Program-made: the position numbers and the translations under genes
From: Escherichia phage vB_EcoM_G2540
Reading direction: 5' to 3' (one strand)
DNA length: 64,000 bases
Sequence record: MK327936.1
Notes under the pieces: model-generated
Databases searched by the model: none
Seen by the model: the letters and a program-made list of their open reading frames with translations, nothing else
What the model was told of the DNA's origin: nothing
Shown here: positions 1-64,000 of the stretch, piece by piece
How the letters are laid out: each line of letters starts with the position of its first letter
How positions within the stretch are numbered: the stretch's first letter is position 1

Positions 1-417
1 AGCAATTGTATCAATCTGCAGACCGCGAGATACACGCAACAGCTGTTGAAGGTCTTCAGCTTTAATTTCGGTAACAACAGATGCTACCGGGAATGGAATT
101 GGTTTATTAGGAGCAACTACTGTACTCGGATCGGCTGCTGGCCAAAAAATTGTTGAACGGGCATCAGCAATTTTAATATTTCCATCTTCTGACTGGGAAA
201 TTTCTGCATCATCATTAACTAGAGACAGAATACCGAGAAAACCGTTCAAATCGTAAATTGCTACATCAAAATCAATAGTGTCAGAAATATTTGCTTCCGC
301 GTAAGTTGTACCATTAACTGCGCGAGTCATAATAAATTGACCGGATTTAAGCATAATACCAGAGTTAATAGTAGCGAAATTTTTGAGCAGAGCAGTAGTA
401 TCTTTAGACAGTTTCAT
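1..417 (-). CDS. 45: Sliding clamp gp45 (partial, N-terminal part; gene continues beyond window start)
   Basis: Minus-strand ATG at 417..415; translation MKLSKDTTALLKNFATINSGIMLKSGQFIM matches recalled T4 gp45 N-terminus. Confidence 0.85.
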   Translation of the reverse strand, partial: MKLSKDTTALLKNFATINSGIMLKSGQFIMTRAVNGTTYAEANISDTIDFDVAIYDLNGFLGILSLVNDDAEISQSEDGNIKIADARSTIFWPAADPSTVVAPNKPIPFPVASVVTEIKAEDLQQLLRVSRGLQIDTIA

Positions 418-472
418 GTAATTTCCTTCAATTCAAATGAGATTTAATTTTATAACTAATTTAATAAAGCAA

Positions 473-862
473 TTAACGATTAAAATCAGCCGCAATTGTT
501 TCCGCAACAATTTGAGCAGCAACAATTAGACGTTCATCTGCATTACCGCAATAATCATCTTCAAGACGTTCACCACATGAAGTCATAATAAATTTAGCAC
601 CGGCGTTTAGGGATTCTGTAGTATGTTTGCGCATTAGTTCAATCCATTTATTACTTACTTCACGATCGATAGCTTCATAATACGCATGACGAGCAGGTGC
701 AGATTTAATTTTGTTCTGAATAACTTCCATTGCGTTATCAGAAAGAGACAAAACCCATGCTCGACGAATTTTATTTTGGTTTTGTGGATTTGATTCAGAA
801 CGCACGTGTTTTGGCTGAATATCTTTTACATCAACAGTATAATTCACAGTAATTTTAGTCAT
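473..862 (-). CDS. rpbA: RNA polymerase-binding protein RpbA (by position and 129-aa length)
   Basis: ORF track 129 aa; lies between gene 45 and gene 46 as in T4. Confidence 0.55.
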
Positions 863-871
863 AATACACCT

Positions 872-1063
872 TTAGTCATAATAATCAGTAACAGTCCAAG
901 CTTCATTTCTATTGGACATTATTTTTGTATATTCTGCTTTAAATGCATTCCTAAGCATAGATTCAGTAACTATATGCTCTTCATTAGAAAAATTATTTCT
1001 CAGAATATATCGTTTTATTTCAGGAATAGTTAATAGATGCTGTCCGGTTGAATATTCTGCCAC
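872..1063 (-). CDS. Hypothetical small protein (gene 45.2 position)
   Basis: 63-aa ORF, tightly packed after rpbA. Confidence 0.4.
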   Translation of the reverse strand: MAEYSTGQHLLTIPEIKRYILRNNFSNEEHIVTESMLRNAFKAEYTKIMSNRNEAWTVTDYYD

Positions 1064-1073
1064 AGTTCCTCCG

Positions 1074-1081
1074 TATAAATA
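1074..1081 (+). promoter_or_regulatory. T4-type late promoter (TATAAATA) upstream of HNH endonuclease gene
   Basis: Exact TATAAATA 34 nt before ATG 1115. Confidence 0.55.
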
Positions 1082-1114
1082 TGTTTATCACTCGCTGTAT
1101 CAAAAGGATATGTT

Positions 1115-1831
1115 ATGAATTATAAACTAATTTATGAAAAGTTAATCTCTAATGCTAAATCTCGAAAACTTGATTGTTATACTGAATCTCATCACATTAT
1201 ACCACGCTGTTTAAATGGCAGCGATGATGCTTCAAACTTAGTAGATTTAACACCAGAAGAGCACTATGTAGCTCATCAACTTTTAGTAAAAATTTATCCT
1301 TCTGAACCAAAATTAGTCTATGCTGCTAACATGATGACAGTTTCTACGAAATACGCTAAACGCAACAATAAAACTTTCGGTTGGATTCGTCGTAAACTCT
1401 GGGAAATAGAAAAGAATAAAGAATTCTCCCAGGAGACACGAAAGAAAATGTCTGATGCAGTAGCTAATAAAGCAAGACTAACTTGTCCTCATTGCGGTAA
1501 GTCTGGATTAAGCGGGAATATGAATCGTTGGCATTTTGATAACTGCCCAAATCACCCTAATCCTAAAGTTAGACCACCAATGTCTAAAGAACACAGAAAT
1601 AATATCTCAAACGGGCTTAAAGCAATCGTTCTTGAAGAAACATCCTGCGAATTCTGCGGAATGATAGGCAAGAAATGCGTTATCGCAGCGCATAGAAATT
1701 TCTGCAAGAAAAATCCAAATGGACGCAAGAAAACTGAAAAGACTGGTACTTGCGTCCATTGTGGTAAAGTTACCACTTTCGGAAATTTATCAAGATGGCA
1801 TAATGATAACTGTAAATATAAACTTAGCTAA
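1115..1831 (+). CDS. Free-standing HNH-family homing endonuclease with repeated Cys-rich zinc-finger motifs
   Basis: 238-aa ORF on strand opposite to neighbours; ESHHIIPR...EEHYVAH HNH-like core; three CxxCG...H..NC repeats; TATAAATA late promoter 34 nt upstream. Confidence 0.7.
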   Translation: MNYKLIYEKLISNAKSRKLDCYTESHHIIPRCLNGSDDASNLVDLTPEEHYVAHQLLVKIYPSEPKLVYAANMMTVSTKYAKRNNKTFGWIRRKLWEIEKNKEFSQETRKKMSDAVANKARLTCPHCGKSGLSGNMNRWHFDNCPNHPNPKVRPPMSKEHRNNISNGLKAIVLEETSCEFCGMIGKKCVIAAHRNFCKKNPNGRKKTEKTGTCVHCGKVTTFGNLSRWHNDNCKYKLS

Positions 1832-3512
1832 TCTTAGCTAAACTAAATCTACCAACTTTTTCCATCTGAATATGCTGACCATATTCTTGTGGGTCATGGT
1901 CTTTATGTGAAATTATGAAGAAGTTGGTATCCTTCAAACCATCTAAAATTTTAGCTACATTTTTAATACCTTCAGCATCAAATGCACCGTCATACACTTC
2001 ATCAAGAAATAAACAACTTATTTTAACACCTGAAACTTTTTCAGCAATATCACGCCAAGTAAATAAAAGAGCAATATCAATTCGTGCTTTTTCACCTTGA
2101 CTGAATGAAGCATAACTAAAATCTTCACGACCACGGGATTTAATTGTCTCATTAAATTCTTCATCTAATGTAAACACATAATCCGCTTCCATTATTTTAA
2201 GATAATGGTTAATCTGCTTATTAAATAATGGAATGTACTTTTTAATAATAGCACCTTTAATACCAGAATCTTTGAGCATATCAGTCAAAATTCCTCGGTG
2301 GTATTTTTCCATTACTAAATTAGTTTTTGTCTTAACAATTTTATCAAGTTCTTCTTGAAGCAGTGCTATTTCATCAGCATGGTCAATAAACTCAGAAGAT
2401 GCTTTTTCTATAGCCGCTTTAACTTTTTTAGCTTTATCTACCGTCGTGATTAGAGATTGCTTTTTATTGCGAATATCATTTGCCAGCGACTGCTGGGTTT
2501 TAATATTATCTCGGTATTCATCAACAAGAACTTTTAAATTATCACGATGTGTTGAAAGCTGTTCAAACGAATGCGTGCATTCAGAAACTTTATCTTTAAT
2601 TTTAGAAACAACTTTATCACCGGAACTTAATTGTGACAAACAGGTTGGACATAATCCACCTTCGTGATACATATTAATGACTTTATTATATGAGTCAATT
2701 TTTGATTTAATTAAAACTGCTTCTTGACCGATTTTATTAAATGCATCAGTCGGGTCTTCATCCAAAACAATATTAACTAATCTTTCATTAGCTTCTTCTA
2801 TTTCCGATTTTAGCGTTCTAGCTTCTTTTGCCAAATCATCGTACATATTTTGCAGACGAGTAAGGTTGTCACCCGTTAATTTTTTCTGGCGTTCAACGTT
2901 ATCATTATATATTTTAATTTGTTGGATAATACTATCTTTTTTAACATCAAGCACTTGGTTCTGCGAATTTAATTCACGTATTAGTGCTTTATTAAGCTTA
3001 TCCATTTCAGCTAATGTTCCTACCTCGAGCAGGTCTTCCACAAGCTTTCTTCGCGCAGGGGTCGACAAACCCATGAAAGGGGTATACCCTGCTGTACCAA
3101 GGACAACAATCTGCTTGAAACTGGCATATGACATTCCGATAAGCTGTTCAAATTCTGCTTGGAAATCTTTACTGCTGGCAGATTCATTAAGACGTGTACC
3201 GTTAACGGTGATTTCGAAAACGTTTGGTTTTTGTCCTCTTTTGATATAGTACTTTTTCTCATCATATTCCATCCACAGTTCAACTAAAAGTTCTTTCTTA
3301 TTTGTGCTGTTTATTAATTGACCTTTCTTTACATCACGGAATGGCTTGCCAAAAAGCCCAAATGTGATGGCTTCTAACATAGTAGACTTACCACCGCCAT
3401 TTCGTCCAGTAATAAGAGTTTTTTGAACCTTATCTAATTGAATGTCAATAGGATTTCCACCTACTGACATTATATTTTGATACCTAACTCGGTTTAGTTT
3501 AAAATTCTTCAC
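1824..3512 (-). CDS. 46: Recombination endonuclease subunit gp46 (Rad50/SbcC-like ATPase)
   Basis: 562 aa; Walker A GRNGGGKST near N-terminus; long coiled-coil middle; size and position match T4 gp46. Confidence 0.9.
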   Translation of the reverse strand: MKNFKLNRVRYQNIMSVGGNPIDIQLDKVQKTLITGRNGGGKSTMLEAITFGLFGKPFRDVKKGQLINSTNKKELLVELWMEYDEKKYYIKRGQKPNVFEITVNGTRLNESASSKDFQAEFEQLIGMSYASFKQIVVLGTAGYTPFMGLSTPARRKLVEDLLEVGTLAEMDKLNKALIRELNSQNQVLDVKKDSIIQQIKIYNDNVERQKKLTGDNLTRLQNMYDDLAKEARTLKSEIEEANERLVNIVLDEDPTDAFNKIGQEAVLIKSKIDSYNKVINMYHEGGLCPTCLSQLSSGDKVVSKIKDKVSECTHSFEQLSTHRDNLKVLVDEYRDNIKTQQSLANDIRNKKQSLITTVDKAKKVKAAIEKASSEFIDHADEIALLQEELDKIVKTKTNLVMEKYHRGILTDMLKDSGIKGAIIKKYIPLFNKQINHYLKIMEADYVFTLDEEFNETIKSRGREDFSYASFSQGEKARIDIALLFTWRDIAEKVSGVKISCLFLDEVYDGAFDAEGIKNVAKILDGLKDTNFFIISHKDHDPQEYGQHIQMEKVGRFSLAKIS

Positions 3513-3772
3513 AAAAGATTCCTTTTAATGTATCTTTTAGACCATTCTATCATATCATCATAATCTAAAAAGTATTCATCAAATTCAGCCATGCAAACAA
3601 CACCTTGTGCTGCTTTTGATGTGATATAAATTATTCCAACATATCTAGAATCTTCTTCGGTATAATCAATATTTGCTATGAATTCATCATTAATGTCAAA
3701 TGTCGAAAACTTCACAGTATGCATCCTTAATACAAGATACAGCCATATCTTGTAATGATTTAGGTGTGTCAT
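3509..3772 (-). CDS. Hypothetical protein (46.1 position; true start may be internal)
   Basis: ORF track; overlaps upstream ORF by 77 nt so annotated start is uncertain. Confidence 0.35.
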   Translation of the reverse strand: MTHLNHYKIWLYLVLRMHTVKFSTFDINDEFIANIDYTEEDSRYVGIIYITSKAAQGVVCMAEFDEYFLDYDDMIEWSKRYIKRNLL

Positions 3773-3959
3773 TATCTAAAATGTTGAAGTTAAAAGATAC
3801 AGCCCAGTCAGTGCAGACCGTAACCTTTTTAATACAATTATCTTCAACCTCTAACGGTTCAAACCAATATTCAATAATTTCTTTATGACCAATATCATCT
3901 TTTACTTCGCATTCAAAATGCTGACTCATCATAACATTTTTAAATTCATCAAAAGTCAT
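3696..3959 (-). CDS. Hypothetical protein (46.2 position)
   Basis: 87-aa ORF between genes 47 and 46. Confidence 0.4.
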   Translation of the reverse strand: MTFDEFKNVMMSQHFECEVKDDIGHKEIIEYWFEPLEVEDNCIKKVTVCTDWAVSFNFNILDNDTPKSLQDMAVSCIKDAYCEVFDI

Positions 3960-4975
3960 TGTGTTGCCTCTACATATAACTGATTTGCATATTGAATAAG
4001 TGCTTCACGGTCAGAATCAGTGATGTCTGGAATTGCATTAATGTATTCTTCCATCAACGTCTGAAGAGATTGAACTTCAACTTCTTCACTTTCATCTGAC
4101 TCGACAGAGTTATCAATCTTTGACACAACTCGTAATGAATGCACAACTTTTTCTAGTTCAGATTCGAACTTCGTTAGATTTTTGTCTACTTCAGTTACTA
4201 TAACACGTACTGATAGATTTGTAAAATCTTTATAGTCAATTTTTCCTTTAAATGGATAATGAATTCTGCGATGCCAAGTAGTGTTGTTTGGAATAAATTC
4301 CATTCGTTCTGTTTCTGTATCAAACATCCAGAACCCGCGAGGGTCATTCTCGTCACCTGCAGTTAGTGTCCATGGTGTCCCAATATATCTGACATTTGCA
4401 GCCTCAGAGATAGTATGGAAGTGACCAGACCACACTTCTTTATAAGTCTTAAGGAAATCAGGTTCAAGACCGTGAGATTTCATTCCTTTATAAAAATAAA
4501 ATCCATTCAGTTCCCAGTGACCAACACAAAAAGAAGCAGATGAAGTTTTGATGTGTTCAAGAATTTCACCAGTATTTTCTTCGCACATCCAAGGAATCAA
4601 ATCAATCAAACATCCGTCAAAATCTACTGTAGTAGGCTTATCATATACTTTAACATTAGGATATTTAGCCAAAAGCTCAGTAGAGGCATTTGGATGCATT
4701 ACATTTTTGTAGTGGAGATCGTGATTTCCTACAATAGTATGTAATGTGATTCCAGCGTCATCAAGCATTTGAACTATTTCACGGGCAAACTCCATAGTTT
4801 TATGCGTGATTGCTTTTCGCACATCAAAAATATCACCATATTGAATCCATACAGTAATTCCATTTTTCTTAGAATATTCTATCGCTTGCTTAATTCCATC
4901 AATTTGAATACCGCGAATCCACTCATCATCAGCTTTAACGCCTAAATGCCAATCACCCAAGTTTAGTATTTTCAT
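3956..4975 (-). CDS. 47: Recombination nuclease subunit gp47 (Mre11/SbcD-like phosphoesterase)
   Basis: 339 aa; calcineurin-like motifs GDWHLG, GDIFD, GNHD; size matches T4 gp47. Confidence 0.9.
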   Translation of the reverse strand: MKILNLGDWHLGVKADDEWIRGIQIDGIKQAIEYSKKNGITVWIQYGDIFDVRKAITHKTMEFAREIVQMLDDAGITLHTIVGNHDLHYKNVMHPNASTELLAKYPNVKVYDKPTTVDFDGCLIDLIPWMCEENTGEILEHIKTSSASFCVGHWELNGFYFYKGMKSHGLEPDFLKTYKEVWSGHFHTISEAANVRYIGTPWTLTAGDENDPRGFWMFDTETERMEFIPNNTTWHRRIHYPFKGKIDYKDFTNLSVRVIVTEVDKNLTKFESELEKVVHSLRVVSKIDNSVESDESEEVEVQSLQTLMEEYINAIPDITDSDREALIQYANQLYVEATQ

Positions 4976-5576
4976 GGTGTCTTTTCCATCCTAATTTAGC
5001 TGCTTTTGAAACCAGTTCTTTAATTTTTCCTTTTGTCCATTCAGGACCAGGAGGTTCATGACATAACATTTGCTTAACTCCGTTATTATACCATTTTTTA
5101 CCTTTATTATGTGATGAAGCTTTAAATTTATTTGACCTTCCTTTTACATAACCTTCTGGAATATAAGGCAAAAAGGCAGATTTTCCTGTTAATGGATCAT
5201 GTGAATGTATATTTCCTTTACAATTATGAGAACCATATAATGGATGATTTTGTCCTTTATTATCTCTTCCAAATGAACCTTTTGGAGCAGCATATGACAT
5301 ATTAAAGAATAATGGATTTTTAACTGCATCATGCAATCGTTGATAATATAACTCGCATTTAATAGCTTCTTCACGCGTATCAAATTCAGCTAAAATGCAT
5401 GAATCAAATAAGTGAGGATTATCTGAAAGCTCTTTATTATAAATTTTCTTATACTTTTTAGATAAAACTGAACCATGATATCCAGCTAAATGCCTATCTA
5501 AAGACGTAGATCCAATATAAAAAGGAGGAAGTTTATCTCCACTATATATTGTTAAATAAGTTATATATTTTTTCAT
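4953..5576 (-). CDS. GIY-YIG (Seg-like) homing endonuclease candidate with NUMOD-like C-terminal motif
   Basis: N-terminal YITYLTIYSGDKLPPFYIGST resembles GIY-(10 aa)-YIG; C-terminal GPEWTKGKIKEL resembles NUMOD3; basic C-terminus. Confidence 0.5.
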   Translation of the reverse strand: MKKYITYLTIYSGDKLPPFYIGSTSLDRHLAGYHGSVLSKKYKKIYNKELSDNPHLFDSCILAEFDTREEAIKCELYYQRLHDAVKNPLFFNMSYAAPKGSFGRDNKGQNHPLYGSHNCKGNIHSHDPLTGKSAFLPYIPEGYVKGRSNKFKASSHNKGKKWYNNGVKQMLCHEPPGPEWTKGKIKELVSKAAKLGWKRHHENTKLG

Positions 5577-5737
5577 ATATCAAGAACCGTCATTGAAATG
5601 CAAAATAAAATTATTGAAATAAACCCATCTGGTGTGCTAAAGAACCCAATCCAACATGCTTTAGTGAATAGATAAAATGCAAGAAAAAGTATCACATATC
5701 CAAGAAATATCATTATATCAAACTCCGTATAAAGCTA

Positions 5738-5755
5738 AAGGGCCGAAGCCCTTTA
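5738..5755 (-). terminator. Hairpin at end of a-gt (AAAGGGC-CGAA-GCCCTTT)
   Basis: Perfect 7-bp stem with tetraloop overlapping the a-gt stop; T-rich on both sides. Confidence 0.4.
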
Positions 5756-6955
5756 TTTTGTAATAATGTCAAACTGTTCTTTAAAGCAGAAGCTTGAATC
5801 TTGATGCTGATACAAAAATTCATATGCTTTTTCACGCTCACGGTCATAAAGAGCTCGGTCAGATGACAGTTCTTTAATACGTTCAAATGTTGATTCCATA
5901 TCATTTTCATCAAACCAAATGATACCGCTATCATGCGAGGTCAAAGGAGTATTATCAACACGGAATTTTAAATTTTCGCCAGTAGATTTCCAAAATACCG
6001 GAATTGTTCCACATGCACCAAGCTCGAGATGAGTATATTCTAAAGAGCGCTGTAGATATTTTTTATCCAACTTACTCAACTGATAACCAAATCCGGATTT
6101 ACTCATACGTTCAAGCATTTCGCTATTTACATAACGATCGAGAATTTGCGTTGGTAAATTAGGAGCAATTTTAATTTGGTCTACTTGATGAAGACGATAA
6201 TACTCGTATGGAATTCCTTTTTCTTTAATAGGAATGAACGCTGGAGAACGTTCCAGACCTTCCATAATAGTACTTAGTCCTGCAGGTTTAAGATGTTTTT
6301 CGTGAAAATCAAACATCTGATAAAAACCTTTCCATGTAGTCGTACGACCAATCCAACGGTTGACATTCATGTTAATTTCAGAAACATCTTTCCAGTAGGT
6401 TGACCGAACCTTCGCAATATCCATAGGAGGCTGAAAGTTATATACGGTCGGCGCTTCTTCAATATCATCAAACAGAGAAACAGTTTCTGGATACCATTCT
6501 TTCATCAGAACTTTATTAAAATCACCATTATCAGAATGGCTAAAAATAACATCAGCTCGACGAACAGTTTCTTCTAATCCCAAATTTCGACGCAAAGAAA
6601 GAGAAGAATGGTCATGTTGATAAACTACAACACGAACCGAAGGTTTAATGTTATCAATAATTTTTTTATAGTTATTAATAGTGTCTTCTTCAACTGAAGT
6701 AGCAGGAACTGAATTGATAATTAGAATATCACAATCATTTACCAGCTTAAGTGTTTTATCGTATTCTTTTGCCAATAAAACCGGAATTGAAAATGATTTA
6801 TAATCATGCGCACAGTTACGAGTAAATGATTTATCTTTGGCATAAACCAAAGTTACTTCATGACCATTTTTAATAAACCAATCACGTTGCTCGAGTGAGA
6901 ATTTTGTTACACCACAACCTTCAAGACCTCGAGCCATAAAAATACATACTTTCAT
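5753..6955 (-). CDS. a-gt: DNA alpha-glucosyltransferase
   Basis: 400 aa; N-terminus KVCIFMARGLEGCGVTKFSLEQRDWFIKNGHEVTLVYAKDKSF matches recalled T4 a-gt. Confidence 0.85.
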   Translation of the reverse strand: MKVCIFMARGLEGCGVTKFSLEQRDWFIKNGHEVTLVYAKDKSFTRNCAHDYKSFSIPVLLAKEYDKTLKLVNDCDILIINSVPATSVEEDTINNYKKIIDNIKPSVRVVVYQHDHSSLSLRRNLGLEETVRRADVIFSHSDNGDFNKVLMKEWYPETVSLFDDIEEAPTVYNFQPPMDIAKVRSTYWKDVSEINMNVNRWIGRTTTWKGFYQMFDFHEKHLKPAGLSTIMEGLERSPAFIPIKEKGIPYEYYRLHQVDQIKIAPNLPTQILDRYVNSEMLERMSKSGFGYQLSKLDKKYLQRSLEYTHLELGACGTIPVFWKSTGENLKFRVDNTPLTSHDSGIIWFDENDMESTFERIKELSSDRALYDREREKAYEFLYQHQDSSFCFKEQFDIITK

Positions 6956-7007
6956 TTAATATCCTCTTTGTTTTGGTTTATTTTACCAAAAATTTATAAA
7001 GCAATAT

Positions 7008-7025
7008 AGGAGCCGAAGCTCCTAT
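7008..7025 (-). terminator. Putative hairpin terminator (AGGAGC-CGAA-GCTCCT)
   Basis: Perfect stem with tetraloop; interrupted T-run. Confidence 0.35.
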
Positions 7026-7198
7026 CCGCATAATACGCCATACAAAGGCTCATTAGAACTTCTAAATTTTATGCGCTTATATGTTATAGTTCCTTCTGCT
7101 TTAGCTTTATCATAAGACTCTTTAAAGCGTCTCATCATTTCCTCTTTAGAGGAACGAATTTTATTATAATCTATTTCAGAAGTCTGGATGTTCATCTT

Positions 7199-7405
7199 TC
7201 ATAACTGCCACCATTTTTTGACTTGATAAGAATCAACCCACACTTTCATATTAGGGTCTGCTCTTACAATAGGAGGATTAACTTCTTTAATTGAACTATC
7301 ATGGTATTCTTTTTCAGAAATTTTCACACAAAGATGACCATTCAAAGATTCAGTAAATCCTGCATTAATTTTAAGACGCTTGAATTTTACGTGTGTAAGC
7401 ATCAA
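7199..7405 (-). CDS. Hypothetical small protein
   Basis: ORF track only. Confidence 0.3.
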   Translation of the reverse strand: MMLTHVKFKRLKINAGFTESLNGHLCVKISEKEYHDSSIKEVNPPIVRADPNMKVWVDSYQVKKWWQL

Positions 7406-7688
7406 TCATATCCTCAATTTGCGATCTAGTAGTCTTCCAAAGAATACTGATGAGTTCATCGTTATATGGCTGTTTTAGAATATCCCGACTTTTCTTGATA
7501 GCATATTCGTATTGAGCAAAATTATTATTTTCAGCCGCAATCTGAGCATACTTATAAAGACGATTCAGTTCGCGTTTGTTTTTAGACAATAACTTATTTG
7601 CTTTTCTTTCTGCTTCAAGACGGTTCTTTTCTTCAATAGAAGAAATAAGCTTTTCCACTTCATCATTAATTTCGGGTTTATCAGTCAT
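7371..7688 (-). CDS. Hypothetical protein
   Basis: 105-aa ORF, charged and helical. Confidence 0.35.
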   Translation of the reverse strand: MTDKPEINDEVEKLISSIEEKNRLEAERKANKLLSKNKRELNRLYKYAQIAAENNNFAQYEYAIKKSRDILKQPYNDELISILWKTTRSQIEDMIDAYTRKIQAS

Positions 7689-7689
7689 A

Positions 7690-7908
7690 TTATTTCTCTA
7701 ATATAAAATAAAAATCATCATCTGTTAAATGATACCTGTAATTTAATTCTACACCATTAGATTTAAAAGCGGTATCATACGGATTTTCTGGATCAATATC
7801 AATGTCAAGAGCTAAAACTTCCCTGAGATACATTTTAAGTAAATAGGGAATAGCTTCAACTTCAGGTATTTCTTCCAAGAATCCGGAGAGGTTAATCGTT
7901 AGCCTCAT
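7690..7908 (-). CDS. Hypothetical small protein
   Basis: 72-aa ORF immediately downstream of gene 55. Confidence 0.35.
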
Positions 7909-8455
7909 ATAAAAAATCCAAACTAGGAGAATCGTCTACAACACTTTTCTTTTCAGCCCCCGGTGTTCTATAGGTTGATTCTTCGTAATGCGTCATTTTA
8001 TCGTAGATGTCTTGAATAAAAGTTTCATCTACTAACGCAACCATATCGTCGTCACGGCTGTCATAGACATTGTGAACGAAGTAACTATATTTCTTTGCAA
8101 CTTCCTTACGTTCTTTTTTAATACGTTGGACGAATGCATTAAAACAAGCTTGAGTTATATACGCATGTGGGTTTTTATATTTCGTTTCATCAAAATTATG
8201 AAGCCCCTTAATAGAAGCTTCTATACCATCTGCAATCATTTCTTGTTTCCAAGACTGGGTGTATCCTGAAAAGTTGAAACGTTTAGATAAGCCTTCTGCA
8301 ATAAGCATAATGGCTAATCCGATAGTATCATTTTGACGAACTACTTTATTTGGGTCTTTATTATTTGCTAATTCTGTTTTCCAATCAATAATAGCTTGTA
8401 AAAGCTCTTTATTGTTTACGTAATTATATTTAGGCTTAGTTTCTGACATTTTCAC
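7892..8455 (-). CDS. 55: Late-transcription sigma factor gp55
   Basis: 187 aa; size and position match T4 gp55. Confidence 0.8.
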
Positions 8456-8527
8456 CTCTTAGCTCAATTCATAGATCTATTATATCATAATATTTGAAGA
8501 TCTATCTTAAAGCATAGAGGATATCAG

Positions 8528-8734
8528 TTATCTAAGTAAGCAGTATGCTTGGAACACTTTCTCCATCATCTTTTTAAATTCATGAATATCTATATAATGA
8601 CTAGTTAAATCAGCATGATATAAAAAGTCTAAAAACTTTTCATGTGTGCTAACATATTCACTTTCATTTAATTCAGAAACATGACTTTCCCAATATCCAA
8701 CACCAGTCTTATTTGGGAAAAATGAAATTTTCAT
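8528..8734 (-). CDS. Hypothetical small protein
   Basis: ORF track. Confidence 0.3.
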   Translation of the reverse strand: MKISFFPNKTGVGYWESHVSELNESEYVSTHEKFLDFLYHADLTSHYIDIHEFKKMMEKVFQAYCLLR

Positions 8735-8793
8735 GCATTAATCAACATAGAAAATGCCATAATTTTCAATAGTAATAGAAATATTAATAAATT

Positions 8794-9015
8794 TCATACA
8801 TTCATCAACTTAGCCGCTTCAAGAGCTGCATCTAGTGAATCAAATTGGTCAACATATTCAATCAATTCGCCATAATTGGCATATAACCACCATTGGCTAA
8901 ATTCATACTCAAGGATGAATCCGTTTCCTTCAATTTGAGTTAAACCAATGCCATTTGTATTTACTTCATATCCAGCAAGACGCAAATCGTTAATAAGAGC
9001 TTCGTTCATATTCAT
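8794..9015 (-). CDS. Hypothetical small protein
   Basis: ORF track; 4-nt overlap with the downstream ORF. Confidence 0.35.
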   Translation of the reverse strand: MNMNEALINDLRLAGYEVNTNGIGLTQIEGNGFILEYEFSQWWLYANYGELIEYVDQFDSLDAALEAAKLMNV

Positions 9016-9338
9016 ACCTTAGCAATTTTCAGGTCAGCAAATTTTTTCTTGCGTTGATTTTTCATACGACGAATAGTTTTATCGGAAATTTCATGCTTTT
9101 GATAAGCTTTAGATTCTACGCCAAAAGCTTTAACATCAAATTCCGACAAGATATATTGAACCAGCAATTCACGGACAGTATTACGTCCAATTTTCTGATC
9201 ATTCTGTTTCATCGTCTGATGAAGCTCTTTTTCCCATTTATCCAAAATTTGAGGAGTTACAATATCGCCTTTTTCTAGCAAAGAAACTACTTTATCATAT
9301 GCGTAAGAATTGATGGCGTTTTTAATTTGAATAGTCAT
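9012..9338 (-). CDS. Hypothetical protein
   Basis: 108-aa ORF. Confidence 0.4.
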   Translation of the reverse strand: MTIQIKNAINSYAYDKVVSLLEKGDIVTPQILDKWEKELHQTMKQNDQKIGRNTVRELLVQYILSEFDVKAFGVESKAYQKHEISDKTIRRMKNQRKKKFADLKIAKV

Positions 9339-9369
9339 ACATTATCCTCAATTGCGTTAAAATTTTATT

Positions 9370-9392
9370 ATCCAAAAAGGGCCGAAGCCCTT
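9370..9392 (-). terminator. Rho-independent terminator
   Basis: Minus strand AAGGGC-TTCG-GCCCTT followed by TTTTTGG. Confidence 0.6.
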
Positions 9393-9591
9393 AGCTAAAC
9401 TTTTTGGCACCCTTCCAGCCTTCATACATCATTGCGGCTGATATTAATATTGCTCCTGAGCAACTTGAATATTTGTGATTCCAAAACCAGTTTAGAAAAA
9501 CTTCGTCATCAATACCTTGTGCTATCATATTTTCAAAGAACTGACGACGAGCTTCGGCAATTCGCTGCGATAATTTAGATTCAGGATTCAT
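9391..9591 (-). CDS. Hypothetical small protein
   Basis: ORF track; terminator hairpin just downstream. Confidence 0.35.
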   Translation of the reverse strand: MNPESKLSQRIAEARRQFFENMIAQGIDDEVFLNWFWNHKYSSCSGAILISAAMMYEGWKGAKKFS

Positions 9592-9807
9592 TTAAATTTT
9601 CCAATTACCGTTTTCATCAATGAATTTAATCCAGTCATTTACTGACCACTTAGTTGTATCGCCTTTTGGAGTAACATTTAAAGTATATAGCCCTTGCTTA
9701 AAAAGCATTCGTTTGATATTCATAATTTCCTCAGCTGTAACGATAGCACTCGTTTGATTTACGTTTAGCAACTCGTTGAGAAGTATTATAATCAAAATCA
9801 TCGTCAA
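9592..9807 (-). CDS. Hypothetical small protein
   Basis: ORF track. Confidence 0.3.
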   Translation of the reverse strand: MTMILIIILLNELLNVNQTSAIVTAEEIMNIKRMLFKQGLYTLNVTPKGDTTKWSVNDWIKFIDENGNWKI

Positions 9808-10024
9808 TGTAAACTGATTTTTTCAACTTTCTTACTTCACCACGTAATTGGCGATTTAGCTCATCTTTAACTTCTGAATCAATACCTTTCATTCTACGCC
9901 ATTTATCTGAGCGAAAAATGTTTTCAACCATATCTTTATGACTTACCCCATCAGGAGCTTTACGCTTTCCGAAATAGTCATAATCACGCACTTTTAAGTC
10001 TTTACGACGATACGTTTTACCCAT
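9731..10024 (-). CDS. Hypothetical basic protein (start taken at internal Met)
   Basis: ORF track 9731..10063 trimmed to Met 14. Confidence 0.3.
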   Translation of the reverse strand: MGKTYRRKDLKVRDYDYFGKRKAPDGVSHKDMVENIFRSDKWRRMKGIDSEVKDELNRQLRGEVRKLKKSVYIDDDFDYNTSQRVAKRKSNECYRYS

Positions 10025-10199
10025 GGAGTTTAATTTCCTTAGCAACTGAACTAAATGCAGCACGATCGCAAATCATGCGTTTATGTAACTTGAGTATAAT
10101 ATAGCAAACTTCAAAACTATTTACATGAGTAACACGAACAGCATTACCATTAATGAGATAATACTGTCCCTTTTTAATTTCTTTATCAACCATAACCAT
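10017..10199 (-). CDS. Hypothetical small protein, first gene after an early promoter
   Basis: 60-aa ORF starting about 30 nt downstream of promoter 10230..10259. Confidence 0.35.
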   Translation of the reverse strand: MVMVDKEIKKGQYYLINGNAVRVTHVNSFEVCYIILKLHKRMICDRAAFSSVAKEIKLHG

Positions 10200-10229
10200 A
10201 TCAATTCCTCAAAGGTAATTCATATGTTA

Positions 10230-10259
10230 ATAATACCACGGTTTGAACTTGTTGTAAAC
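10230..10259 (-). promoter_or_regulatory. T4-type early promoter
   Basis: Minus strand GTTTACA-17 nt-TATTAT with A/T-rich TTTTTCACAAAGTT upstream. Confidence 0.6.
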
Positions 10260-10340
10260 AACTTTGTGAAAAATATTTCAGGGAATGATAAGAAAGGAAC
10301 GATAGCTTAGAATGGTAATATACAGAATGTAAGAAAGAAA

Positions 10341-10357
10341 GGCCCAGAGGGCCCATC
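10341..10357 (-). terminator. Putative terminator after nrdH
   Basis: GGCCC..GGGCC hairpin followed by TTTCTTTCTT on minus strand. Confidence 0.4.
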
Positions 10358-10681
10358 TTAGTCTTCTATGATATCTCTATCATATCCAAGTGAAATGAGA
10401 GTTTCTTTGAAGTGTTTAATGTTCTTTTGTCTGGAATCATTAATGAAAATGACTGGATAACGAATGTTAAGAGATGTGAATCCAGCGCGTTTAGCAAGAG
10501 ATACAATCAGTTGACGATCATACTCAATCTTACCATTATTAGTAAGAACTTTATAAAAAGTAAAAGGAACATTGAGCTCCTTTAGAAGTTTTGTAACTGA
10601 TTGACATCCAGGACAACGACCTACTTCATCTGGAATTCCATAGACTTCAATCTTATTCTTTAAGTTCGAGTTTTGTTCCAC
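10358..10681 (-). CDS. nrdH: Glutaredoxin-like protein NrdH, probable GTG start
   Basis: CPGC redox motif in VYGIPDEVGRCPGCQS; AAGGAA Shine-Dalgarno 9 nt upstream of in-frame GTG at 10681; the longer ORF-track form overlaps the upstream gene. Confidence 0.6.
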   Translation of the reverse strand: MEQNSNLKNKIEVYGIPDEVGRCPGCQSVTKLLKELNVPFTFYKVLTNNGKIEYDRQLIVSLAKRAGFTSLNIRYPVIFINDSRQKNIKHFKETLISLGYDRDIIED

Positions 10682-10964
10682 GAGAAATAATTCCTTGGTA
10701 AGCCCAATAAGGAGGATTAACAGAATCCTCACCAGAGTTTTCTTCAGGAAAATAAACCTGGATAACGAAGCCGGATTCATCAAAGGTAAAATAAACCGTA
10801 GGCAGTTCACCTAACAAATCGGCACGAGCGTTGATTTCGTCGAGGTCTTGTTCACGTCCAGCCCAGAAGCTTGGGTTCAGACTACATTCATAGAAATAAT
10901 AGTCATTACCGAACATATCAAAACCATTCCAACTCTCTACTACATACCGCTCAAAACTAATCAT
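10653..10964 (-). CDS. Hypothetical protein
   Basis: 103-aa ORF. Confidence 0.4.
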   Translation of the reverse strand: MISFERYVVESWNGFDMFGNDYYFYECSLNPSFWAGREQDLDEINARADLLGELPTVYFTFDESGFVIQVYFPEENSGEDSVNPPYWAYQGIISRGTKLELKE

Positions 10965-10966
10965 AA

Positions 10967-11182
10967 TTAATCCTTTTTATCAAGAACCGCATTCAGCTTG
11001 TTAGTAATTTTATCCAGACGCTCATTGAACTCACTAGAAGATAAGCCCTTTTCTGGAGAAATTAAACTAATCACGAAAAATACAACAATAAAAGGAATAA
11101 GAAAAATAGCTCCAACCGCCATAAACAGAAAGAACGTTACAGTTGTAAGAAAATCAGCTAAACCTTTACGAAATTTATACAT
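10967..11182 (-). CDS. Small membrane protein
   Basis: 71 aa with a long hydrophobic stretch FLTTVTFFLFMAVGAIFLIPFIVVFFVISLI. Confidence 0.4.
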   Translation of the reverse strand: MYKFRKGLADFLTTVTFFLFMAVGAIFLIPFIVVFFVISLISPEKGLSSSEFNERLDKITNKLNAVLDKKD

Positions 11183-11297
11183 ATTTTACCCTTAATTGAT
11201 TAACCAAGCATTGATAAGCACTAAACTATATTGCGAATAAAATTCTGGACCAAAATGAAAAATCATATCATTTATAGTGTCCATAATATAATTCAAT

Positions 11298-11768
11298 TTA
11301 ATCATGTTTCCACACCCCATCGGTATTTGACCAAAGTCGCTGATTATCTGATCCTCGCCACAGCTTTTTAGTCGGAAGATTTTTCTCATACTTCCCATCA
11401 ATAATAACATCAACATATTTAAGCATTTCTAGTTGTTTAATATCTTCAAACTTATATCCTGTCCACAACCAAATGCTTTTATTGGGATAAAGATTTTTTA
11501 CTGTTTGAACCACAGAGTGAATCACGTCTCTGTTATCAGGATAAAGAGGGTCACCTCCGGTTATAGTTAATCCTTCTATATAATCATTATTCAAACATTC
11601 AATTAATTGTTCTAGTGTTTCACCAGTGAATGGAATACCATTTCTAGCATTCCATGTTGATTTATTATAACACCCTTCGCATTTATGCAAACAACCTGTA
11701 ACGAAAAGAACGACCCTGCATCCAGGGCCATTCACAAAATCGCAAGGATAAAATCTATCATAATTCAT
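11298..11768 (-). CDS. nrdG: Anaerobic ribonucleotide reductase activating protein (radical SAM)
   Basis: 156 aa; Cys cluster CLHKCEGCYN; adjacent to nrdD; size matches T4 NrdG. Confidence 0.9.
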   Translation of the reverse strand: MNYDRFYPCDFVNGPGCRVVLFVTGCLHKCEGCYNKSTWNARNGIPFTGETLEQLIECLNNDYIEGLTITGGDPLYPDNRDVIHSVVQTVKNLYPNKSIWLWTGYKFEDIKQLEMLKYVDVIIDGKYEKNLPTKKLWRGSDNQRLWSNTDGVWKHD

Positions 11769-13582
11769 TGGTGTTTAACCCTATGCATGATTTCTTTATT
11801 TTTACCGAGATTAAATCCGCGTTCGTTCGGATTTCCCAAATAACCACATGTTCTTCTTATTGTGTTCATCTTTTTAGGATCAGTTTCTCCACAAATAGAA
11901 CAAACAAATCCGTTTTCAGTAGGAGTCATTTCATGGGTACTTCCACATGTAAAACATTTATCTACTGGCATATTAACACCAAAATAATCTAAATGTTGTG
12001 CAGCATAATCCCATACGGCCTCAAGGCCTTTCAAGTTATTTTTCATATCAGGAAGTTCAACATAAGAAATGTGACCACCTGTCGCAATGAAATGATATGG
12101 CGCTTCACGAGAAATCTTTTCAAACGGAGTAATATTTTCTTCTACTGAAACGTGGAAACTGTTAGTGTACCAGCCTTTATCGGTAACATCTTTTACACTT
12201 CCATATTTTTCTGTATCAAGTTTACAGAAGCGATAACAAAGGTTTTCAGCAGGAGTAGAATACAAACTAAAAGCAAACTCAGTTCTTTCAGTCCACTGTT
12301 TAAGACGAGCATTCATTTTAGTTAAAATTTCTCGTCCAATATCACGACCGACAAGAATATTCAATTCGTGAATACCAATGTATCCTAGAGACACTGAACT
12401 TCTACCATTTTTAAATAACTCAATTATATCGTCATCAGGTTTAAGACGAACCCCGAATGCACCTTCTTGGTAAAGAATAGGAGCAACAGTCGCTTTAACT
12501 CCTTTTAAGGAACTAATTCTACACATCAATGCTTCAAAACATAAATCCATTCGTTCATTGAACAATTCAACAAATTTCTGTTCATTGAATTGTGTTCCAA
12601 TATAAGAATCTAACGCGATACGAGGAAGATTCAGTGTTACAACACCGAGATTATTACGTCCATCAAGAATTTCATTACCAGTCGAATCTTTCCATACGCT
12701 CAAGAAACTACGGCAACCCATTGGAGAAACAGGAATAGATGAGCCGGTGATAGCTTTATTGTTCTTAGCTGAAATAATATCAGGATACATTCTTTTGCTT
12801 GCGCACTCTAGAGCAAGCTGTTTAATATCATAGTTCGGATCGTCTTTATAAAGATTAACACCTTCTTCAACAAACATAACAAGCTTAGGGAAAATAGGAG
12901 TTATCCCATCACGACCAAGACCTTTAATACGATTTTTCAGAATTGCTTTCTGAATCATTCGTTCAGTCCAGTCAGTTCCTGTACCAAATGTAATTGTTAC
13001 AAAAGGTGTTTGTCCGTTTGAACTAAAGAGAGTATTTACTTCATATTCATAAGCTTGGAATGCATCGTATACATCTTTTTCTGTTTTAGATTGAGCATAA
13101 TTCAACGCATCAGCGATTTGCCATTTTTCTGCATCCTCAATATGTTTTGCATAGGTGCGTTTAACATAAGGAGAAAGTACTTTATCTACATTAGCAAAAG
13201 TCGTTCCGCCGTATTGATGGGAAGCAACCTGTGCAGTAATTTGTGCCATAATTGCAGTAGCAACACCGATTGATTTAGGAGTTTCAATCTGTGCATTACC
13301 AAGCTTAAATCCATTCTCAAGCATTCCTTTTAAATCTACTAAACAACAATTAGTAAATGGAAGAGCAGGGGAATAATCAATATCGTGGAAATGAATAATT
13401 CCGCTTTCATGCGCTTTCATAATAAAAGACGGGACCATATTTTTGGCAATGTGTTTAGACACAATACCAGCCATAAGGTCCCGTTGAGTTGGAAAAACAC
13501 GAGAATCTTTATTAGCATTCTCGTTTAAAAGGTCTTTATTAGTTTTATGAATCAATCCTTCAATTTCTTTTTCAATTGTCAT
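11765..13582 (-). CDS. nrdD: Anaerobic ribonucleoside-triphosphate reductase, uninterrupted (no intron)
   Basis: Continuous 605-aa ORF; C-terminal glycyl-radical region RRTCGYLG and Cys cluster CFTCGS...CSICG. Confidence 0.9.
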   Translation of the reverse strand: MTIEKEIEGLIHKTNKDLLNENANKDSRVFPTQRDLMAGIVSKHIAKNMVPSFIMKAHESGIIHFHDIDYSPALPFTNCCLVDLKGMLENGFKLGNAQIETPKSIGVATAIMAQITAQVASHQYGGTTFANVDKVLSPYVKRTYAKHIEDAEKWQIADALNYAQSKTEKDVYDAFQAYEYEVNTLFSSNGQTPFVTITFGTGTDWTERMIQKAILKNRIKGLGRDGITPIFPKLVMFVEEGVNLYKDDPNYDIKQLALECASKRMYPDIISAKNNKAITGSSIPVSPMGCRSFLSVWKDSTGNEILDGRNNLGVVTLNLPRIALDSYIGTQFNEQKFVELFNERMDLCFEALMCRISSLKGVKATVAPILYQEGAFGVRLKPDDDIIELFKNGRSSVSLGYIGIHELNILVGRDIGREILTKMNARLKQWTERTEFAFSLYSTPAENLCYRFCKLDTEKYGSVKDVTDKGWYTNSFHVSVEENITPFEKISREAPYHFIATGGHISYVELPDMKNNLKGLEAVWDYAAQHLDYFGVNMPVDKCFTCGSTHEMTPTENGFVCSICGETDPKKMNTIRRTCGYLGNPNERGFNLGKNKEIMHRVKHQ

Positions 13583-14052
13583 TTTAAACTCTTTCTAAGC
13601 TGCTTCTTAAATGAAGCTATTAATTGTGTTTTGGTGTCAGATTCATTATATTCAAATCCTCTTTGAAGCATCTCGGCCATCATTTCCTCTTTTCCTAAAC
13701 GAGAAAATTCCTTTGATTTATCTCCAACGAAGTTAGGGTGAATATTATTTTGGGTGTAATCGGATTTTAAATAAGTAAGTAAATTTTCTAACCATTCAAG
13801 ATAATCAACGCCTTGTCCCTTTAAACCAGAGCGATTAAATTTATGTTTCATTTGACCTTCTGCAGCATTGCAGAGATTACAAAGCAATCCACGTACCTTT
13901 CCTGCTTTTGGTCCATTTAATTCATGGTCATGATCGAGGTGATTAGCTTGAACATCAGGATTTAGTTCTCGTTGGCAAATTAAGCATTTACCGTTTTGTG
14001 CATCATAAAATTTCTGTTTTTCTTCTTTATATAATTTGCCAGTCAATAACAT
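13579..14052 (-). CDS. 49: Endonuclease VII (Holliday junction resolvase)
   Basis: 157 aa; CLICQRELNPD...HLDHDHEL zinc/HNH-like motif; size matches T4 gp49. Confidence 0.9.
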   Translation of the reverse strand: MLLTGKLYKEEKQKFYDAQNGKCLICQRELNPDVQANHLDHDHELNGPKAGKVRGLLCNLCNAAEGQMKHKFNRSGLKGQGVDYLEWLENLLTYLKSDYTQNNIHPNFVGDKSKEFSRLGKEEMMAEMLQRGFEYNESDTKTQLIASFKKQLRKSLK

Positions 14053-14094
14053 AATAAAACCCTTACCTTAAATAGATAAGGGTATTTATTATTT

Positions 14095-14598
14095 TCAAGT
14101 ATTGTAAAACATTTGATGCAATCGCTTATATTGCCGAATCATTTGGTCAGAAAAAGAAATTTGAGTTTCAAGCCATTCAATGTATTCTGCGGCAGCTTGC
14201 ATCAGGTTACCTTCATAGCCATCGTTATTTTCTTGTGCAGCTAATTTAGCTAATGCGTATGAAATACGTTCACCTTGAAAATCGGCTTTAGGCTTCTGAA
14301 CAACTTGATTAGTTCGCTCTACAACTTCTTCAATTTCGCCATTTTCGACTGATTCAGTATTCCACAAACACCAATACGTAATTGGCTTATCGTAGATGTT
14401 AATAATCTTTCCATCAGAAAGTTCAATTTCAATAATTCCAGTATCAGGTTCTATATCATCTTCACATTCTTTTGCAAGTTCACGAACTTTAAAGACAGTA
14501 CCTGCACTAAGTTCCGGCCAGTAATTACACAGCCCTGTATCAGCACGATTAATTCTAAACCACTTATCTACTGTAATCATGTCCCATCTCCATATCAA
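14095..14598 (-). CDS. Hypothetical protein (position of T4 pin; identity not confirmed)
   Basis: 167-aa ORF next to gene 49. Confidence 0.3.
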   Translation of the reverse strand: MIWRWDMITVDKWFRINRADTGLCNYWPELSAGTVFKVRELAKECEDDIEPDTGIIEIELSDGKIINIYDKPITYWCLWNTESVENGEIEEVVERTNQVVQKPKADFQGERISYALAKLAAQENNDGYEGNLMQAAAEYIEWLETQISFSDQMIRQYKRLHQMFYNT

Positions 14599-14703
14599 TT
14601 AAGTCATTTATCGTTGGTTCATTATACACCGTTTCTTCATCAGTGTAAACCGGTTCTTCCGGCTCTGGCTCTACAGTTTCCCATCTAGCCGCCCACCAAG
14701 GTT

Positions 14704-15024
14704 TTATAGCGTAATCCATTCTCTTACTGTCTGAGTTACTACACGTTCTCGAAGCTCAACCAGTTCAACGGTAGGAACTGCATAATACCAATCAGAATGG
14801 TAAGAACCTGAGCGAGATTCATTTACAGCCACATGTACATTATGTTTTGGACTAAAATAAACACACTGACGATATTGGCATTTACCATCTTGCACCCAGT
14901 CTTCTATTTCGACAGGTTTAAGATAATCGGAAAAATCGAAATCATAGTTTTCTGAAAATGCATCATGGTCTTCAATGATTTCACTCAGAACTGCATCAAC
15001 ATCTAATTTATTTTCAATAGTCAT
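14704..15024 (-). CDS. Hypothetical protein
   Basis: 106-aa acidic ORF. Confidence 0.4.
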   Translation of the reverse strand: MTIENKLDVDAVLSEIIEDHDAFSENYDFDFSDYLKPVEIEDWVQDGKCQYRQCVYFSPKHNVHVAVNESRSGSYHSDWYYAVPTVELVELRERVVTQTVREWITL

Positions 15025-15034
15025 TTTTCACCAA

Positions 15035-15244
15035 TTAATTTCGCAATTTATTAAGTTCTTCATAATCAATCCAGGATTCTAATCCTGATGGCAAATCAGA
15101 TTCAATTTCCCAAAGAAGTTCTTCAATTTTATGAAGACGATCTAGTTCTTCAGCAGGAATAGTAACCATTGACGGAGCTCTTGCTACATTAATATCGTAA
15201 ATCATATTTACCCCAGTTTGACCATACAATCGCCGTATTTCCAC
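15035..15244 (-). CDS. Hypothetical small protein
   Basis: ORF track. Confidence 0.35.
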   Translation of the reverse strand: MEIRRLYGQTGVNMIYDINVARAPSMVTIPAEELDRLHKIEELLWEIESDLPSGLESWIDYEELNKLRN

Positions 15245-15423
15245 TTAGAAATAGACTTTTCACCGTTAGAATAATAAACTTCAAGTTTAGCACGATTATT
15301 TTTAATTTGAATAACCTTTGCTGTCATCAAAGTTCCATACCCATAATAAACTGCAACTTCATCACCTACATATACCGCGCTTCCGCGGTAATCGTGAATA
15401 TAGTCAGTTCCTTCGAGCATCAT
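15208..15423 (-). CDS. Hypothetical small protein
   Basis: ORF track; ATGA-type overlap with nrdC. Confidence 0.35.
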   Translation of the reverse strand: MMLEGTDYIHDYRGSAVYVGDEVAVYYGYGTLMTAKVIQIKNNRAKLEVYYSNGEKSISKWKYGDCMVKLG

Positions 15424-15683
15424 TTAAAATATTCTCGCAGTTGGTCAAATCCACCAATATGACTTCCATCAGGAGCAAATACTTGTGGCATTGTCAAACC
15501 AATTTGAGTATCACGACCTAGTTTAGCCAGAAGCTCAGCGATTTTCTCATCATCAAAAACACCTTTTTCCGGCATAATGTTGATAAATTCAAACGGCTGT
15601 TTCTTCACGGTCAAAAGACGTTTTGCATTATCGCAATACACACATTTATGAATGTTGCTATCATAACCATATACTTTAAACAT
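15420..15683 (-). CDS. nrdC: Thioredoxin/glutaredoxin NrdC
   Basis: 87 aa; MFKVYGYDSNIHKCVYCDNAKRLL matches recalled T4 thioredoxin with CVYC active site. Confidence 0.9.
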   Translation of the reverse strand: MFKVYGYDSNIHKCVYCDNAKRLLTVKKQPFEFINIMPEKGVFDDEKIAELLAKLGRDTQIGLTMPQVFAPDGSHIGGFDQLREYFK

Positions 15684-15684
15684 A

Positions 15685-15927
15685 TTATTCCTTAATTCCT
15701 AGTACTCGTTTAAAAGTCTCGTCGTAATCAAGACTTTGGCCCGTTTGTTCTTTATGTTTGTATATAATATCACTTACTTCTGATAGCATATTTTTATATG
15801 AACGAGTTAAAGCAGATTTAAGCACGCTGTATCTATCAGGAAATTTACCATGTTCATTATAATACGCTATTGCTAATTCACGGACTGCCTTTTCAGCAGT
15901 CTCCATATATTCTTTACGCTTTGTCAT
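15685..15927 (-). CDS. Hypothetical protein
   Basis: 80-aa ORF. Confidence 0.4.
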
Positions 15928-15929
15928 TT

Positions 15930-16319
15930 TTAATCCAAAATATTATTAGGCATTGGTTGAACACTCACAAGTTCTTTAAAGAACTCAGTAGAATCAGGCA
16001 ATTTAACCATTTCCGGAGCATGCTTACTGAATTTATGTTTACATTGACGGCATTTATATTCAAGCTCTGGTTTACGCCAGTTAATCAATTGAACTTGTTC
16101 AGTACCGCATTCAGGGCAATTAGGAACGTTTTTAGAAGCTCTTTCACGTCGTTCAACCATAGCCATAATAGCATCCCATGCTGGAGGTTTAAAATCTAAA
16201 TCGTCGCAGCCGTGAATCTTTCCACGCATTTCCATATCATCTTCCTCACCAGCCATAATAATTTTAATTAAACTGGAATTACTTGAAGCTGCAATGTCTT
16301 CTAATAAACGCTTTTTCAT
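15930..16319 (-). CDS. Zinc-ribbon protein
   Basis: 129 aa; CPECG...CRQCKH paired Cys motifs. Confidence 0.4.
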
Positions 16320-17245
16320 TTCAATACCTCAATAGCATTACGTAAACCATTTGCTTTTGCATTAAGAGCTTTTAACAATTTGGTGTGTTCTGCAATTTGG
16401 GCTTCAACTCCAATCAAACGGGCATTGAGATATTCACGTTCTTCACTCAGATTATCAACCTTTTCTACTTTAGGCTCTTTTACAACTGTCTTATATGTAT
16501 TAGGGTTCTTCAGTTTAATTAGAATGCGTGAACTGTATAACATTGAATCATTATCTTCGGTTTCGTCATACATTTCTACTACATCCATAATTTTTAACAT
16601 CATGCGGAGTTTATAAGACAACGAACGAATAGTTTTGTTGTGCTTATTAATTTCTTTAGCTGTCATGGTGCCGAGATTACGTGAGTAATAATAAGGAACC
16701 TGGATATTAATTAATACTGATGAACCACCTGGCTTGTGTGTTACTTCATCAGCAATAACCCAGTCCTTAACATGAACTGTATTTGTACGGTCATCACCCG
16801 CGGTAAACAGTTTGCGAGCATGCTTAAAAAGCATATTCACTTGGTCATTGAATTGACAAGCAAATTTATCAGCAAATTTAGTTTCAGGAATGGTAGATAA
16901 CCAATCAGCCAAATGAGTCTTTTTAACATCGTTAACAATAGTAAATTCAACCAAATCGGTTATAGATGTCTCAGATTTAATAAAGCTCGGCTTCATAAAG
17001 TTTTTAATGTTATCGTGAGCTACAGTAGAAGATAACATACGAGAACGTTTAAACCATTCAAGCAAATTACCTAACGAATGAGAATAAGCGTTTTGAGTAT
17101 CTTTACAGATATGATTTTCCTGGCCAACATATTGAAGGAAATCACGAAGAATATTATTGATTACTGCTCTGTGTCCTATCTGATAATTACGGTGTTTAGT
17201 AATAAGACTGTCAAAATAATCAATATAATGTTTACGAGTTTTCAT
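16316..17245 (-). CDS. Uncharacterised protein with C-terminal coiled coil (tandem set member 1)
   Basis: 309 aa; starts MKTR; last ~40 aa heptad-like ([37 protein letters not shown]). Confidence 0.5.
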   Translation of the reverse strand: MKTRKHYIDYFDSLITKHRNYQIGHRAVINNILRDFLQYVGQENHICKDTQNAYSHSLGNLLEWFKRSRMLSSTVAHDNIKNFMKPSFIKSETSITDLVEFTIVNDVKKTHLADWLSTIPETKFADKFACQFNDQVNMLFKHARKLFTAGDDRTNTVHVKDWVIADEVTHKPGGSSVLINIQVPYYYSRNLGTMTAKEINKHNKTIRSLSYKLRMMLKIMDVVEMYDETEDNDSMLYSSRILIKLKNPNTYKTVVKEPKVEKVDNLSEEREYLNARLIGVEAQIAEHTKLLKALNAKANGLRNAIEVLK

Positions 17246-17297
17246 GTTCTTCTCACTTGGTTAATGGTTTATACTCCGAGCCATCCTTGGCTTTAAA

Positions 17298-18329
17298 TTA
17301 CTTAATTAACTGTAAAGCTTGTTCAAGACGATCAAGACGATTAACGGATTCTTCCCAAATCTTTTTAGCCTGCTCATATTCTTTCTGCGCTTTATTAGAA
17401 ATTTCTAGAACTTCTTTATAAGCTTTTTCTAGTGCAATAACTTCTGGACGAATTTCTACCGGTTCAGGAGAATCATCAAGATTATCCATTAGTTCCTCAA
17501 GGGTAGTTTCTTCTTTAGGAGTATTCACAATTTCATCACATTTTTGTTGGTAAATTTCTTTATCAGTCGGTGAGTACGCACACTTTACTTCACGAAGACT
17601 AATTATAATTTTATATCCTTCCCATCCACACATATTTTTGAAAGGATATGTATGAATACTTTTTACAGTTTCCATACAGCCCAAAGCCGTCTCTAATTGA
17701 TGAGTTATAGTGCTAGCAATTGAGAAAAATTTATTAATGTTCTTTTGGTTAGTTTCTGGTGTAAAAAATCCATAATTCACAAAAATAGCTACTTTATTTT
17801 TATCAAGTTCATATTCTTTTATGATAATCATATCAGAAGCCAAAGGATGAATTTGACGATAATCGCCATAGCATAATTTAGAAGCTGATTTTAGAATTTG
17901 CTTCTTAAAAAGTCTGAAATTACTAATCCAACGACGAGTAAAAATATTCTCAGGGTCTTCTTTATTATTAAGATGATAAGAATTAACATCACCGAACCAA
18001 TTATATCCTACTACATCTTTGGTTCGTTTAATTTCTTTCCCAAAATTACCAAGAATATCCCGATTAACCAAATATGAAAGAAGACGAGACTCTTTAAAGG
18101 TTTTCTTGATAACATCTTTATCTACACGGCTAGAAATTTTACGAATTTCATGAATAAATTTAGTAGAAGAAACAATACTTGCATCAACACTATTGAGCCA
18201 TTGATTGATAATAGAAAGAACGATATTTTGACCAAACATCGGTATAGCTTTATCATCAATAACGCTATTGAATGATTTGATATATTCGTTACGAGTCATA
18301 TTAATCTCCTCATTAGAAAGTAAGAACAT
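17298..18329 (-). CDS. Uncharacterised protein with C-terminal coiled coil (tandem set member 2)
   Basis: 343 aa; C-terminal ALEKAYKEVLEISNKAQKEYEQAKKIWEESVNRLDRLEQALQLIK. Confidence 0.5.
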   Translation of the reverse strand: MFLLSNEEINMTRNEYIKSFNSVIDDKAIPMFGQNIVLSIINQWLNSVDASIVSSTKFIHEIRKISSRVDKDVIKKTFKESRLLSYLVNRDILGNFGKEIKRTKDVVGYNWFGDVNSYHLNNKEDPENIFTRRWISNFRLFKKQILKSASKLCYGDYRQIHPLASDMIIIKEYELDKNKVAIFVNYGFFTPETNQKNINKFFSIASTITHQLETALGCMETVKSIHTYPFKNMCGWEGYKIIISLREVKCAYSPTDKEIYQQKCDEIVNTPKEETTLEELMDNLDDSPEPVEIRPEVIALEKAYKEVLEISNKAQKEYEQAKKIWEESVNRLDRLEQALQLIK

Positions 18330-18356
18330 TATACCACATCCTTGTGGCGAAGTAAA

Positions 18357-19382
18357 CTAGTTTAGTGCATTTAGTGCATTGTTCAGTTTAGAACGTTGCT
18401 TTGTCAGATTTTGAACCCTTGACTGAGCTTGTTCTAACACCTTTTCAGCTTCTAGCACTTCATTGGTCGCTTTAACGAGTTCATCATCTACTGCCTTAAG
18501 AGACTTCTCAATCGCGCCAGCGTGCCATTTTTCTACAGGTTTAAGACTCGGATTTTCAACAGGAAGAAAATTCACTTTATTGAATTTCCATGCATCATTA
18601 TTACCTGAACTATACATCCAAAATTTAGAATCGTTTGATGAGCAATTGGATAAATTTAAATTTAAGTTATCTTGCACTTCTTGCTTTTTCTCTTGCGGGA
18701 CTTCGTCCTTTCTCAAAAAATCGTATTTAAATGAAACAATCATATCAAGTTCATATGTTGTCGTATCTAACTTAAATCGTTCAAAACGAGGTAAAATCTT
18801 AGATTGAACAGCAGCAACAACATCCATATACTTAAATGCTTCTGTCAACTGTGATTTAAGGCATTCACAAATTGAAAGAGAATTTTTTGTATTAGGTTTA
18901 AAGCTAATTCGTGCAGTTCTGTTATTTTCTTTTAATGGTCTTACTTCCATCTGAAGAGTATAACCATCAAATTTCAGATTCTTTAAGTTAATATCAGAAC
19001 CTTTTAATCGACTAGCCGTCGACAAAATTTGCTTTAATTGTTTACGGAATAGAGCAATAAATCTCCACTCAATACGATAATGATTTGGATTAAAAAATCC
19101 TGTTGATAAATCAACCTTACTCTGACCAACGCCTTGAACAAATAGAGGATTTTTATAATCAATAGTTTTACAGAAATCGGTGAGCTGCTCACGAGCCGTC
19201 ATTTGTGTAATATACCCCGCTTTACTAAAATGACGTAACCATTCACTGCTATTCATATATTTAAAGTGAATATCACGATTAACTTTATCAGGGTCTAAAT
19301 TATTTTGGCACAAAAATGTCATAACATCACGAGTATAACTGGCATTACGAACCATATCTTCAATTTGAGAACGAGTTTTCAT
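18357..19382 (-). CDS. Uncharacterised protein with C-terminal coiled coil (tandem set member 3)
   Basis: 341 aa; starts MKTR; C-terminal LEAEKVLEQAQSRVQNLTKQRSKLNNALNALN. Confidence 0.5.
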   Translation of the reverse strand: MKTRSQIEDMVRNASYTRDVMTFLCQNNLDPDKVNRDIHFKYMNSSEWLRHFSKAGYITQMTAREQLTDFCKTIDYKNPLFVQGVGQSKVDLSTGFFNPNHYRIEWRFIALFRKQLKQILSTASRLKGSDINLKNLKFDGYTLQMEVRPLKENNRTARISFKPNTKNSLSICECLKSQLTEAFKYMDVVAAVQSKILPRFERFKLDTTTYELDMIVSFKYDFLRKDEVPQEKKQEVQDNLNLNLSNCSSNDSKFWMYSSGNNDAWKFNKVNFLPVENPSLKPVEKWHAGAIEKSLKAVDDELVKATNEVLEAEKVLEQAQSRVQNLTKQRSKLNNALNALN

Positions 19383-19390
19383 GGTGTTCC

Positions 19391-20293
19391 TTAAAATTTA
19401 AGTAAATCAACGATTTTAATTAATTTTTCACGCTCAGATTTAGCTTTACTACTCAATCCAGATAGTCTGAAAATTTCATCATCATATTGCTGAATAGAAA
19501 TATTTAGCTCTTCAATCTGTTTATTAAAATAATCAATTTGTTCAGAATGTTTTTCGTTACTACGAACTGGTACAGGTTTTGTAGGCAATTTAGTTGAACT
19601 GGATTCATCCGGGCGATAAATTAAAATACAACTTGAACCAATAGGGCATTTTGCACCAGATGAATATTCTAATGTTCCGGCTTCTTTTAAAACTTCAAAA
19701 GCTAAACAGAGATGATGCCCCATATTGACATAATCTGTAGAGTGAGCTCTGATGTAATAATCATCTCCACGAGTACTAAATTTAAAGCATTTAAGGTCTT
19801 CTGTATTATTGGTCTTAAAAATCATTTGTTTATCTAGACCTTTAGCTAATCGAGCGCCTAATGCTAATAATCGTCGTTGATTTTCCCACAAATCCGCAAT
19901 CATTTGGTCAAATGATAATTTCGGCATTAGTCGACCATAAAGGTCATATCCTTTATTATAATTGCGAAGGATTTCACTCGCATTAATACGAGACAACGCT
20001 CCAATTTTATTAAGGGCTTTCATGATGCGATTAGATAAACCCATTCCAGATCCGTTTGTTCGTTGCAAATGTTTATCTAATCCAAACCCAATATCAACTT
20101 TAAATTTATCTAAAATTTCAGCATGAACATCTCTGTCAATAACATTCAAATCCAAAGTTGGGTTAAATCTATGAAAAAATTTATCTGGCTCTCCACGACG
20201 AAGTACAGTCCATTCATTTAATTTTTTATTAACTAAAGATTTAATTACTGCATTGACATTATTAATTACTACTGACATATTTTTCTCACTCAA
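19391..20293 (-). CDS. Uncharacterised protein with C-terminal coiled coil (tandem set member 4)
   Basis: 300 aa; C-terminal IEELNISIQQYDDEIFRLSGLSSKAKSEREKLIKIVDLLKF. Confidence 0.5.
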   Translation of the reverse strand: MSEKNMSVVINNVNAVIKSLVNKKLNEWTVLRRGEPDKFFHRFNPTLDLNVIDRDVHAEILDKFKVDIGFGLDKHLQRTNGSGMGLSNRIMKALNKIGALSRINASEILRNYNKGYDLYGRLMPKLSFDQMIADLWENQRRLLALGARLAKGLDKQMIFKTNNTEDLKCFKFSTRGDDYYIRAHSTDYVNMGHHLCLAFEVLKEAGTLEYSSGAKCPIGSSCILIYRPDESSSTKLPTKPVPVRSNEKHSEQIDYFNKQIEELNISIQQYDDEIFRLSGLSSKAKSEREKLIKIVDLLKF

Positions 20294-20694
20294 TTTTCAA
20301 TTTTACTAAATACACAGAATATGATGGAAAAGACTATATAAGCACCGCATACAGATTGAACTAATACCATTCCAAAGAACCAAACAATATTATCAAACAA
20401 TGTCTGTTTTACGTCGAAAGGACGTAAACTTACAGTAATATTATCACCTTTTTCTATTGAAGAATACATCTCTGGGGAAATATATTCACTAAATCTATAA
20501 CCGTCTTTGAGTTCATATACAGCAATAAACGATAAACTAGACCCCTTTCCTTGAGTTCCTGTAAAGGTATTAACTACAGTAACATCATAATCTTTATAAT
20601 GCATATAATCATTAATTGCGTAATAACCATATGCAACTACTACACATAAACAACATATCAATAAATTCAATCTTTTAATTATCAACTGTTTCAT
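20290..20694 (-). CDS. Membrane protein
   Basis: 134 aa; hydrophobic segments at both ends (LLICCLCVVVAYGYYAI, VWFFGMVLVQSVCGAYIVFSIIFCVF). Confidence 0.45.
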   Translation of the reverse strand: MKQLIIKRLNLLICCLCVVVAYGYYAINDYMHYKDYDVTVVNTFTGTQGKGSSLSFIAVYELKDGYRFSEYISPEMYSSIEKGDNITVSLRPFDVKQTLFDNIVWFFGMVLVQSVCGAYIVFSIIFCVFSKIEN

Positions 20695-20723
20695 AATAAT
20701 CTCAATTAAAAGGGCTTAGAACC

Positions 20724-20748
20724 ATTATACCATCCTTGGTATAAAGCG
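20724..20748 (-). promoter_or_regulatory. Possible middle (MotA-type) promoter
   Basis: Minus strand CGCTTTA box 12 nt upstream of TATAAT. Confidence 0.35.
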
Positions 20749-20749
20749 G

Positions 20750-21277
20750 TTATGCGAGTACCGTCTTTAACCGTTCTTCAAACTTCCGAAGAGTATTCTG
20801 GCGTTCAGCTCTTTGCTTTTTGTAAGTTTCAATACGCTCTGAAATGAGAGTGTATCGTTCATTTACTGATTCTTTCATAAAATCAGGAATTTCACGAGAA
20901 GCTTTAATCTCGTCAAATTTATCAATAACTGCTTGCTCTTCAGCAATTAAGTTATCATACATCAAAATATCTTTCTTGATGAACTCAATATCTTCTTGAG
21001 TTACACGAGATAATTTAGATGCTTTATCCTTTTTGTACTGTTCGTTAGTATCACGAGACCAGTGTAATGTACGATTTTTATTCGTATTCTTGTAAATTTC
21101 TACAATACCAATCTCATCGATAATAACGATCCAATTCCAACGAGATTTGTAAATTTGTCCTCCGTCAACCGTGATTTCACCTCCGATTGAGATGTCATTA
21201 AAGAACTTGCTTTGTGCTTCAGATTTAAATTTACCATCGTTGTAATTTACCAGGTTGAAAATATCTTTAGCGTTCAT
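20750..21277 (-). CDS. Hypothetical protein
   Basis: 175-aa ORF; GGAGG Shine-Dalgarno; early promoter upstream. Confidence 0.45.
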   Translation of the reverse strand: MNAKDIFNLVNYNDGKFKSEAQSKFFNDISIGGEITVDGGQIYKSRWNWIVIIDEIGIVEIYKNTNKNRTLHWSRDTNEQYKKDKASKLSRVTQEDIEFIKKDILMYDNLIAEEQAVIDKFDEIKASREIPDFMKESVNERYTLISERIETYKKQRAERQNTLRKFEERLKTVLA

Positions 21278-21305
21278 TTTGTGTTCCTCCGTAGTTGATA
21301 GTTGT

Positions 21306-21335
21306 ATAGTACCACAGAGGAACAGTCTTGTAAAC
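21306..21335 (-). promoter_or_regulatory. T4-type early promoter
   Basis: GTTTACA-17-TACTAT followed by conserved ACAACTATCAACTAC leader. Confidence 0.6.
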
Positions 21336-21337
21336 CA

Positions 21338-21652
21338 CTAAAAGAAACTTCTTTCACAATTTTTTCCACTGAACCATGCGCTTACCGCTTTCTTAGTCTC
21401 AGGAGCAGTGTTATCCATAAACCATTCAAAGGCAGCCTTTTTATGATTCTGGAGGGCTTCTCGGGCTTTAATCTGCTCACGGTCTATTAACACTAACATA
21501 TGAGCCTTTCTTGTCACCATGGGCTTCTTATGATTTTTTGAATACTCCCAGTCATTTGTCCATCGCATTGTCGTTGCGAACTTAAATACTGCTTCTTTAA
21601 TTTTAGTTTCGTAAATTTCACGAGCCTTTGAGTATAACATCATTACCTCCAT
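21338..21652 (-). CDS. Hypothetical protein
   Basis: 104-aa ORF. Confidence 0.4.
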   Translation of the reverse strand: MEVMMLYSKAREIYETKIKEAVFKFATTMRWTNDWEYSKNHKKPMVTRKAHMLVLIDREQIKAREALQNHKKAAFEWFMDNTAPETKKAVSAWFSGKNCERSFF

Positions 21653-21742
21653 TCACCAGTTTAATTCTAGTCATCTTTTTAATGGCAGTCCATATAATCT
21701 ATTTCTGAACTGCCTTTTTGTCATAGAAGTCCTCTTATGAAT

Positions 21743-22729
21743 TTATTTCAGAAGAGTAACCTCAGCGATTTCTTCCCAACCGTTTTTGTCGGTCATAATA
21801 AAGTCAGCAAGATAAAGAGCAGTACGCAGTGAAACATTGCGTAAACGATTAACATTAACTTTCATCCATGATAATGCTTTATAAGTTTCTTCATCAGAAA
21901 GACCGCGCTTTTGCATCATGTCGGTTGAAAGAATAACATCTTCAACCCTGACCATAATTTCTTCATTAGTGTGAACACCCAAATCTAAATAAACTGAGCG
22001 GGACACTAATGCTTGTAAATGTGGAGCAAGTTTAGTACCGCGGTCTAATTCGCGGTCAATGTCAACGTTTGTGATAAAAACAATCGTTCCTTTAAATTCA
22101 AACTCACGGTCAATGCCTTTTTCTTCTAAGTAAGAAGATGCAGTGCTCCAGCAGACTTTACGGGTCTCTCCAGTGTCCAGAGCAGCTTTTAGAAGATTAA
22201 GAATGTCCATATCAGAGAAAACATCCACATCATCAATCAAAAGGACAGAGTTCTCTTCACGATTATACCAAAGCTGCTCATAAAGACCAATACCAGAGAT
22301 TTTACCATTAATGCTTTTATATTCAATGTATCCAATATCGTTTGCTTTATTTAAAGCTTTATCTAAAGAATACGTTTTACCAATACCTGCTGCGCCAGAG
22401 ATAATTAATGAACGAATATTTCCATTAATAATACCATTCGTCATCATTCCCATAACATTAAATCTTTTATTAATGCGGGTTTTCATATCTTCATATGATT
22501 CTTTAACTTCTTCAACTTTTACACCATCATATGAAATATCTGATTTGTAAACCCAAACACCACGACGTTTACCGTCAATTTCAACAAAAACTTTACCATC
22601 TCCTTGTGCATCTACCGGAGCATTATCTGGGAACCATTCGCCTAAGAGCTCAAAAGTTCCAGAGATTTCTTTACCGAAGTAGATACCCTTATTGATAGTT
22701 ACAGTTTTCATTTTATTCTCCAATCTCAC
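21743..22729 (-). CDS. P-loop NTPase (AAA-like) protein
   Basis: 328 aa; Walker A GAAGIGKT, Walker B LLIDDVD. Confidence 0.6.
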   Translation of the reverse strand: MRLENKMKTVTINKGIYFGKEISGTFELLGEWFPDNAPVDAQGDGKVFVEIDGKRRGVWVYKSDISYDGVKVEEVKESYEDMKTRINKRFNVMGMMTNGIINGNIRSLIISGAAGIGKTYSLDKALNKANDIGYIEYKSINGKISGIGLYEQLWYNREENSVLLIDDVDVFSDMDILNLLKAALDTGETRKVCWSTASSYLEEKGIDREFEFKGTIVFITNVDIDRELDRGTKLAPHLQALVSRSVYLDLGVHTNEEIMVRVEDVILSTDMMQKRGLSDEETYKALSWMKVNVNRLRNVSLRTALYLADFIMTDKNGWEEIAEVTLLK

Positions 22730-22747
22730 ATTTGTTTTGATAGGGTA

Positions 22748-22777
22748 ATAGTATCACACTACTACCCTTTTGTAAAC
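22748..22777 (-). promoter_or_regulatory. T4-type early promoter
   Basis: GTTTACA-17-TACTAT on minus strand upstream of gene at 22729. Confidence 0.55.
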
Positions 22778-22780
22778 AAT

Positions 22781-23044
22781 TTATTTTAACGTTCGCCAAA
22801 TTTTTACTGCTTCACGGCGAGATACTTCTACAGCTCCAAGTTCTACAGCTTTTTGGCGTCGGCGAGCGTGTAAGTCATAATGTTTAATGCGTTTATCTTG
22901 AAACCAAGAACGTTTCATTCCTATTGCTTCTGCCATTTCATGAAGCTCTTCAATATCTCCATCAGTGAACATATGACAATTTTTAGTTGGATGACCGCGA
23001 AGTTTCCATCCATGATTCATTAAAACATCTACGTAAACTGTCAT
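22781..23044 (-). CDS. Hypothetical small basic protein
   Basis: 87-aa ORF. Confidence 0.4.
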   Translation of the reverse strand: MTVYVDVLMNHGWKLRGHPTKNCHMFTDGDIEELHEMAEAIGMKRSWFQDKRIKHYDLHARRRQKAVELGAVEVSRREAVKIWRTLK

Positions 23045-23193
23045 TGATTCTTCTCCAAATAAGTTTCGATAATTTTCTGAGCGAGATAAACTGCATTATC
23101 TTCAGTTGCATCTTCTAAGAAACTTTCAAAACACTCTGAAATTTCTTCTGTATCAATCAACTTTTTTACTTCAATTGGTGTAATTTTCATTTT
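23041..23193 (-). CDS. Hypothetical small protein (start trimmed to internal Met after the promoter)
   Basis: ORF-track form 23041..23361 would span promoter 23228..23257; MKITPIEVKK start follows it. Confidence 0.35.
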   Translation of the reverse strand, partial: KMKITPIEVKKLIDTEEISECFESFLEDATEDNAVYLAQKIIETYLEKNQ

Positions 23194-23227
23194 GTTTTTC
23201 CGTTTAAGTGTTTGTTTTGATAGTTGT

Positions 23228-23257
23228 ATAGTACCATAAAGCTTTATGCTTGTAAAC
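23228..23257 (-). promoter_or_regulatory. T4-type early promoter
   Basis: TTTTTCACAAAATTGTTTACA-17-TACTAT-ACAACTATCAA. Confidence 0.6.
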
Positions 23258-23281
23258 AATTTTGTGAAAAATTTTTGAAAT

Positions 23282-23306
23282 AAAAAAAGGGAGCCCGAAG
23301 GCTCCC
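23282..23306 (-). terminator. Rho-independent terminator
   Basis: Minus strand GGGAGCC-TTCG-GGCTCCC followed by TTTTTTT. Confidence 0.7.
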
Positions 23307-23308
23307 TA

Positions 23309-24295
23309 TCATTTATAATAACTTCGGTGGTTTTCAAGATAAACCCTCTCAAGGAAGTCATCCCAAAAACCCATGTCTACTTTTTGCTGCATACCGTTCT
23401 TAGAAGCTTCAGTAGATGCTGCTTCTACTTGATCGACCACATCTTCCAAAAACTCTTGAACCGTTTTAAATGGATGTTTACCCAACTTCACGTCGAGAAT
23501 AAATGGAGCATCTTGGAGTGGATAAACCAAGTCACCAGTTTTGTAAATTTCCAATAGTTGGAGTCCACCACGGCAAGCATGACTCAGAGCTTTCCAGTCA
23601 ATACCTTCATTGGCTTCGGCCTTACGAGCACGTTCACCGTATTCAGCATCTAATTTGTTCAGTGACTGCTTAAGCTCAATAAGAGAAAGCGTTGTCTGAT
23701 ATTTACGACCCAACACTGTGTAGAACGTCTGTGGGCCTGTTTTCTCATGATTATGGAACACCCATTCACAGAATTCGTTTTCTGGAAGACGATGCTTAAT
23801 ATCTTCAACTTTAGTACGACGCTGCTTAATAGAACCATCTTCTTGGTAATCAACCCATTGCTCAGGGATTTGATTAACTACTTTCAATACATCACGTAAT
23901 GCAGCCAAACGAGAACCCTTAACGCCGTATTTAGAAGCTTGCTTACGGACATATCCTAAATAGGATTTCATGTTAGTCGTATAAAAACGAGAACGGTTGT
24001 CTTGAATAAACTTCCACACATCAGGCAAATCAGATTTAACCACTAGTTCAGGTGGAGTGTGAAGCATATCTAACGCTACAGTTTCACCATCTGCTGCTAA
24101 TTTAAAGAAATATTTAAGACTGTATAGTTCATGGTCAATATCATCTTTAGTGTTTTTAGATGATGTGTTGTTAGTGTTTTTACTCATGTGCTCTTTAACA
24201 TTTCCGATAAGAATATCACGAGCAGGAGGAACAAAGATTTCTTTAAAATCTACATCAGATTCTGGGGGTAGAAGTTCCATAAAGATGACTACCAA
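23309..24295 (-). CDS. Hypothetical protein
   Basis: 328-aa ORF; terminator hairpin just downstream. Confidence 0.5.
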   Translation of the reverse strand: MVVIFMELLPPESDVDFKEIFVPPARDILIGNVKEHMSKNTNNTSSKNTKDDIDHELYSLKYFFKLAADGETVALDMLHTPPELVVKSDLPDVWKFIQDNRSRFYTTNMKSYLGYVRKQASKYGVKGSRLAALRDVLKVVNQIPEQWVDYQEDGSIKQRRTKVEDIKHRLPENEFCEWVFHNHEKTGPQTFYTVLGRKYQTTLSLIELKQSLNKLDAEYGERARKAEANEGIDWKALSHACRGGLQLLEIYKTGDLVYPLQDAPFILDVKLGKHPFKTVQEFLEDVVDQVEAASTEASKNGMQQKVDMGFWDDFLERVYLENHRSYYK

Positions 24296-24319
24296 AATAG
24301 CTTTTCATTACTGTTTTCA

Positions 24320-24781
24320 TCATTCAGCCTTATATTCAATAACAGGACATACTTTAGCTTTACGAGCTTTTAAAAATTCAACGATAATCGATTTCTTGGG
24401 TTGAATAGGAGGTAAACCTTTATACGCCCTATCAATATTTTCTACGTGTAAAGCATAATCCTTTTTCCATTTATAATCTTTATATTTTTCACGCAGTTGT
24501 GCAGGAATAACAAATGAACCGATAATAAGTAAAACAAGCAAAATGGCAAGTATAAATGCTGATGGAATAAGAGTCCATAAACTACCAAAAATAAGCCATT
24601 TCTGTATGATTTCTGCGCAGATGATAGTTAGACCTACGAGTATAGTACATCCGAAAAAAGAAACGAAAAATGTAGGAATAACAATAGACCAAAAATACGC
24701 GCACAGTGTCTTAGGTCGTTTCCATTCATCATTAAACATTTTGAATAATTTATAATGCCAAGAGTTTTCATTAATAATCAT
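24320..24781 (-). CDS. Polytopic membrane protein
   Basis: 153 aa; three hydrophobic segments. Confidence 0.45.
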   Translation of the reverse strand: MIINENSWHYKLFKMFNDEWKRPKTLCAYFWSIVIPTFFVSFFGCTILVGLTIICAEIIQKWLIFGSLWTLIPSAFILAILLVLLIIGSFVIPAQLREKYKDYKWKKDYALHVENIDRAYKGLPPIQPKKSIIVEFLKARKAKVCPVIEYKAE

Positions 24782-24783
24782 AA

Positions 24784-25305
24784 TTATCCTTTCATTGAAG
24801 GTGTAACAGTTGTTAAATACTTAATCATAGCTTCAGCTTCTGATTTTGATAATGAAATTTCTCCATTGTTTTGACGAATAGAAATAAAATCCGGATGACG
24901 GTCACCACCAGCTTTTAAAACACACATATAAGTATCAGTTTCATCTTCAATATTTGAAATGATTGAAGCAGTTCCACATGAATGTGGTTTTTGATAAATC
25001 AATACAGCTTTTCTTCCACCGTTTGACTGTTCATAAACTTTTAACACATCAAACAAATCACTTCTTTTATCAATAGCTAAGATGTTGTTTTCATCTTCAA
25101 TGTTAAATCCTTCGGATACTTCATAAAGCGTTACCCATAAATCACCTATATCGATAGTAGCATTTTCCTTTCCATGACTTTCAAGAGCATGACAAATTTT
25201 CTTGATTTCATCATAACTCATTTTAATAATATCATCTCCTTGAATAAGGAAGATGTCATTTTTAAATTCAACACGAATTAAACCGCTTCCACTTGAAATA
25301 AACAT
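24784..25305 (-). CDS. Hypothetical protein (paralog pair member)
   Basis: 173 aa; C-terminal SKSEAEAMIKYLTTVTPSM resembles the neighbour's C-terminus. Confidence 0.45.
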   Translation of the reverse strand: MFISSGSGLIRVEFKNDIFLIQGDDIIKMSYDEIKKICHALESHGKENATIDIGDLWVTLYEVSEGFNIEDENNILAIDKRSDLFDVLKVYEQSNGGRKAVLIYQKPHSCGTASIISNIEDETDTYMCVLKAGGDRHPDFISIRQNNGEISLSKSEAEAMIKYLTTVTPSMKG

Positions 25306-25311
25306 ATTTCC

Positions 25312-25878
25312 TCACTTTGAAATCATAGTTGGAATGGCAGAATCAAGATAAGTCTTTAGCGCAATAGCTTCGTCTTTTGTAAATGTAACAATATGTGCTC
25401 GAAAATCGTCAATTTGGCGAATAGTTAAGACATCTCCTTCTTCATAACATTTTGATACATTTAAAACAGTTTCATCATTCTGATCGCACTGATCGCAAGC
25501 GTTAGTAATAATAGCATTGCAATTTTTGAGCCATTTTAAACTATGTTTTCTTTCATTAGAATAATAAAAATATTTAATCTTAGCTATAAAACTATCCCAA
25601 TGGATAACTGATAAACACATTGACTCACTTTTAATATTAAATCCTGGGCATGAAGAATAAAAATGAATTTTGTGCTCATCATTGATGCTTACTATTTTAT
25701 CAGTATAAGGATATTCAATTTGGATTAAATGAACGATTTCACTAGGCGTAAAATATAGCATATCGTCTTCTTGCGTCAAACGATACATGTTATTTACTTT
25801 TTCTATAGCCAATTCACCAAAAAGCGGACTAACTTCTAATACTAATCGTTTCATATTGATTCTCTTCGACTCACTCAC
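25312..25878 (-). CDS. Hypothetical protein (paralog pair member), GTG start
   Basis: 188 aa; GTG at 25878 preceded by AGGAG; C-terminal TKDEAIALKTYLDSAIPTM. Confidence 0.45.
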   Translation of the reverse strand: MSESKRINMKRLVLEVSPLFGELAIEKVNNMYRLTQEDDMLYFTPSEIVHLIQIEYPYTDKIVSINDEHKIHFYSSCPGFNIKSESMCLSVIHWDSFIAKIKYFYYSNERKHSLKWLKNCNAIITNACDQCDQNDETVLNVSKCYEEGDVLTIRQIDDFRAHIVTFTKDEAIALKTYLDSAIPTMISK

Positions 25879-26023
25879 AATTACATACTCCTTTGAATAA
25901 TATCAATAATGTTGTTCACCAGATTATAAGTAAACATTGGGTAATTATATTGAATCATCACATACACAACAAACAAAACTTTCATTCTCTTCTCCTTGAC
26001 CGTTGACAAGATTACTATACCAT

Positions 26024-26053
26024 AACCTTGTCAACTTGTAAACCATTAAATGA
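26024..26053 (-). promoter_or_regulatory. T4-type early promoter
   Basis: GTTTACA-17-TATAGT on minus strand. Confidence 0.55.
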
Positions 26054-26208
26054 CGTTTTCAATAAAATTCTGAAGCTTTGTGTGAGCATCAACCATAATT
26101 TTCATTTCTTCCTTTGCGAAAGCTGTACCTCTTTCCCGAGCAGAATACTCATAGTCAGAAACTGCATTAGCATATTCTTCAATTAGCTTCATTAAAAACA
26201 TTTGCTTT

Positions 26209-26439
26209 TCAGTTTTCATTATTCCACCTAATCATTTCAAGATATTGAACTAACTTAGCTTTGGATTTATCCAAATCCTTTTTAGCTGCTTCTATACCGT
26301 CGTATGAATATCCTTCACAGTGCTCAACTGCCAATTGATATGAATCTATTTCAATATCACGTGCTAATTTAATGATTTTTTCAAACTGTTCACGTGTTAG
26401 CATACTAAACTCTCGTATTATGATCAATAATTTCATCAA
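26209..26439 (-). CDS. Hypothetical small protein
   Basis: ORF track. Confidence 0.35.
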   Translation of the reverse strand: MMKLLIIIREFSMLTREQFEKIIKLARDIEIDSYQLAVEHCEGYSYDGIEAAKKDLDKSKAKLVQYLEMIRWNNEN

Positions 26440-26644
26440 GAAACATATCTAACGCTTCTAAAGCATTATCAACTTTAGCTTCAAATTTTTCAATACCTTT
26501 ATTTGCAATGCCTGCCGAAAACCAAGCAAAGTCACTAAGTTCCTCATCTGCTTTGCGAATTAAAGCTACCAATTCTTTAATTTTATCTGCTTGTTCAATT
26601 CTAGTCATTATTCCACCACATATGAAAGAGAGAATATTGCACAC
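26405..26644 (-). CDS. Hypothetical small protein
   Basis: ORF track. Confidence 0.35.
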
Positions 26645-26841
26645 GCCATATGAGTTGCAGCTTCATCACACATATCATAACGTTTCTTAAGAAGTTCTAC
26701 AAGTTCTTCACTAGTAACTTCATCCATGTCGACGAAAAAATCACCATTAATGATGACGTAGATATTTCCTTCTTGATTGAGTGCTTCAATTTTCATGATG
26801 TTCTCCTCTTTATCCGATAGTTGTATAGTACCACAGCTCAA
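26608..26841 (-). CDS. Hypothetical small protein
   Basis: 77-aa ORF with GAGGAG Shine-Dalgarno directly after an early promoter. Confidence 0.4.
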
Positions 26842-26854
26842 ACGGAAAGTAAAC
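26825..26854 (-). promoter_or_regulatory. T4-type early promoter
   Basis: GTTTACT-17-TACTAT-ACAACTATC then GAGGAG and ATG 26841. Confidence 0.55.
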
Positions 26855-26864
26855 CGGCAAAATG

Positions 26865-26886
26865 AAAAAAGTCTCCCGAAGGAGAC
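26865..26886 (-). terminator. Rho-independent terminator
   Basis: Minus strand GTCTCC-TTCG-GGAGAC followed by TTTTTT. Confidence 0.7.
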
Positions 26887-26891
26887 TAATG

Positions 26892-27278
26892 TTATTCGAG
26901 GGAAAGAAGATACTTACTCTGGTAAAACATTCCAGTAATATCATCTATCGTGCTTTGAATGGCTGGAGGCATTTCTTTATAAATGCTGTTAGATTGATCT
27001 AGTATGCGATCAATCATTTTAATTGTGTCGGTAGGAAGTTTACTGGCATCTGGAATTGAAGGCGTGTATTTTCTACCAGAATACCCCAAATATTGCTCAC
27101 CAAATTTATCAATCAAATCTGGCAACTCGGAGAAAATAAAATCGTATGCTTTGTGTCTAGCATAACTTTTAGTTTCAAAATGTGCAGAATGAAAATAAGC
27201 TTGTGCAGCCATTAATAAACCTAAGTATTCATCTGCCTTTGAAGGTTTTCCACTTTGTGAAAAGTCGCTGAATTTCAT
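26892..27278 (-). CDS. Hypothetical protein (rI.-1 position)
   Basis: 128-aa ORF immediately downstream of rI. Confidence 0.45.
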
Positions 27279-27568
27279 TCAGTCTCCAATTTAATGTTCA
27301 TAATTCTAGCGTATGATTGTGCCATCTCCGCGCCTCGCTCTATACATTCAAAATCGGAAGAGCACGGGTCATTTTTATAAGTCGTTCGCATAAAACTATA
27401 GAACTGTTCAGATGATTCTACGCTTTTGTTTTCAAAAAGCATATAAACGTGTCTAATACCAGATTCCATAAATTTATCAAAATGAGAATCGACATTCGCT
27501 TCAATTGGTGGAGATAAAGCAAATGCTAATCCTAGCATGGCAAATAGTGCCGTTGCTTTTAAGGCCAT
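27275..27568 (-). CDS. rI: Lysis-inhibition regulator rI (periplasmic antiholin-like)
   Basis: 97 aa; N-terminal signal-anchor MALKATALFAMLGLAFALS; close match to recalled T4 rI. Confidence 0.85.
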   Translation of the reverse strand: MALKATALFAMLGLAFALSPPIEANVDSHFDKFMESGIRHVYMLFENKSVESSEQFYSFMRTTYKNDPCSSDFECIERGAEMAQSYARIMNIKLETE

Positions 27569-27580
27569 AAAGGCCTCCTA

Positions 27581-27793
27581 TCATTTTTGTCCTGTATTTA
27601 CTTTATGCCGATGCACGGCCTTAACTTTATCAAGGTATTTTTCAAAATTTCGCAATCTAGTATAGTCTGCCGGAGATTGGTTGAGTGATACTTCTCGACG
27701 CAAAGCTGAAATGATATTTCCAACTTCCCTACGAATTTCATCTAATTGAAGAACAGTAAGATTGCGAAGTTGCTTTTCAGTTAATTGTAGCAT
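27581..27793 (-). CDS. Hypothetical small protein (rI.1 position)
   Basis: 70-aa ORF. Confidence 0.4.
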
Positions 27794-27835
27794 ATATACC
27801 CCTTTAGTTAGATAAACCTATTTATAACTTTTGCA

Positions 27836-28417
27836 CTAACCGAGCTTTTTAGTTAATTCATTCCAATGTTTTCTACACAAAGAAACATAAATTTCATCAC
27901 CAATACAGATTTGATTACCTTCTTTAACTGGTGTTCCATCTTCCATTAATCGAGCTGTTATAATAGCTTTTTTACCACAATGACAAACTGCCTTTAGTTC
28001 AATAAGTTTATCTGCAATCGCCAAAAGTTCTTTAGAACCTTCAAATAATTTTCCAGCGAAATCAGTCCTTAGCCCATAAGCCATAACAGGAACATTATAT
28101 GTATCAACAATTCGACTTAATTGATGCACCTGTTCAGTTTTTAAAAACTGAGCTTCATCTACAAATACACAATGAATATCTTTTTGTGCTTCAGCCCATT
28201 TATAGAACTCAAAAATATCCATATCATCCGTAATAATATTCGCTTCCTGCTTAATTCCAATGCGAGAAACGACTTCACAGACAGAATCGCGAGTATCAAT
28301 AGCAGGCTTAAGAACTAATACACCCATTCCGCGTTCTTTATAATTATGTGCAGCAGTCAAAAGAGAAGCAGATTTTCCAGCATTCATTGCTGCGTAAGTA
28401 AAAATTAAACTCGCCAT
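27836..28417 (-). CDS. tk: Thymidine kinase
   Basis: 193 aa; P-loop NAGKSASLL; zinc ribbon CHCGKKA...C near C-terminus. Confidence 0.9.
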   Translation of the reverse strand: MASLIFTYAAMNAGKSASLLTAAHNYKERGMGVLVLKPAIDTRDSVCEVVSRIGIKQEANIITDDMDIFEFYKWAEAQKDIHCVFVDEAQFLKTEQVHQLSRIVDTYNVPVMAYGLRTDFAGKLFEGSKELLAIADKLIELKAVCHCGKKAIITARLMEDGTPVKEGNQICIGDEIYVSLCRKHWNELTKKLG

Positions 28418-28426
28418 ATCACCTTC

Positions 28427-28612
28427 TTAAAGCATATTCACATAAGCTATTAATTCGTTTTCTTTCTTATCAAACCGATCAGCAAATTCTTCTTGCTGTT
28501 CGGGAGATAGCGGGCCGTATTCATCATAAAAGGTGTTTGCTTCTGTATGCTCATCTAGAAGTTCATGGATAAGCTCAAACAATTTATCTTTTTGTTCTTT
28601 ACTCAGACTCAT
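28427..28612 (-). CDS. Hypothetical small acidic protein
   Basis: 61-aa ORF. Confidence 0.35.
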   Translation of the reverse strand: MSLSKEQKDKLFELIHELLDEHTEANTFYDEYGPLSPEQQEEFADRFDKKENELIAYVNML

Positions 28613-28778
28613 ATATTAATTTCCAGGAGTTTTAAAATAATTCGCTTTTGCTTAAATATTTCCATAGTTAAATGACCAGTATCTTTTTGACCGATTCCAA
28701 TGGCAAAACCTTTATTGACAGCGAGTTCAATTAAATTATCAAGCTCACGTAACACTTCATACTGTAACTCAAAACTAT

Positions 28779-28991
28779 TCATTTCGGTTTACCTTCTTTA
28801 ACGAAATCTGGATAAGGATAAAATCCCGAATAAAATCCTTCACCTTTATGATTGATGCATCCTTTATTAGAACAATAGCACCAATAATCGAAATCACAAG
28901 CCATTTCATCGTTGCATAAAGCAAAAACAACTGGCCATTTACACTTTTCACAATGGGCATTTTTAAGAATACTAGTTTGGCTCATAACCAT
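28779..28991 (-). CDS. Cys-rich small protein
   Basis: 70 aa; CEKCKW...C...CYC...C cysteine pattern. Confidence 0.35.
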   Translation of the reverse strand: MVMSQTSILKNAHCEKCKWPVVFALCNDEMACDFDYWCYCSNKGCINHKGEGFYSGFYPYPDFVKEGKPK

Positions 28992-29209
28992 GTAACCTTT
29001 AAGCAGTATTCTTCTACATGCTGTTTACGACCTTTCTTATCAATAAAGGTATATTCAACGAATGTTCCAATGTAGTCTTTATCTACATCATGCGGACTAT
29101 TAATTGGACATTTAGTACGGCAAATGCGTTCCCATTGACGAATAATTACTGCCTTATTCTTTGGGTCATATGGATGTGGATAATGTATATTCATAATAAC
29201 GGTTCCCAA
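28982..29209 (-). CDS. Hypothetical small protein
   Basis: 75-aa ORF. Confidence 0.35.
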   Translation of the reverse strand: MGTVIMNIHYPHPYDPKNKAVIIRQWERICRTKCPINSPHDVDKDYIGTFVEYTFIDKKGRKQHVEEYCLKVTWL

Positions 29210-29658
29210 TCAACAATCACAATTTCTAATTTAGAGGAATATGTATCTAAAATCCCCTCAATAATATCCCAGTTCCCTTTACCTATGCCTGCACCAATCC
29301 TAGGCATATAGATTGTAGGTTTAATCAGTTTATTTTCACCAAACTCATTTAATTCTAACATACAATTCATTAAAGCGGAATACTCAAAATTTGGCCCTGG
29401 TTGAAATTGAGTATAAAGGTTGAAGCAATACGCTTTATGAGTCCTAAAATATTTTTCATAGACTGAGTAAGAACCGAGTTTAGTTACATCACCCCATTCA
29501 GTCTGTAATTTATCAGCTTCCAAAATTTTAGGGAAAGCTTTGGTTAATTGACCCGCTACGCCTGAACCCATAGTATGAAAACAATTGCATCCATGCGCAA
29601 TATTTTTACCTTCAGCGAAAAGGGCGACAATATCGCCCTTGATATATTTTACAATCAT
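29191..29658 (-). CDS. Macro-domain (ADP-ribose binding/processing) protein
   Basis: 155 aa; GCNCFHTMGSGVAGQ resembles macro-domain nucleotide-binding loop; T4 tk.4 position. Confidence 0.6.
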   Translation of the reverse strand: MIVKYIKGDIVALFAEGKNIAHGCNCFHTMGSGVAGQLTKAFPKILEADKLQTEWGDVTKLGSYSVYEKYFRTHKAYCFNLYTQFQPGPNFEYSALMNCMLELNEFGENKLIKPTIYMPRIGAGIGKGNWDIIEGILDTYSSKLEIVIVDWEPLL

Positions 29659-29996
29659 CTAGTACTCAATCCTCGATTATAAGAATCTACCAAACGGTCA
29701 ACCATTGAATGACAAGCGGCTTTATCTTTCTCCTCCGCAACTGAACATTCTAAGGTATTCCACTTTTTAGCATATCGTTTTAACAATGTATCATTTTTAT
29801 ATCTGCTTGATTTATCTCTTTCTCCGTCTTTATATGCATATATTAATTTCTGCGCAAATTCAGCTTGGCATGCTTTATTTTTCCCGCAATAATCCGCGGC
29901 AGTACGGTTTACATACTCTCTAATTTCAGTATATGATGTATCTGCTAACGCAGAAAATGAAATTAATCCTATACATAAAACCAAAATTTTAGTCAT
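29655..29996 (-). CDS. Secreted small protein (T4 vs position)
   Basis: 113 aa; N-terminal signal peptide MTKILVLCIGLISFSALA. Confidence 0.4.
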   Translation of the reverse strand: MTKILVLCIGLISFSALADTSYTEIREYVNRTAADYCGKNKACQAEFAQKLIYAYKDGERDKSSRYKNDTLLKRYAKKWNTLECSVAEEKDKAACHSMVDRLVDSYNRGLSTR

Positions 29997-30534
29997 TTAC
30001 TATTTCCAAAAGTTTATTATTTTTAAGGTAATTAGCCTTTTCTAGGACTTCAGAAGCATATTTAGAACCTGCTTTAACATTCCATCCCGAATTATAAGAG
30101 GATATTGCTTTTCTTATATCGCCCTTATGTATATTTAACCAATAAGAAAGTTCAATGTACGCCCAGGAAGCTGAATTGGACCGTTTATTCAACATTCTTT
30201 TTATTTCTGCATCGGTCATATTATAACCAAGTTCCTTAACTCTTGCTCGCATAGTAGGCAAATAATTTTGGAACATTCCGTAGGCGTGATGCTTTGGTTT
30301 AGATTTTAAATTAACTCCGCCAGAGCTTTCTTGCCATAAAATAGCAGCCATTATATGACCTAATCCGCTCTTATGGATATTTTTGTGTGTTTTATATTTT
30401 CCATCCTTAGAAAATTGTTCCCCGAATTGATACGCGTAACGCATGTTATCGAGTTGGACATTACTGAAAGTATGCTCGGAGCTATGTGCCATCATTGAAA
30501 TGGCCAATAGACCAGCGAGTAGTGCTTTTCTCAT
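29989..30534 (-). CDS. Secreted lytic-transglycosylase-like protein
   Basis: 181 aa; signal peptide; WQESSGG and YGMFQ motifs reminiscent of SLT domains. Confidence 0.45.
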   Translation of the reverse strand: MRKALLAGLLAISMMAHSSEHTFSNVQLDNMRYAYQFGEQFSKDGKYKTHKNIHKSGLGHIMAAILWQESSGGVNLKSKPKHHAYGMFQNYLPTMRARVKELGYNMTDAEIKRMLNKRSNSASWAYIELSYWLNIHKGDIRKAISSYNSGWNVKAGSKYASEVLEKANYLKNNKLLEIVND

Positions 30535-30541
30535 GCTTACC

Positions 30542-31003
30542 TCATTGAGTTTTAATTACTGCTTTAGAAGCCTTTCCTGGTAAACGACGACTGTTGATAA
30601 TTGCCATCCTGCATTGAAGTGACGGGTTTTTGAACTTCTCATTAGGCTTACAAACCGTAAATCCAAGCCAAAGATTTCCATCTGTGATTTCTAAACGTCC
30701 AGGACGATATTCAACCCCATCAATAAAATCCTCGTCAATGTCAGGACGCGGAGGCATACTCAGGAATTCATTAACTTCTAAAACATGGTCTTTTATTTTA
30801 TGGAATAATTCAAAAACATATGTCTCATCAATCTCCCGTTGAATTGCACGATCAAGAAGATGCTGAGAATATTTTAGATGAAACGATGAGACTCCTGCTG
30901 CTTTTGATGCCTCACGAATCTCATTGTTAATTTGACGAAACTCCGACTCAAAGTGACGACGAAGCTTATTTCGACGGATAAAAACTTCTGTATTGATAGT
31001 CAT
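30542..31003 (-). CDS. regB: Endoribonuclease RegB
   Basis: 153 aa; size and position match T4 RegB; early promoter upstream. Confidence 0.8.
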   Translation of the reverse strand: MTINTEVFIRRNKLRRHFESEFRQINNEIREASKAAGVSSFHLKYSQHLLDRAIQREIDETYVFELFHKIKDHVLEVNEFLSMPPRPDIDEDFIDGVEYRPGRLEITDGNLWLGFTVCKPNEKFKNPSLQCRMAIINSRRLPGKASKAVIKTQ

Positions 31004-31030
31004 GTTATTCTCCTCTTAACTGATAGAAAA

Positions 31031-31061
31031 ATTATACCACAGTCAAGAGGAAAAGTAAACA
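31031..31061 (-). promoter_or_regulatory. T4-type early promoter upstream of regB
   Basis: GTTTACT-18-TATAAT on minus strand. Confidence 0.5.
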
Positions 31062-31062
31062 G

Positions 31063-31650
31063 TTATTCTTTAAATCTAATCAATTTATTCATAGACTTTG
31101 AAACTTCTGCACGAACCTCATGTAAGTTTTTAAGCTGTTCAAGACGCTGCTCATAGTAAGCAATTTCATCTTCTTCGAGACAGTCCTGTGAATCTTCTTT
31201 AAGATAACGTGCATAGTCCTGAAAAGCTTTACGGACTACTTCCTGGAAGTCATCAAGACTTTGAATTTTCTTAGGAGCGGCAGATACACGACGAGGTGCA
31301 GTATAATACTCATAACCAAACCCTGCACTTAATTGAGCCATTAGTATTTTTCCTCTGGTTGGAATATCGCTGATGTCAGGAACTTCAGTATCTTTTATAC
31401 TAAACCCACGTTTTAAGCATTCCGTTATAATGTCTGATTGACGCTTTCGCAAAAATTCTAACTTATCGTAAAAGAACGTAACATGACCAGAGCCTAAAAT
31501 AAACTCGGAAGATATTTTAAAATCTTTAACCCGCTTACCATTTGCCACATGTTTACGAACTATACCAAAAACACGCGGCAATTCACGATACTCAGCCATA
31601 AGATGTTGGTCGGTCAGTTCAGAAACAAGTGTTAAATTGATACGAGTCAT
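31063..31650 (-). CDS. denV: Endonuclease V (pyrimidine-dimer glycosylase) homolog with extended divergent C-terminus
   Basis: [12 protein letters not shown]...[13 protein letters not shown] matches recalled T4 EndoV for about 100 aa; then diverges and continues to 195 aa. Confidence 0.7.
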
Positions 31651-31687
31651 AATTTCCTCCAAGTAGTTGATGAATGTATAGTATCAA

Positions 31688-31708
31688 AGTCCTTGGAGGA
31701 AGTAAACA

Positions 31709-31717
<9 letters not shown>
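31688..31717 (-). promoter_or_regulatory. T4-type early promoter upstream of denV
   Basis: GTTTACT-17-TACTAT then ACATTCATCAACTAC leader and GGAGGA. Confidence 0.55.
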
Positions 31718-32511
<794 letters not shown>

Positions 32512-32967
32512 TTAAAAGAGGCTGTTCATTATTCGGTAAAGTGAAGGACCCATCACATATTGCCACTGAGTACGAGGAATAAGAGCAAAAGCATCCATCT
32601 CTGGAATCATAATACCATCTTTATTTTCAAAATAAGACTCGCAATGGCAATTTCTAAACATCTCATGCTCTACTGGAATCGTATAATAAAACAGCTGTAA
32701 GTCTTTATTACTAGAATATTTAAATACACCTAGGTCTTCTAGAAGGTCTGGATTATAATTGCTAAAACCGGTCTCTTCTAAGCATTCTCTTCGTGCTGCA
32801 TCTAGTGCGCTCAAATCAGAATTTTCTACACGGCCTTTTGGAATATCCCAGCGATGTGCCATCATTCCAGGCTTACGAGAACCAGTAACCCGTCCCATGA
32901 ATAAATCTTTATCTTCTGTCATAAAGATAATACCAGCTGATAATGTTTTCATTTTAATTTCCTGCAT
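32512..32967 (-). CDS. nudE: Nudix hydrolase
   Basis: 151 aa; Nudix box region RRECLEETG. Confidence 0.8.
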   Translation of the reverse strand: MQEIKMKTLSAGIIFMTEDKDLFMGRVTGSRKPGMMAHRWDIPKGRVENSDLSALDAARRECLEETGFSNYNPDLLEDLGVFKYSSNKDLQLFYYTIPVEHEMFRNCHCESYFENKDGIMIPEMDAFALIPRTQWQYVMGPSLYRIMNSLF

Positions 32968-33437
32968 TCGGTGATAAAATTATTTAAATTTTGAGTATAT
33001 TTCTTTTCATCAAAAATCTTTTGCTGCCTACGTAAACGCCATGGCATTTCAATGAACGTGTACCATATCCCAGATAATATTGCTGCTGTAAAAATATTAA
33101 CAAGTATGGTTAAAATAATCCAATCTCCCGTTCTGTCTACTGGACTTTCTCCAAAGAAGCAAAATATAAATGATGTCACAGGAAAACTAATAATATACCA
33201 CAGAATCATAATCTTATCTGTGAACCAATCAGTGTTCGTTAATTTAGCGCGACCATTATGAATACACACGAATTTATCATCTGTTGCAGTAGATGGCTTA
33301 ACTGGTTGATATCCCATTCTAAACTCCCTAATCAGCAAATTTTTCATATCTTCGGAACAGCCATTCCAGTCAACTCTATCAACTGAAATGCCATCATCCC
33401 CATCATCTAAATCATACCAGCGAGTTTTTAAAATCAT
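32949..33437 (-). CDS. Two-TM membrane protein (tandem array member)
   Basis: 162 aa; two hydrophobic helices; C-terminal FITECRKLK. Confidence 0.45.
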   Translation of the reverse strand: MILKTRWYDLDDGDDGISVDRVDWNGCSEDMKNLLIREFRMGYQPVKPSTATDDKFVCIHNGRAKLTNTDWFTDKIMILWYIISFPVTSFIFCFFGESPVDRTGDWIILTILVNIFTAAILSGIWYTFIEMPWRLRRQQKIFDEKKYTQNLNNFITECRKLK

Positions 33438-33808
33438 TTGATTTTCCTACAATCATTCACGAATTCTTTCATTGATTCATTTTCAATATAAGACATGTAG
33501 TTATTATATTCTTTTAATTGTATTTTGTAATCCTTTTTTCTTTGCCAATTTATTTTAAAATTATCATAATGAAAATATAAAATAATACCAAAGAATGAAA
33601 ATAATGAAATCGCTATAGTATAATGAAGTTCACTCCAAACTTCTATTATATCTACTATACCGCTGACATTACTGCGGATGTTTAAAATAATACAATCAAT
33701 CATTAATCCAATAAGACTACCAGCAAGAGCTGCAGCCAACGCCACAGCAAAAATTAAAAATGACTCAGGAAGCGAATATTTGACTTTATTTAGTTTTGGC
33801 TTTTGCAT
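33434..33808 (-). CDS. Two-TM membrane protein (tandem array member)
   Basis: 124 aa; two hydrophobic helices; C-terminal FVNDCRKIK. Confidence 0.45.
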   Translation of the reverse strand: MQKPKLNKVKYSLPESFLIFAVALAAALAGSLIGLMIDCIILNIRSNVSGIVDIIEVWSELHYTIAISLFSFFGIILYFHYDNFKINWQRKKDYKIQLKEYNNYMSYIENESMKEFVNDCRKIK

Positions 33809-34182
33809 CGTGATTCCTTAACAAATTTCATAATTTCATCAAATTCATACGCAGCAAGTTTAAGCTGGTGTTCCTTTTTAATCTTTTCACACTGTGCTTT
33901 CCAATCACGTACGCGTTTACGATAATGTCTTCCTTGATACCAGTATCCTACCCAATTTACAGGTACTAATAAAAGTGGAACTATTAATGGAAGAATTAGC
34001 ATTAATACAAGTATTTCGCCAGAATCAATATCAGTCATAACATCTAAAACACCTCCAATAATCAATAGAATTACAAATGATATGAGTATAACAGGACCTA
34101 TTAATACATCAGTAGAAATTATCTGACGCTTTAATTCATACTTTAAGGGTTTACTTGGAAGATACATTGATGGCTTTGACAT
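33790..34182 (-). CDS. Two-TM membrane protein (tandem array member)
   Basis: 130 aa; two hydrophobic helices; C-terminal FVKESRCK. Confidence 0.45.
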   Translation of the reverse strand: MSKPSMYLPSKPLKYELKRQIISTDVLIGPVILISFVILLIIGGVLDVMTDIDSGEILVLMLILPLIVPLLLVPVNWVGYWYQGRHYRKRVRDWKAQCEKIKKEHQLKLAAYEFDEIMKFVKESRCKSQN

Positions 34183-34756
34183 ATTCTCTGCATTCCTTCA
34201 CAAATTTTTCTAGTAATAAATCGCTTTCAAAATTGGGATTTTCCACGAATTTATCAAAAAGATCATCAACAATAGTTAAGATATTCTTTTTACTAAGAAT
34301 ACGTTTATTTTCATGCTTCGTTTCAGAATCAACTATAAGAGTAAAGAAATATTTCTTTCCCTGAAATTTTACCGTAGTATCAATATAAAATAAATTTGAC
34401 TTTTGTAAATTACGTTTAAACCATGCGTCACTTAAACTATAAACGCCAAGATAATCATAATCGTCGTTTAAATAACAAACTGTCCATTCAGGAGAAATGA
34501 AATCAGTAAATTCAACATCAAAATCACACGTCAATGAATGAATTGATTCAATGCTTTTAATGAGTATTCCAGGACGTATTAAAGACTTTTTACCTTTATA
34601 AAATCCAGAAAGACTTTCATCAGTTTCATATGAAGACCCCCAATAGTAATTACGTCCTTCTGCCATACGTTTAAGAGCATTTAGTAATTGATCTGGAACA
34701 TCAACCTGTCTTTGGAACTCTTCAAACATTGAATTGAAATCACTTTGCATTTTCAT
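34151..34756 (-). CDS. Hypothetical soluble protein upstream of the membrane-protein array
   Basis: 201 aa; C-terminal FVKECREY; 32-nt overlap with next gene. Confidence 0.45.
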   Translation of the reverse strand: MKMQSDFNSMFEEFQRQVDVPDQLLNALKRMAEGRNYYWGSSYETDESLSGFYKGKKSLIRPGILIKSIESIHSLTCDFDVEFTDFISPEWTVCYLNDDYDYLGVYSLSDAWFKRNLQKSNLFYIDTTVKFQGKKYFFTLIVDSETKHENKRILSKKNILTIVDDLFDKFVENPNFESDLLLEKFVKECREYVKAINVSSK

Positions 34757-34776
34757 TCCTATTTACTCCAAGTAAT

Positions 34777-34792
34777 AGGGGCCGAAGCCCCT
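34777..34792 (-). terminator. Putative hairpin terminator (AGGGGC-TTCG-GCCCCT)
   Basis: Perfect stem with tetraloop; weak T-run. Confidence 0.35.
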
Positions 34793-34797
34793 TATCA

Positions 34798-35391
34798 TTA
34801 TTTCAGAGAATTAATGTATTCCTGAACATCGGCAGAGGTAGTTTCAACCCCAGAAATATTGCCATTAAAGGTTTCAACTCGAGCAAGAGTATCTTCAATA
34901 TCAACCTTAGTCAGTGCTGCAATTTCAACTACATCATCAGCAGTACTAATTCCGAGGGCATTCGCAGCACGAGTTTCACGGATATATTCCAATTTAACTG
35001 CAAGTTCTTGGCGAGCATCATCTAACTCAACTACTTTCTTGGCGATTTCAATTCGCATTTCAGCATAACCATCAGCTTTAGTAGTCAACTGCTCAGCTGT
35101 TCGACGATATAGTAAACCAAGTTTAGCATGCATTGTTACATCTTGACCTTCGGAAAGAAGCTTGCGAATTTCGCGCTCTTTTGATTCGGCTTGTCGATTC
35201 TTTTCGACAATAAGTTCACGAATACGTTTTTCTTCATTAATAGATTTAACGGAAGCAGTTTTTAGGTCTTTAATCTTATCAAGTAGTTTTGCTGCCGCAG
35301 CGGTATACTGCTCTTCAACAGATAGATTTTTAGCCATAGCAGAACCAAGTTTAGTGCGAATAAACTCAACAATTTTCTTCAGTGTGTTCAT
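34798..35391 (-). CDS. Coiled-coil protein
   Basis: 197 aa, predominantly helical/charged heptad-like sequence. Confidence 0.4.
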
Positions 35392-35434
35392 AGTATTTCC
35401 TTAGGTTAATTAAGATTTAAAATCCACGAGAGTA

Positions 35435-35611
35435 TTATACTCCGGATAGTTTGTAAACTATTTCAACATCGCCTTTTGCTGCTTTATAACCTTCAGCCCA
35501 AGATACAACCGAGTTTTTATCTGAAGATTCAAATTCTGGCATTGGGCTTTCGCCAATGTTCACGCAGTATGTTTCTTCATTTTCGTCAAACCAAATAATT
35601 AAAGTAGTCAT
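35435..35611 (-). CDS. Small ORF below the ORF-track cutoff
   Basis: My translation gives MTTLIIWFDENEETYCVNIGESPMPEF..., 58 aa, ATG at 35611. Confidence 0.3.
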   Translation of the reverse strand: MTTLIIWFDENEETYCVNIGESPMPEFESSDKNSVVSWAEGYKAAKGDVEIVYKLSGV

Positions 35612-35680
35612 TTATTTCTCCGTTTTCTGTATTTGTTTTGATAAGTCTATAATAACACCGTCCTTGGTATTTGTACACAA

Positions 35681-35956
35681 TTATTTCATATTATTGAAAT
35701 ATTCTTCTGCGATTTCATCGTTATCATGGTAAACTTTAGAAGACAGTTTAACATAACCTTCAGCAGTGAACATGTTAATCACAACCTTTACAGTATACCA
35801 CTGACCGTCTTCATTACCCATTACTGCATAAGTTTCAAACATCGGATGGTCAGGACCGATAACTTTAATATCATTCACTGTACGACCAAAATCTTCTGAA
35901 ACACATTTCATAAAGAAGTTGAACAGTTCGCCGTAATTATCCATTTCATTCTCCAA
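35681..35956 (-). CDS. Hypothetical small protein
   Basis: 91-aa ORF directly after early promoter 35988..36017. Confidence 0.4.
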   Translation of the reverse strand: MENEMDNYGELFNFFMKCVSEDFGRTVNDIKVIGPDHPMFETYAVMGNEDGQWYTVKVVINMFTAEGYVKLSSKVYHDNDEIAEEYFNNMK

Positions 35957-35987
35957 GTTGTTTTCTGTATCAGTAGTTGATAGTTGT

Positions 35988-36017
35988 ATAGTACCATGGA
36001 AGAACAGGGATGTAAAC
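35988..36017 (-). promoter_or_regulatory. T4-type early promoter
   Basis: TTTTTTCACAAAACTGTTTACA-17-TACTAT-ACAACTATCAACTAC. Confidence 0.6.
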
Positions 36018-36150
36018 AGTTTTGTGAAAAAATTTTAAAAAGTTTTGGGGAATTCTAGGGCAGGGAGGGGCAATTAAAGGATAGGATAATATATTATAAA
36101 GGGTAGAAACTAAATGATGCCTAGAGAGGCCCGGAAAGGCCTAGATACCA

Positions 36151-36180
36151 AAAAGCCCCAACCTTTCGGTCGGGGCTAAG
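36151..36180 (-). terminator. Rho-independent terminator (copy 1 of identical 30-bp element)
   Basis: Minus strand AGCCCCGACC-GAAA-GGTTGGGGCT followed by TTTT; downstream of internal-protein gene. Confidence 0.7.
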
Positions 36181-36184
36181 AATG

Positions 36185-36658
36185 TTATTTGATTTGTTTA
36201 GCAGACCAAATGCGGTCTTTAATAATTTTTTGAATGTCTTCAACATACTCTAGGTCATGAGCATGTGGATTATCTTTGAAACTATGAGCTCGCGCAAGTT
36301 TCTGGCCTTCGGTCTTAATTATCAAAAGTTCTTTAAGAATTGCTTCATACCTGGAGATAATTCCTTTAGCAATATTTTTTTCTTGTGCTGCTTTAGTGTC
36401 AGCCTTAGGAGCAGGTTTACCTGAAGCCTTTGCAAAAGCAGCTCCAGTAGCAACTAAACTTTTCCAAGCCATACTAACTGCATTCCCTGTAAATCCTTCG
36501 GCTTTCATATCACGAGCAAATTGGAATCGTGATTCATCGGAAGCATCTTTATAGGAATATTTACCCGCGGCAATGGCAGCTTTTGCGACAGCTTGAATTT
36601 CGGTGCTAGATGCTTCATTTAACACCGCTTCATTTAAAAATTGAGCATATGATTTCAT
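36185..36658 (-). CDS. Internal-protein-like protein with capsid-targeting N-terminus
   Basis: 157 aa; starts MKSYAQFLNE like T4 IP targeting peptides; Ala/Lys-rich; late promoter TATAAATA upstream; flanked by identical terminators. Confidence 0.55.
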   Translation of the reverse strand: MKSYAQFLNEAVLNEASSTEIQAVAKAAIAAGKYSYKDASDESRFQFARDMKAEGFTGNAVSMAWKSLVATGAAFAKASGKPAPKADTKAAQEKNIAKGIISRYEAILKELLIIKTEGQKLARAHSFKDNPHAHDLEYVEDIQKIIKDRIWSAKQIK

Positions 36659-36694
36659 CTTATTTCCTGTTTTAATTCGTGGTTTTAATATACT

Positions 36695-36702
36695 TATTTA
36701 TA
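36695..36702 (-). promoter_or_regulatory. Late promoter (TATAAATA) for internal-protein gene
   Basis: Reverse complement of tatttata about 30 nt upstream of ATG 36658. Confidence 0.5.
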
Positions 36703-36705
36703 CTA

Positions 36706-36735
36706 AAAAGCCCCAACCTTTCGGTCGGGGCTAAG
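36706..36735 (-). terminator. Rho-independent terminator (copy 2) ending the tRNA operon
   Basis: 30 bp identical to 36151..36180; hairpin plus T-run on minus strand. Confidence 0.7.
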
Positions 36736-36784
36736 CCTTGCGGCAACCTTGTTGGGGTTCCACCTGCTAAGGCAAGTGTTTGTA

Positions 36785-36940
36785 CGAAACGCCGGGATTC
36801 GAACCCGGTTATTAAGTAGTTGACGCTACTCAATATTTTTAAAAGGCCATATCTCGACCATATCCGAACGTTCCGTCAAAAACGCTACTCGGCTTACGGC
36901 AAAGATATTTCCTCGAATCGATAATTCGGTGCGCCGTTTC
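36785..36940 (-). ncRNA. Putative stable tRNA-like RNA (T4 species-1/2-type)
   Basis: T-arm-like CCGGG-TTCGAAT-CCCGG and a 6-bp terminal pairing but no complete cloverleaf; within the tRNA operon before the terminator. Confidence 0.3.
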
Positions 36941-36944
36941 TGCT

Positions 36945-37043
36945 GTGATAGTAAAGAATCAGAACACAGTAAAACTGTGGGAGAAACTATACTCCAGGGA
37001 ACATCAGTCCGACGACTTACCGGTAGCGACCCGGTTTCTTGTC
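36945..37043 (-). ncRNA. Putative second stable RNA between tRNA-Arg and the tRNA-like RNA
   Basis: Non-coding interval inside tRNA operon; T4 encodes two stable RNAs here; boundaries approximate. Confidence 0.25.
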
Positions 37044-37119
37044 TGGTCGAGGCAGTAGGGATCGAACCTACGACCCAGGACTTAGAAGGTCCTTGCTCTT
37101 CCTTCTGAGCTATGCCCCG
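37044..37119 (-). tRNA. tRNA-Arg (anticodon TCT), CCA encoded
   Basis: Manual fold: acceptor CGGGGCA/TGCCTCG, D-arm GCTC..GAGC, anticodon loop CTTCTAA, T-arm GTAGG-TTCGATC-CCTAC. Confidence 0.75.
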
Positions 37120-37122
37120 TAA

Positions 37123-37788
37123 TTAAAATTTCATTTTTCGACCTTTAAACCATCCTTCTGGAATTGGGTCAGTTTTCTTAATAAGTTTAGAAACTTTTTC
37201 ATCTAATGAATGAATCCACATCATACCAAATTGGGAATTCTTTTCGCCTTGTTGGTGTTTATTTCTGGCGTGAGATTCTTTCATTTTATTAATAGTTTCA
37301 AGAGTATGGGTCTTACCCAAGAAAGATTTAGTATTTAAAAATTTCTCTCTATACTTAGGATTATCCCAAAGCTGTTTAAACCTTTCTGAACCCATTTTAC
37401 GATATTTTTCTTTAAGGTCTGGGTCGTTCTCAAATCTGGTTTTAAAAGCGGCAGCTCCTTTTAAGGAAGCTTCTTTCTTTTTATCCAAATATTCTTTAGT
37501 GTTTAAATGGTCCCAACCACCTTCACCACCTAATTTCAAATTATAAACATCAGGGCGCTTTAAAAACTCTTCAGTCACAATATTCTTTTCTGACTCAAAC
37601 ATAGAGGTTTTATCGTCAAAGAACTCTAATATTTCTTTAGAAAAATTTTCTATACCATACTTATCTTGGGCTCTTTTTAATAATTTACCAGAACCCATAT
37701 ATCCATCATCTAAATTTTCGGTAGAATGCACACCAATATAAATTTTATTATTAATTTTATTTGTTATTTTATAAGTGTAATGGAACAT
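37123..37788 (-). CDS. segB: GIY-YIG homing endonuclease SegB
   Basis: 221 aa; YTYKITNKINNKIYIGVHS GIY-YIG motif; embedded in tRNA cluster as in T4. Confidence 0.8.
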   Translation of the reverse strand: MFHYTYKITNKINNKIYIGVHSTENLDDGYMGSGKLLKRAQDKYGIENFSKEILEFFDDKTSMFESEKNIVTEEFLKRPDVYNLKLGGEGGWDHLNTKEYLDKKKEASLKGAAAFKTRFENDPDLKEKYRKMGSERFKQLWDNPKYREKFLNTKSFLGKTHTLETINKMKESHARNKHQQGEKNSQFGMMWIHSLDEKVSKLIKKTDPIPEGWFKGRKMKF

Positions 37789-37829
37789 AAATATCTCCTA
37801 TTTCTAAGAGTATTTATGTTCCCAAAATA

Positions 37830-37901
37830 TGGCCCTGGGTGGAATTGAACCACCATCTGGCGATTATGAGTCGCTTGCTTGAACCTTCCAGCTACAGGGC
37901 C
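37830..37901 (-). tRNA. tRNA with CAT anticodon (T4 tRNA-Ile-type; Ile via lysidine, or Met)
   Basis: Manual fold: acceptor GGCCCTG/CAGGGCC, anticodon loop CTCATAA, T-arm GGTGG-TTCAATT-CCACC. Confidence 0.75.
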
Positions 37902-37907
37902 TTGATA

Positions 37908-37980
37908 TGCTGATTGACGGAATCGAACCGCCGACATCCTCATTACAAGTGAGTTGCTCTACCTACTGAGCTAAATCAGC
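37908..37980 (-). tRNA. tRNA-Thr (TGT)
   Basis: Manual fold: acceptor GCTGATT/AATCAGC, D-arm GCTC-AGTAGGTA-GAGC, anticodon loop CTTGTAA, T-arm GGCGG-TTCGATT-CCGTC. Confidence 0.8.
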
Positions 37981-37987
37981 GAAATTA

Positions 37988-38074
37988 CGGAGGCGATAGG
38001 ATTTGAACCTATGAGTCGCCGGAGCGACTGCCGGTTTTCAAGACCGGTGCATTAAACCACTCTGCCACGCCTCC
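37988..38074 (-). tRNA. tRNA-Ser (TGA), long variable arm
   Basis: Manual fold: acceptor GGAGGCG/CGCCTCC, anticodon loop CTTGAAA, long variable arm, T-arm ATAGG-TTCAAAT-CCTAT. Confidence 0.8.
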
Positions 38075-38076
38075 AG

Positions 38077-38150
38077 TCTCCATACAAGGATTTGAACCTT
38101 GGACCTCCTGATCCCAAATCAGGCGCTCTACCAAACTGAGCTACACGGAG
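38077..38150 (-). tRNA. tRNA-Pro (TGG)
   Basis: Manual fold: D-arm GCTC-AGTTTGGTA-GAGC, anticodon stem CCTGA/TCAGG loop TTTGGGA, T-arm CAAGG-TTCAAAT-CCTTG. Confidence 0.8.
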
Positions 38151-38162
38151 TAAATTAAATTT

Positions 38163-38234
<72 letters not shown>

Positions 38235-38240
38235 AAACTT

Positions 38241-38327
38241 TGGTACGAGAAGTGGGACTCGAACCCACAAGGAAATCATTCCGCAGCATTTTAAGTGCTG
38301 TGCCTTTACCAATTTGACCATTCTCGC
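38241..38327 (-). tRNA. tRNA-Leu (TAA), long variable arm, CCA encoded
   Basis: Manual fold: acceptor GCGAGAA/TTCTCGT, anticodon stem CAGCA/TGCTG loop CTTAAAA, T-arm GTGGG-TTCGAGT-CCCAC. Confidence 0.8.
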
Positions 38328-38328
38328 G

Positions 38329-38401
38329 CTGGGAATAAAGGACTCGAACCTTTGCATCTAGCAGTCAAAGTGCTATGCCTTACCAACTTGGCTAATTCCC
38401 A
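38329..38401 (-). tRNA. tRNA-Gln (TTG)
   Basis: Manual fold: acceptor TGGGAAT/ATTCCCA, anticodon stem TAGCA/TGCTA loop CTTTGAC, T-arm AAAGG-TTCGAGT-CCTTT. Confidence 0.8.
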
Positions 38402-38487
38402 ATTATTAACAAAGGCTCTCAAACAAGAACCCTTGATGATAGAGGGTATTAATCAGTGCGGTATGAGTTAATAATAACAAATAATTC

Positions 38488-39003
38488 TTAAAGCAAATTA
38501 AACATTTTAACAGTCGGCAAAACAATTTCTTTTTCTATATAAGAGTATTTAACACTCTCAACTACACGCAGAAAATCATAATCATAATATTCAGAAGCAC
38601 TGCCTAAAATATTAATAAGTCCTTCAAACACTTTATTACCATTCACAAAGAATAAGTCAAATACACGTTCTTCATCTTCTTCAGATTTATTACCAAGGTC
38701 AACTTCTATATCAAAGACCTTTTTAATGAATTCTGGATAAAGCTGGTCTGAGAACAGTCCTTCAACCAAGTATTCATAAATAAAAAGCGATTGCTCGCTG
38801 AACAAGCCATTACCACAATAACGTTCAACTTTTGTGCTAGAATGTCTGCTTTTAAACTTCTTTAAAAGATATTGGAATTGTAAGATTTCATGCTCTTCTA
38901 CACCAAACAGTGTTTTAGTTTTATAGTTGTCACCATCATTTTCCCAGGTAGTGACATCAATTACGTAACCCTGCGGAATTGTAGTACCTAAACAAATATT
39001 CAT
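38488..39003 (-). CDS. Hypothetical protein
   Basis: 171-aa ORF upstream of the tRNA cluster. Confidence 0.45.
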   Translation of the reverse strand: MNICLGTTIPQGYVIDVTTWENDGDNYKTKTLFGVEEHEILQFQYLLKKFKSRHSSTKVERYCGNGLFSEQSLFIYEYLVEGLFSDQLYPEFIKKVFDIEVDLGNKSEEDEERVFDLFFVNGNKVFEGLINILGSASEYYDYDFLRVVESVKYSYIEKEIVLPTVKMFNLL

Positions 39004-39293
39004 TTACTCACCATATTAATGTAAGTATATTCAATACATTCAAGACCCAAAGGATTCTTGAAAATATCATATTCAAGAGGACCTTTTTCTGTTTCAATAA
39101 AGAAATCAAAATTTACTGTATTAAATTTACGGTCTTCCTTCAATAATTTAACTTGAGAAGATGAACGGTCAACATAAACCTTTTCAACTTCAAAACATGT
39201 TAAAACGCCATAATCATCAATCAAGGCTTTAGCCGCGTCTTGATCATATTTATATCCATTTTCAATGGACGATACTTTAGCATAAAGAATCAT
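39000..39293 (-). CDS. Hypothetical protein
   Basis: 97-aa ORF; ATGA overlap with downstream gene. Confidence 0.4.
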   Translation of the reverse strand: MILYAKVSSIENGYKYDQDAAKALIDDYGVLTCFEVEKVYVDRSSSQVKLLKEDRKFNTVNFDFFIETEKGPLEYDIFKNPLGLECIEYTYINMVSK

Positions 39294-39296
39294 TAT

Positions 39297-39716
39297 TTAC
39301 CCTTCATCAACAATAGTATGAGTGTGGGCATTTACAATTTGCCACCAATCAAAGCGATTAGAACCATACATTGGGTTGTTCTCATTTTCTTTGATAATGT
39401 CACGGAGTTCATCTTCGGTAGCGGCTTTCGCGATTAAATCAGCATATCCACCGCGAGGATAATAATTATCACCTGCAAAAAGTAAAAAGTTCGGTTTAAT
39501 ATTATTGAACTCTTCAAGAGTAATAACTTTTCCTGTCGGTTGAACAATCTCTACATATTTATATCCTAATTTTTGAGCAGCATCTACTGCTTCAAGCAAA
39601 GTATCATGAGCCCATCCAATTTGACAACCTGGCTTTTCAGATGGATTAGCCTGATAATCCGCGTACACTTTATACATTCTATTCACCTTTAGAAATTTTA
39701 TCCATAACGATAGCAA
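39297..39716 (-). CDS. Hypothetical protein (start may be internal Met at 39674)
   Basis: 139-aa ORF track; N-terminus overlaps the upstream small ORF. Confidence 0.4.
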   Translation of the reverse strand: MLSLWIKFLKVNRMYKVYADYQANPSEKPGCQIGWAHDTLLEAVDAAQKLGYKYVEIVQPTGKVITLEEFNNIKPNFLLFAGDNYYPRGGYADLIAKAATEDELRDIIKENENNPMYGSNRFDWWQIVNAHTHTIVDEG

Positions 39717-39864
39717 TTAAACCAATTAAAAATGCTACTACAAGTGAAAAAACATTTTCTGCTGTAGTTAATAATCCGCATATAAATCCAACAAACATTG
39801 AAAAACTAAAAGCGGAAGCAGAAATTGCAATAGCAACATTTCGAATTAATTCACAGCGTTTCAT
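39679..39864 (-). CDS. Small membrane protein
   Basis: 61 aa; two hydrophobic segments; GAGGAG Shine-Dalgarno after early promoter. Confidence 0.4.
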   Translation of the reverse strand: MKRCELIRNVAIAISASAFSFSMFVGFICGLLTTAENVFSLVVAFLIGLIAIVMDKISKGE

Positions 39865-39892
39865 TTTATTCTCCTCAGTAGTTGATAGGGTA

Positions 39893-39922
39893 ATAGTATC
39901 ACAACTAAAACCCTATGTAAAC
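39893..39922 (-). promoter_or_regulatory. T4-type early promoter
   Basis: TTTTTCACAAAGTTGTTTACA-17-TACTAT. Confidence 0.6.
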
Positions 39923-39940
39923 AACTTTGTGAAAAATTTA

Positions 39941-40225
39941 TTACAAAAGATTTTTTGCAATAATTTTAAGCTGAGCTACTGAAATATGCTTGGCTTTAAA
40001 CAAAGCAGTTTCTTCAGCAGGGGAGATAACGATTGTAGCACCATCTTTCTTAGCGGACCATCCATCACCCAGGTAAACAGTACCTTTGACTTCTTCGCCA
40101 TCAACCAGGCTAATCATCGGTTTACCTTCACGTCCTTTGTTTGCTTTAATAACTTCAGAAGTAAGGGTCGCTTCAGTCAAAGTAGAAGCGTTAGTCGTTG
40201 AAGTGAATTCTTGATAAGTTTTCAT
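39941..40225 (-). CDS. ipI: Internal protein I (IPI-like; capsid-packaged anti-restriction protein)
   Basis: 94 aa; starts MKTYQEF (IP capsid-targeting peptide); own early promoter; T4 ipI position before 57B. Confidence 0.65.
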   Translation of the reverse strand: MKTYQEFTSTTNASTLTEATLTSEVIKANKGREGKPMISLVDGEEVKGTVYLGDGWSAKKDGATIVISPAEETALFKAKHISVAQLKIIAKNLL

Positions 40226-40260
40226 TTTATTTTCCTAAATTAATAAATGTGTTGATGGAG

Positions 40261-40290
40261 ATAATATCACTTCTCCATCGTCGTGTAAAC
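40261..40290 (-). promoter_or_regulatory. T4-type early promoter upstream of ipI
   Basis: TTTCACAAAGTTGTTTACA-17-TATTAT. Confidence 0.6.
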
Positions 40291-40302
40291 AACTTTGTGA
40301 AA

Positions 40303-40999
<697 letters not shown>

Positions 41000-41000
<1 letters not shown>

Positions 41001-41725
41001 TATAGTACCTTTAGTGTATTTTTAATTTTAGAAAAAAGTTCTTCAAGAGAACCATCGTTTGTAATTACTAAATCGCCATCACGAATTGGCAATCCAGCTT
41101 CTGTAATATGAGTATCATTGGATTTTTGACCAGGACGAACTACATGAATTACTGTAGCACCCATCGCCCTAGCCGCATCCATTTCATGATCTTGACGAGT
41201 ATCAGGAACGATATAATAATCATAACCTGAGTTAAATTTATCAAGATAATCTAAAGCAAATAATTTTACCCAGTACATGCGGTCGAAGTTATTAACAATC
41301 AAATCCGTACCTAGGGCTTGCATCAGACGACGGACTGACCATTGATCTTCAATATTATTTATAACGTCAATAATCTTGTTAAATGCTACGGAATTAACTG
41401 ATTCTTGTCCTTCGTCATCAAAAACAAACACACCCTTAATTGGGCTTTTACCGTTAAGATAGCAAAATGCTTGTTCCATAATCGTGATTACTTCTGATTT
41501 AGTCAGATTTAAATTAGTCTCACGATCATAGTCAATTCCTTCAAACTCTTTACGAGTTAAGCAAGGATAGTCAGTGTTTGCTGCAAATACTCCCCATGCA
41601 TAAGCCAATGCATCCTTAATAGGACCAGCAAGTTGGTATTTAACTGCAGAATAATTGCTCATGATAAAATCAGCAGTAGTATCTTTTCCACTACGCTTTA
41701 CACCGCTTAAAAAGATTAGTTTCAT
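41000..41725 (-). CDS. 1: Deoxynucleoside monophosphate kinase gp1
   Basis: 241 aa from MKLIFLSGVKRSGKDTTADF (P-loop); ORF-track N-extension trimmed. Confidence 0.9.
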
Positions 41726-41774
41726 GTGTTTCTCCTCAAATTTAATTAAGATTATAACACACAAAACTGAAGCA

Positions 41775-42305
41775 TTAAACTTCTGCTATAATTTTGCCAT
41801 CTTTTTCTACTTGAAAATACGTATAAGGAATCGTAGCTGTACATACTAAAGCCGGGTCTGAATCTTCCGTATAGCTAAATTCTACTTCAGATAGGTCAGA
41901 AACCCAAGGCTTATAAAAATTTATTGACATCACGATTTCAGTTTTGCTATTATCTAAGATGTAAAGCGTAATGTATTCAGGACCTGTTTTTTGGGCAGTA
42001 TTTTCACCTGTAAGATAGTTGCTAGTTCCTAGCATCCATTCATACATTCCTATCCATGATTTAAGTTCTTCATCAACTATAAATCTCACAATGAGTGGAT
42101 CATACTCGAATGTAACACCTGGACGTTGTGCTCGGCCCAGTCCAAACGGCCCAGTCACGGTATCAGTAACAGGTATTCTAATTCCTGGAATAGGAACTGA
42201 CTGAGCATTTAAAGTAAAAGCAGATGTAGTATTACTATGTGGTATTGATACTACAAAGTTAGTTGTATTTGCTTGGTTAAAAATTTGTTGCAGAGCTTGC
42301 GACAT
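41775..42305 (-). CDS. 3: Tail tube terminator / sheath stabiliser gp3
   Basis: 176 aa from internal Met MSQALQQIF; T4 gene order 1-3-2-4. Confidence 0.75.
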   Translation of the reverse strand: MSQALQQIFNQANTTNFVVSIPHSNTTSAFTLNAQSVPIPGIRIPVTDTVTGPFGLGRAQRPGVTFEYDPLIVRFIVDEELKSWIGMYEWMLGTSNYLTGENTAQKTGPEYITLYILDNSKTEIVMSINFYKPWVSDLSEVEFSYTEDSDPALVCTATIPYTYFQVEKDGKIIAEV

Positions 42306-42411
42306 ATATTCCTCATAATGCTTTATAACTGTTAGTGGTATAATGGGTCTAAGTCCCTTCCATTCAATTCCATTTAGAATAAACAACAGAAAAGAATGGA
42401 AGATAATAGAA

Positions 42412-43236
42412 TTAGATATTTGACCAGACTTTGTTTGCAGAGAAACGTTTTCCTTTTGAAACGAACTGCTGAAGTGGCATCAACACAACGTTCGCCCAGT
42501 CTTTCGGGGCGATTTCAACAAGGCTACCCATAATATTACCAGGTATATATGCCTTAATCATTTGGTCTGCACCCCTAAATCCTTTCACTTGACTCCAATC
42601 AATTTTTAATTTCGTTTTATTAGTAATAGTAGGTGTATTTGCATATTGCTTTAAAAGCTCTTCTAGAAATTGCTGACGAGCTTTAGGTGGAATATAGTGC
42701 AAGTTCAATCCGTACATTAAATTATGCTTACCTAAACCAAGGTAAATTATCAAAGGAAATTTATCCCAGTAAGGAAGAGTTTCCTTGTGTTTAGCATCAT
42801 AAGCAAAAGCATATATTCGTCCCGGTTGCGGGCGAACAACTTTATGTCCTTTTACTTGCTTAATAGTTTCAGCAAACCACTTTCTGGTTTTATTATTAAT
42901 TGCTGCACCTTCATTACGAATTTTATCACGCAATGTTTGTCTGAATGAATTTATCATAAGCAGTTGTCTTTCTTGCTTATTGAGTTTATTCATTGGTTTT
43001 GATTCAAGCTTTTGAATCTTTTCAGCCGTTTTAATTCCTGAAGCATATTTTGACATTGCTGAAGTAAACGTAGAGTATTTGATTCCTCTTTCTTCAGCAA
43101 ATTGCTTTCCTGTCATTCCTTTTGCTTTGGCCTTTTTATATTCAAGACCTATCTGAATCCATTTCTTTTCGTTTAATGATTGCTTAACCTTTGGAACTTG
43201 GGGAGTGCTTTCATTAATTATTTGAAAAATAGCCAT
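42412..43236 (-). CDS. 2: DNA end-protector protein gp2
   Basis: 274 aa; size and position match T4 gp2. Confidence 0.8.
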
Positions 43237-43688
43237 TATGCCCCCTTAAAGCCAAGAGCTCGTAATCCATCTTCTGTTAGAATTCTAAATTTTATTCCAC
43301 GCTTTTCAGCTAAAGATTGTGCTGCTTTCCATTTGTCAGTGTTCACAGACCAGGTATAAATTTCATTCATAAATCTTTTCTTCGCTGCGGTTGTTAGATG
43401 TGCTGGTTTAACTGGTGGTTGTGTTTCTTTTTTAGGTTTTATTTCAATAAAAAATTCTTGCCCAGAAGAATCTTTCATCCAAATATCCATGAAGTATCTA
43501 CGTTTTTTCCCTTCTGCATTACAAAAATAAGGAATTACTGCTGTTTCACTACCCCATGCAATAATTTCTGGATTTTTATCTAACCATTCAAAAAAGAATT
43601 TTTCCCAATTTGATCTATACGTAATTTTTTTAGGGTCACCTCTATACTTTGATATATTTTTAGGAACCCATTTTCCAGAATATGCCAT
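43236..43688 (-). CDS. 4: Head completion protein gp4
   Basis: 150 aa; size and position match T4 gp4; late promoter upstream. Confidence 0.8.
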
Positions 43689-43699
43689 TGGATTCTCCT

Positions 43700-43707
43700 T
43701 ATAAATA
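43700..43707 (+). promoter_or_regulatory. Late promoter (TATAAATA) for gene 53
   Basis: Exact TATAAATA 29 nt before ATG 43736. Confidence 0.6.
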
Positions 43708-43714
43708 GATAATA

Positions 43715-43722
43715 TATTTATA
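43715..43722 (-). promoter_or_regulatory. Late promoter (TATAAATA) for gene 4, divergent from the gene 53 promoter
   Basis: Reverse complement of tatttata, 27 nt upstream of gene 4 ATG 43688. Confidence 0.55.
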
Positions 43723-43735
43723 AACAGGAGGGCCC

Positions 43736-44326
43736 ATGCTCTTTACATTTTTTGATCCGATTGAATATGCGGCCAAAACGGTGAATAAAAACGCGCCGAC
43801 TATTCCTATGACAGATATTTTTAGAAACTATAAAGACTATTTTAAACGCGCTCTTGCGGGATACCGCTTACGTACTTATTATATTAAAGGTTCACCACGC
43901 CCGGAAGAATTAGCAAATGCTATATATGGAAATCCGCAGTTGTATTGGGTTTTATTGATGTGTAATGATAATTATGATCCGTATTATGGATGGATTACTT
44001 CGCAAGAAGCTGCTTATCAAGCATCTATACAAAAATACAAAAATGTAGGTGGAGACCAAATAGTATATCACGTGAATGAGAACGGTGAAAAATTTTATAA
44101 TTTAATATCATACGATGATAATCCATATGTTTGGTATGATAAAGGCGATAAAGCTAGAAAATATCCTCAATATGAAGGAGCGCTTGCTGCGGTCGATACG
44201 TATGAAGCGGCTGTTCTTGAAAATGAAAAACTTCGTCAAATAAAAATAATAGCAAAATCAGACATCAATTCATTTATGAACGACCTTATACGTATAATGG
44301 AGAAATCTTATGGAAATGATAAGTAA
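43736..44326 (+). CDS. 53: Baseplate wedge protein gp53
   Basis: 196 aa; late promoter TATAAATA at 43700; precedes gene 5. Confidence 0.85.
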   Translation: MLFTFFDPIEYAAKTVNKNAPTIPMTDIFRNYKDYFKRALAGYRLRTYYIKGSPRPEELANAIYGNPQLYWVLLMCNDNYDPYYGWITSQEAAYQASIQKYKNVGGDQIVYHVNENGEKFYNLISYDDNPYVWYDKGDKARKYPQYEGALAAVDTYEAAVLENEKLRQIKIIAKSDINSFMNDLIRIMEKSYGNDK

Positions 44327-46037
44327 TAACCTTAATTGGTTTGTTGGTGTTGTTGAAGATAGAATGGACCCATTAAAATTAGGTCGTGTTCGTGTTCGTG
44401 TGGTTGGTCTGCATCCACCTCAAAGAGCACAAGGTGATGTAATGGGTATTCCAACTGAAAAATTACCATGGATGTCAGTTATTCAACCTATAACTTCTGC
44501 AGCAATGTCAGGAATTGGAGGTTCTGTTACTGGACCGGTAGAAGGAACTAGAGTTTATGGTCATTTTTTAGACAAATGGAAAACTAACGGAATTGTCCTT
44601 GGCACGTATGGTGGAATAGTTCGCGAAAAACCGAATAGACTTGAAGGATTTTCTGACCCAACTGGGCAATATCCTAGACGTTTAGGAAATGATACTAACG
44701 TATTAAACCAAGGCGGAGAAGTAGGATATGATTCGTCTTCTAATATTATCCAAGATAGTAATCTAGACACTGCAATAAATCCCGATGATAGACCACTATC
44801 AGAAATTCCAACTGATGATAATCCAAATATGTCAATGGCTGAAATGCTTCGCCGTGATGAAGGATTAAGACTAAAAGTTTATTGGGATACCGAAGGATAT
44901 CCGACAATTGGTATTGGTCATCTTATCATGAAGCAGCCAGTTCGTGATATGGCTCAAATTAATAAAGTTTTATCAAAACAAGTTGGTCGTGAAATTACAG
45001 GAAATCCAGGTTCTATTACAATGGAAGAAGCGACAGCTTTATTTGAGCGTGATTTGGCTGATATGCAACGTGACATTAAATCACATTCTAAAGTAGGACC
45101 AGTCTGGCAAGCTGTCAACCGTTCTCGTCAAATGGCATTAGAAAATATGGCATTTCAAATGGGTGTTGGCGGTGTAGCTAAATTTAACACTATGTTAACT
45201 GCTATGTTAGCAGGAGATTGGGAAAAAGCATATAAAGCCGGTCGTGATTCATTGTGGTATCAACAAACAAAAGGCCGTGCATCCCGTGTTACTATGATTA
45301 TTCTTACGGGGAATTTGGAATCATATGGTGTTGAAGTGAAAACCCCAGCTAGGTCTCTATCAGCAATGGCTGCTACTGTAGCTAAATCTTCTGACCCTGC
45401 TGACCCTCCTATTCCAAATGACTCGAGAATTTTATTCAAAGAACCAGTTTCTTCATATAAAGGTGAATATCCATATGTTCACACAATGGAAACTGAAAGC
45501 GGACATATTCAGGAATTTGATGATACCCCTGGGCAAGAACGATACAGATTAGTTCATCCAACTGGAACTTACGAAGAAGTATCACCGTCAGGAAGAAGAA
45601 CAAGAAAAACTGTTGATAATTTGTATGATATAACCAACGCTGATGGTAATTTTTTGGTAGCCGGTGATAAAAAGACTAACGTCGGTGGATCAGAAATTTA
45701 TTACAACATGGATAATCGTCTTCACCAGATAGATGGAAGCAATACAATATTTGTGCGTGGCGATGAAACTAAGACAGTTGAAGGTAATGGAACTATCTTA
45801 GTCAAAGGTAATGTTACTATTGTAGTTGAAGGTAATGCTGACATTACAGTTAAAGGAGATGCTACCAATTTAGTTGAAGGAAATCAAACTAACACAGTAA
45901 ATGGAAATCTTTCTTGGAAAGTTGCTGGGACAGTTGATTGGGACGTTGGTGGTGATTGGACAGAAAAAATGGCATCTATGAGTTCTATTTCATCTGGTCA
46001 ATACACAATTGATGGATCGAGGATTGACATTGGCTAA
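44310..46037 (+). CDS. 5: Baseplate hub/central spike with tail lysozyme domain gp5
   Basis: 575 aa; MEMISNNLNWFVGVVED N-terminus, lysozyme domain MLRRDEGLRLKVYWDTEGYPTIGIGHL, C-terminal VxGxxxxV beta-helix repeats. Confidence 0.95.
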   Translation: MEMISNNLNWFVGVVEDRMDPLKLGRVRVRVVGLHPPQRAQGDVMGIPTEKLPWMSVIQPITSAAMSGIGGSVTGPVEGTRVYGHFLDKWKTNGIVLGTYGGIVREKPNRLEGFSDPTGQYPRRLGNDTNVLNQGGEVGYDSSSNIIQDSNLDTAINPDDRPLSEIPTDDNPNMSMAEMLRRDEGLRLKVYWDTEGYPTIGIGHLIMKQPVRDMAQINKVLSKQVGREITGNPGSITMEEATALFERDLADMQRDIKSHSKVGPVWQAVNRSRQMALENMAFQMGVGGVAKFNTMLTAMLAGDWEKAYKAGRDSLWYQQTKGRASRVTMIILTGNLESYGVEVKTPARSLSAMAATVAKSSDPADPPIPNDSRILFKEPVSSYKGEYPYVHTMETESGHIQEFDDTPGQERYRLVHPTGTYEEVSPSGRRTRKTVDNLYDITNADGNFLVAGDKKTNVGGSEIYYNMDNRLHQIDGSNTIFVRGDETKTVEGNGTILVKGNVTIVVEGNADITVKGDATNLVEGNQTNTVNGNLSWKVAGTVDWDVGGDWTEKMASMSSISSGQYTIDGSRIDIG

Positions 46038-46071
46038 TATACTTCCAATGAGCGCTGATTTAGGAGAATCC

Positions 46072-46566
46072 ATGGAAGGTTCTTCTATCGACGTCACCTT
46101 TACCGCTCAATTAGAAACAGGTGAAACGTTAGTATCTATAAATATAACTAGTTACGAAGAAACTCCTGGGGTTTTAGTAGAAGAAAATCGCTTATATGGA
46201 ACATATGAATCTGTATTTGGTTTCGGAAATGACGCGTTGAAATATCGTTTAGGCGATGAATTTAAAACTGCTGCTTCATGGGAAGAACTTCCTACTGATT
46301 CTGATACTCAGTTGTATTTGTGGAAAGCTCCTCAAAATCTCCAGAAGACATTCACTTACGAAGTAACATTAATATATGACTACCAAGAACAAAGTGAATC
46401 TGGAGGTTCTGGCAGTAATTCTAGGTCATCTTCTGATACTACTGAACCGACGGATCCTCCTGCTCCAGTAAGAAAAACTCTCGTTAAAAATTATACTAAA
46501 ACTATAGTTGGAAATTGGAGTCGTTGGGCTAATAAACTGAGAAGCTATGTATATGAGAGGCAATAA
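46072..46566 (+). CDS. 5.1: Hypothetical protein (gene 5.1 position), start trimmed to Met with AGGAG
   Basis: ORF track 46009..46566; AGGAGAATCC-ATG at 46072. Confidence 0.5.
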
Positions 46567-46860
46567 ATGTCAGGATTAAGTTATGATAAGTGTGTTACTG
46601 CTGGCCATGAAGCGTGGCCTCCAACAGTTGTGAATGCTACACAAAGTAAAGTATTCACTGGAGGAATTGCTGTTCTCGTAGCAGGCGATCCAATTACAGA
46701 ACATACAGAAATTAAAAAGCCGTATGAAACACATGGCGGAGTGACACAACCTAGAACTTCTAAGGTATATGTCACTGGAAAGAAAGCTGTTCAAATGGCT
46801 GATCCAATATCATGCGGTGATACTGTGGCTCAGGCATCATCTAAAGTATTCATTAAATAG
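46567..46860 (+). CDS. 5.4: PAAR-repeat spike-tip protein gp5.4
   Basis: 97 aa; [26 protein letters not shown]-like fold signature. Confidence 0.85.
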
Positions 46861-46868
46861 GATTTAAA

Positions 46869-48851
46869 ATGGCAAATACCCCTGTAAATTATCAATTAAC
46901 AAGAACAGCAAATGCTATTCCCGAGATATTCGTCGGGGGTACGTTTGCTGAAATAAAACAAAATCTCATTGAATGGCTTAATGGCCAAAATGAATTTTTG
47001 GATTATGATTTTGAAGGCTCAAGATTAAACGTTCTGTGCGACCTTTTGGCTTATAATACGCTGTACATTCAACAGTTTGGTAATGCTGCTGTGTATGAAA
47101 GCTTTATGCGTACTGCTAACTTACGAAGTTCAGTTGTTCAAGCTGCACAAGATAACGGATATTTACCTACTTCAAAATCCGCTGCGCAGACCGAAATTAT
47201 GTTAACATGCACTGACGCATTGAATAGGAATTACATTACAATTCCTCGCGGAACTCGCTTTTTAGCATATGCAAAAGATACTTCTGTTAATCCATATAAC
47301 TTCGTTTCTACCGAAGACGTTATTGCTATTCGTGATAAAAATAACCAATATTTTCCGCGTTTAAAATTGGCCCAGGGACGTATAGTAAGAACTGAAATCA
47401 TTTATGATAAATTAACACCTATTATCATTTATGATAAAAATATTGATAGAAACCAGGTTAAATTATATGTTGATGGAGCGGAATGGATTAACTGGACAAG
47501 AAAGTCAATGGTTCATGCTGGTTCAACATCAACGATTTACTATATGCGTGAAACTATTGATGGAAACACTGAATTCTATTTTGGTGAAGGTGAAATTTCT
47601 GTTAATGCTTCTGAAGGAGCTTTGACCGCTAATTATATCGGAGGTCTTAAACCTACTCAGAACTCTACGATTGTCATTGAGTACATCAGTACTAATGGCG
47701 CTGACGCAAACGGAGCAGTCGGATTTTCATACGCAGATACATTAACAAATATAACTGTCATCAATATTAATGAAAATCCAAACGATGACCCAGATTTTGT
47801 TGGGGCAAATGGTGGCGGTGATCCAGAAGATATTGAGCGTATTCGCGAATTGGGTACTATTAAACGCGAAACCCAGCAACGATGCGTAACTGCGACTGAC
47901 TACGATACATTCGTTTCAGAGAGATTCGGTTCTATTATTCAGGCAGTTCAAACTTTCACTGATTCTACTAAACCTGGGTATGCATTTATTGCTGCTAAAC
48001 CTAAATCAGGTCTGTATTTAACTACTGTACAACGTGAAGATATTAAAAATTATCTCAAAGACTATAATTTAGCTCCTATTACGCCATCAATTATTTCTCC
48101 TAATTATCTTTTTATTAAGACTAATTTAAAAGTCACATATGCTTTAAATAAACTGCAAGAATCCGAGCAGTGGCTTGAAGGTCAAATAATTGATAAAATT
48201 GATCGCTATTATACCGAAGATGTAGAAATTTTTAACTCGTCTTTCGCTAAATCTAAGATGTTAACTTATGTAGATGATGCAGATCATTCTGTCATTGGTT
48301 CATCAGCGACTATTCAAATGGTTCGTGAAGTACAAAACTTCTATAAAACACCTGAAGCAGGTATTAAATACAATAATCAAATAAAAGATCGTTCTATGGA
48401 ATCTAATACGTTTTCATTTAATTCTGGACGAAAGGTTGTAAATCCTGATACTGGTTTAGAAGAAGATGTATTATATGACGTTCGTATAGTATCAACAGAC
48501 CGAGATTCTAAAGGAATTGGTAAAGTTATTATTGGTCCATTTGCTTCTGGCGATGTTACAGAAAATGAAAACATTCAGCCATATACAGGCAATGATTTTA
48601 ATAAATTAGCAAATTCTGATGGACGCGACAAATACTATGTTATCGGTGAAATAAATTATCCGGCTGACATGATTTATTGGAATATCGCTAAAATTAATTT
48701 AACATCTGAAAAATTTGAGGTTCAGACTATTGAATTATATTCTGACCCAACCGATGATGTTATCTTTACTCGCGATGGTTCACTGATTGTATTTGAAAAT
48801 GACTTACGTCCACAATACTTAACTATCGATTTGGAGCCTATATCACAATGA
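46869..48851 (+). CDS. 6: Baseplate wedge protein gp6
   Basis: 660 aa, size and order match T4. Confidence 0.9.
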   Translation: MANTPVNYQLTRTANAIPEIFVGGTFAEIKQNLIEWLNGQNEFLDYDFEGSRLNVLCDLLAYNTLYIQQFGNAAVYESFMRTANLRSSVVQAAQDNGYLPTSKSAAQTEIMLTCTDALNRNYITIPRGTRFLAYAKDTSVNPYNFVSTEDVIAIRDKNNQYFPRLKLAQGRIVRTEIIYDKLTPIIIYDKNIDRNQVKLYVDGAEWINWTRKSMVHAGSTSTIYYMRETIDGNTEFYFGEGEISVNASEGALTANYIGGLKPTQNSTIVIEYISTNGADANGAVGFSYADTLTNITVININENPNDDPDFVGANGGGDPEDIERIRELGTIKRETQQRCVTATDYDTFVSERFGSIIQAVQTFTDSTKPGYAFIAAKPKSGLYLTTVQREDIKNYLKDYNLAPITPSIISPNYLFIKTNLKVTYALNKLQESEQWLEGQIIDKIDRYYTEDVEIFNSSFAKSKMLTYVDDADHSVIGSSATIQMVREVQNFYKTPEAGIKYNNQIKDRSMESNTFSFNSGRKVVNPDTGLEEDVLYDVRIVSTDRDSKGIGKVIIGPFASGDVTENENIQPYTGNDFNKLANSDGRDKYYVIGEINYPADMIYWNIAKINLTSEKFEVQTIELYSDPTDDVIFTRDGSLIVFENDLRPQYLTIDLEPISQ

Positions 48852-51800
48852 CAGTAAAAGCACCTTCAGTCACTAGTCTCAGAATTTCCAAGTTATCCGC
48901 AAATCAGGTGCAAGTACGCTGGGATGACGTTGGTGCTAATTTCTACTATTTTGTAGAAATCGCTGAGACAAAAACAGACTCGGGGGAAAATCTCCCGAGT
49001 AATCAATACCGATGGATTAATTTAGGATATACAGCAAATAATAGTTTCTTTTTTGATGATGCTGATCCACTAACATCATACATCATTAGAGTAGCTACGG
49101 CGGCGCAAGATTTTGAGCAATCTGATTGGGTTTATACAGAAGAGTTTGAAACTTTTGCTACGAATGCTTATACATTTCAAAACATGATTGAAATGCAATT
49201 AGCCAATAAATTCATTCAGGAAAAATTTACTCTTAATAATTCTGATTATGTTAATTTTAATAATGATACTATAATGGCTGCATTGATGAATGAATCGTTC
49301 CAATTCAGCCCATCATATGTTGATGTTTCATCAATCAGTAATTTTATTATTGGTGAAAATGAATATCATGAAATACAAGGTTCCATTCAGCAAGTATGTA
49401 AGGATATTAACCGAGTTTATTTGATGGAATCAGAAGGGATTCTATATCTTTTTGAGCGCTATCAACCCGTAGTTAAAGTATCTAATGATAAAGGACAAAC
49501 CTGGAAAGCTGTAAAGCTCTTCAATGACCGTGTAGGATATCCTTTATCTAAGACAGTATATTACCAATCTGCAAACACGACATACGTTCTAGGATACGAC
49601 AAGATTTTCTACGGCCGCAAATCTACTGATGTTAGATGGTCAGCTGATGATGTCAGATTTAGTTCACAGGATATAACATTTGCTAAACTTGGTGACCAAT
49701 TGCATCTAGGATTTGATGTAGAAATTTTTGCCACTTATGCGACTTTACCAGCTAATGTATACCGCATTGCAGAAGCTATTACTTGCACCGATGATTACAT
49801 TTACGTTGTCGCCAGAGACAAAGTTAGATACATAAAAACGAGTAATGCACCTATAGATTCTGATCCATTATCTCCGACATATTCGGAAAGACTTTTTGAA
49901 CCTGATACAATGACTATAACTGGAAATCCTAAAGCAGTATGCTATAAAATGGATTCTATCGGTGATAAAGTTTTTGCTCTTATTATTGGAGAAGTTGAAA
50001 CATTAAATGCCAATCCGAGAACATCAAAAATAATTGATTCTGTTGATAAAGGAATATATGTTTTAAATCATGATGAAAAAACATGGAAAAGAGTTTTCGG
50101 TAATACCGAAGAAGAAAGAAGACGTATTCAACCCGGATATGCGAATATGTCAACTGACGGTAAATTAGTTTCTCTGTCTTCGAGTAATTTTAAATTTTTA
50201 AGTGATAATGTTGTTAATGACCCTGAAACTGCAGCAAAATATCAGTTAATTGGCGCTGTTAAATATGAATTTCCTCGTGAATGGTTAGCTGATAAGCATT
50301 ATCATATGATGGCATTTATAGCGGATGAAACATCTGATTGGGAGACTTTTACTCCTCAACCAATGAAATACTACGCAGAACCGTTCTTTAACTGGTCTAA
50401 AAAATCTAACACACGTTGTTGGATAAACAACTCTGATAGAGCTGTAGTAGTTTATGCTGATTTAAAATACACTAAAGTTATAGAAAATATTCCGGAAACA
50501 TCACCAGATAGATTAGTTCATGAATACTGGGATGATGGTGATTGCACTATAGTAATGCCAAATGTTAAATTCACTGGATTTAAAAAATATGCGTCTGGGA
50601 TGCTTTTCTATAAAGCCTCCGGTGAAATAATTTCTTACTATGATTTTAACTATCGTGTGAGAGATACAGTAGAAATTATTTGGAAGCCAACTGAAGTATT
50701 TTTAAAAGCATTTTTACAAAACCAAGAGCACGAGACTCCTTGGTCACCAGAAGAAGAGCGTGGATTAGCTGACCCCGATTTAAGACCATTAATTGGCACA
50801 ATGATGCCTGATTCTTATTTGTTACAGGATTCGAATTTTGAAGCATTTTGCGAAGCATATATTCAATATCTTTCTGACGGATACGGAACTCAGTATAACA
50901 ATTTACGAAATTTAATTCGTAACCAATATCCACGAGAAGAGCATGCATGGGAATATTTGTGGTCAGAGATATATAAAAGAAACATTTATTTAAATGCTGA
51001 TAAACGTGATGCTGTTGCGAGATTCTTTGAATCGCGTAGCTATGATTTTTATTCTACTAAAGGAATTGAAGCATCATACAAGTTTCTTTTTAAAGTTCTT
51101 TATAATGAAGAAGTTGAAATTGAAATTGAATCTGGGGCTGGTACTGAATATGATATAATCGTTCAATCTGATTCTTTGACTGAAGATTTAGTAGGACAAA
51201 CGATTTATACGGCAACAGGAAGATGTAATGTTACTTATATAGAAAGAAGCTATTCTAATGGTAAATTGCAATGGACCGTAACTATTCATAATCTTTTGGG
51301 ACGATTAATTGCTGGTCAAGAAGTTAAAGCAGAAAGACTCCCTAGTTTTGAAGGCGAAATTATTCGTGGCGTTAAAGGAAAGGATTTGCTTCAAAACAAT
51401 ATAGACTATATTAATAGAAGTAGATCATACTATGTAATGAAAATTAAATCCAATTTACCTTCTTCCCGTTGGAAATCTGACGTTATTCGTTTTGTTCATC
51501 CAGTAGGATTTGGATTTATAGCAATTACCCTTTTAACGATGTTTATTAATGTTGGTTTAACTCTTAAACATACAGAGACTATAATTAATAAATACAAAAA
51601 CTATAAATGGGATTCTGGATTGCCTACTGAATATGCTGATAGAGTAGCTAAATTAACTCCAACCGGTGAAATTGAACATGATTCAGTAACAGGCGAAGCA
51701 ATTTATGAGCCTGGCCCAATGGCTGGTGTAGAATATCCTCTTCCTGATGACTATAATGCTGAAAATAATAATTCAATATTTCAAGGTCAATTGCCGTCTG

Positions 51801-51946
51801 AACGACGTAAATTAATGAGTCCTTTATTTGATGCATCTGGAACAACATTTGCGCAATTTAGAGATTTAGTTAATAAACGTCTAAAAGATAATATAGGAAA
51901 TCCAAGAGACCCTGAAAATCCAACACAGGTTAAAATAGATGAATGA
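48848..51946 (+). CDS. 7: Baseplate wedge initiator gp7
   Basis: 1032 aa, size and order match T4. Confidence 0.9.
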   Translation: MTVKAPSVTSLRISKLSANQVQVRWDDVGANFYYFVEIAETKTDSGENLPSNQYRWINLGYTANNSFFFDDADPLTSYIIRVATAAQDFEQSDWVYTEEFETFATNAYTFQNMIEMQLANKFIQEKFTLNNSDYVNFNNDTIMAALMNESFQFSPSYVDVSSISNFIIGENEYHEIQGSIQQVCKDINRVYLMESEGILYLFERYQPVVKVSNDKGQTWKAVKLFNDRVGYPLSKTVYYQSANTTYVLGYDKIFYGRKSTDVRWSADDVRFSSQDITFAKLGDQLHLGFDVEIFATYATLPANVYRIAEAITCTDDYIYVVARDKVRYIKTSNAPIDSDPLSPTYSERLFEPDTMTITGNPKAVCYKMDSIGDKVFALIIGEVETLNANPRTSKIIDSVDKGIYVLNHDEKTWKRVFGNTEEERRRIQPGYANMSTDGKLVSLSSSNFKFLSDNVVNDPETAAKYQLIGAVKYEFPREWLADKHYHMMAFIADETSDWETFTPQPMKYYAEPFFNWSKKSNTRCWINNSDRAVVVYADLKYTKVIENIPETSPDRLVHEYWDDGDCTIVMPNVKFTGFKKYASGMLFYKASGEIISYYDFNYRVRDTVEIIWKPTEVFLKAFLQNQEHETPWSPEEERGLADPDLRPLIGTMMPDSYLLQDSNFEAFCEAYIQYLSDGYGTQYNNLRNLIRNQYPREEHAWEYLWSEIYKRNIYLNADKRDAVARFFESRSYDFYSTKGIEASYKFLFKVLYNEEVEIEIESGAGTEYDIIVQSDSLTEDLVGQTIYTATGRCNVTYIERSYSNGKLQWTVTIHNLLGRLIAGQEVKAERLPSFEGEIIRGVKGKDLLQNNIDYINRSRSYYVMKIKSNLPSSRWKSDVIRFVHPVGFGFIAITLLTMFINVGLTLKHTETIINKYKNYKWDSGLPTEYADRVAKLTPTGEIEHDSVTGEAIYEPGPMAGVEYPLPDDYNAENNNSIFQGQLPSERRKLMSPLFDASGTTFAQFRDLVNKRLKDNIGNPRDPENPTQVKIDE

Positions 51947-52943
51947 TTCAAGTGTTATCTATCGTGCGATAGTTACTTCAAAATTTAGAACAGAAAAAAT
52001 GTTGAATTTTTATAATTCAATTGGAAGTGGTCCGGATAAAAACACTATCTTTATCACATTTGGAAGATCAGAACCGTGGTCATCAAATGAAAATGAGGTG
52101 GGCTTTGCCCCACCTTATCCAACCGATTCTGTATTAGGCGTAACTGACATGTGGACGCATATGATGGGAACAGTAAAAGTTCTTCCATCAATGCTTGATG
52201 CAGTTATTCCTCGTCGAGATTGGGGAGATACTAGATATCCGGATCCGTATACATTTAGAATTAACGATATTGTAGTGTGTAACTCAGCTCCTTACAATGC
52301 TACTGAATCAGGCGCAGGCTGGTTAGTATATCGTTGTTTAGATGTTCCTGATACTGGAATGTGTTCAATAACATCTTTAACTGATAAGGATGAATGCCTC
52401 AAATTAGGTGGAAAATGGACACCTTCTGTTAGGTCAATGACTCCTCCTGAAGGCCGAGGAGATGCTGAAGGAACAATTGAACCTGGAGACGGATATGTTT
52501 GGGAATATCTATTTGAGATTCCGCCTGATGTATCTATAAATAGATGCACAAATGAATATATCGTGGTTCCTTGGCCTGAGGAATTAAAAGAAGACCCGAC
52601 TAGATGGGGGTATGAAGATAATCTCACTTGGCAGCAAGATGATTTTGGATTGATTTACCGAGTTAAGGCAAATACTATCCGTTTTAAAGCATATTTAGAT
52701 TCAGTTTATTTTCCTGAAGCTGCATTGCCAGGAAATAAAGGATTTAGACAAATATCAATAATCACGAATCCTCTTGAAGCTAAAGTTCATCCAAATGACC
52801 CAAACGTTAAAGCTGAAAAGGATTATTATGACCCAGAAGATTTAATGAGGCATTCGGGCGAAATGATTTATATGGAAAATAGGCCACCTATTATTATGGC
52901 AATGGATCAAACAGAAGAAATCAATATTCTGTTTACATTTTAA
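51939..52943 (+). CDS. 8: Baseplate wedge protein gp8
   Basis: 334 aa, size and order match T4. Confidence 0.9.
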   Translation: MNDSSVIYRAIVTSKFRTEKMLNFYNSIGSGPDKNTIFITFGRSEPWSSNENEVGFAPPYPTDSVLGVTDMWTHMMGTVKVLPSMLDAVIPRRDWGDTRYPDPYTFRINDIVVCNSAPYNATESGAGWLVYRCLDVPDTGMCSITSLTDKDECLKLGGKWTPSVRSMTPPEGRGDAEGTIEPGDGYVWEYLFEIPPDVSINRCTNEYIVVPWPEELKEDPTRWGYEDNLTWQQDDFGLIYRVKANTIRFKAYLDSVYFPEAALPGNKGFRQISIITNPLEAKVHPNDPNVKAEKDYYDPEDLMRHSGEMIYMENRPPIIMAMDQTEEINILFTF

Positions 52944-52948
52944 ATTAA

Positions 52949-52972
52949 GGGAGCCCATGGGCTCCCTTTTTC
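52949..52972 (+). terminator. Rho-independent terminator after gene 8
   Basis: Perfect palindrome GGGAGCCCATGGGCTCCC followed by TTTTTC. Confidence 0.75.
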
Positions 52973-52974
52973 TT

Positions 52975-52982
52975 TATAAATA
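52975..52982 (+). promoter_or_regulatory. Late promoter (TATAAATA) for gene 9
   Basis: Exact TATAAATA 25 nt before ATG 53007. Confidence 0.6.
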
Positions 52983-53006
52983 TTATAAACTCATAAGGAA
53001 ACCGCT

Positions 53007-53873
53007 ATGTTCATTCAAGAACCAAAGAAATTGATTGATACCGGCGAAATTGGTAACGCTTCTACTGGTGATATCTTATTCGACGGTGGTAATAAAATTA
53101 ATAGTGATTTTAACGCAATTTATAATGCGTTTGGCGATCAGCGTAAAATGGCAGTAGCAAATGGCACTGGAGCTGATGGTCAAATTATCCATGCTACTGG
53201 ATATTATCAAAAACACTCTATTGCTGAGTATGCAACTCCAGTAAAAGTTGGCACTAGACATGATATTGATACCTCTACTGTAGGTGTTAAAGTTATCATT
53301 GAAAGAGGAGAACTTGGCGATTGTGTTGAATTCATTAACTCTAATGGATCAATATCAGTTACTAATCCTTTAACGATTCAGGCTATTGATTCAATTAAAG
53401 GTGTTTCAGGTAATTTGGTAGTAACTACTCCATATAGTAAAGTTACTTTACGCTGTATTTCATCTGATAATTCTACATCGGTTTGGAATTATTCTATTGA
53501 AAGCATGTTTGGTCAAAAGGAATCACCGGTTGAAGGTACGTGGAATATTTCTACATCTGGATCAGTTGACATTCCATTGTTTCATCGCACTGAATATAAC
53601 ATGGCTAAATTGTTAGTTACATGCCAGTCAGCAGATGGAAGAAAAATTAAAACAGCAGAAATAAATATTCTTGTGGATATTGTTAATTCAGAGGTCATTT
53701 CTTCTGAATATGCTGTCATGCGAGTTGGGAATGAAACCGAAGAAGACGAAATCGCTAATATTGCATTTAGTATTAAAGAAAATTATGTAACGGCGACTAT
53801 AAGTTCTTCAACTGTCGGTATGAGAGCAGCAGTTAAAGTTATCGCTACGCAGAAAATCGGGGTGGCTCAATAA
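53007..53873 (+). CDS. 9: Baseplate wedge / long tail fibre socket gp9
   Basis: 288 aa; late promoter TATAAATA at 52975. Confidence 0.9.
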   Translation: MFIQEPKKLIDTGEIGNASTGDILFDGGNKINSDFNAIYNAFGDQRKMAVANGTGADGQIIHATGYYQKHSIAEYATPVKVGTRHDIDTSTVGVKVIIERGELGDCVEFINSNGSISVTNPLTIQAIDSIKGVSGNLVVTTPYSKVTLRCISSDNSTSVWNYSIESMFGQKESPVEGTWNISTSGSVDIPLFHRTEYNMAKLLVTCQSADGRKIKTAEINILVDIVNSEVISSEYAVMRVGNETEEDEIANIAFSIKENYVTATISSSTVGMRAAVKVIATQKIGVAQ

Positions 53874-55678
53874 TGAAACAAAATATTAATATCGGTAATG
53901 TTGTAGATGATGGTACCGGTGACTACCTGCGTAAAGGTGGTATAAAAATAAATGAAAACTTTGATGAGCTTTATTACGAGCTTGGTGACGGTGATGTTCC
54001 ATATTCAGCTGGTGCCTGGAAAACTTATAATGCTTCATCAGGACAAACATTAACAGCAGAATGGGGAAAATCATATGCCATTAACACTTCATCTGGAAGA
54101 GTAACCCTACAACTTCCTAAAGGAACCGTTAATGATTATAATAAAGTAATTAAAGCTAGGGATGTATTTGCAACATGGAATGTTAATCCAGTTACTCTAG
54201 TAGCCGCTTCTGGTGATACTATTAAAGGATCATCGTCATCAGTTGAAATTAATGTTCAATTTAGCGATTTAGAATTAGTTTATTGTGCTCCAGGACGTTG
54301 GGAATATGTCAAAAACAAACAAATTGACAAAATTATTAGTTCAGATATTAGTAATGTAGCACGTAAAGAATTTTTAGTCGAAGTTCAAGGACAAACAGAC
54401 TTTTTAGATGTTTTCCGTGGAACTAGCTATAATGTTAATAACATCCGAGTAAAACACCGCGGTAATGAATTATATTATGGCGATGTATTTAGTGAAAACA
54501 GTGACTTTGGCTCTCCTGGGGAAAATGAAGGAGAATTGATTCCTCTTGATGGATTTAATATTAGGTTAAGACAGCCTTGTAATATTGGTGACACTGTTCA
54601 AATTGAAACATTTATGGATGGTGTATCACAATGGAGAAGTTCATATACAAGACGCCAAATAAAAGTATTAGATTCAAAATTAACGTCAAAAACTTCTTTA
54701 GAAGGAAGTATTTACGTTACTGATTTATCAACAATGAAATCAATTCCATTCTCTGCATTTGGATTAATTCCTGGAGAACCTATTAATCCTAATTCTCTTG
54801 AAGTTCGTTTTAATGGAATTTTACAACAACAAGCTGGAACAGCCGGATATCCTCTGTTTTTGTGTGAAGGTGCTAATTCAGATACGCAAGCAGGATGTAT
54901 ATCTCTTGGTGGTGAATGGAAAGAATCGAATACAGATTATTCTATAGAATATGAAGATGGAAAACCTGTCAGTCTTTTATTTGATAGAAAATTTGAATCT
55001 GGCGATATAATCGTTATAACATGGTTCAATAATGATTTAGGAACTCTTTTAGAAAAAGATGACATTATTGAATTAACTGATGACCGTTATGTTAGTAAAG
55101 GATCATCTACTGAAGTTACTGGTGATGTAGCCTTAACAGATTTTGATAAAATCGGTTGGCCAAATGTTGAAAAAGTTGATTCTTATACTAGAACGTATAA
55201 TTCAATATCATCTATTTTCGACAGCATTTATCCTGTTGGTTCAATTTATGAAAATGCTATAAATCCAAATAATCCAGTGACTTATATGGGATTTGGTTCA
55301 TGGAAATTATTTGGTAAAGGGCAGGTTTTAGTAGGATGGAATGATGATGTTACAGATCCAAACTTTGCATTAAACAATAATGATTTAGATTCTAGCGGAA
55401 ATCCTTCACATACCGCCGGTGGAACAGTTGGTACAACATCAGTAACGCTTGAAAACGCAAATCTTCCTGCGACTAAAACTGATGAAAGAGTTTTAATTGA
55501 AGACGAAAATGGATCAGTTATTATTGGAGGATGTCAATATGACCCAGACGAAACTGGTCCTATATATACAAAATATCGTGAAGACTACGCAACAACAAAC
55601 TCTTCACATACTCCTCCTACTAATATTAGTAATATTCAACCGTCTATTACTGTATACCGTTGGATAAGGATTGCATAA
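53873..55678 (+). CDS. 10: Baseplate wedge / short tail fibre attachment gp10
   Basis: 601 aa; size and order match T4. Confidence 0.9.
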
Positions 55679-56392
55679 TGAGTTTACTTAATAATAAAGC
55701 GGGAGTTATTTCCCGCTTAGCAGATTTTCTTGGTTTTAGAACTAAGAAAAATGATATTTCGGTTATGAATAATCAGCCGGTAGGCGCTGTAACAATTTCA
55801 CAAATAGCAAAAGGTTTTTATGACCCAAATGTAGAATCTGCTATCAATGATGTTAGAAATATGGCAGAGCAACAGGTTGGAGCTGTATTAATTTGCTATC
55901 AATGATGTTAGAAATATGGCAGAGCAACAGGTTGGAGCTGTATTAATTAATATAAGCGGCGTATCTCCTACTGGAGTGCAACAAACAGACTATTGGTCAT
56001 TTGAAGGAACTGTTACTGATACTTCAGCCAAACCAGGTGACCCAGTTATTGTTAACATGTTTGGTATTCCAGTTAAAGCTACTAACGGAATGACTTCAAT
56101 TGAATTTACCAGTGCCGTTAGAATAGCTCTACAGGAAATGGTTGCAAAATTTATTGCAATTGATTCATTTGAAGACCATCCTACTATAGGGAATAAAATA
56201 CAAGTTAAGTATTTAGATAACCAAGAACATATCTTAGAGCAATACTCTGATAAAGGAATTACTTTCAAACAAGAAATAATTTCTCCTTCTAAACCTGGAT
56301 ATGGAACTTGGCAATTATTAGGTGCGCAAACTGTCACGTTAGATAGTCACACACAACCTACAGTATTTTATTATTTTGAGAGAATAGCATGA
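55678..56392 (+). pseudogene. 11: Baseplate gene 11 interrupted by a 55-bp tandem duplication (N-fragment 55678..55905, C-fragment ORF 55916..56392)
   Basis: [20 protein letters not shown] start overlapping gene 10 stop; frame breaks after the duplicated segment; removing one copy gives a continuous ORF of about 219 aa. Confidence 0.75.
55839..55948. repeat. Perfect direct tandem duplication, 2 x 55 bp
   Basis: 55839..55893 identical to 55894..55948 by direct comparison; flanking bases differ. Confidence 0.9.
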
Positions 56393-57939
56393 GTAATAAT
56401 ACATATCAGCACGTATCAAATGAATCAAAATATGTTAAATTCGATCCAGTGGGATCGAATTTTCCTGACACTGTTACGACGGTGCAGTCTGCATTATCAA
56501 AAATAAGTAATATCGGCGTAAATGGTATTCCTGATGCAACTATGGAAGTTAAAGGAATAGCAATGATTGCATCAGAGCAAGAGGTTTTAGATGGAACAAA
56601 TAATTCTAAAATCGTTACACCAGCTACATTAGCAACAAGATTATTGTATCCAAATGCTACTGAAACTAAATATGGTTTAACGCGCTATTCAACAAATGAA
56701 GAAATATTAGAAGGCTCAGATAATAATTCATCAATAACACCGCAAAAACTGAAATACCATACTGATGATGTGTTCCAAAATAGATATTCGTCTGAGTCAT
56801 CAAACGGGGTTATTAAAATATCATCTACGCCTGCAGCTTTGGCTGGTGTCGATGATACTACGGCGATGACTCCGCTGAAAACCCAAAAACTTGCAATAAA
56901 ATTAATTTCACAAATAGCTCCTTCAGAAGACACTGCAACAGAATCTGTGAGAGGAGTAGTTCAATTATCTACTGTTGCACAAACTCGTCAAGGAACTCTC
57001 CGCGAAGGATATGCAATTTCCCCGTATACCTTTATGAATTCTGTTGCAACACAAGAATATAAGGGTGTTATACGTCTAGGAACACAAGCAGAAATTAATA
57101 ATAATTTGGGGGATGTTGCAGTAACAGGTGAAACACTAAATGGTCGAGGAGCTACCGGTTCTATGCGTGGGGTAGTAAAATTAACGACGCAAGCTGGTAT
57201 TGCTCCTGAAGGTGATAGCTCTGGGGCATTAGCCTGGAACGCAGATGTAATTAATACTCGTGGTGGACAAACTATTAATGGTTCTTTAAATTTAGATCAT
57301 CTCACAGCAAATGGAATTTGGTCGCGCGGCGGAATGTGGAAAAATGGCGATCAACCTGTTGCCACTGAAAGATATGCGTCCGAAAGGGTTCCGGTTGGAA
57401 CTATTATGATGTTTGCGGGTGATTCAGCACCTCCAGGTTGGATTATGTGTCATGGTGGAACTGTGTCAGGAGATCAATATCCTGATTATAGAAACACAGT
57501 TGGAACAAGATTTGGTGGGGATTGGAATAATCCAGGGATTCCTGATATGCGAGGTCTTTTCGTCAGAGGAGCGGGCACAGGTGGTCATATTTTAAATCAA
57601 CGAGGACAAGATGGTTATGGGAAGGATAGACTTGGTGTAGGATGTGATGGAATGCATGTTGGTGGTGTTCAAGCGCAACAAATGTCATACCATAAACACG
57701 CTGGTGGTTGGGGAGAATATAACAGAAGTGAAGGTCCATTTGGCGCGTCTGTTTATCAAGGATATCTTGGAACTAGAAAATATGCCGACTGGGATAACGC
57801 TTCATACTTCACCAATGATGGATTTGAATTAGGTGGACCGAGAGATGCCCTTGGTACACTTAATCGTGAAGGATTAATTGGTTATGAAACTAGACCATGG
57901 AATATATCATTAAACTATATTATTAAAATTCATTACTAA
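56389..57939 (+). CDS. 12: Short tail fibre gp12
   Basis: 516 aa; order after gene 11. Confidence 0.9.
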
Positions 57940-57948
57940 GGATTACAA

Positions 57949-59406
57949 ATGATTGAATTAAAAGATTTACCTTTTGTTGATAGCGTTCCTGGCGAAGGTC
58001 AGGAACGTATTTCATGGATTAAAAATGGTGAAGAAATACTAGGAGCTAGTACTAAGTATGGAAACGATGGATCAATGAATAGACCAACTGTTTCCGTGTT
58101 TAAAAATGTCGAAGTTCTTGATGAAAATGTGGGAATTCTTAAAACTGCCGTTGAAACATCGCAGGAAGATATTAAAACAATTCAAGGCATTTTAGATGTA
58201 TCAGGAGATATAGAAGCACTATCGCAGATCAGCGTTAATAAAAATGATATATCAAATTTAAAGACACTCACAAATGAACACACTGATATATTAAATGGTA
58301 CAAATACCACAGTTGACCGCATTCTTTCTGATATAGGTCCATTTAATGAGCAAGCAAATTCAGTTTATAGAACGATTAGAAATGATTTGCTGTGGATTAA
58401 AAGGGAATTAGGGCAATATGCTGGGCAAGATATTAATGGTCTTCCTGTTGTAGGAAATAACAGCACGGGAATGAAGCACCGCATCATTAATAATACAGAT
58501 GCTATAACTTCCCAAGGAATACGTCTAAGTGATTTGGAAGAAAAATTTATTGAATCTGATGTAGGTTCGCTTACAATCGAAGTAGGAAATCTTAGACAGG
58601 AATTAGGACAAAGACCATCTTCATTTAGTGAAAGCATATATTCACGTGTGCATAATTTAGATCAAGCACAAATTGATCTAAATTCTGAAATTAAATTTAT
58701 AAAAACTTCTATTGGATATCCAGGAAATACTTCTATAATCACAGATGTCAATGTCAATAGTCAAGAAATTTCAGCTTTAAATGATGAACTAAATAAAAGC
58801 GGAGGTGTTAAACAACGATTAACTATTATCGAAACATCGATTGGTTCAGATGATATTCCTTCTAGTATTAAAGGTCGAATTAAAGATAATACTACTTCTA
58901 TTGAATCTTTAAATGGAATTGTAGGTGAAAACACCTCGTCTGGTTTAAGAGCCAATGTTTCATGGTTAAACCAAATTGTTGGAACTGATTCTAGCGGTGG
59001 ACAACCTTCTCCTCCTGGGTCTCTTTTAAATAGAATTTCAACAGTTGAAACTTCCGTTAATAGATTGAACAATGATGTTCAAAACTTACAAGTTGAAATT
59101 GGTAATAACAATTCCGGAATTAAAGGACAAGTTGTAGCATTAAATAAATTAGTAAATGGAACAAATCCAAATGGTTCAACTGTCGAAGAACGCGGATTGA
59201 CTAATTCAATAAAAGCTAATGAGACTAACATTGCTTCAATTAATCAAGAGATTCGTAGCATTAAAAGCGATGTATCTTCATTACAAAGGGATGTCCAGAC
59301 TTTACAGGAAGCCGGTTATATTCCTGAAGCTCCAAGAGATGGGCAAGCTTACGTTCGTAAAGACGGCGAATGGGTATTGCTTTCTACCTTTTTATCACCA
59401 GCATAA
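57949..59406 (+). CDS. wac: Fibritin (whisker antigen control)
   Basis: 485 aa; segmented coiled coil; C-terminal foldon [27 protein letters not shown]. Confidence 0.95.
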
Positions 59407-59409
59407 CAT

Positions 59410-59425
59410 GGGGCCGCAAGGCCCC
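59410..59425 (+). terminator. Hairpin after wac (GGGGCC-GCAA-GGCCCC)
   Basis: Perfect 6-bp GC stem with tetraloop; no immediate T-run. Confidence 0.4.
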
Positions 59426-59437
59426 AAAGGATTTTAA

Positions 59438-61140
<1,703 letters not shown>

Positions 61141-61181
61141 TAAATATTATAAACTAATTAAAGCCCAGATTAGGAGAAATC

Positions 61182-64000
<2,819 letters not shown>

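Follow-up and report, generated by a model that had tools for sequence, protein, structure and literature searches.

Genes of the tk-vs interval

In the window, i.e., the 64,000-nucleotide stretch of the genome of Escherichia phage vB_EcoM_G2540 that was analysed, an ORF on the minus strand encodes a protein identical in all 155 residues to Tk.4 of phage T4 (NP_049723; tblastn against 50,697 phage records). The gene differs in seven nucleotides from tk.4 of T4 and in one from that of phage HP3, every one of these differences being synonymous. It is confirmed as a real gene, a chance ORF being excluded, and it is the orthologue of T4 tk.4 (adfM). In the T4 reference record, tk.4 is described as "phosphatase; Tk.4; contains A1pp phosphatase motif" and is flanked by vs and tk.3; the gene order tk ... 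tk.3-tk.4-vs-vs.1-regB of the window matches that of T4 (Table 1). A first-pass annotation had placed a 155-aa macrodomain ORF in the tk-vs interval, and this placement holds, with vs and tk.3 as flanking genes and tk downstream. It was right about the macrodomain but failed to recognise a named T4 gene, tk.4, that has long been annotated as A1pp/macro. The label "macro domain protein" is already used for tk.4 by several Tequatrovirus-like phages, and 2.2 kb around tk.4 are 99.3-99.5% identical to many phages of this kind.

Table 1. Features in and around the tk.4 region; positions are counted from the first nucleotide of the window.
Feature	Position	Strand	Basis or comment
tk	27836..28417	-	
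Three small ORFs: 61 aa, DUF7438; 57 aa, no family; 70 aa, Phage_zn_bind PF23895	28427..28991	-	
tk.3 (DUF7202)	28982..29194	-	alignment to T4 and Pfam DUF7202
ATGA overlap, tk.4 stop/tk.3 start	29191..29194	-	sequence
tk.4/adfM CDS, stand-alone macrodomain protein, 155 aa, ATG start	29191..29658	-	ORF list, T4 identity
Residues 119-130, PRIGAGIGKGNW, second (phosphate-binding) glycine-rich loop	29269..29304	-	alignment
Q84 codon	29407..29409	-	position of catalytic lysine in TARG1/DarG/PhiKZ AdfM
Y82-T83-Q84 codons	29407..29415	-	sequence
Residues 23-37, GCNCFHTMGSGVAGQ, first ADP-ribose-binding loop	29548..29592	-	motif position
N25 codon	29584..29586	-	invariant; within GCNCFHTMGSGVAGQ loop
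ATGA overlap, vs stop/tk.4 start	29655..29658	-	sequence and ORF ends
vs	29655..29996	-	
vs.1, SLT domain	29989..30534	-	
regB	30542..31003	-	
Best sigma-70-like promoter match, TTTACT-17-TATAAT with TG	31031..31059	-	promoter scan, tentative
199-aa denV/vs.3 fusion ORF	31063..31662	-	
denV/vs.3 junction	~31360..31364		5-nt microhomology TGGAA
e (lysozyme)	31987..32475	-	
nudE (e.1)	32512..32967	-	

The genes regB, vs.1, vs, tk.4, and tk.3, the three small ORFs, and tk form a tightly packed, overlapping run on the minus strand. Both the start and the stop codon of tk.4 are engaged in ATGA overlaps, and the overlap with the stop codon of vs suggests translational coupling from vs to tk.4. The best sigma-70-like promoter match lies in front of regB-vs.1-vs-tk.4, within the sole intergenic gap there, and constitutes, tentatively, a candidate early promoter of this unit, from which tk.4 would be transcribed early together with regB, vs.1, and vs. 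Across the region the total of promoter-like sites was not above shuffle expectation and, because the scan is not enriched over shuffles, the assignment of this promoter to the unit goes by position only.

In place of tk.1 and tk.2 of T4, three small ORFs are situated between tk and tk.3, in a segment that shows no similarity to T4 at the megablast level and is common to HP3-like phages. An extra ORF between tk.3 and tk.4 was considered and rejected, as alignment to T4 identifies the stretch in question as tk.3 itself and places the additional small ORF in the tk.1/tk.2 region. On the other side of the unit, the endonuclease V gene denV, cut down to its first ~97 codons, is fused in frame to an intact vs.3. 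This junction is spanned by none of the 50,697 phage records, and relative to HP3 about 1.96 kb are missing, comprising vs.5-vs.8, the 3' third of denV, and all of vs.4 but its 3' end. Unless the junction is an assembly artefact, the window phage is probably denV-defective and devoid of vs.4, which is known as the anti-CBASS gene acb2. To the left of the junction the identity to HP3 amounts to 98.8%, whereas positions 31360..31708, i.e., the 5' part of denV and the sequence upstream of it, are 88% identical to HP3 and 99% identical to ECO78 and Kha5h; the drop in identity to HP3 right of the junction therefore indicates mosaicism there. Farther upstream, about 3 kb from tk.4, the lysozyme gene e and nudE follow in T4 order. 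NudE is a Nudix hydrolase reported to be active on ADP-ribose and, as Tk.4 would free ADP-ribose, a functional link between the two is conceivable.

Fold and active site of Tk.4

Sequence profiles and the predicted fold agree that Tk.4 is a true macrodomain. The Pfam Macro profile PF01661 matches residues 22-132 over profile positions 2-113 of 118 with 27.7 bits, above its gathering score of 22 bits, and PHROG 335 matches with an E-value of 1.3e-65. A sequence search of the PDB with Tk.4 retrieves BT1257, Poa1p, SCO6735, DarG macrodomains, and TARG1. With a profile of the Tk.4 family, built from 63 sequences with identities down to 34%, these matches rise to E-values of 1e-11 to 1e-17, whereas viral-type macrodomains stay at about 1e-3. 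An AlphaFold2 model based on the same 63-sequence alignment (mean pLDDT 94.7, pTM 0.90) displays the α/β macro fold, in which ADP-ribose is bound by two glycine-rich loops, and its top neighbours in Foldseek are TARG1, Poa1p, and DarG. By these sequence comparisons and this model, Tk.4 belongs to the ALC1/TARG1/DarG/Poa1p class and not to the MacroD or viral-type macrodomains. The macrodomain call of the first-pass annotation is thus borne out by profile search, by matches to solved macrodomains, and by structure prediction.

The loop quoted in that annotation, GCNCFHTMGSGVAGQ, is the first ADP-ribose-binding loop of Tk.4. It is directly preceded by H22, and all 63 family members have its residues G23, N25, G33, and A35. 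N25 aligns with a conserved Asn of DarG and of the PhiKZ macrodomain AdfM; in the latter an N23A exchange reduces activity (PMC13309987). In the second loop P119, I121, G122, and G124 are invariant among the 63 sequences. This loop, PRIGAGIGKGNW, aligns directly with PRIGCGLAGGTW of SCO6735 from Streptomyces coelicolor, and G122 and G124 of Tk.4 therefore correspond to G126 and G128 of SCO6735.

Between the two loops, Y82, T83, and Q84 of the motif NLYTQ are likewise invariant (63/63). In HMMER and MAFFT alignments Q84 falls on K84 of TARG1, K80 of DarG, and the lysine of PhiKZ AdfM, and G126 falls on D125 of TARG1. For SCO6735 it is stated that Gln85 is the equivalent of Lys84/Lys80 (PMC9411070). 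Q84 of Tk.4 corresponds to this Gln85 by transitivity and by coordinate offsets, the direct alignment of the two proteins being that of the PRIG loop only. In BT1257 the motif IGQ is paired with YTQ in the profile alignment but shifted in the single-sequence and MAFFT alignments, and this ambiguous case was set aside. From its sequence, the active site of Tk.4 seems to be of a Gln type, resembling that of SCO6735 and not that of DarG.

Homologues of Tk.4 were detected by tblastn in 2750 of the 50,697 phage records, and the hosts of these phages include Escherichia, Klebsiella, Salmonella, Pseudomonas, Vibrio, and Acinetobacter. In bacterial genomes a pattern scan confirmed at least 526 relatives among the 600 matches listed. 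H22, N25, D49, N80, Y82, and Q84 are present in 80 of 80 bacterial homologues from many phyla (33-43% identity), which had been retrieved with search patterns of which the Y82-T83-Q84 motif was no part. Among the same-strand neighbours of these 80 genes no recurrent DarT was found; NADAR occurs three times and NAMPT twice, amid housekeeping genes. This census led us to reject the idea that the bacterial homologues are DarT-linked antitoxins. A family this widespread with no recurrent DarT beside it is therefore one of "orphan" macrodomains and not a toxin-antitoxin component.

Probable role against DarTG2 and alternative functions

T4 devoid of both AdfA and AdfN is still resistant to DarTG2, and a further anti-DarTG2 factor was therefore predicted (PMC11257639). 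In a HIDEN-SEQ transposon screen on an E. coli host carrying DarTG2, tk.4 was the sole significant T4 gene, a clean tk.4 knockout sensitised T4 to DarTG2, and the gene was dispensable without DarTG2; these data stem from one preprint of November 2025, in which tk.4 was renamed adfM, for "anti-DarT factor Macrodomain" (bioRxiv 10.1101/2025.11.20.689424). Removal of ADP-ribose from DNA by Tk.4 was deduced there solely from the similarity of its predicted structure to DarG of Mycobacterium tuberculosis (bioRxiv 10.1101/2025.11.20.689424). A second phage macrodomain, gp104 of PhiKZ, has also been named AdfM; it strips ADP-ribose placed by DarT2 from DNA in vitro and rescues DarT2 toxicity, and in that paper a macrodomain Adf is said to be previously unreported (PMC13309987, Cell Rep 2026). 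The macrodomain call and the counter-defence idea for tk.4 are thus already published. The suggestion of the first-pass annotation that a phage macrodomain might be a counter-defence enzyme acting on ADP-ribosylation agrees with the T4 genetics, i.e., the single screen hit and the sensitivity of the clean deletion (bioRxiv 10.1101/2025.11.20.689424). Its variant in which the target is an NAD-derived signalling molecule finds no support, the evidence pointing to ADP-ribosylated DNA and not to soluble signals. We regard a role of Tk.4 against DarTG2 as very probable.

In a host with DarTG2, DarT2 ADP-ribosylates thymidines of phage ssDNA and thereby blocks replication. Tk.4 would hold the ADP-ribose with its two glycine-rich loops and hydrolyse the N-glycosidic bond between ribose and thymine, so that normal DNA would be restored. 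As Gln84 is invariant at the position of the catalytic lysine, the lysine chemistry of DarG and TARG1 is not available to Tk.4; catalysis would be water-mediated, with Gln84, probably fixed by Asn25, positioning the distal ribose. In SCO6735 the exchange Q85A abolishes hydrolysis of thymidine-ADP-ribosylated DNA, N27S nearly does so, and a water-mediated mechanism has been proposed (PMC9411070). By sequence and by this analogy, a hydrolase mechanism on thymidine-ADP-ribosylated DNA is likely for Tk.4, although it has no counterpart of the lysine on which the two best-studied thymidine-ADP-ribose hydrolases depend. For the overall reading, in which Tk.4 is an anti-DarTG2 macrodomain that removes ADP-ribose from phage ssDNA in a Gln-dependent way, we estimate a probability of roughly 0.8, which combines the estimates for the role and for the mechanism.

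An alternative explanation is that Tk.4 functions mainly as a stoichiometric inhibitor that binds DarT2 or shields ADP-ribosylated DNA without hydrolysing it. Such a function would be in line with the missing catalytic lysine, and there are precedents, as the catalytically dead SCO6735 Q85A inhibits DarT in vitro, more so than mutants of DarG or TARG1 (PMC9411070), and AdfA and AdfB, two other anti-DarT factors of phages, inhibit DarT directly (PMC13309987). However, with its 155 residues Tk.4 is devoid of the C-terminal DarT-binding domain of DarG, and H22, N25, and Q84 are kept without exception by bacterial homologues that have no recurrent DarT on the same strand. Such a pattern is to be expected of an enzyme and not of a partner-specific binder, and we consider inhibition as the main function improbable.

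It seems highly doubtful that DarTG2 is one target among several and that Tk.4 erases or tunes ADP-ribosylation by Alt, ModA, or ModB, or by other ADP-ribosylating or NAD-signalling defences of the host such as CmdTAC or Thoeris. T4 does possess three ADP-ribosyltransferases, namely Alt, ModA, and ModB, TARG1-class macrodomains including SCO6735 also cleave ADP-ribose from Glu/Asp of proteins and from uracil in RNA, and the spread of the Tk.4 family (2750 phage records, at least 526 bacterial relatives) exceeds what adjacency to DarT2 explains. In contrast, Alt, ModA, and ModB target arginine, and we know of no cleavage of the arginine-ADP-ribose linkage by macrodomains of the ALC1/TARG1 class. 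Also, tk.4 is dispensable without DarTG2, no data tie it to another system, and a literature search for roles of Tk.4 in connection with ADP-ribose, RNAylation, or Alt/Mod found nothing specific to tk.4.

That Tk.4 is a Poa1p-like ADP-ribose-1''-phosphate phosphatase or an O-acetyl-ADP-ribose deacetylase with an indirect DarTG2 phenotype can be largely discounted: its link to Poa1p consists in similarity of fold and sequence only, Poa1p being no closer in the profile search than DarG, TARG1, and SCO6735 (all 1e-11 to 1e-15), its sole known phenotype is DarTG2-specific, we know of no source of ADP-ribose-1''-phosphate in T4 infection, and the name "phosphatase" is a legacy label that derives from the historical domain name "A1pp" and not from an assay. 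Annotations should drop "phosphatase" in favour of "anti-DarT2 macrodomain (AdfM/Tk.4)".

With Tk.4 as a probable eraser of ADP-ribose on phage DNA, T-even phages would stack erasers and inhibitors (AdfA, AdfN, AdfM) against toxin-antitoxin defences that ADP-ribosylate DNA. A broader reading is that AdfM of T4 and AdfM of PhiKZ are independent recruitments, from two macrodomain lineages, against one and the same defence and that the lysine-less "HGCNC...NLYTQ" family consists of general erasers of base-linked ADP-ribose; we put this forward tentatively, with the odds somewhat against it. If true, erasers relying on Gln, Asn, and water, acting on thymine in DNA and possibly on uracil in RNA, would counter toxins beyond DarT2.

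Comparison with known macrodomains

Tk.4/AdfM of T4 is the same protein as Tk.4 of the window, located at the same vs/tk.3 position and with the same overlapping start and stop codons. The phage around it is T4-like but differs from T4 itself, with tk.1 and tk.2 replaced and the deletion of ~1.96 kb reaching from vs.4 into denV.

Like Tk.4, AdfM of PhiKZ (gp104) is a stand-alone macrodomain encoded by a phage; it neutralises DarTG2, and it bears the same name. In contrast to Tk.4, it is of the DarG type, with an E-value of 9e-25 to DarG of M. tuberculosis and an FPTK motif, whereas Tk.4 matches DarG at 5e-4 to 6e-3. The two phage proteins share about 20% identity (hhalign), a BLASTP alignment covering just 23 residues, and PhiKZ gp104 enters the phage nucleus by import. 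Tk.4 of T4, of the Gln type, and gp104, of the DarG type with a catalytic lysine, were each named AdfM independently, and the name now spans two unrelated macrodomain subfamilies.

In DarG itself (Thermus aquaticus, 5m31; M. tuberculosis, 5m3i) K80 follows the FPTK strand, and its counterpart in Tk.4 is Q84. The DarG antitoxin gene adjoins darT, whereas the neighbours of tk.4 are vs and tk.3/DUF7202. The NCBIfam equivalog model for DarG, NF048014, has a cut-off of 250 bits but matches Tk.4 with 30.3 bits, and only at positions 2-146 of 338; Tk.4 was therefore rejected as a DarG equivalog and, because the match comprises the macro part only, the C-terminal DarT-binding domain is absent from Tk.4. 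The solved structures closest to Tk.4 in fold and sequence are those of human TARG1/OARD1 (4j5r), yeast Poa1p (6lfq), and Bacteroides BT1257 (2afc). In TARG1/OARD1 the catalytic dyad is K84/D125, which is replaced by Q84/G126 in Tk.4, and BT1257 is an uncharacterised protein.

SCO6735 (PDB 5e3b) and Tk.4 are both stand-alone macrodomains of the ALC1 class with no adjacent darT and with Gln in place of the catalytic Lys. N25 of Tk.4 corresponds to N27 of SCO6735, the PRIGxG loop is found in both, and H22 is also present in Tk.4. Otherwise the two proteins are distant, with an E-value of 3.3e-4 in a single-sequence search and 20% identity in the Foldseek alignment, and SCO6735 is a cellular, DNA-damage-inducible protein whereas Tk.4 is a phage gene product. 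SCO6735 possesses a longer mobile loop with the DNA-binding lysines K89 and K94 that Tk.4 does not have; judging from alignment offsets, the segment from Q84 to PRIG is about four residues shorter in Tk.4, and Lys is absent from its residues 85-92 (FQPGPNFE). The probable SCO6735-like Gln active site is what is new here, and it suggests that Tk.4 should be modelled on SCO6735 and not on DarG.

Follow-up and report, generated by a model that had tools for sequence, protein, structure and literature searches.

What happened between denV and regB in Escherichia phage vB_EcoM_G2540? The T4 genes of this region run in the order regB, vs.3, vs.4, vs.5, vs.6, vs.7, vs.8, denV, ipII, ipIII, e, and the full interval of regB, vs.3 through vs.8 and denV is present in T4 and in phage Kha5h. 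In G2540, a single reading frame that begins as denV, the gene of endonuclease V, is the next gene before regB. We analysed this locus within a stretch of 64,000 nt of the 168.9-kb genome (record MK327936.1), referred to below as the window. An earlier note on the same DNA, which gave the T4 gene order correctly, took the frame for a denV homolog with a long divergent C-terminus, considered vs.3 to vs.8 to be missing, and suggested that a deletion had fused denV to downstream sequence. Is the frame an unusually long DenV, a new fusion protein with a role of its own, or the scar of a deletion?

Two known genes in one reading frame

The frame lies on the minus strand at 31063..31650 and encodes a protein of 195 aa composed of DenV residues 1-97, a linker of six residues (TRGKIL) and residues 1-92 of Vs.3, the protein now known as TadIV-1. 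The longest open frame runs on to a TTG at 31662, but the ATG at 31650 is preferred as the start because the GGAGG at 31656..31660 (minus strand) fits it, lying 5 nt before the ATG as read from the sequence; it is the element that serves denV, and with it the chimeric ORF, as Shine-Dalgarno sequence. The same GGAGG contains GGAG, the motif cleaved in early mRNAs by RegB, which is encoded next door. The identical 195-aa protein is on record as QBO63362.1 of G2540, deposited as "putative pyrimidine dimer DNA glycosylase". The opposite strand of the interval holds short antisense ORFs only, all without support.

When the ORF was compared with 50,697 phage genomes by BLAST, its two halves matched different genes and the matches overlapped only at the junction. 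The denV match covers nucleotides 1-305 and is closest for Kha5h and its relatives, and nucleotides 1-291 (codons 1-97; 31360..31650, minus strand) are 100% identical in DNA to denV of Kha5h. Nucleotides 287-588 are 100% identical to the 3' end of vs.4 and all of vs.3 in AR1, RB14, JLBYU22 and other phages. The complete 92-aa vs.3 gene, with its own ATG, occupies 31063..31341 on the minus strand and supplies residues 104-195 of the chimera.

At the protein level, 84 of the first 97 residues are identical to T4 DenV, and the likeness stops right after DISDIP, at P97; residues 1-99 align to residues 1-99 of T4 endonuclease V (PDB 2END; E = 1e-51). T4 DenV is 138 aa long. The earlier note was right on all these points: the close match over about 100 residues, the divergence after DISDIP, the total of 195 aa and the length of the T4 protein. 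It was mistaken about the tail, which is neither diverged DenV nor random downstream sequence: it is the whole of Vs.3, identical to T4 Vs.3 at 89 of 92 positions, and its residues 1-92 align to residues 1-101 of PDB 9WIW (E = 2e-38). A Pfam match of the tail to Tex_N was rejected as noise (E = 0.003; 17.7 bits against a cut-off of 32). NCBIfam has no model for either half, and an AlphaFold2 prediction of the chimera made without an alignment was unusable (mean pLDDT 36).

That the protein might be a natural long-tailed DenV, with a C-terminal region diverged but still homologous, is an idea to which we give next to no credence. DenV homologues of 144-242 aa do occur among the best 120 of 1,165 homologue clusters, but every one of them keeps the motifs S-R-x-R-x-x-E-K and P-x-W-Y-K and carries its extra length after them, whereas the chimera has neither motif and its tail matches the vs.3 DNA of other phages at 100% identity. 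The DNA match to vs.3, the three-way alignment described below, the match to 9WIW and the conservation columns of the DenV family refute it.

The junction and the missing interval

The earlier note proposed aligning the ORF to denV and to the regB-denV interval to locate the junction, and such an alignment places it in a run of five nucleotides, TTCCA, at 31360..31364 on the minus strand. In a three-way alignment the chimeric ORF equals Kha5h denV up to ...GATATTCCA, and from TTCCAACCAGAGGAAAAATACTAATGGCT onward it equals vs.4/vs.3 of AR1; the crossover falls inside TTCCA, where the two parental matches overlap. The sequence is found in both denV and vs.4 of the relatives, and one copy is kept here. 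Around the junction, the five exact shared nucleotides stand within about 19 nt of patchy similarity. Past the junction, the 18 nt at 31342..31359 (minus strand) are what is left of the 3' end of vs.4; in the frame of vs.3 they encode linker residues 98-103. The end of vs.4 normally reads ...VFQPEEKY-stop; the chimera reads it one base out of phase, as P-T-R-G-K-I-L, and then passes directly to the ATG of vs.3.

Compared with Kha5h, the window is collinear on both flanks (97.4% and 98.6% identity) with a gap of 2,458 nt in between, which equals the distance between the two TTCCA copies in the Kha5h locus (positions 4287 and 6745) and is a size relative to Kha5h, the closest relatives spanning 1.7 to 3.3 kb more than the window does here. 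Because these relatives differ in the accessory block, the true parent may have lost a stretch of another length. Relative to Kha5h, the missing sequence comprises denV codons 98-138, ipIV, vs.8, vs.7, vs.6, vs.5 and all of vs.4 except its last 24 nt. The claim that vs.3 to vs.8 were absent therefore holds for vs.4 to vs.8, together with an internal-protein gene and the 3' end of denV, and fails for vs.3, which is retained as the C-terminal 92 residues. No second copy of the deleted genes was found in the 64-kb window by tblastn or blastn.

Collinear flanks, a short direct repeat at both parental sites and a single copy of it at the junction are the marks of a microhomology-mediated deletion, and all three are seen here. 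Halves that match different genes, the TTCCA overlap and the gap against collinear Kha5h bear out the suggestion of a deletion that fused denV to downstream sequence. We consider it highly probable that a single microhomology-mediated deletion of about 2.5 kb, fusing denV codon 97 to the end of vs.4 and vs.3, explains the locus as a whole. By this account, an ancestor or a laboratory stock of G2540 would have lost the roughly 2.5 kb that separate denV codon 97 from the final 24 nt of vs.4, and the new junction would have fallen by chance in the reading frame of vs.3. Because of this frame, ribosomes starting at the denV ATG would read through six linker codons into the complete vs.3 and yield the 195-aa chimera. 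The expected consequences are threefold: DenV would lose its third helix and C-terminal aromatic segment and become inactive; ipIV, vs.8, vs.7, vs.6, vs.5 and vs.4 would be lost; and Vs.3/TadIV-1, a sponge for N7-cADPR, would still be encoded whole with its own ribosome-binding site and ATG.

Scanning for promoters and terminators, both in the window and in the intact interval of Kha5h, turned up no more hits than shuffled controls did. The one element that we note is the intact promoter-like site before regB (see below).

Occurrence of the junction

The exact 195-aa protein is recorded on one contig only, of 168,886 bp. A search of IMG/VR, JGI metagenome contigs and GTDB genomes with a 28-mer across the junction came back empty, and no entry among the 50,697 phage genomes runs across it. 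When 5.8 billion protein clusters were searched, 1,165 contained homologues, and the two halves are not combined in any of the 120 that scored best. A relaxed 21-mer matched five IMG/VR contigs by chance; these have nothing else in common with the chimeric ORF. The event is recent, since the DNA of each half does not differ from that of the corresponding gene in other phages.

A junction known from one contig and from no other collection searched could also be an artefact of assembly, or could stem from a deleted minority variant in the lysate that was sequenced, with the real phage carrying an intact denV and vs.4 to vs.8; the paper that describes G2540, which reports a broad host range only and mentions neither denV nor a deletion, is silent on the region and would fit this too. 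We nevertheless regard an origin of this kind as unlikely. Collapse of a repeat is improbable because the sequence shared at the junction, five exact nucleotides within about 19 nt of patchy similarity, is far shorter than assembler k-mers, and both flanks are cleanly collinear with the relatives. Deletions between short direct repeats are, moreover, reportedly classical in T4 (Singer and Westlye 1988).

The truncated DenV

At first sight, the DenV half looks like an enzyme. It scores 50.8 bits against Pfam PF03013 (gathering cut-off 23), a model of 81 positions that covers the N-terminal part only and so cannot reveal a truncation of DenV. The stretch from MTRINL to AEYRELPRV aligns position for position with 2END, and Thr2, Arg3, Arg22, Glu23 and Arg26 are all present. 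The alpha-amino group of Thr2 is reported to be the nucleophile and Glu23 catalytic, and Arg3, Arg22 and Arg26 are likewise reported to have roles in the enzyme (Morikawa 1992; Vassylyev 1995).

What the half lacks is the end of the protein. The profile of PHROG 1183 is covered over positions 1-101 of 139 only. Region 98-138 of DenV reportedly consists of the third helix, whose R117 and K121 touch the DNA, followed by the WYKYY segment (Morikawa 1992; Vassylyev 1995); site-directed mutagenesis in the Lloyd laboratory reportedly found the WYKYY segment to be needed for dimer-specific binding. A search of the open-access literature gave no usable statement on the role of the DenV C-terminus. Conservation in the family was computed here from an alignment of 114 representative DenV homologues. 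P106, S114, R117, E120, K121, P126 and Y129 are each at least 90% conserved and all absent from the chimera. Those in the third helix (S114, R117, E120 and K121) reach 98-100%, while W128 and K130, neither of them present in the chimera, are close to 88% conserved. The C-terminal aromatic segment P126-x-W128-Y129-K130, which is also gone, is conserved even in homologues of 45% identity.

Of the defining features of a functional endonuclease V, two are thus missing from the DenV half, namely the third helix and the C-terminal aromatic segment. DenV of G2540 is very probably inactive, since seven positions of the lost segment are conserved at 90% or more in the 114 homologues; the prediction rests on this conservation and on established structural work. 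The chimeric ORF would accordingly be a truncated denV allele and not a functional member of the endonuclease V family, and, with DenV inactive, G2540 would be expected to show the UV sensitivity of a T4 v- mutant.

Loss of denV is not confined to this phage. AR1 has no denV between e and Ip4, and the DenV half found no BLAST match in AR1, RB14 or RB18. As these phages live without it, denV is dispensable in nature. In AR1 (positions 593-1760 of the extracted locus), RB14 and RB18, denV is seen to be variably present in the accessory block between e and the internal-protein and vs.8 genes. A separate DenV allele of 122 aa stops early, at ...QQRLNEKF; it occurs on 5 contigs, the longest of 168.6 kb, and shows that the DenV C-terminus has been truncated in nature a second time, independently, in T4-like phages.

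The retained TadIV-1

T4 Vs.3 was experimentally shown to be TadIV-1, a homodimeric two-helix sponge for N7-cADPR, the signal of type IV Thoeris (Chen et al., Nat Commun 2026; PMC13243611); PDB 9WIW belongs to that study. Only the "long" homologues of about 90 aa were active, the binding pocket is formed by a flexible N-terminal loop, deletion of residues 2-18 was tolerated but that of 2-32 was not, R17, R18 and K24 are important in the T4 protein, and expression level appears to matter, as in the case of T2 (PMC13243611). The Vs.3 half of the chimera shows every sequence feature of a TadIV-1: it is similar over the full length and has the loop of the long group, which is unchanged except for V21A, with R17, R18 and K24 (T4 numbering) all kept. 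What the earlier note described as a charged helical tail is thus, by its sequence, a complete known anti-defence protein.

In the chimeric context, the start codon of vs.3 now lies inside a translated ORF. Its native Shine-Dalgarno sequence, GAGG at 31352..31355 (minus strand), survives within the vs.4 remnant that encodes the linker. Since GAGG and ATG are unchanged and are predicted to be at least as accessible in the RNA as in their native vs.4-vs.3 setting, free 92-aa TadIV-1 is probably still made beside the TadIV-1 that forms the C-terminal domain of the chimera, and we infer that sponge function continues in G2540. The yield of free Vs.3 may be lower than in the relatives, because the TAATG coupling of termination and reinitiation with vs.4 is lost and ribosomes elongating the chimera cross the start site.

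Could the fusion itself have been selected? The chimera might work as an N-terminally extended TadIV-1 to which the DenV part lends DNA tethering, stability or altered expression, or the deletion might have rewired vs.3 expression by placing the gene under denV signals, or removed a gene that triggers defence; the gain would be escape from type IV Thoeris or from the triggering of a defence by an accessory gene, paid for with UV repair. The join is in frame and keeps every TadIV-1 residue, R17, R18 and K24 included; with residues 2-18 dispensable, there is no obvious conflict between an N-terminal extension and function; TadIV-1 seems to depend on its level of expression; and the host range of G2540 is broad. 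If true, a deletion would here have remodelled an anti-defence gene in nature. Against these points, a join by chance is in frame with a probability of about 1 in 3, and the fusion is a singleton that has not diverged from its parental genes and gives no sign of spread or purifying selection. The promoter scans yielded nothing above shuffled controls, and a 97-residue DenV fragment stripped of conserved core elements is unlikely to fold; the whole 103-residue N-terminal extension is probably misfolded. Selection for the fusion thus strikes us as very unlikely. We infer that the fusion itself has no selected role, and the single deletion set out above most likely produced an ordinary accident that disables UV repair and not a new kind of enzyme.

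Neighbouring genes

The gene for RegB (153 aa; 30542..31003, minus strand) is intact and matches Pfam REGB_T4 with E = 6e-69. As the earlier note stated, it is the next gene downstream of the chimeric ORF, from which a spacer of 59 nt separates it. The vs.3-regB spacer contains a sigma-70-like promoter at 31031..31059 (minus strand; TTTACT, 17 nt, TGnTATAAT), which is a consensus match only and is intact in Kha5h too. With its near-consensus extended -10, it is presumably the early promoter of regB. Both regB and this promoter-like site are untouched by the deletion.

On the other side, denV is immediately preceded by a gene for an internal head protein (94 aa; 31709..31993, minus strand; PHROG 3499), an arrangement shared with Kha5h; the lysozyme gene e is also upstream of the chimeric ORF. 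Rfam and tRNA (ARAGORN) scans found nothing in the 30.5-32 kb region. The sole RNA genes in the window are eight T4-type tRNA genes at 37044..38401 (minus strand), for Arg, Met/Ile (CAT anticodon), Thr, Ser, Pro, Gly, Leu and Gln. At the tk.4 position, an intact ORF of 155 aa (29191..29658, minus strand) is found whose relatives in other phages carry a macro-domain or phosphatase label.

Annotation and implications

The practical value of the locus is mainly as a warning on annotation. Plain 92-aa vs.3 genes of JLBYU22 (3524-3802 of its extracted locus), JLBYU24 and JLBYU31 are labelled "putative pyrimidine dimer DNA glycosylase", a name almost certainly transferred from the G2540 chimera. The 90%-identity protein cluster of the chimera lumps Vs.3 with the DenV fragment, and the truncated protein still scores as a glycosylase because PF03013 models only about the first 81 positions. 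Another label is found in teqdroes, slur02, slur04, slur11, slur13 and BYEP02, where vs.3 and vs.4 are called "endoribonuclease" or "RegB", and the molecule name of 9WIW (TadIV-1) is "Endoribonuclease"; these names look like a spill-over from neighbouring regB. The gene vs.3 should now carry the name tadIV-1.

Beyond annotation, the ORF predicts a T4-like phage that is naturally DenV-deficient and UV-sensitive and still carries an anti-Thoeris sponge, and the chimera offers a ready-made N-terminal fusion with which to test whether the flexible N-terminal loop of TadIV-1 forms its ligand pocket, as has been proposed. No new mechanism or family is implied.

Comparison with known systems

With T4 endonuclease V (DenV, T4-pdg; PDB 2END, 1VAS and 2FCC; PF03013), the chimera shares its N-terminal 97 residues including the Thr2 nucleophile, the ribosome-binding site and the genomic place downstream of e and an internal-protein gene; it differs in that residues 98-138 are replaced by an unrelated protein. 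Tequatroviruses naturally without denV, such as AR1, RB14 and RB18, resemble G2540 in tolerating the loss, but they lack the whole gene and keep vs.4 to vs.8, whereas G2540 keeps the 5' two-thirds of denV and has lost vs.4 to vs.8.

With TadIV-1, the likeness extends over the whole of residues 104-195 of the chimera, a full member of the long group including the two-helix dimerisation region, and vs.3 occupies the same place as in T4, directly upstream of regB, with the same Shine-Dalgarno sequence and ATG. In contrast to T4, vs.3 of G2540 is embedded in frame in a larger ORF and so forms part of a protein with a 103-residue N-terminal extension beside the flexible pocket-forming loop, and its upstream partner vs.4, with the overlapping TAATG stop-start, is gone.

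The event itself resembles the spontaneous deletions between short direct repeats reportedly obtained in T4, as in the rII and e regions (Singer and Westlye 1988; Owen et al. 1983): a single repeat copy, TTCCA, is left at the junction, a non-essential block of a few kilobases is lost and a chimeric ORF is formed. Those deletions were in selected laboratory mutants, whereas the present one is found in the deposited genome of an environmental isolate, and its repeat, of 5 nt, is close to the lower limit of the lengths usually seen. Both halves of the protein come from known families and the event is of a classical type; the DenV-TadIV-1 architecture is undescribed and most likely an accident.

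Follow-up and report, generated by a model that had tools for sequence, protein, structure and literature searches.

Gene content of the e.5 to nudE block

The window, that is, the whole 64,000-nt stretch of DNA from Escherichia phage vB_EcoM_G2540 that was analysed, is that of a Tequatrovirus. The region studied here was 96% identical to Tequatrovirus genomes and corresponds to e.2-e.5 of T4. It is an early gene block of a T4-like phage, read in the order e.5, e.4, e.3, e.2 and nudE from the minus strand. The gene order e.6-e.5-e.4-e.3-e.2-nudE-e, all on one strand, is as in T4. The ORF list placed the four ORFs of the preliminary description as follows, together with their neighbours.

34777..34792, minus strand: GGGGCUUCGGCCCC hairpin between e.6 and e.5, at the upstream edge of the block
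34766..34769, minus strand: GGAG in the Shine-Dalgarno (SD) sequence of e.5, the sole start-proximal SD of the block with a RegB cleavage motif
34151..34756, minus strand: e.5, 201 aa, soluble, early, first cistron; assigned by synteny and identity to T4 e.5
33790..34182, minus strand: e.4, 130 aa, two-TM hairpin with a basic helical tail
33434..33808, minus strand: e.3, 124 aa, two-TM hairpin
32949..33437, minus strand: e.2, 162 aa, an N-terminal soluble domain of ~75 aa followed by two TM segments
32512..32952, minus strand: nudE, Nudix hydrolase (Pfam NUDIX, 1e-13), last cistron of the block

The GGGGCUUCGGCCCC hairpin region folded with z = -1.9, and it is annotated as a terminator in related phage records. 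RegB is specific for GGAG, and the e.5 SD may be a site of its cleavage.

Full-length matches were obtained to PHROGs 2203 (7e-79), 2330 (e.3; 2.3e-62), 2604 (e.4; 2e-70) and 2607 (e.5; 1.9e-107); e.3 also matched the e.4 group, PHROG 2604, weakly. Homologs of e.2, e.3 and e.4 were found at 80-98% identity, and e.2 and e.3 were 82-87% identical to the T4 copies. These are the same genes as T4 e.2-e.5 (UniProt Y06M/N/O/P), with which order and lengths agree. The e.2 gene is intact here (162 aa), whereas in T4 a frameshift shortens it to 102 aa. Because homologs in the 70-92% identity class carry the precomputed Pfam assignments PF26873 (Phage_T4_Y06O; e.4) and PF26896 (e.2), e.4 and e.2 probably belong to these families.

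These genes were thus known and annotated before, T4 GenBank already labelling e.2, e.3 and e.4 'predicted membrane protein', and their layout is ordinary for this genome. A literature search under their gene names and UniProt names turned up no functional work on them, and no description of the shared tail, of paralogy, or of a grouping with e.5 and ORF133c.

Predicted membrane hairpins and probable distant paralogy

Hydrophobic segments were located by a Kyte-Doolittle scan in 19-residue windows, counting segments above 1.5. Each of e.2, e.3 and e.4 contained two TM-length helices, with peaks of 1.8-3.0.

About 34110-34036 and 34014-33946, minus strand: e.4 TM1 and TM2 (about residues 25-49 and 57-79), by hydropathy
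About 33760-33704 and 33628-33566, minus strand: e.3 TM1 and TM2 (residues 17-35 and 61-81), by hydropathy
About 33215-33150 and 33131-33051, minus strand: e.2 TM1 and TM2 (residues 75-96 and 103-129), by hydropathy

The tails held 9-13 Lys and Arg within their last 45 residues. The scan therefore bore out the two hydrophobic helices and basic tail that had been claimed for each of the three proteins. No hydrophobic segment was present in the 201-aa e.5 product, the maximum being 0.85.

An AF2 model of e.4 (pLDDT 64.5), which served for secondary structure only, placed helices at 24-48, 54-105 and 111-128. For e.5, single-sequence AF2 predicted a C-terminal helix (178-198) in a low-confidence model, whose pLDDT of 40 was too poor for a fold search. 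The sequences of e.2, e.3 and e.4 have basic N-termini, acidic loops and basic segments after TM2. By the positive-inside rule, this hydropathy and charge pattern suggested an N-in/C-in topology.

Relationship among the membrane proteins was difficult to detect by ordinary means. Smith-Waterman comparisons with local shuffles gave mostly insignificant scores (z mostly <4), and hhalign profiles from a single genus (Neff about 1.2) gave less than 10% probability. The profiles became informative once the Mosigvirus and L024 sequences were added. With these three-lineage profiles, e.3 matched e.4 at 90% probability (E = 1.7e-6, 40 columns), and e.2 matched Mosigvirus RB69ORF133c at 88% over 65 columns. 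The pairs e.3 and ORF133c (74%) and e.3 and e.2 (64%) gave lower probabilities, and reversed-sequence controls reached 2.7% at most.

No direct match between e.4 and e.2 was found by hhalign, so the family link between these two is transitive. Reciprocal colinear BLASTP matches connected the e.4-like and e.3-like proteins of L024 with Mosigvirus e.3 and e.4. A relationship beyond the tail, on which the preliminary description had made its case depend, was thus found, reaching ~40 residues upstream of the motif by hhalign. These results supported e.2, e.3, e.4 and ORF133c as distant, divergent paralogues, as judged from profiles. The whole-sequence similarity is weak, and homology of the TM parts is not proven by it.

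A shared C-terminal tail and the start signals within it

The four proteins end in a similar motif, as had been noticed: FITECRKLK* in e.2, FVNDCRKIK* in e.3, FVKESRCKSQN* in e.4 and FVKECREYVKAINVSSK* in e.5. The consensus is F-[VI]-x-[DE]-[CS]-R. The pattern F[VI]x[DE][CS]R, drawn up post hoc from the data themselves, had five six-frame matches in the 64 kb, four of which were the e.2-e.5 tails; from ORF composition, about 0.05 would be expected among the long ORFs of the window. The fifth match, at 10447, falls in an unrelated ORF, 23 residues short of its C-terminus, and was put down to chance.

The motif was retained where the rest of the protein had diverged. Between Tequatrovirus and Mosigvirus, e.2 is only 25% identical overall, yet FITECR is identical at six of six positions, and e.3, at 36% identity overall, retains ENE..F..CRK. 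In L024, the gene at the position of e.5 has LNRFIAECREYAKG as the sole part in common with e.5. Hydrophobic residues occupied positions -3, 0, +1 and +4 in every tail examined.

The motif Cys is not universal. Its position is taken by S, I or V in e.4, which in Tequatrovirus and Mosigvirus has a Cys two residues further on; the e.4-like tail of L024 has no Cys after the motif. A scan of IMG/VR with ENFIKECR returned Mosigvirus genes and three unrelated, non-terminal contexts, so the octapeptide alone is not diagnostic.

The ends of these genes also carry the signals for starting the next. The overlaps, in order from e.5/e.4 to e.2/nudE, are 32 nt, 19 nt, ATGA and ATGA. At all four junctions the best anti-SD duplex before the downstream start lay within the upstream tail codons: GAAGGAA for e.4 (-5.7 kcal/mol, spacer 10), UAAGGAA for e.3 (-6.1 kcal/mol, spacer 5), UAGGAA for e.2 (-4.2 kcal/mol, spacer 6) and CAGGAA for nudE (-4.3 kcal/mol, spacer 6).

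34187..34204, minus strand: e.5 motif codons TTT GTG AAG GAA TGC AGA
34198-34193, minus strand: SD AAGGAA in the e.5 motif, serving the e.4 start at 34182
33808..33825, minus strand: e.4 motif codons TTT GTT AAG GAA TCA CGA
33819-33814, minus strand: SD AAGGAA in the e.4 motif; the e.3 ATG begins inside the Arg codon, at 33808
33446..33463, minus strand: e.3 motif codons TTC GTG AAT GAT TGT AGG
33448-33443, minus strand: SD AGG AAA at the e.3 tail, serving the e.2 start at 33437
32961..32978, minus strand: e.2 motif codons TTT ATC ACC GAA TGC AGG
32963-32958, minus strand: SD AGG AAA at the e.2 tail, serving the nudE start at 32952

The duplex calculation confirmed the AAG GAA of e.5 as the SD of e.4, as originally read from the DNA. 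The suggestion that the remaining junctions are built alike applied to the second, which like the first uses the K-E codons (AAG GAA). It did not apply to the third and fourth, which use R-K codons (AGG AAA). The nudE start at 32952 overlaps the e.2 stop in ATGA and is supported by its SD, CAGGAA; no SD precedes the upstream ATG at 32967.

Could the shared tail be a by-product of coupling, the same SD, spacer and start being encoded at each junction? The preliminary description had taken the tail to be at least partly imposed in this manner. The presence of the SD in tail codons at every junction is consistent with this, and so is codon usage: AGG makes up 5.2% of Arg codons and AAG 21% of Lys codons, and in the tails these rare codons are used exactly where they build the SD. 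On the other hand, tight junctions with the SD in the upstream gene are the norm in the window (58 of 105 pairs), yet the motif ends only e.2-e.5, and the likeness among the proteins extends well upstream of the motif.

A comparison of SD registers across 14 tails from six phage lineages separated the two requirements. The position of the SD differed among genes and lineages.

AAG GAA: Tequatrovirus e.5 and e.4, Mosigvirus e.4 and e.3
AAG GAG GTT: L024 e.4-like gene
AGG AAN (R-K/N codons): Tequatrovirus e.3 and e.2, Mosigvirus e.2
GAG GAA (E-E): Dhakavirus and Gaprivervirus e.2
AAA GGG (K-G): Kanagawavirus e.2
CGA GGA (R-G): Mosigvirus ORF133c, alongside AAA GAA
SD four codons past the motif: L024 gene at the e.5 position

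Motif positions 3 and 4, the x and [DE] of the consensus, followed the register, being K-E, E-E or K-G where the SD falls on these codons themselves and T-E, N-D or S-D where it falls on the R-K codons, and in Kanagawavirus e.2 the change of E to G makes AAAGGG. To this extent the tail does answer to the SD. The core residues F, I/V, C and R, on the other hand, have no SD-coding role, and neither has the hydrophobic residue at -3. F, I/V, C and R persisted across the six lineages with synonymous changes (TTT/TTC, TGC/TGT, AGA/AGG/CGA/CGT), and the core residues survived where the SD lay elsewhere, as in Mosigvirus ORF133c and Mosigvirus e.5 (ATG GAA), or wholly outside the motif, as in the L024 gene at the position of e.5.

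The retention of core residues through synonymous codons, with the SD variously placed, argued for selection on the motif at the protein level, the SD shaping codon choice and the variable positions. The claim of a partly imposed tail would then stand for codon choice and for positions 3 and 4, and fall for the core residues, the hydrophobic -3 included. As the sole cause of the shared tail, the by-product explanation is largely refuted, and we regard it as unlikely.

The four junctions showed no stable structure at the start regions (z = +0.36 to +1.54). Being unfolded, they do not resemble masked downstream starts that are opened by upstream ribosomes, and independent initiation is possible. 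They share with translationally coupled cistrons of the ATGA/TAATG type the overlaps and an SD 5-10 nt before the start inside the preceding gene. They differ in their unstructured start regions, and dependence on upstream translation is putative here.

Gene loss, recombination and possible roles

The e.2-e.5 family occurs in no more than a few genera, all of them Tevenvirinae. Orthologs of e.2 were present in five genera; an IMG/VR scan for relatives of e.4 returned just four loci, and an e.4 profile gave only six matches among 1.84 billion representatives. Identity of the array genes between genera is 25-53%, versus 88% for e.6. The e.2 gene is kept in about 447 of 503 Tequatrovirus records and e.3 in 108 of 140 Mosigvirus records, and natural isolates have frequently lost one or the other or carry it in broken form. 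They therefore cannot be obligatory subunits.

Some of these losses were precise. In ZN18, Ozark and T4_ev151, e.2 is deleted cleanly, leaving a hybrid e.3/e.2 tail, and the crossover falls in TGCAGGAAA, at the tail site of e.2. UFV05 and UFV11 carry an in-frame e.4N::e.2C chimera. T4-type phages shuffle genes at short repeats (PMC2839356, PMC4122927). The PeSL cassettes described in these studies are alike in having short boundary repeats at sites of insertion and deletion in hyperplastic regions; PeSLs are intergenic transcription signals, whereas the repeat here consists of coding sequence and a translation start region.

The clean deletions, the chimera, the frequent loss of e.2 and e.3 and the precedent for shuffling could all be accounted for if the tail and junction were kept mainly as a DNA recombination joint for accessory membrane-gene cassettes, preserving frame and translation signals. 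DNA identity between tails, however, is only about 9-16 nt and is eroded by synonymous changes. The joint of the UFV chimera sits in TM1, away from the tails, and the three deletions may represent one ancestral event. Moreover, recombination that uses a repeat is no proof of selection for that use. We consider maintenance mainly as a joint very unlikely.

The proximity to e and nudE had led to the suggestion of a role in lysis timing or superinfection exclusion. In T4, the RNAs of e.2-e.5 are early and all four proteins have been detected, e.4 and e.5 in the early, e.2 in the middle and e.3 in the late proteomic time class (PMC9697503 supplements). These differing classes do not suggest strict 1:1 co-production. 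Gene e has two late promoters of its own. The stretch downstream of nudE, before e, is the only place where late promoters occur, and the block itself contained neither a late promoter nor a MotA box. Internal promoters, an idea taken from the annotations of phage Lutter, were dismissed, the sigma-70-like matches being not clearly above shuffles.

Small, early, two-TM inner-membrane proteins encoded by accessory, fast-evolving genes (25-53% identity versus 88% for e.6) would suit such a role. T4 Imm, a superinfection-exclusion protein, is likewise a small early inner-membrane protein with two hydrophobic helices. It thus resembles e.2-e.4 in size, timing and helices, but they have no sequence or profile similarity, and the tail motif is without a counterpart in Imm. 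We know of no exclusion phenotype for e.2-e.4.

No similarity of e.2-e.5 to the holin, antiholin, Imm or Sp families was found, and searches of Pfam, PADLOC, NCBIfam, PHROG functions and PDB sequences gave no functional match or PDB relative. Rfam returned only a tRNA, outside the array. The early RNAs do not agree with the late expression, together with the endolysin, of a holin or antiholin. With e under its own late promoters, this left adjacency alone behind the suggestion, and adjacency in the hyperplastic regions of T4 carries little functional weight. A part in lysis timing or exclusion thus appears highly improbable.

We propose, as the probable explanation, an early block in which e.2, e.3 and e.4 are paralogous membrane hairpins, the tail helix is under selection as protein, the SD is fitted into it by codon choice, and the repeat acts as microhomology. 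The three proteins would be inner-membrane hairpins with both ends in the cytoplasm and a short acidic periplasmic loop, and a basic helical tail of ~45 residues would lie on the cytoplasmic side. The tails, including that of soluble e.5, would end in a short amphipathic helix with the hydrophobic face hydrophobic(-3)-x-x-F-[IV]-x-[ED]-[C/x]-R. This motif would be kept by selection acting at the protein level. Possibly the helix serves in docking or assembly on the cytoplasmic side of the membrane, linking the array proteins mutually or binding one common partner.

Because the cistrons overlap or abut, the next SD and start codon must occupy the same codons. This would be achieved mainly through synonymous codons and through the residues that stand at the variable positions. 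Translation may be linked through proximity or reinitiation, and not by hairpin unmasking. The repeated tail and junction would serve as microhomology through which cassette genes are lost cleanly and in frame, and presumably also gained.

The T4 internal proteins (IpI, IpII, IpIII and relatives) are likewise products of adjoining, fast-evolving accessory genes, in which strong conservation is limited to a short terminal peptide acting as a signal. Their N-terminal MKTYxEF is a capsid-targeting sequence, and an ORF with MKTYSEFL lies beside the array at 31709-32005. Their signal is N-terminal, cleaved and used for capsid packaging, whereas the array peptide is C-terminal and is found on membrane or soluble early proteins.

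A more far-reaching and rather doubtful proposal is that the tail helix is a common docking module. The e.5 protein would then form one early membrane-associated complex with e.4, e.3, e.2 and ORF133c, or these proteins would compete for one host target, possibly through the Cys, the same segment serving also as translation start and recombination joint. If this is true, the array would consist of plug-and-play cassettes, any of which could be inserted, removed or fused while the others are still expressed.

The appealing causal reading, in which coupling makes the tail, was mostly wrong. The array appears instead to illustrate two superimposed selections on one set of codons, for a kept peptide and for an SD whose register shifts by codon choice, and its repeated junction is the site of natural clean deletions of e.2. 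One C-terminal helix would unite four or five orphan early genes of T4-type phages, including soluble e.5, and a tail-dependent interaction would offer a testable handle on these orphan early proteins.

Gene order, terminal motif and relationships of the proteins

The window was from a Tequatrovirus; phage Kha5h was 96% identical over positions 32400-35500, a region matched by 644 phage records. Comparison with T4 identified the four genes of the array as follows.

Genes of the array
32949-33437, minus strand, e.2
33434-33808, minus strand, e.3
33790-34182, minus strand, e.4
34151-34756, minus strand, e.5

Upstream of this block lay e.6 and a GGGGCUUCGGCCCC hairpin, and downstream nudE and e. 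The four genes of the array are known, annotated, uncharacterised T4 genes in the layout standard for this genome. The T4 GenBank labels of e.2, e.3 and e.4 read 'conserved hypothetical, predicted membrane protein', each of the four matched its own PHROG full-length, and homologs fell in Pfam PF26873 (Phage_T4_Y06O; e.4) and PF26896 (e.2). A small ORF at 31709-32005, with an MKTYSEFL N-terminus (internal-protein-type leader), started inside the end of gene e and overlapped its stop; it is ip5-like in the annotation of some relatives.

Hydropathy gave two TM-length segments each in e.2, e.3 and e.4, with K/R-rich tails, as the preliminary description had claimed, and none in e.5. The similar C-terminal motif claimed for all four was also borne out. 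A six-frame search of the 64-kb window with F[VI]x[DE][CS]R gave five matches, and four of these were the consecutive C-termini of e.2-e.5 (four tail matches versus 0.05 expected). With F numbered 0, a hydrophobic residue at -3 was kept in every tail compared, and the kept positions -3, 0, +1 and +4 fall on one helix face. In predicted models of e.4, and weakly so for e.5, the motif was contained in a terminal helix. The identical nonapeptide ENFIKECRG occurred mid-sequence (…AAQALENFIKECRGLDIKKKP…) in an unrelated 115-aa viral protein, not a membrane protein, of three IMG/VR contigs (L021-L023), which could reflect chance or a helix motif that recurs.

Pairwise similarity was weak (e.3/e.4 colinear, E = 0.034; e.2/e.3 over TM2 and tail, E = 0.006). 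Profiles from three lineages were compared by hhalign. The comparison took in Mosigvirus RB69ORF133c, also a member of the family (two TM helices in 101 aa, tail ENFIKECRGK, about 150 records). The match probability was 90% for e.3 with e.4 (40-residue cytoplasmic tail), 88% for e.2 with ORF133c (loop, TM2 and tail), 74% for e.3 with ORF133c and 64% for e.3 with e.2; reversed controls reached 2.7% at most. The similarity extended beyond the six-residue motif. The e.3 and e.4 N-termini were alike (MQKP.. and MSKP..), and proteins of a distant metagenomic contig (L024) gave reciprocal colinear cross-hits with both. We concluded that e.2, e.3, e.4 and ORF133c are probably distant paralogues; their TM segments are only putatively homologous. 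e.2 is the most widespread member and probably the oldest. e.5 had only the terminal helix in common with the others, and the L024 gene at the e.5 position had almost no other similarity to e.5.

Identity between genera was 25% for e.2, 36% for e.3, 53% for e.4 and 47% for e.5, versus 88% for e.6 and 62% for nudE. The tail appeared as an island of conservation, between genera, within fast-evolving genes. The family is very narrow; an e.4 profile search of 1.84 billion proteins returned no more than six representatives.

Ribosome-binding sites in the tail codons

The strongest anti-Shine-Dalgarno (SD) pairing ahead of each downstream start fell in the tail codons (-4.2 to -6.1 kcal/mol), equal in strength to that at the non-overlapped e.6 and e.5 starts. 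At the 34151/34182 junction, the SD was found in the K-E codons (AAG GAA) of the e.5 tail, as first described. The same pattern had been proposed for the other junctions. The SD did lie in tail codons everywhere, and in K-E at e.4/e.3, but at e.3/e.2 and e.2/nudE it was formed by the R-K codons (AGG AAA). This was the one correction to the description of the array, all of which was otherwise present.

The nudE start is the SD-supported ATG at 32952 (ATGA overlap), not the ATG of the longer ORF (32967), which had no SD ahead. RefSeq T4 nudE is annotated from the upstream ATG, without SD (151 aa, MQEIKMK...). Several RefSeq relatives use the ATG that lies five codons further down (146 aa, MKTLSAG...), with CAGGAA, a spacer of 6 and ATGA overlap with the e.2 stop.

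In this genome the SD usually falls within the preceding gene: crude gene calls gave 58 such cases among the 105 adjacent same-strand pairs in the window. Among such pairs in the 64-kb window, the motif was absent from the ends of all other upstream genes.

Orthologs from Mosigvirus and L024, and for e.2 also from Dhakavirus, Gaprivervirus and Kanagawavirus, were compared. The location of the SD varied among the 14 tails.

SD sequence in the tails compared
AAG GAA: Tequatrovirus e.5 and e.4; Mosigvirus e.4 and e.3
AAG GAG GTT: L024 e.4-like gene
AGG AAN: Tequatrovirus e.3 and e.2; Mosigvirus e.2
GAG GAA: Dhakavirus e.2; Gaprivervirus e.2
AAA GGG: Kanagawavirus e.2
CGA GGA: ORF133c (the adjoining AAA GAA is not the SD)
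AAAGGGG, four codons past the motif: L024 gene at the e.5 position
ATG GAA, weak SD only: Mosigvirus e.5

F, I/V, C and R were retained in all tails (the C position is S, I or V in e.4), with synonymous differences at these residues (TTT/TTC, TGC/TGT, AGA/AGG/CGA/CGT). The rare codons AGG (5.2% of Arg in the window) and AAG (21% of Lys) were placed exactly where they form the SD; elsewhere AGA, CGA, CGT or AAA was used. The variable third motif position and the Kanagawavirus E to G change tracked the SD register. Since F, I/V, C, R and the hydrophobic -3 residue were kept while the SD shifted, and codons and variable positions followed the SD, the data pointed to protein-level selection on the motif, with the SD fitted into it. 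The earlier proposal that coupling at least partly imposed the tail thus accounts for codon choice and the variable positions; it does not account for the conserved core, which was kept with the SD elsewhere.

Expression of the block

Neither a late promoter nor a MotA box was found inside e.5-nudE; two TATAAATA late promoters lay directly ahead of e. None of the four junction regions folded more stably than shuffled sequence (z = +0.4 to +1.5). This suggested that any coupling would depend on overlap or reinitiation rather than on unmasking.

In T4 infection, the RNAs of e.2-e.6 and nudE were classed as early and all four proteins e.2-e.5 were detected, with e.4 and e.5 classed as early, e.2 and nudE as middle and e.3 as late proteins (PMC9697503, supplementary files 4 and 6). 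e.2-e.5 are real early proteins, not obviously produced in lock-step.

T4 RegB cleaves at GGAG, a sequence present in the e.5 SD, and regB lay within the window.

30542-31003, regB

A single RegB cut at this SD could thus lower expression at the head of the block. RegB was intact. The denV ORF, within 30500-31662, had 199 aa rather than 138 (195 aa if counted from the MTRINL start), and past about codon 105 its sequence matched the regB/vs.1 region of other Tequatroviruses at 99.9% identity. vs.3-vs.8 were apparently lost in a deletion that fused denV' to 'vs.1 and took away the C-terminal part of endonuclease V.

Plasticity of the locus and possible function

e.2 was exactly absent in ZN18, Ozark and T4_ev151, where e.3 ended in ...DCRKLK, an e.3/e.2 tail hybrid with the crossover in the shared TGCAGGAAA; the nudE SD and ATGA start were retained. 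The repeated junction is a site of clean deletion. It could be selected for that role, as could the PeSL cassettes (PMC2839356, PMC4122927).

UFV05 and UFV11 carried an in-frame e.4N::e.2C fusion joined in TM1, PTE-Eco05 an e.4 nonsense mutation with an internal e.3 deletion, and frameshifts were found in pEK20 e.3, ZN18 e.5 and T4 e.2. In the UFV11 chimera (L004 2501-2821; protein P0143; five contigs), joined at …LIGPV|TSFVF…, e.3 was deleted and the two-TM architecture kept. The T4 e.2 frameshift (L002/L005, record 67491-67960) leaves 102 aa with one TM helix; the remnant TM2 and tail (…FITECRKLK) are still present in another reading frame, within the 160-bp 'intergenic' gap ahead of nudE, and in the early T4 entry X57093 the two pieces appear as ORFs of 102 aa and 63 aa. 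By record counts, e.2 was absent from about 11% of Tequatrovirus and e.3 from about 23% of Mosigvirus. e.2-e.5 are dispensable accessory genes.

A second tandem array with a common C-terminal motif lay between e.3 and the remaining locus in Mosigvirus (L003 3231-4025, L011 2857-3651). Its three ORFs (RB69ORF139c/137c/136c; 101, 90 and 65 aa) all end G-x-W-V-(S/A)-S-S-x-x-C*, and the first two TAA stops run into GGAA(A)TCAT(T)ATG, in which stop and GGAA make the next gene's SD. In Mosigvirus, Dhakavirus, Gaprivervirus and Kanagawavirus, e.2 was preceded by a conserved 228/229-aa RB69ORF132c-like protein (…HHDDVPRPD…, C-terminus LEFPMEGW*), whose last codons hold the e.2 SD (GGAGGG or GGAAGG).

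RB69ORF132c-like protein
L015 5033-5719
L025 1743-2429
L026 and L027 1719-2408

Between e.2 and nudE, Mosigvirus, Dhakavirus and Gaprivervirus encoded an acidic protein of 78-83 aa, and Kanagawavirus one of 106 aa that is apparently unrelated. Tequatrovirus is without these three proteins.

Library and structure searches for e.2-e.5 gave no functional lead, and a literature search found no functional study of them. The suggested role in lysis timing found no support; for exclusion or host interaction, a role is no more than possible, as it is for any early phage membrane protein. The best-supported mechanistic reading, from the conservation pattern and architecture, is that the amphipathic terminal helix would be a cytoplasmic docking or assembly element common to the membrane hairpins and the soluble e.5. 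What is new for these genes is the terminal helix they share, the shifting register of the SD and the deletion junctions, and it is of modest interest.

Follow-up and report, generated by a model that had tools for sequence, protein, structure and literature searches.

A late gene with an internal-protein-like start between identical terminator repeats in a T4-like coliphage, and precise empty sites in T4 and other relatives

Downstream of the tRNA operon of Escherichia phage vB_EcoM_G2540, a late gene whose N-terminus resembles that of T4 internal head proteins lies between two identical copies of a predicted transcription terminator, and the same slot in T4 and four other relatives holds one terminator copy and no gene. 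The analysis covered a stretch of 64,000 nucleotides of this genome (sequence record MK327936.1), referred to as the window. The gene is called gene A, and the two terminator copies are called R (proximal to the rnaC homologue) and L (distal). The arrangement probably represents an insulated late cassette for an injected protein, which can be lost precisely by way of its terminator repeats and regained in mixed infection.

The window belongs to a Tequatrovirus, and the cassette region is 92–96% identical to that of many T4-like coliphages. Upstream of the cassette, in the sense of transcription, eight tRNA genes are broken by a segB-like homing-endonuclease ORF (221 aa; 37123-37788, minus strand) that occupies the T4 segB position inside the tRNA cluster; in the closest relatives the corresponding ORF carries the annotation homing endonuclease. 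They are followed by homologues of rnaD (species 2 RNA; 36928..37039, minus strand; 96 identical bases over 116 of 119 T4 positions) and of rnaC (species 1 RNA; 36783..36921, minus strand; 138 of 139 bases as in T4 rnaC, NC_000866), the last gene of the tRNA operon. The downstream neighbour is a homologue of e.8 (35681..35944, minus strand), with 257 of 264 bases as in T4 e.8. Its early promoter (35988..36016, minus strand; TTTACA, 17 nt, TG-TACTAT) carries this annotation in the SA20RB record and is a member of a dispersed early-promoter repeat family (D1, D2 and D4). The cassette lies between the rnaC homologue and this promoter, in agreement with the first-pass annotation, which had placed it between the tRNA operon terminator and the next early transcription unit. 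A search of 34000-42000 against Rfam (E <= 1) returned tRNAs only, with no family for the repeat, the cassette, rnaC or rnaD.

Two identical 30-bp terminator repeats had been reported at 36151-36180 and 36706-36735. Both were found to be exact, and the exact direct repeat is 1 bp longer than was noted, at 31 bp (36150-36180 and 36705-36735). It extends to 36 bp with a single mismatch (97% identity; 36145-36180 and 36700-36735, spacing 555 bp; repeat family D7), and this extended pair is the proposed recombination substrate. The two copies are the only exact matches of the 30-mer in the 64-kb window, where no third match was found at up to three mismatches, and 100 dinucleotide-preserving shuffles gave no match. 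Given the empty shuffles and the two-copy structure in many independently sequenced phages, it is extremely improbable that the repeat is a product of chance or of assembly.

On the minus strand each copy reads AGCCCCGACC-GAAA-GGTTGGGGCT, followed by TTTTT, and forms a stem of 10 pairs, seven of them G-C. The GAAA-tetraloop hairpin with its T-run, as first described, is thus present in each copy, and its fold is stable by comparison with shuffled sequence: the copies fold at -20 to -25 kcal/mol (z = -3.7 and -4.2), and none of the shuffles folded as well. On the transcribed strand, a GC-rich hairpin with a U-run behind it has the form of an intrinsic (rho-independent) terminator, and both copies are predicted to act as such. 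The sole imperfect pair of the stem is A·C on the plus strand and G·U on the minus strand, as would suit a signal read from the minus strand, where all neighbouring genes lie. Copy R (36705..36735, minus strand; stem 36732..36709, U-run to 36705) is the predicted end of the tRNA-rnaD-rnaC transcript. Copy L (36150..36180, minus strand; stem 36177..36154, U-run to 36150) is the predicted end of the late transcript of gene A, before the e.8 early promoter. The 31-36 bp repeat consists of the hairpin and T-run, and no promoter-like site was found within it. A second predicted hairpin (36115-36149, minus strand) directly follows copy L; in T4 it adjoins the single terminator and carries several base changes.

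The late promoter and the 157-aa gene that had been described between the copies were both recovered. The T4-type late promoter TATAAATA (36695..36702, minus strand), annotated as such in the SA20RB record, lies 2 nt past the U-run of copy R and ends 36 nt before the ATG of gene A. A putative Shine-Dalgarno element, AGGA (36665..36668, minus strand), is read from the sequence 6 nt before the ATG. Gene A itself (36185..36658, minus strand) is an ORF of 157 aa that starts with the capsid-targeting-like MKSYAQFLNE, continues with AVLNE, and has its stop codon 4 nt from copy L. On this layout, the tRNA operon transcript would end at terminator R, and the late RNA polymerase would start at the promoter right after it, read gene A and stop at L, so that the downstream e.8 early promoter would be insulated. 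Some alleles of gene A are truncated or frameshifted, among them those of Pu-Krd-SF4 (locus L014, 2017-2298), of G28 and of proteins P0006-P0009, as is consistent with a dispensable accessory gene. Protein P0014 (94 aa), from a 2898-bp Logan contig, combines a trna.3-like N-terminal part (cf. window 39297-39716) with the last ~30 residues of gene A, and could reflect either a deletion of the whole tRNA region or an assembly chimera.

Gene A was found by tblastn in 511 phage records, with an identity of at least 80% in 396 of them, 60-80% in 88 and below 60% in 27. The 60-80% matches that were examined are Mosigvirus-type alleles, and Klebsiella phages are among the matches listed below 60%. 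An exact-pattern scan of IMG/VR gave only four loci. A second gene of the same slot, gene B, was found in 165 phage records, with an identity of at least 95% in every one except a single record. A junction-specific BLAST census (at least 80% coverage) was unusable, since the two half-matches of filled genomes merge, and the state of the slot was scored instead in BLAST hits whose flanks are of Tequatrovirus type, sampled at even spacing, together with 25 selected loci that were checked. Four states were found, with counts that are approximate: gene A only (~24 records), genes A and B (~9), empty (~5) and gene B only (~3).

The empty state, with no gene and a single terminator copy between rnaC and the e.8 promoter, is that of T4, T2, PST, ACG-C40 and Sf24. 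In T4, flanks with 56 of 60 (left) and 57 of 60 (right) bases identical to the window are joined by one terminator copy. In each of the five empty sites examined, the boundary coincides exactly with the repeat, of which one intact copy is left. The comparison across relatives suggested in the first-pass annotation, cassette present with two terminators or absent with one, therefore came out with two copies in the window and one in each of the five empty phages. That a single copy joins the same flanks in all five agrees with the proposal that the repeats could mediate gain or loss of the gene. Recombination or replication slippage between the 31-bp repeats would delete gene A exactly and leave one working terminator, with the repeat itself as the presumed crossover point. 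Gene A would come back by the same route in reverse or by ordinary crossing-over during mixed infection, and double-strand breaks made in nearby tRNA genes by the SegB-type enzyme may promote the latter. Conversion of the tRNA region along with its flanks under the action of SegB has been documented (PMC2330249), and the segB-like ORF of the window, ~0.4 kb upstream of the proximal terminator and ~1 kb from the distal one, plausibly lies within co-conversion distance of the cassette. In a small sample the presence of segB did not track the state of the slot, and the involvement of SegB is accordingly put forward as an idea.

The state of the slot does not track flank haplotypes over 200-250 bp. 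ACG-C40 (empty) and AR1 (gene A) show 0 differences at the variable columns of a 200-bp left-flank alignment, WL-3 (gene B only) shares its left flank with U115 and S2_01 (both genes), and T2 (empty) has almost the same right flank as U115. This lack of linkage implies either that the events recur or that recombination near the junction is frequent. A competing account, which we regard as unlikely, holds that both terminators are simply needed, that a single unrelated event gave rise to the polymorphism, which flank recombination then spreads, and that the repeats are uninvolved. Scrambled flank haplotypes are expected in any case from the free recombination of T-even phages, and an existing polymorphism can spread through flank recombination without any repeats. 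This account is set against the exact endpoints of the five empty sites, each with its intact copy, which are the signature of a repeat-mediated event, and against the occurrence of empty sites on several different flank haplotypes.

Comparison of the two copies across relatives bears on both accounts. Copies R and L are identical in seven of 15 Tequatrovirus-type loci with gene A (the window, ADUt, AR1, U115, S2_01 and two IMG/VR contigs) and differ by 1-3 substitutions in the other eight (SA20RB, sb2, Kha5h, RB51, SYGD1, Pu-Krd-SF4 and two IMG/VR contigs). The outcome named in advance as contrary to repeat-mediated turnover, namely relatives that all carry the gene between two non-identical terminators, was not what these loci showed. 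Copy R is unchanged in 13 of 15 loci, the changed ones being SYGD1 and IMG/VR contig L007, and the single copy of T4 and ACG-C40 is a one-base variant of copy R. Variation falls mostly in copy L (0-3 substitutions); in its common variants, CTAGGG and CTGGGG, G·U pairs preserve the stem of the minus-strand RNA, an argument for selection acting on the hairpin. The CTAGGG form also occurs with the Mosigvirus-type allele in phiE142, and from this the full identity of the copies may have been derived by conversion from the proximal copy. That the repeat is short (31 bp) and imperfect in eight of 15 loci counts in favour of uninvolved repeats; the coexistence of seven loci with identical copies and others with CTAGGG suggests instead that the copies convert one another.

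The arrangement extends beyond the Tequatrovirus-type loci. In Mosigvirus ATK47 a gene A homologue (76% amino-acid identity) lies directly downstream of rnaC and is flanked by two related hairpins (26 nt, 85% identical, loops GAAA and TTAT). In the Klebsiella phage KpV477, a Jiaodavirus, a homologue that is split into two CDSs in the record lies directly downstream of the tRNA cluster, and its two flanking hairpins (locus L012, 2424-2460 and 3035-3064) are unrelated to each other. The upstream one, CCCTGTC-TTCG-GACGGGG, is followed by the GCTTTTTAGTATAAATA junction as in the window, and the junction between hairpin end and late promoter, GGGGCTTTTTAGTATAAATA, is also the same. The tRNA-adjacent homologues in these two genera imply that the order terminator, late promoter, gene A, terminator is old. 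The cassette had been described as inserted; the direction is probably the opposite, as the comparison suggests that gene A is ancestral and the T4 empty site derived. With its endpoints exactly at the direct repeat, the T4 state probably arose by repeat-mediated loss. The unrelated hairpins around the KpV477 gene show that two terminators are needed functionally whether or not they serve mobility, and in this respect they fit the view that the repeats are uninvolved.

Gene B shows that long repeats are not required for turnover of the slot, since its boundaries have only about 10-12 bp (ACYAAAAAGCCC) in common with the A-type terminator. It is absent from the window and lies directly promoter-distal to gene A in many relatives (IME340, locus L009, 753-1439; also loci L005, L006, L008, L010, L013, L020 and L021). 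It codes for 187 aa starting with MKTYAEFLTE, has its own, different terminator, AAAAAGCCCTATCATTTAGATAGGG, and carries a late motif that is only near-consensus (AATAAATA). Both genes belong to PHROG 2280, and their BLASTP similarity is limited to the N-terminus. In phiE142 (locus L015, 1054-1080) the gene B terminator has the usual stem with its 5-nt loop reverse-complemented (ATTTA to TAAAT), the pattern expected from template switching within the hairpin.

The protein predicted from gene A was described in the first-pass annotation as having an internal-protein capsid-targeting start, and its N-terminus indeed matches those of T4 internal proteins. Gene A begins with MKSYAQFLNEA, gene B with MKTYAEFLTEA, and both IPII and IPIII of T4 with MKTYQEFIAEA; T4 IPI starts with MKTFKEFTSTTTPVSTITE, the MKTYQEFIAE start being confined to IPII and IPIII. 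The N-terminal 10 residues of IPIII are enough for entry into the head, and fusions to the capsid-targeting sequence (CTS) bring foreign proteins in; targeting depends mainly on residues 4 and 7, and processing on residues 8 and 10 (PMC9026906). Gene A has Y4 and F7, the targeting positions, as well as L8 and E10, and it contains two candidate gp21 processing motifs (Leu/Ile-x-Glu), L8-N9-E10 and L13-N14-E15. Its residues 1-19 are 58% identical and 95% similar (E = 4e-7) to the start of another protein of the window, a phrog_3499 "internal head protein" of 93 aa, and a six-frame scan of the window found no other ORF that starts with the motif. Distant homologues retain it, including those in which the C-terminal half has been replaced, and the Mosigvirus allele has a minimal 10-residue form, MKSYAEFLTE.

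On this basis the N-terminal MKSYAQFLNE would take the 157-aa precursor into the prohead core, where cleavage by the gp21 protease would follow E10 and/or E15, both within L-N-E motifs, and give a mature N-terminus at A11 (AVLNEASSTEIQ...) or A16 (ASSTEIQAVAK). The predicted mature protein is about 15.5-16 kDa, with a pI of 9.4-9.6 and 13% Lys, and is all-helical. This basic protein of ~16 kDa would remain in the head until it is injected along with the DNA, and by analogy with IPI* it may counter host defence. Packaging and processing of the gene A protein are judged quite likely.

Beyond the N-terminus, alignment of mature gene A with IPI, IPII and IPIII gave no similarity. To our knowledge the known internal proteins are unrelated to one another, so homology in the mature part is a weak criterion for membership. 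Pfam returned nothing significant for gene A, while the window's ipI homologue matches PF11634 at 1e-51. PHROGs gave only phrog_2280, annotated as "unknown function", and a large protein database gave only 14 matches, all of them phage hypothetical proteins; gene A is called hypothetical in every record. An AlphaFold2 model of moderate confidence (pLDDT 76) is all-helical, with two domains and a Lys/Pro-rich linker, and comparison with PDB and BFVD matched only its own homologues. The absence of a fold or family match that gives gene A a function leaves room for another reading, in which it is a late protein neither packaged nor injected, such as an assembly helper or a core component degraded at maturation, and its CTS likeness stems from shuffling of 5' segments. 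A literature search for virion proteomics covering the gene A protein found no report, which also fits this reading. Weighing against it are the sufficiency of 10 IPIII residues for head entry (PMC9026906) together with the retention of all four key positions in gene A, the conservation of the CTS motif across genera even where the C-terminal half is replaced, the late promoter, and the basic character of the protein. We consider a protein that stays out of the mature head quite improbable, and an injected internal protein is the reading retained here.

The slot can be compared with several known systems. According to Repoila et al. 1994, as related in passages of PMC2839356 and PMC3012670, T-even phages have two highly polymorphic internal-protein (IP) loci, whose ORFs share a leader motif and whose flanking reiterated regulatory sequences are thought to mediate shuffling. 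Gene A resembles IPI, IPII and IPIII of T4 in its type of propeptide, its small, basic, Lys-rich product, its late promoter, its dispensability and its polymorphic slot. It differs from them in having no similarity in mature sequence or fold and in a locus that is empty in T4; moreover, its packaging is predicted from its sequence. In the window, the ipI homologue (39941-40225; 94 aa, PF11634, start MKTYQEFTSTTNASTLTE) is bracketed by copies of the early-promoter repeat D1 (39878-39937 and 40246-40305). This is the classical layout of an IP locus, in contrast to the terminator repeats around gene A. At the ipII/ipIII locus between denV and e, a single gene for the 93-aa phrog_3499 protein (31709-31990, minus strand), whose start codon overlaps the end of gene e, replaces T4 ipII and ipIII. 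The adjacent denV homologue (31063-31662, minus strand; 199 aa) is 87% identical over residues 5-101 to residues 1-97 of T4 endonuclease V, and the last 41 T4 residues are replaced by ~98 unrelated ones; it may be chimeric or disrupted. Another repeat of the window, at 55835-55944, is a perfect-register tandem duplication of a 55-nt unit with copies 98% identical.

The shuffling idea was generalised as PeSL cassettes (Arbiol 2010; Comeau 2014), as in RB49, where ORF192 lies between two PeSLs, compared with a single PeSL in phi1. The gene A slot is alike in holding small accessory genes between reiterated regulatory sequences, and in having sister phages with a single element and no gene, here T4, T2, PST, ACG-C40 and Sf24. 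PeSL elements, however, are early promoters with or without weak stem-loops, whereas the gene A repeat is a strong, GC-rich, promoter-less terminator. Instead of the early promoter and stem-loop of a PeSL, the promoter of gene A is the late TATAAATA, which lies outside the repeat and beside one copy only. Lambdoid morons are similar in being single genes with their own promoter and terminator between two undisturbed transcription units, but they differ from gene A, a late lytic gene, in that their expression is typically from the prophage, and they are not thought to move via conserved flanking repeats (PMC2839356).

The flanking repeat of gene A is not new to the record. The same gene occupies the corresponding site in RB51, where it is named RB32ORF132c or RB51ORF140, and the GenBank entry (FJ839693) describes it with the words "flanked by 34 bp imperfect direct repeat". 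Three positions of the distal copy are changed in RB51, whereas the copies in the window are identical over 31 bp, and the RB51 record lists the product as hypothetical with no tie to internal proteins or terminators. What appears to be unrecorded so far is a third internal-protein-like locus, one absent from T4. IP genes have been described as absent elsewhere in T-even genomes (PMC2839356), and the slot between rnaC and e.8, empty in T4, is such an "elsewhere". A broader proposal, to which we attach slightly less than an even chance, is that the gap between rnaC and e.8 constitutes a third IP locus: delimited by terminators, holding zero to two CTS genes (gene A with a canonical late promoter), coding for injected effectors that are plausibly anti-defence, and reshuffled by recombination at the terminators together with SegB co-conversion. 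If correct, this would contradict the published confinement of IP genes to two T-even loci.

The principle behind such a locus is established already, and the value of the present case lies in better annotation and a testable candidate, with no new mechanism. By the accounts in PMC2839356, PMC3012670 and PMC9026906, the dedicated role of IPI* is to inhibit a type IV restriction enzyme. The locus offers a clean natural example of a gene that is exactly removable with the transcription of its neighbours left intact. Injected internal proteins belong to the phage molecules that the host encounters first. Packaging of the gene A and gene B products would mean that several hundred of the T4-like phages sequenced so far carry one or two unannotated injected proteins, and such proteins could help to explain differences in host range that are relevant to the choice of therapeutic phages.

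Follow-up and report, generated by a model that had tools for sequence, protein, structure and literature searches.

The record of Escherichia phage vB_EcoM_G2540 (MK327936.1) raises the question of whether this phage carries a broken gene for the baseplate protein gp11 or whether gene 11 is broken only in the written sequence. The stretch of the record analyzed here comprises 64,000 nucleotides (referred to as the window) and represents a Tequatrovirus (T4-like) segment, collinear with its closest relative, Escherichia phage FL08 (PP400785.1). An earlier note, made from the sequence alone, had described a perfect 55-bp tandem duplication that frameshifts gene 11 and had listed three possible origins, i.e., a sequencing or assembly artefact, a mutant allele, or a case in which the C-terminal part of the protein is made by re-initiation.

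Comparison of the window with itself and a TRF run over its whole length bore out the repeat, and every factual point of the earlier description proved accurate. Bases 55839-55893 and 55894-55948 are identical at 55 of 55 positions and directly abut each other, and TRF placed the array at 55835-55948, with a period of 55, 2.1 copies, and a score of 221. This array was the sole tandem repeat with a period above 24 nt that TRF found in the window, and the second-longest exact direct repeat in the 64 kb measures 31 bp. The number of perfect 55-bp tandem repeats expected by chance in 64 kb of the same composition is approximately 6e-27. The junction reads GTATTAATT on the side of copy 1 and TGCTATCAATG on the side of copy 2. 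The period-55 match extends by 0 bp on either side of the two units, i.e., the boundaries of the duplication display no microhomology in the form of a short direct repeat extending the array, which is a weak test, since approximately 53% of arbitrary boundaries would have none. An origin of the repeat templated by a hairpin or quasipalindrome was considered and rejected, as the DNA and RNA folds were no better than those of shuffled sequences.

Because 55 equals 3 x 18 + 1, the gene 11 frame shifts after the first copy (Table 1). Specifically, the frame opened by ATG 55678 terminates with the residues GAVLICYQ at TGA 55903-55905, and ATG 55916, an internal methionine codon that lies inside copy 2 and is exposed by the duplication, opens a second frame that ends at 56392, both as previously described. 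As written, the locus is divided into two ORFs of 75 and 158 aa, which lie in different frames (+1 shift), in place of one gene of approximately 219 aa. Deletion of one copy yields a single ORF of 660 nt encoding 219 aa, the size of T4 gp11 that had been anticipated for it. This restored ORF aligns without gaps to T4 gp11 (PDB 1EL6), residues 1-219 to residues 1-219, with an E value of 1.4e-98, and matches the Pfam family PF08677 (GP11) with 254.9 bits over protein residues 1-219 and the full profile (positions 1-252). That the second copy is an insertion relative to related phages also proved correct, in that the alignment to T4 gp11 is gapless without copy 2 and the relatives have a single copy.

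Table 1. Features of the gene 11 region and of the e.4/e.5 region, in window coordinates
Feature	Position	Strand	Remarks
Copy 1 of the 55-bp unit (TGCTATCAATGATGTTAGAAATATGGCAGAGCAACAGGTTGGAGCTGTATTAATT)	55839..55893	+	Gene 11 nt 162-216; the copy that relatives have
Copy 2, identical to copy 1	55894..55948	+	Insertion in comparison with T4 gp11 and every relative
Truncated gene 11 N-terminal ORF, 75 aa	55678..55905	+	gp11 residues 1-72 plus CYQ; Pfam GP11 profile 1-84
Downstream ORF, 158 aa	55916..56392	+	gp11 residues 61-219; Pfam GP11 profile 78-252
Gene 10, 601 aa, intact	53873..55678	+	One-base overlap with gene 11 start
Gene 12, short tail fibre, 516 aa, intact	56389..57939	+	ATGA overlap with gene 11 stop
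e.5-like ORF, 201 aa	34151-34756		
e.4-like ORF, 130 aa	33790-34182		

The remainder of the window was compared with FL08, to which it is 99.4% identical over the structural block and 92-97% identical over the early-gene region. Between positions 40,270 and 64,000 (23.7 kb), the 55-bp unit is the sole indel, in agreement with the earlier statement that the other baseplate genes are intact, and downstream of the unit 3 mismatches occur in 8.1 kb. Among the 78 ORFs (100 aa or longer) common to the window and FL08, four were flagged as short, and gene 11 alone is truly broken. With gene 11 as its sole lesion, the window sequence shows no general pattern of errors or decay. Direct observations comprise the repeat with its exact length, the fact that it is unique to this sequence, and the intact state of the rest of the window.

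Further candidates for a broken gene were dismissed on inspection. A terminase ORF is merely cut by the end of the window, and another ORF flagged as short is an artefact of stop-to-stop ORF calling. An apparent frameshift at window position ~34205 corresponds to a two-ORF e.4/e.5 layout that represents a common allele, found in RB3, RB14, and many others; the window reads TTTTT at 34205-34209 where FL08 reads TTTT. Here, FL08 with its single fused e.4/e.5 ORF of 322 aa (PP400785.1 60119-61087) is the odd one out, and this fusion may be either a homopolymer error or real.

Some features of the window are reported in their own right. The similarity to FL08 displays an abrupt mosaic boundary at ~46,000, with ~8-16 mismatches per 500 bp upstream (92-97% identity) and only ~7 mismatches in the 18 kb from 46,000 to 64,000, a sequence pattern which suggests that the baseplate-neck block was recently exchanged by recombination. 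The exact gp5 encoded by the window (44310-46037) is on record nowhere, and the index accordingly contains no second, independent assembly of this phage. In the phage collection, the best match to window positions 30,000-38,000 is 94.8% identical, and a 197-aa protein from a divergent region, present in 418 blocks, was too unspecific to lead to a twin, the loci obtained being about 95% identical to the window. The C-terminal part of gene 5 (the same ORF) features a 24-nt tandem array at 45776-45884, with 4.5 copies and 68% matches; this is an ordinary feature, in keeping with the beta-helix needle of gp5 and its repeats of 8 residues. Dispersed exact direct repeats are located in the early/tRNA part of the window, one of 31 bp (36150-36180 and 36705-36735) and two of 23 and 22 bp (21291/35973 and 10253/39916, respectively); these could represent promoter or regulatory motifs that occur more than once, or sequence associated with homing endonucleases.

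The second copy was then sought in other sequences. Gene 11 matched 488 phage records, of which 320 fully cover the site. The best 60 of these 320 all span 660 nt, and a 271-nt query across the repeat aligned over a span of 216 nt in every full-length match sampled along the ranking. As judged from these alignments, all 320 covering records appear to hold a single copy; none of the phage records was 99% or more identical to the 271-nt query. A 29-mer across the junction had no match in IMG/VR contigs, in JGI metagenome contigs, or in 100,044 prokaryote species represented by one genome each, and neither of the two truncated gene 11 products had an exact match in an index of 153 billion genes. 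Conversely, gp10 or gp12 in exactly the form of the window is encoded in 15 distinct public contexts (Logan read assemblies, MEGAHIT metagenome assemblies, and NCBI genomes), and in each of the 15 the neighbouring gene 11 is intact, with 219 aa.

One of these 15 contexts is ENA ERZ920786 k127_6987 (ERR1305902), a MEGAHIT contig of 165,514 bp from a human gut metagenome that represents a near-complete T4-like genome. Once one copy is deleted from the window, the two sequences agree at 9,806 of 9,806 positions; the shared stretch corresponds to window positions 49,873-59,733 and comprises baseplate genes. Over window positions ~52,334-61,939, the contig displays one mismatch. The 9.8-kb identity means that zero substitutions separate the duplicated from the unduplicated background. 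The exact restored gene 11 was also present in four further contigs. Overall, within the collections searched, the 55-bp duplication is private to the window sequence. As a separate observation, on the contig ENA ERZ27287477 k141_40467 (196,677 bp) T4-like early genes run directly into bacterial-looking genes, i.e., those for a DEAD/ResIII helicase, a methyltransferase, a FAD-binding flavoprotein, and an ECF sigma factor; this contig is ~30 kb longer than a T4-like genome and is possibly a chimeric assembly.

The exact length of 55 bp and the perfect identity of the two copies favour a k-length overlap as the origin of the repeat, and there is a strong probability that the second copy is an assembly artefact, namely, an untrimmed overlap of contig ends at k = 55. 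T4-like genomes are circularly permuted. A short-read de Bruijn assembly of such a genome would close into a cycle, which the assembler would output as a linear contig whose first k bases equal its last k bases, and with SPAdes or metaSPAdes ending at k = 55 this overlap would be exactly 55 bp. If the contig had by chance been broken inside gene 11 and had then been circularised and re-opened at a conventional start without trimming, or if its end had been joined to its start at a later stage, the two 55-bp ends would have become adjacent, at a join presumed to lie between 55893 and 55894. The joined ends would form a perfect internal tandem duplication, and gene 11 would be frameshifted in the written sequence alone. 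Most likely, the phage itself encodes an ordinary gp11 of 219 aa.

Overlaps of this kind are well documented. In the CheckV survey of 751,567 contigs with terminal repeats, the repeat lengths peak at 55, 77, and 99 bp, i.e., at assembler k-mer lengths, and such k-length terminal repeats are what remains after a circular template has been opened at an arbitrary point (PMC8116208). For the T4-like phage 132, Roush et al. obtained a contig with SPAdes 3.12 whose ends overlapped by 55 bp, which was read as indicating a circular genome; one end was trimmed by hand, and the contig was then reopened to match T4 (PMC8483715). SPAdes overlaps of 127 bp have likewise been reported (PMC5923482), and according to the Unicycler paper, the end overlaps left by SPAdes on circular replicons need repair. 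The repeat length of 55 is one of the common final k values (55, 77, 99, and 127). If k, rather than slipped mispairing, had fixed the boundaries, zero microhomology would be expected, although this is a weak point. The assembler, the k value, and the rotation or untrimmed join are what we infer for this particular sequence, and the length of 55 could be a coincidence. No leftover terminal overlaps were found in four close relatives (FL08, vB_Eco-B1.1, VEc74, and Pu-Krd-SF5), so that the deposited genomes of this clade lend the artefact no support by way of a base rate.

A different in silico error, such as a join of overlapping contigs, a slip in polishing or scaffolding, or a file edit, would be unrelated to the k value of SPAdes. 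It would account equally well for a repeat that is private, perfect, and isolated; it offers no reason, however, for a length of exactly 55, which is the most typical value for a k-length overlap, and we regard it as quite unlikely. Duplications of another origin, whether real or artefactual, do occur in deposited T4-like genomes, as exemplified by a second case at the same locus, the length of which is not a k value. Shigella phage vB_SsoM_JK08 (LR877332.1 ~86,896-88,129) contains a perfect tandem duplication of 617 bp, with 0-bp microhomology, that starts at nt 147 of gene 11, ends at nt 107 of gene 12, and leaves both genes intact. It generates an additional chimeric ORF, gp12N::gp11C, of 206 aa, which combines gp12 residues 1-36 with gp11 residues ~50-219 and is annotated as a third "baseplate wedge subunit and tail pin". 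The JK08 duplication may be either real or an artefact. A scan of ~399 kb of related DNA for perfect tandem duplications with periods between 20 and 700 bp yielded those of the window and of JK08 and no others. Taking the k = 55 overlap and other in silico errors together, the probability that the 55-bp duplication is not a real biological feature is very high.

The alternative that the sequenced DNA truly contained the duplication, as a null allele of gene 11, has to be weighed against what is known of gp11. Gene 11 amber mutants are conditional lethals. The protein is a trimeric wedge component present in 18 copies per tail; it forms the interface to which the short tail fibre binds, its finger domains clamp gp10, and gp11 complementation assays depend on gene 11 amber mutants (PMC3004832). 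A null allele could have arisen late in stock propagation, could have been complemented in a mixed population, or could belong to a defective genome. Since gp11 is required, being stoichiometric in the baseplate and with its ambers conditionally lethal, such an allele should not become the consensus in a plaque-purified stock. Spontaneous tandem duplications are a known class of frameshift mutations in T4, e.g., in rII and the e gene, which lends the null allele some plausibility; they usually arise between short direct repeats, whereas the junction in the window lacks microhomology. Moreover, a 55-bp direct repeat would probably be lost quickly through the active homologous recombination of T4.

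JK08 also bears on this alternative. The left edge of its duplication, at gene 11 nt 147, is located 15 nt from that in the window, at nt 162, a proximity that might point to a hotspot of breakpoints at this place. JK08 was, however, found by hunting for gp11 homologues of odd length, so that the proximity has a chance of coincidence of ~30/660, or roughly 5%, and the evidence for a shared breakpoint hotspot at gene 11 nt ~147-162 is too weak for a claim. Against a real null allele also stand the 0 substitutions relative to the independent single-copy assembly over 9.8 kb and the match to k = 55, which would have to be a coincidence. The structural role of gp11 and the identical 9.8-kb single-copy assembly together make a mutant allele in a plaque-forming stock hard to reconcile with the data, and we consider this alternative unlikely.

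A real duplication might nevertheless be tolerated if gp11 were functional as two noncovalent pieces, comprising residues 1-72 and 61-219, with the second piece produced by termination-reinitiation. The geometry is favourable in that a gap of only 10 nt separates TGA 55903-55905 from ATG 55916. Upstream of ATG 55916, however, there is no Shine-Dalgarno (SD) sequence: its best duplex with the 3' end of the 16S rRNA has +0.2 kcal/mol, compared with a median of -5.8 kcal/mol across the other 14 long late genes on the plus strand of the window, and is weaker than that of 70% of 549 internal ATGs. The lack of an SD sequence weakens the idea of re-initiation, and SD-independent re-initiation 10 nt past the stop is the only possible route left for this codon.

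The consequences of such a split were assessed with an AlphaFold2 monomer model of a gp11 homologue with 98% identity, which has low confidence for residues 1-54 and is confident from about residue 60 onwards. It features a helix at residues 52-63 and a first strand at residues 70-73, and it places the break (residues 72/73) within the first strand, where the N-terminal part gives way to the globular body. As residues 61-72 are contained in both fragments, each would retain complete structural elements, and complementation by the two fragments is conceivable on the basis of the model. Such an arrangement would, in turn, deprive the gp10-clamping finger domains of their covalent connection to the N-terminal part. 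It also has no counterpart in nature as far as searched: gp11 homologues in full context all measure 217-223 aa, no naturally split gp11 was found among the homologues or phage records, the short matches being located on contigs of 1.4-2.4 kb, and the layout is not conserved in relatives. A gp11 working in two pieces is consequently judged very unlikely. Of the three origins listed in the earlier note, the artefact has gained from the exact agreement with k = 55, whereas the mutant allele and, owing to the missing SD sequence, re-initiation have lost ground.

Finally, ribosomes might read through a real duplication, either by a +1 frameshift or by a bypass, resulting in a wild-type gp11 or one that is longer by 18 aa. 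To connect the two frames, a +1 shift would have to occur within positions 55892-55903 (ATT TGC TAT CAA TGA), and this segment contains no slippery site, no codon that re-pairs well in +1, and no upstream SD sequence. T4 itself provides a precedent for a bypass, that of 50 nt in the translation of gene 60. Each of the 18 codons of copy 1 has an identical counterpart, in the appropriate frame, 55 nt further downstream, for example, GGA 55879 and GGA 55934, a pair reminiscent of gene 60; matched codons at this distance are, however, a trivial consequence of any tandem duplication. The presumed take-off codon is not followed by a stop, GGA 55879 preceding GCT, no significant take-off hairpin is predicted (z = -0.76 for the local RNA fold relative to shuffled sequences), and the peptide upstream of the putative bypass is ordinary gp11 sequence. 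The lesion affects a structural protein present in 18 copies per tail and lies in a context devoid of an SD sequence, a slippery site, or special RNA structure. Recoding is thus extremely improbable, and the broader proposition that a viable phage carries the duplication and obtains its gp11 from two fragments or from ribosomes that hop or shift has only a very small probability. If it were true, it would represent natural fragment complementation or recoding in a baseplate protein of a T4-type phage.

Under the preferred explanation by an untrimmed k = 55 overlap, the locus carries little biological weight and is a matter of data quality and of correcting the record. An untrimmed k-length overlap that is rotated inward mimics a frameshift in a required structural gene, with the consequence that two bogus "baseplate wedge subunit" ORFs appear and that the genome length is inflated by 55 bp. 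Joins of this type can mislead comparative analyses or safety analyses of therapeutic phages. As a screening rule, a perfect adjacent repeat of exactly 55, 77, 99, or 127 bp that is absent from close relatives should be presumed to be an assembly join until reads disagree.

Several known systems can be set beside the locus. Like gene 11 of T4, the restored ORF encodes 219 aa and is located between genes 10 and 12; unlike in T4, the ORF as written in the window is split into 75 and 158 aa by a +1 shift. The tandem-duplication mutants in rII and the e gene of T4 resemble the window in having a direct repeat with a length that is not a multiple of three and that inactivates a gene; the window differs in its 0-bp microhomology, in that the gene affected is a structural one needed by a viable stock, and in that the length equals an assembler parameter. 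With the bypass in T4 gene 60, the locus shares the T4-type phage background, a non-coding gap of ~50 nt, and matched codons on both sides, but it lacks a stop beside the matched GGA, a take-off hairpin, and a nascent-peptide signal. The duplication in JK08 corresponds to that of the window in its locus, its perfect identity, and the absence of microhomology, whereas its length of 617 bp is not a standard k and its intact genes 11 and 12 are compatible with viability, unlike the situation in the window. In the k-mer terminal overlaps of assembled contigs, the copies are situated at the ends of the record, whereas here they are adjacent and internal, which would require an additional join; the likeness comprises the length of exactly 55, the perfect identity, a break that is arbitrary with respect to genes, and the circularly permuted T4-like genome.
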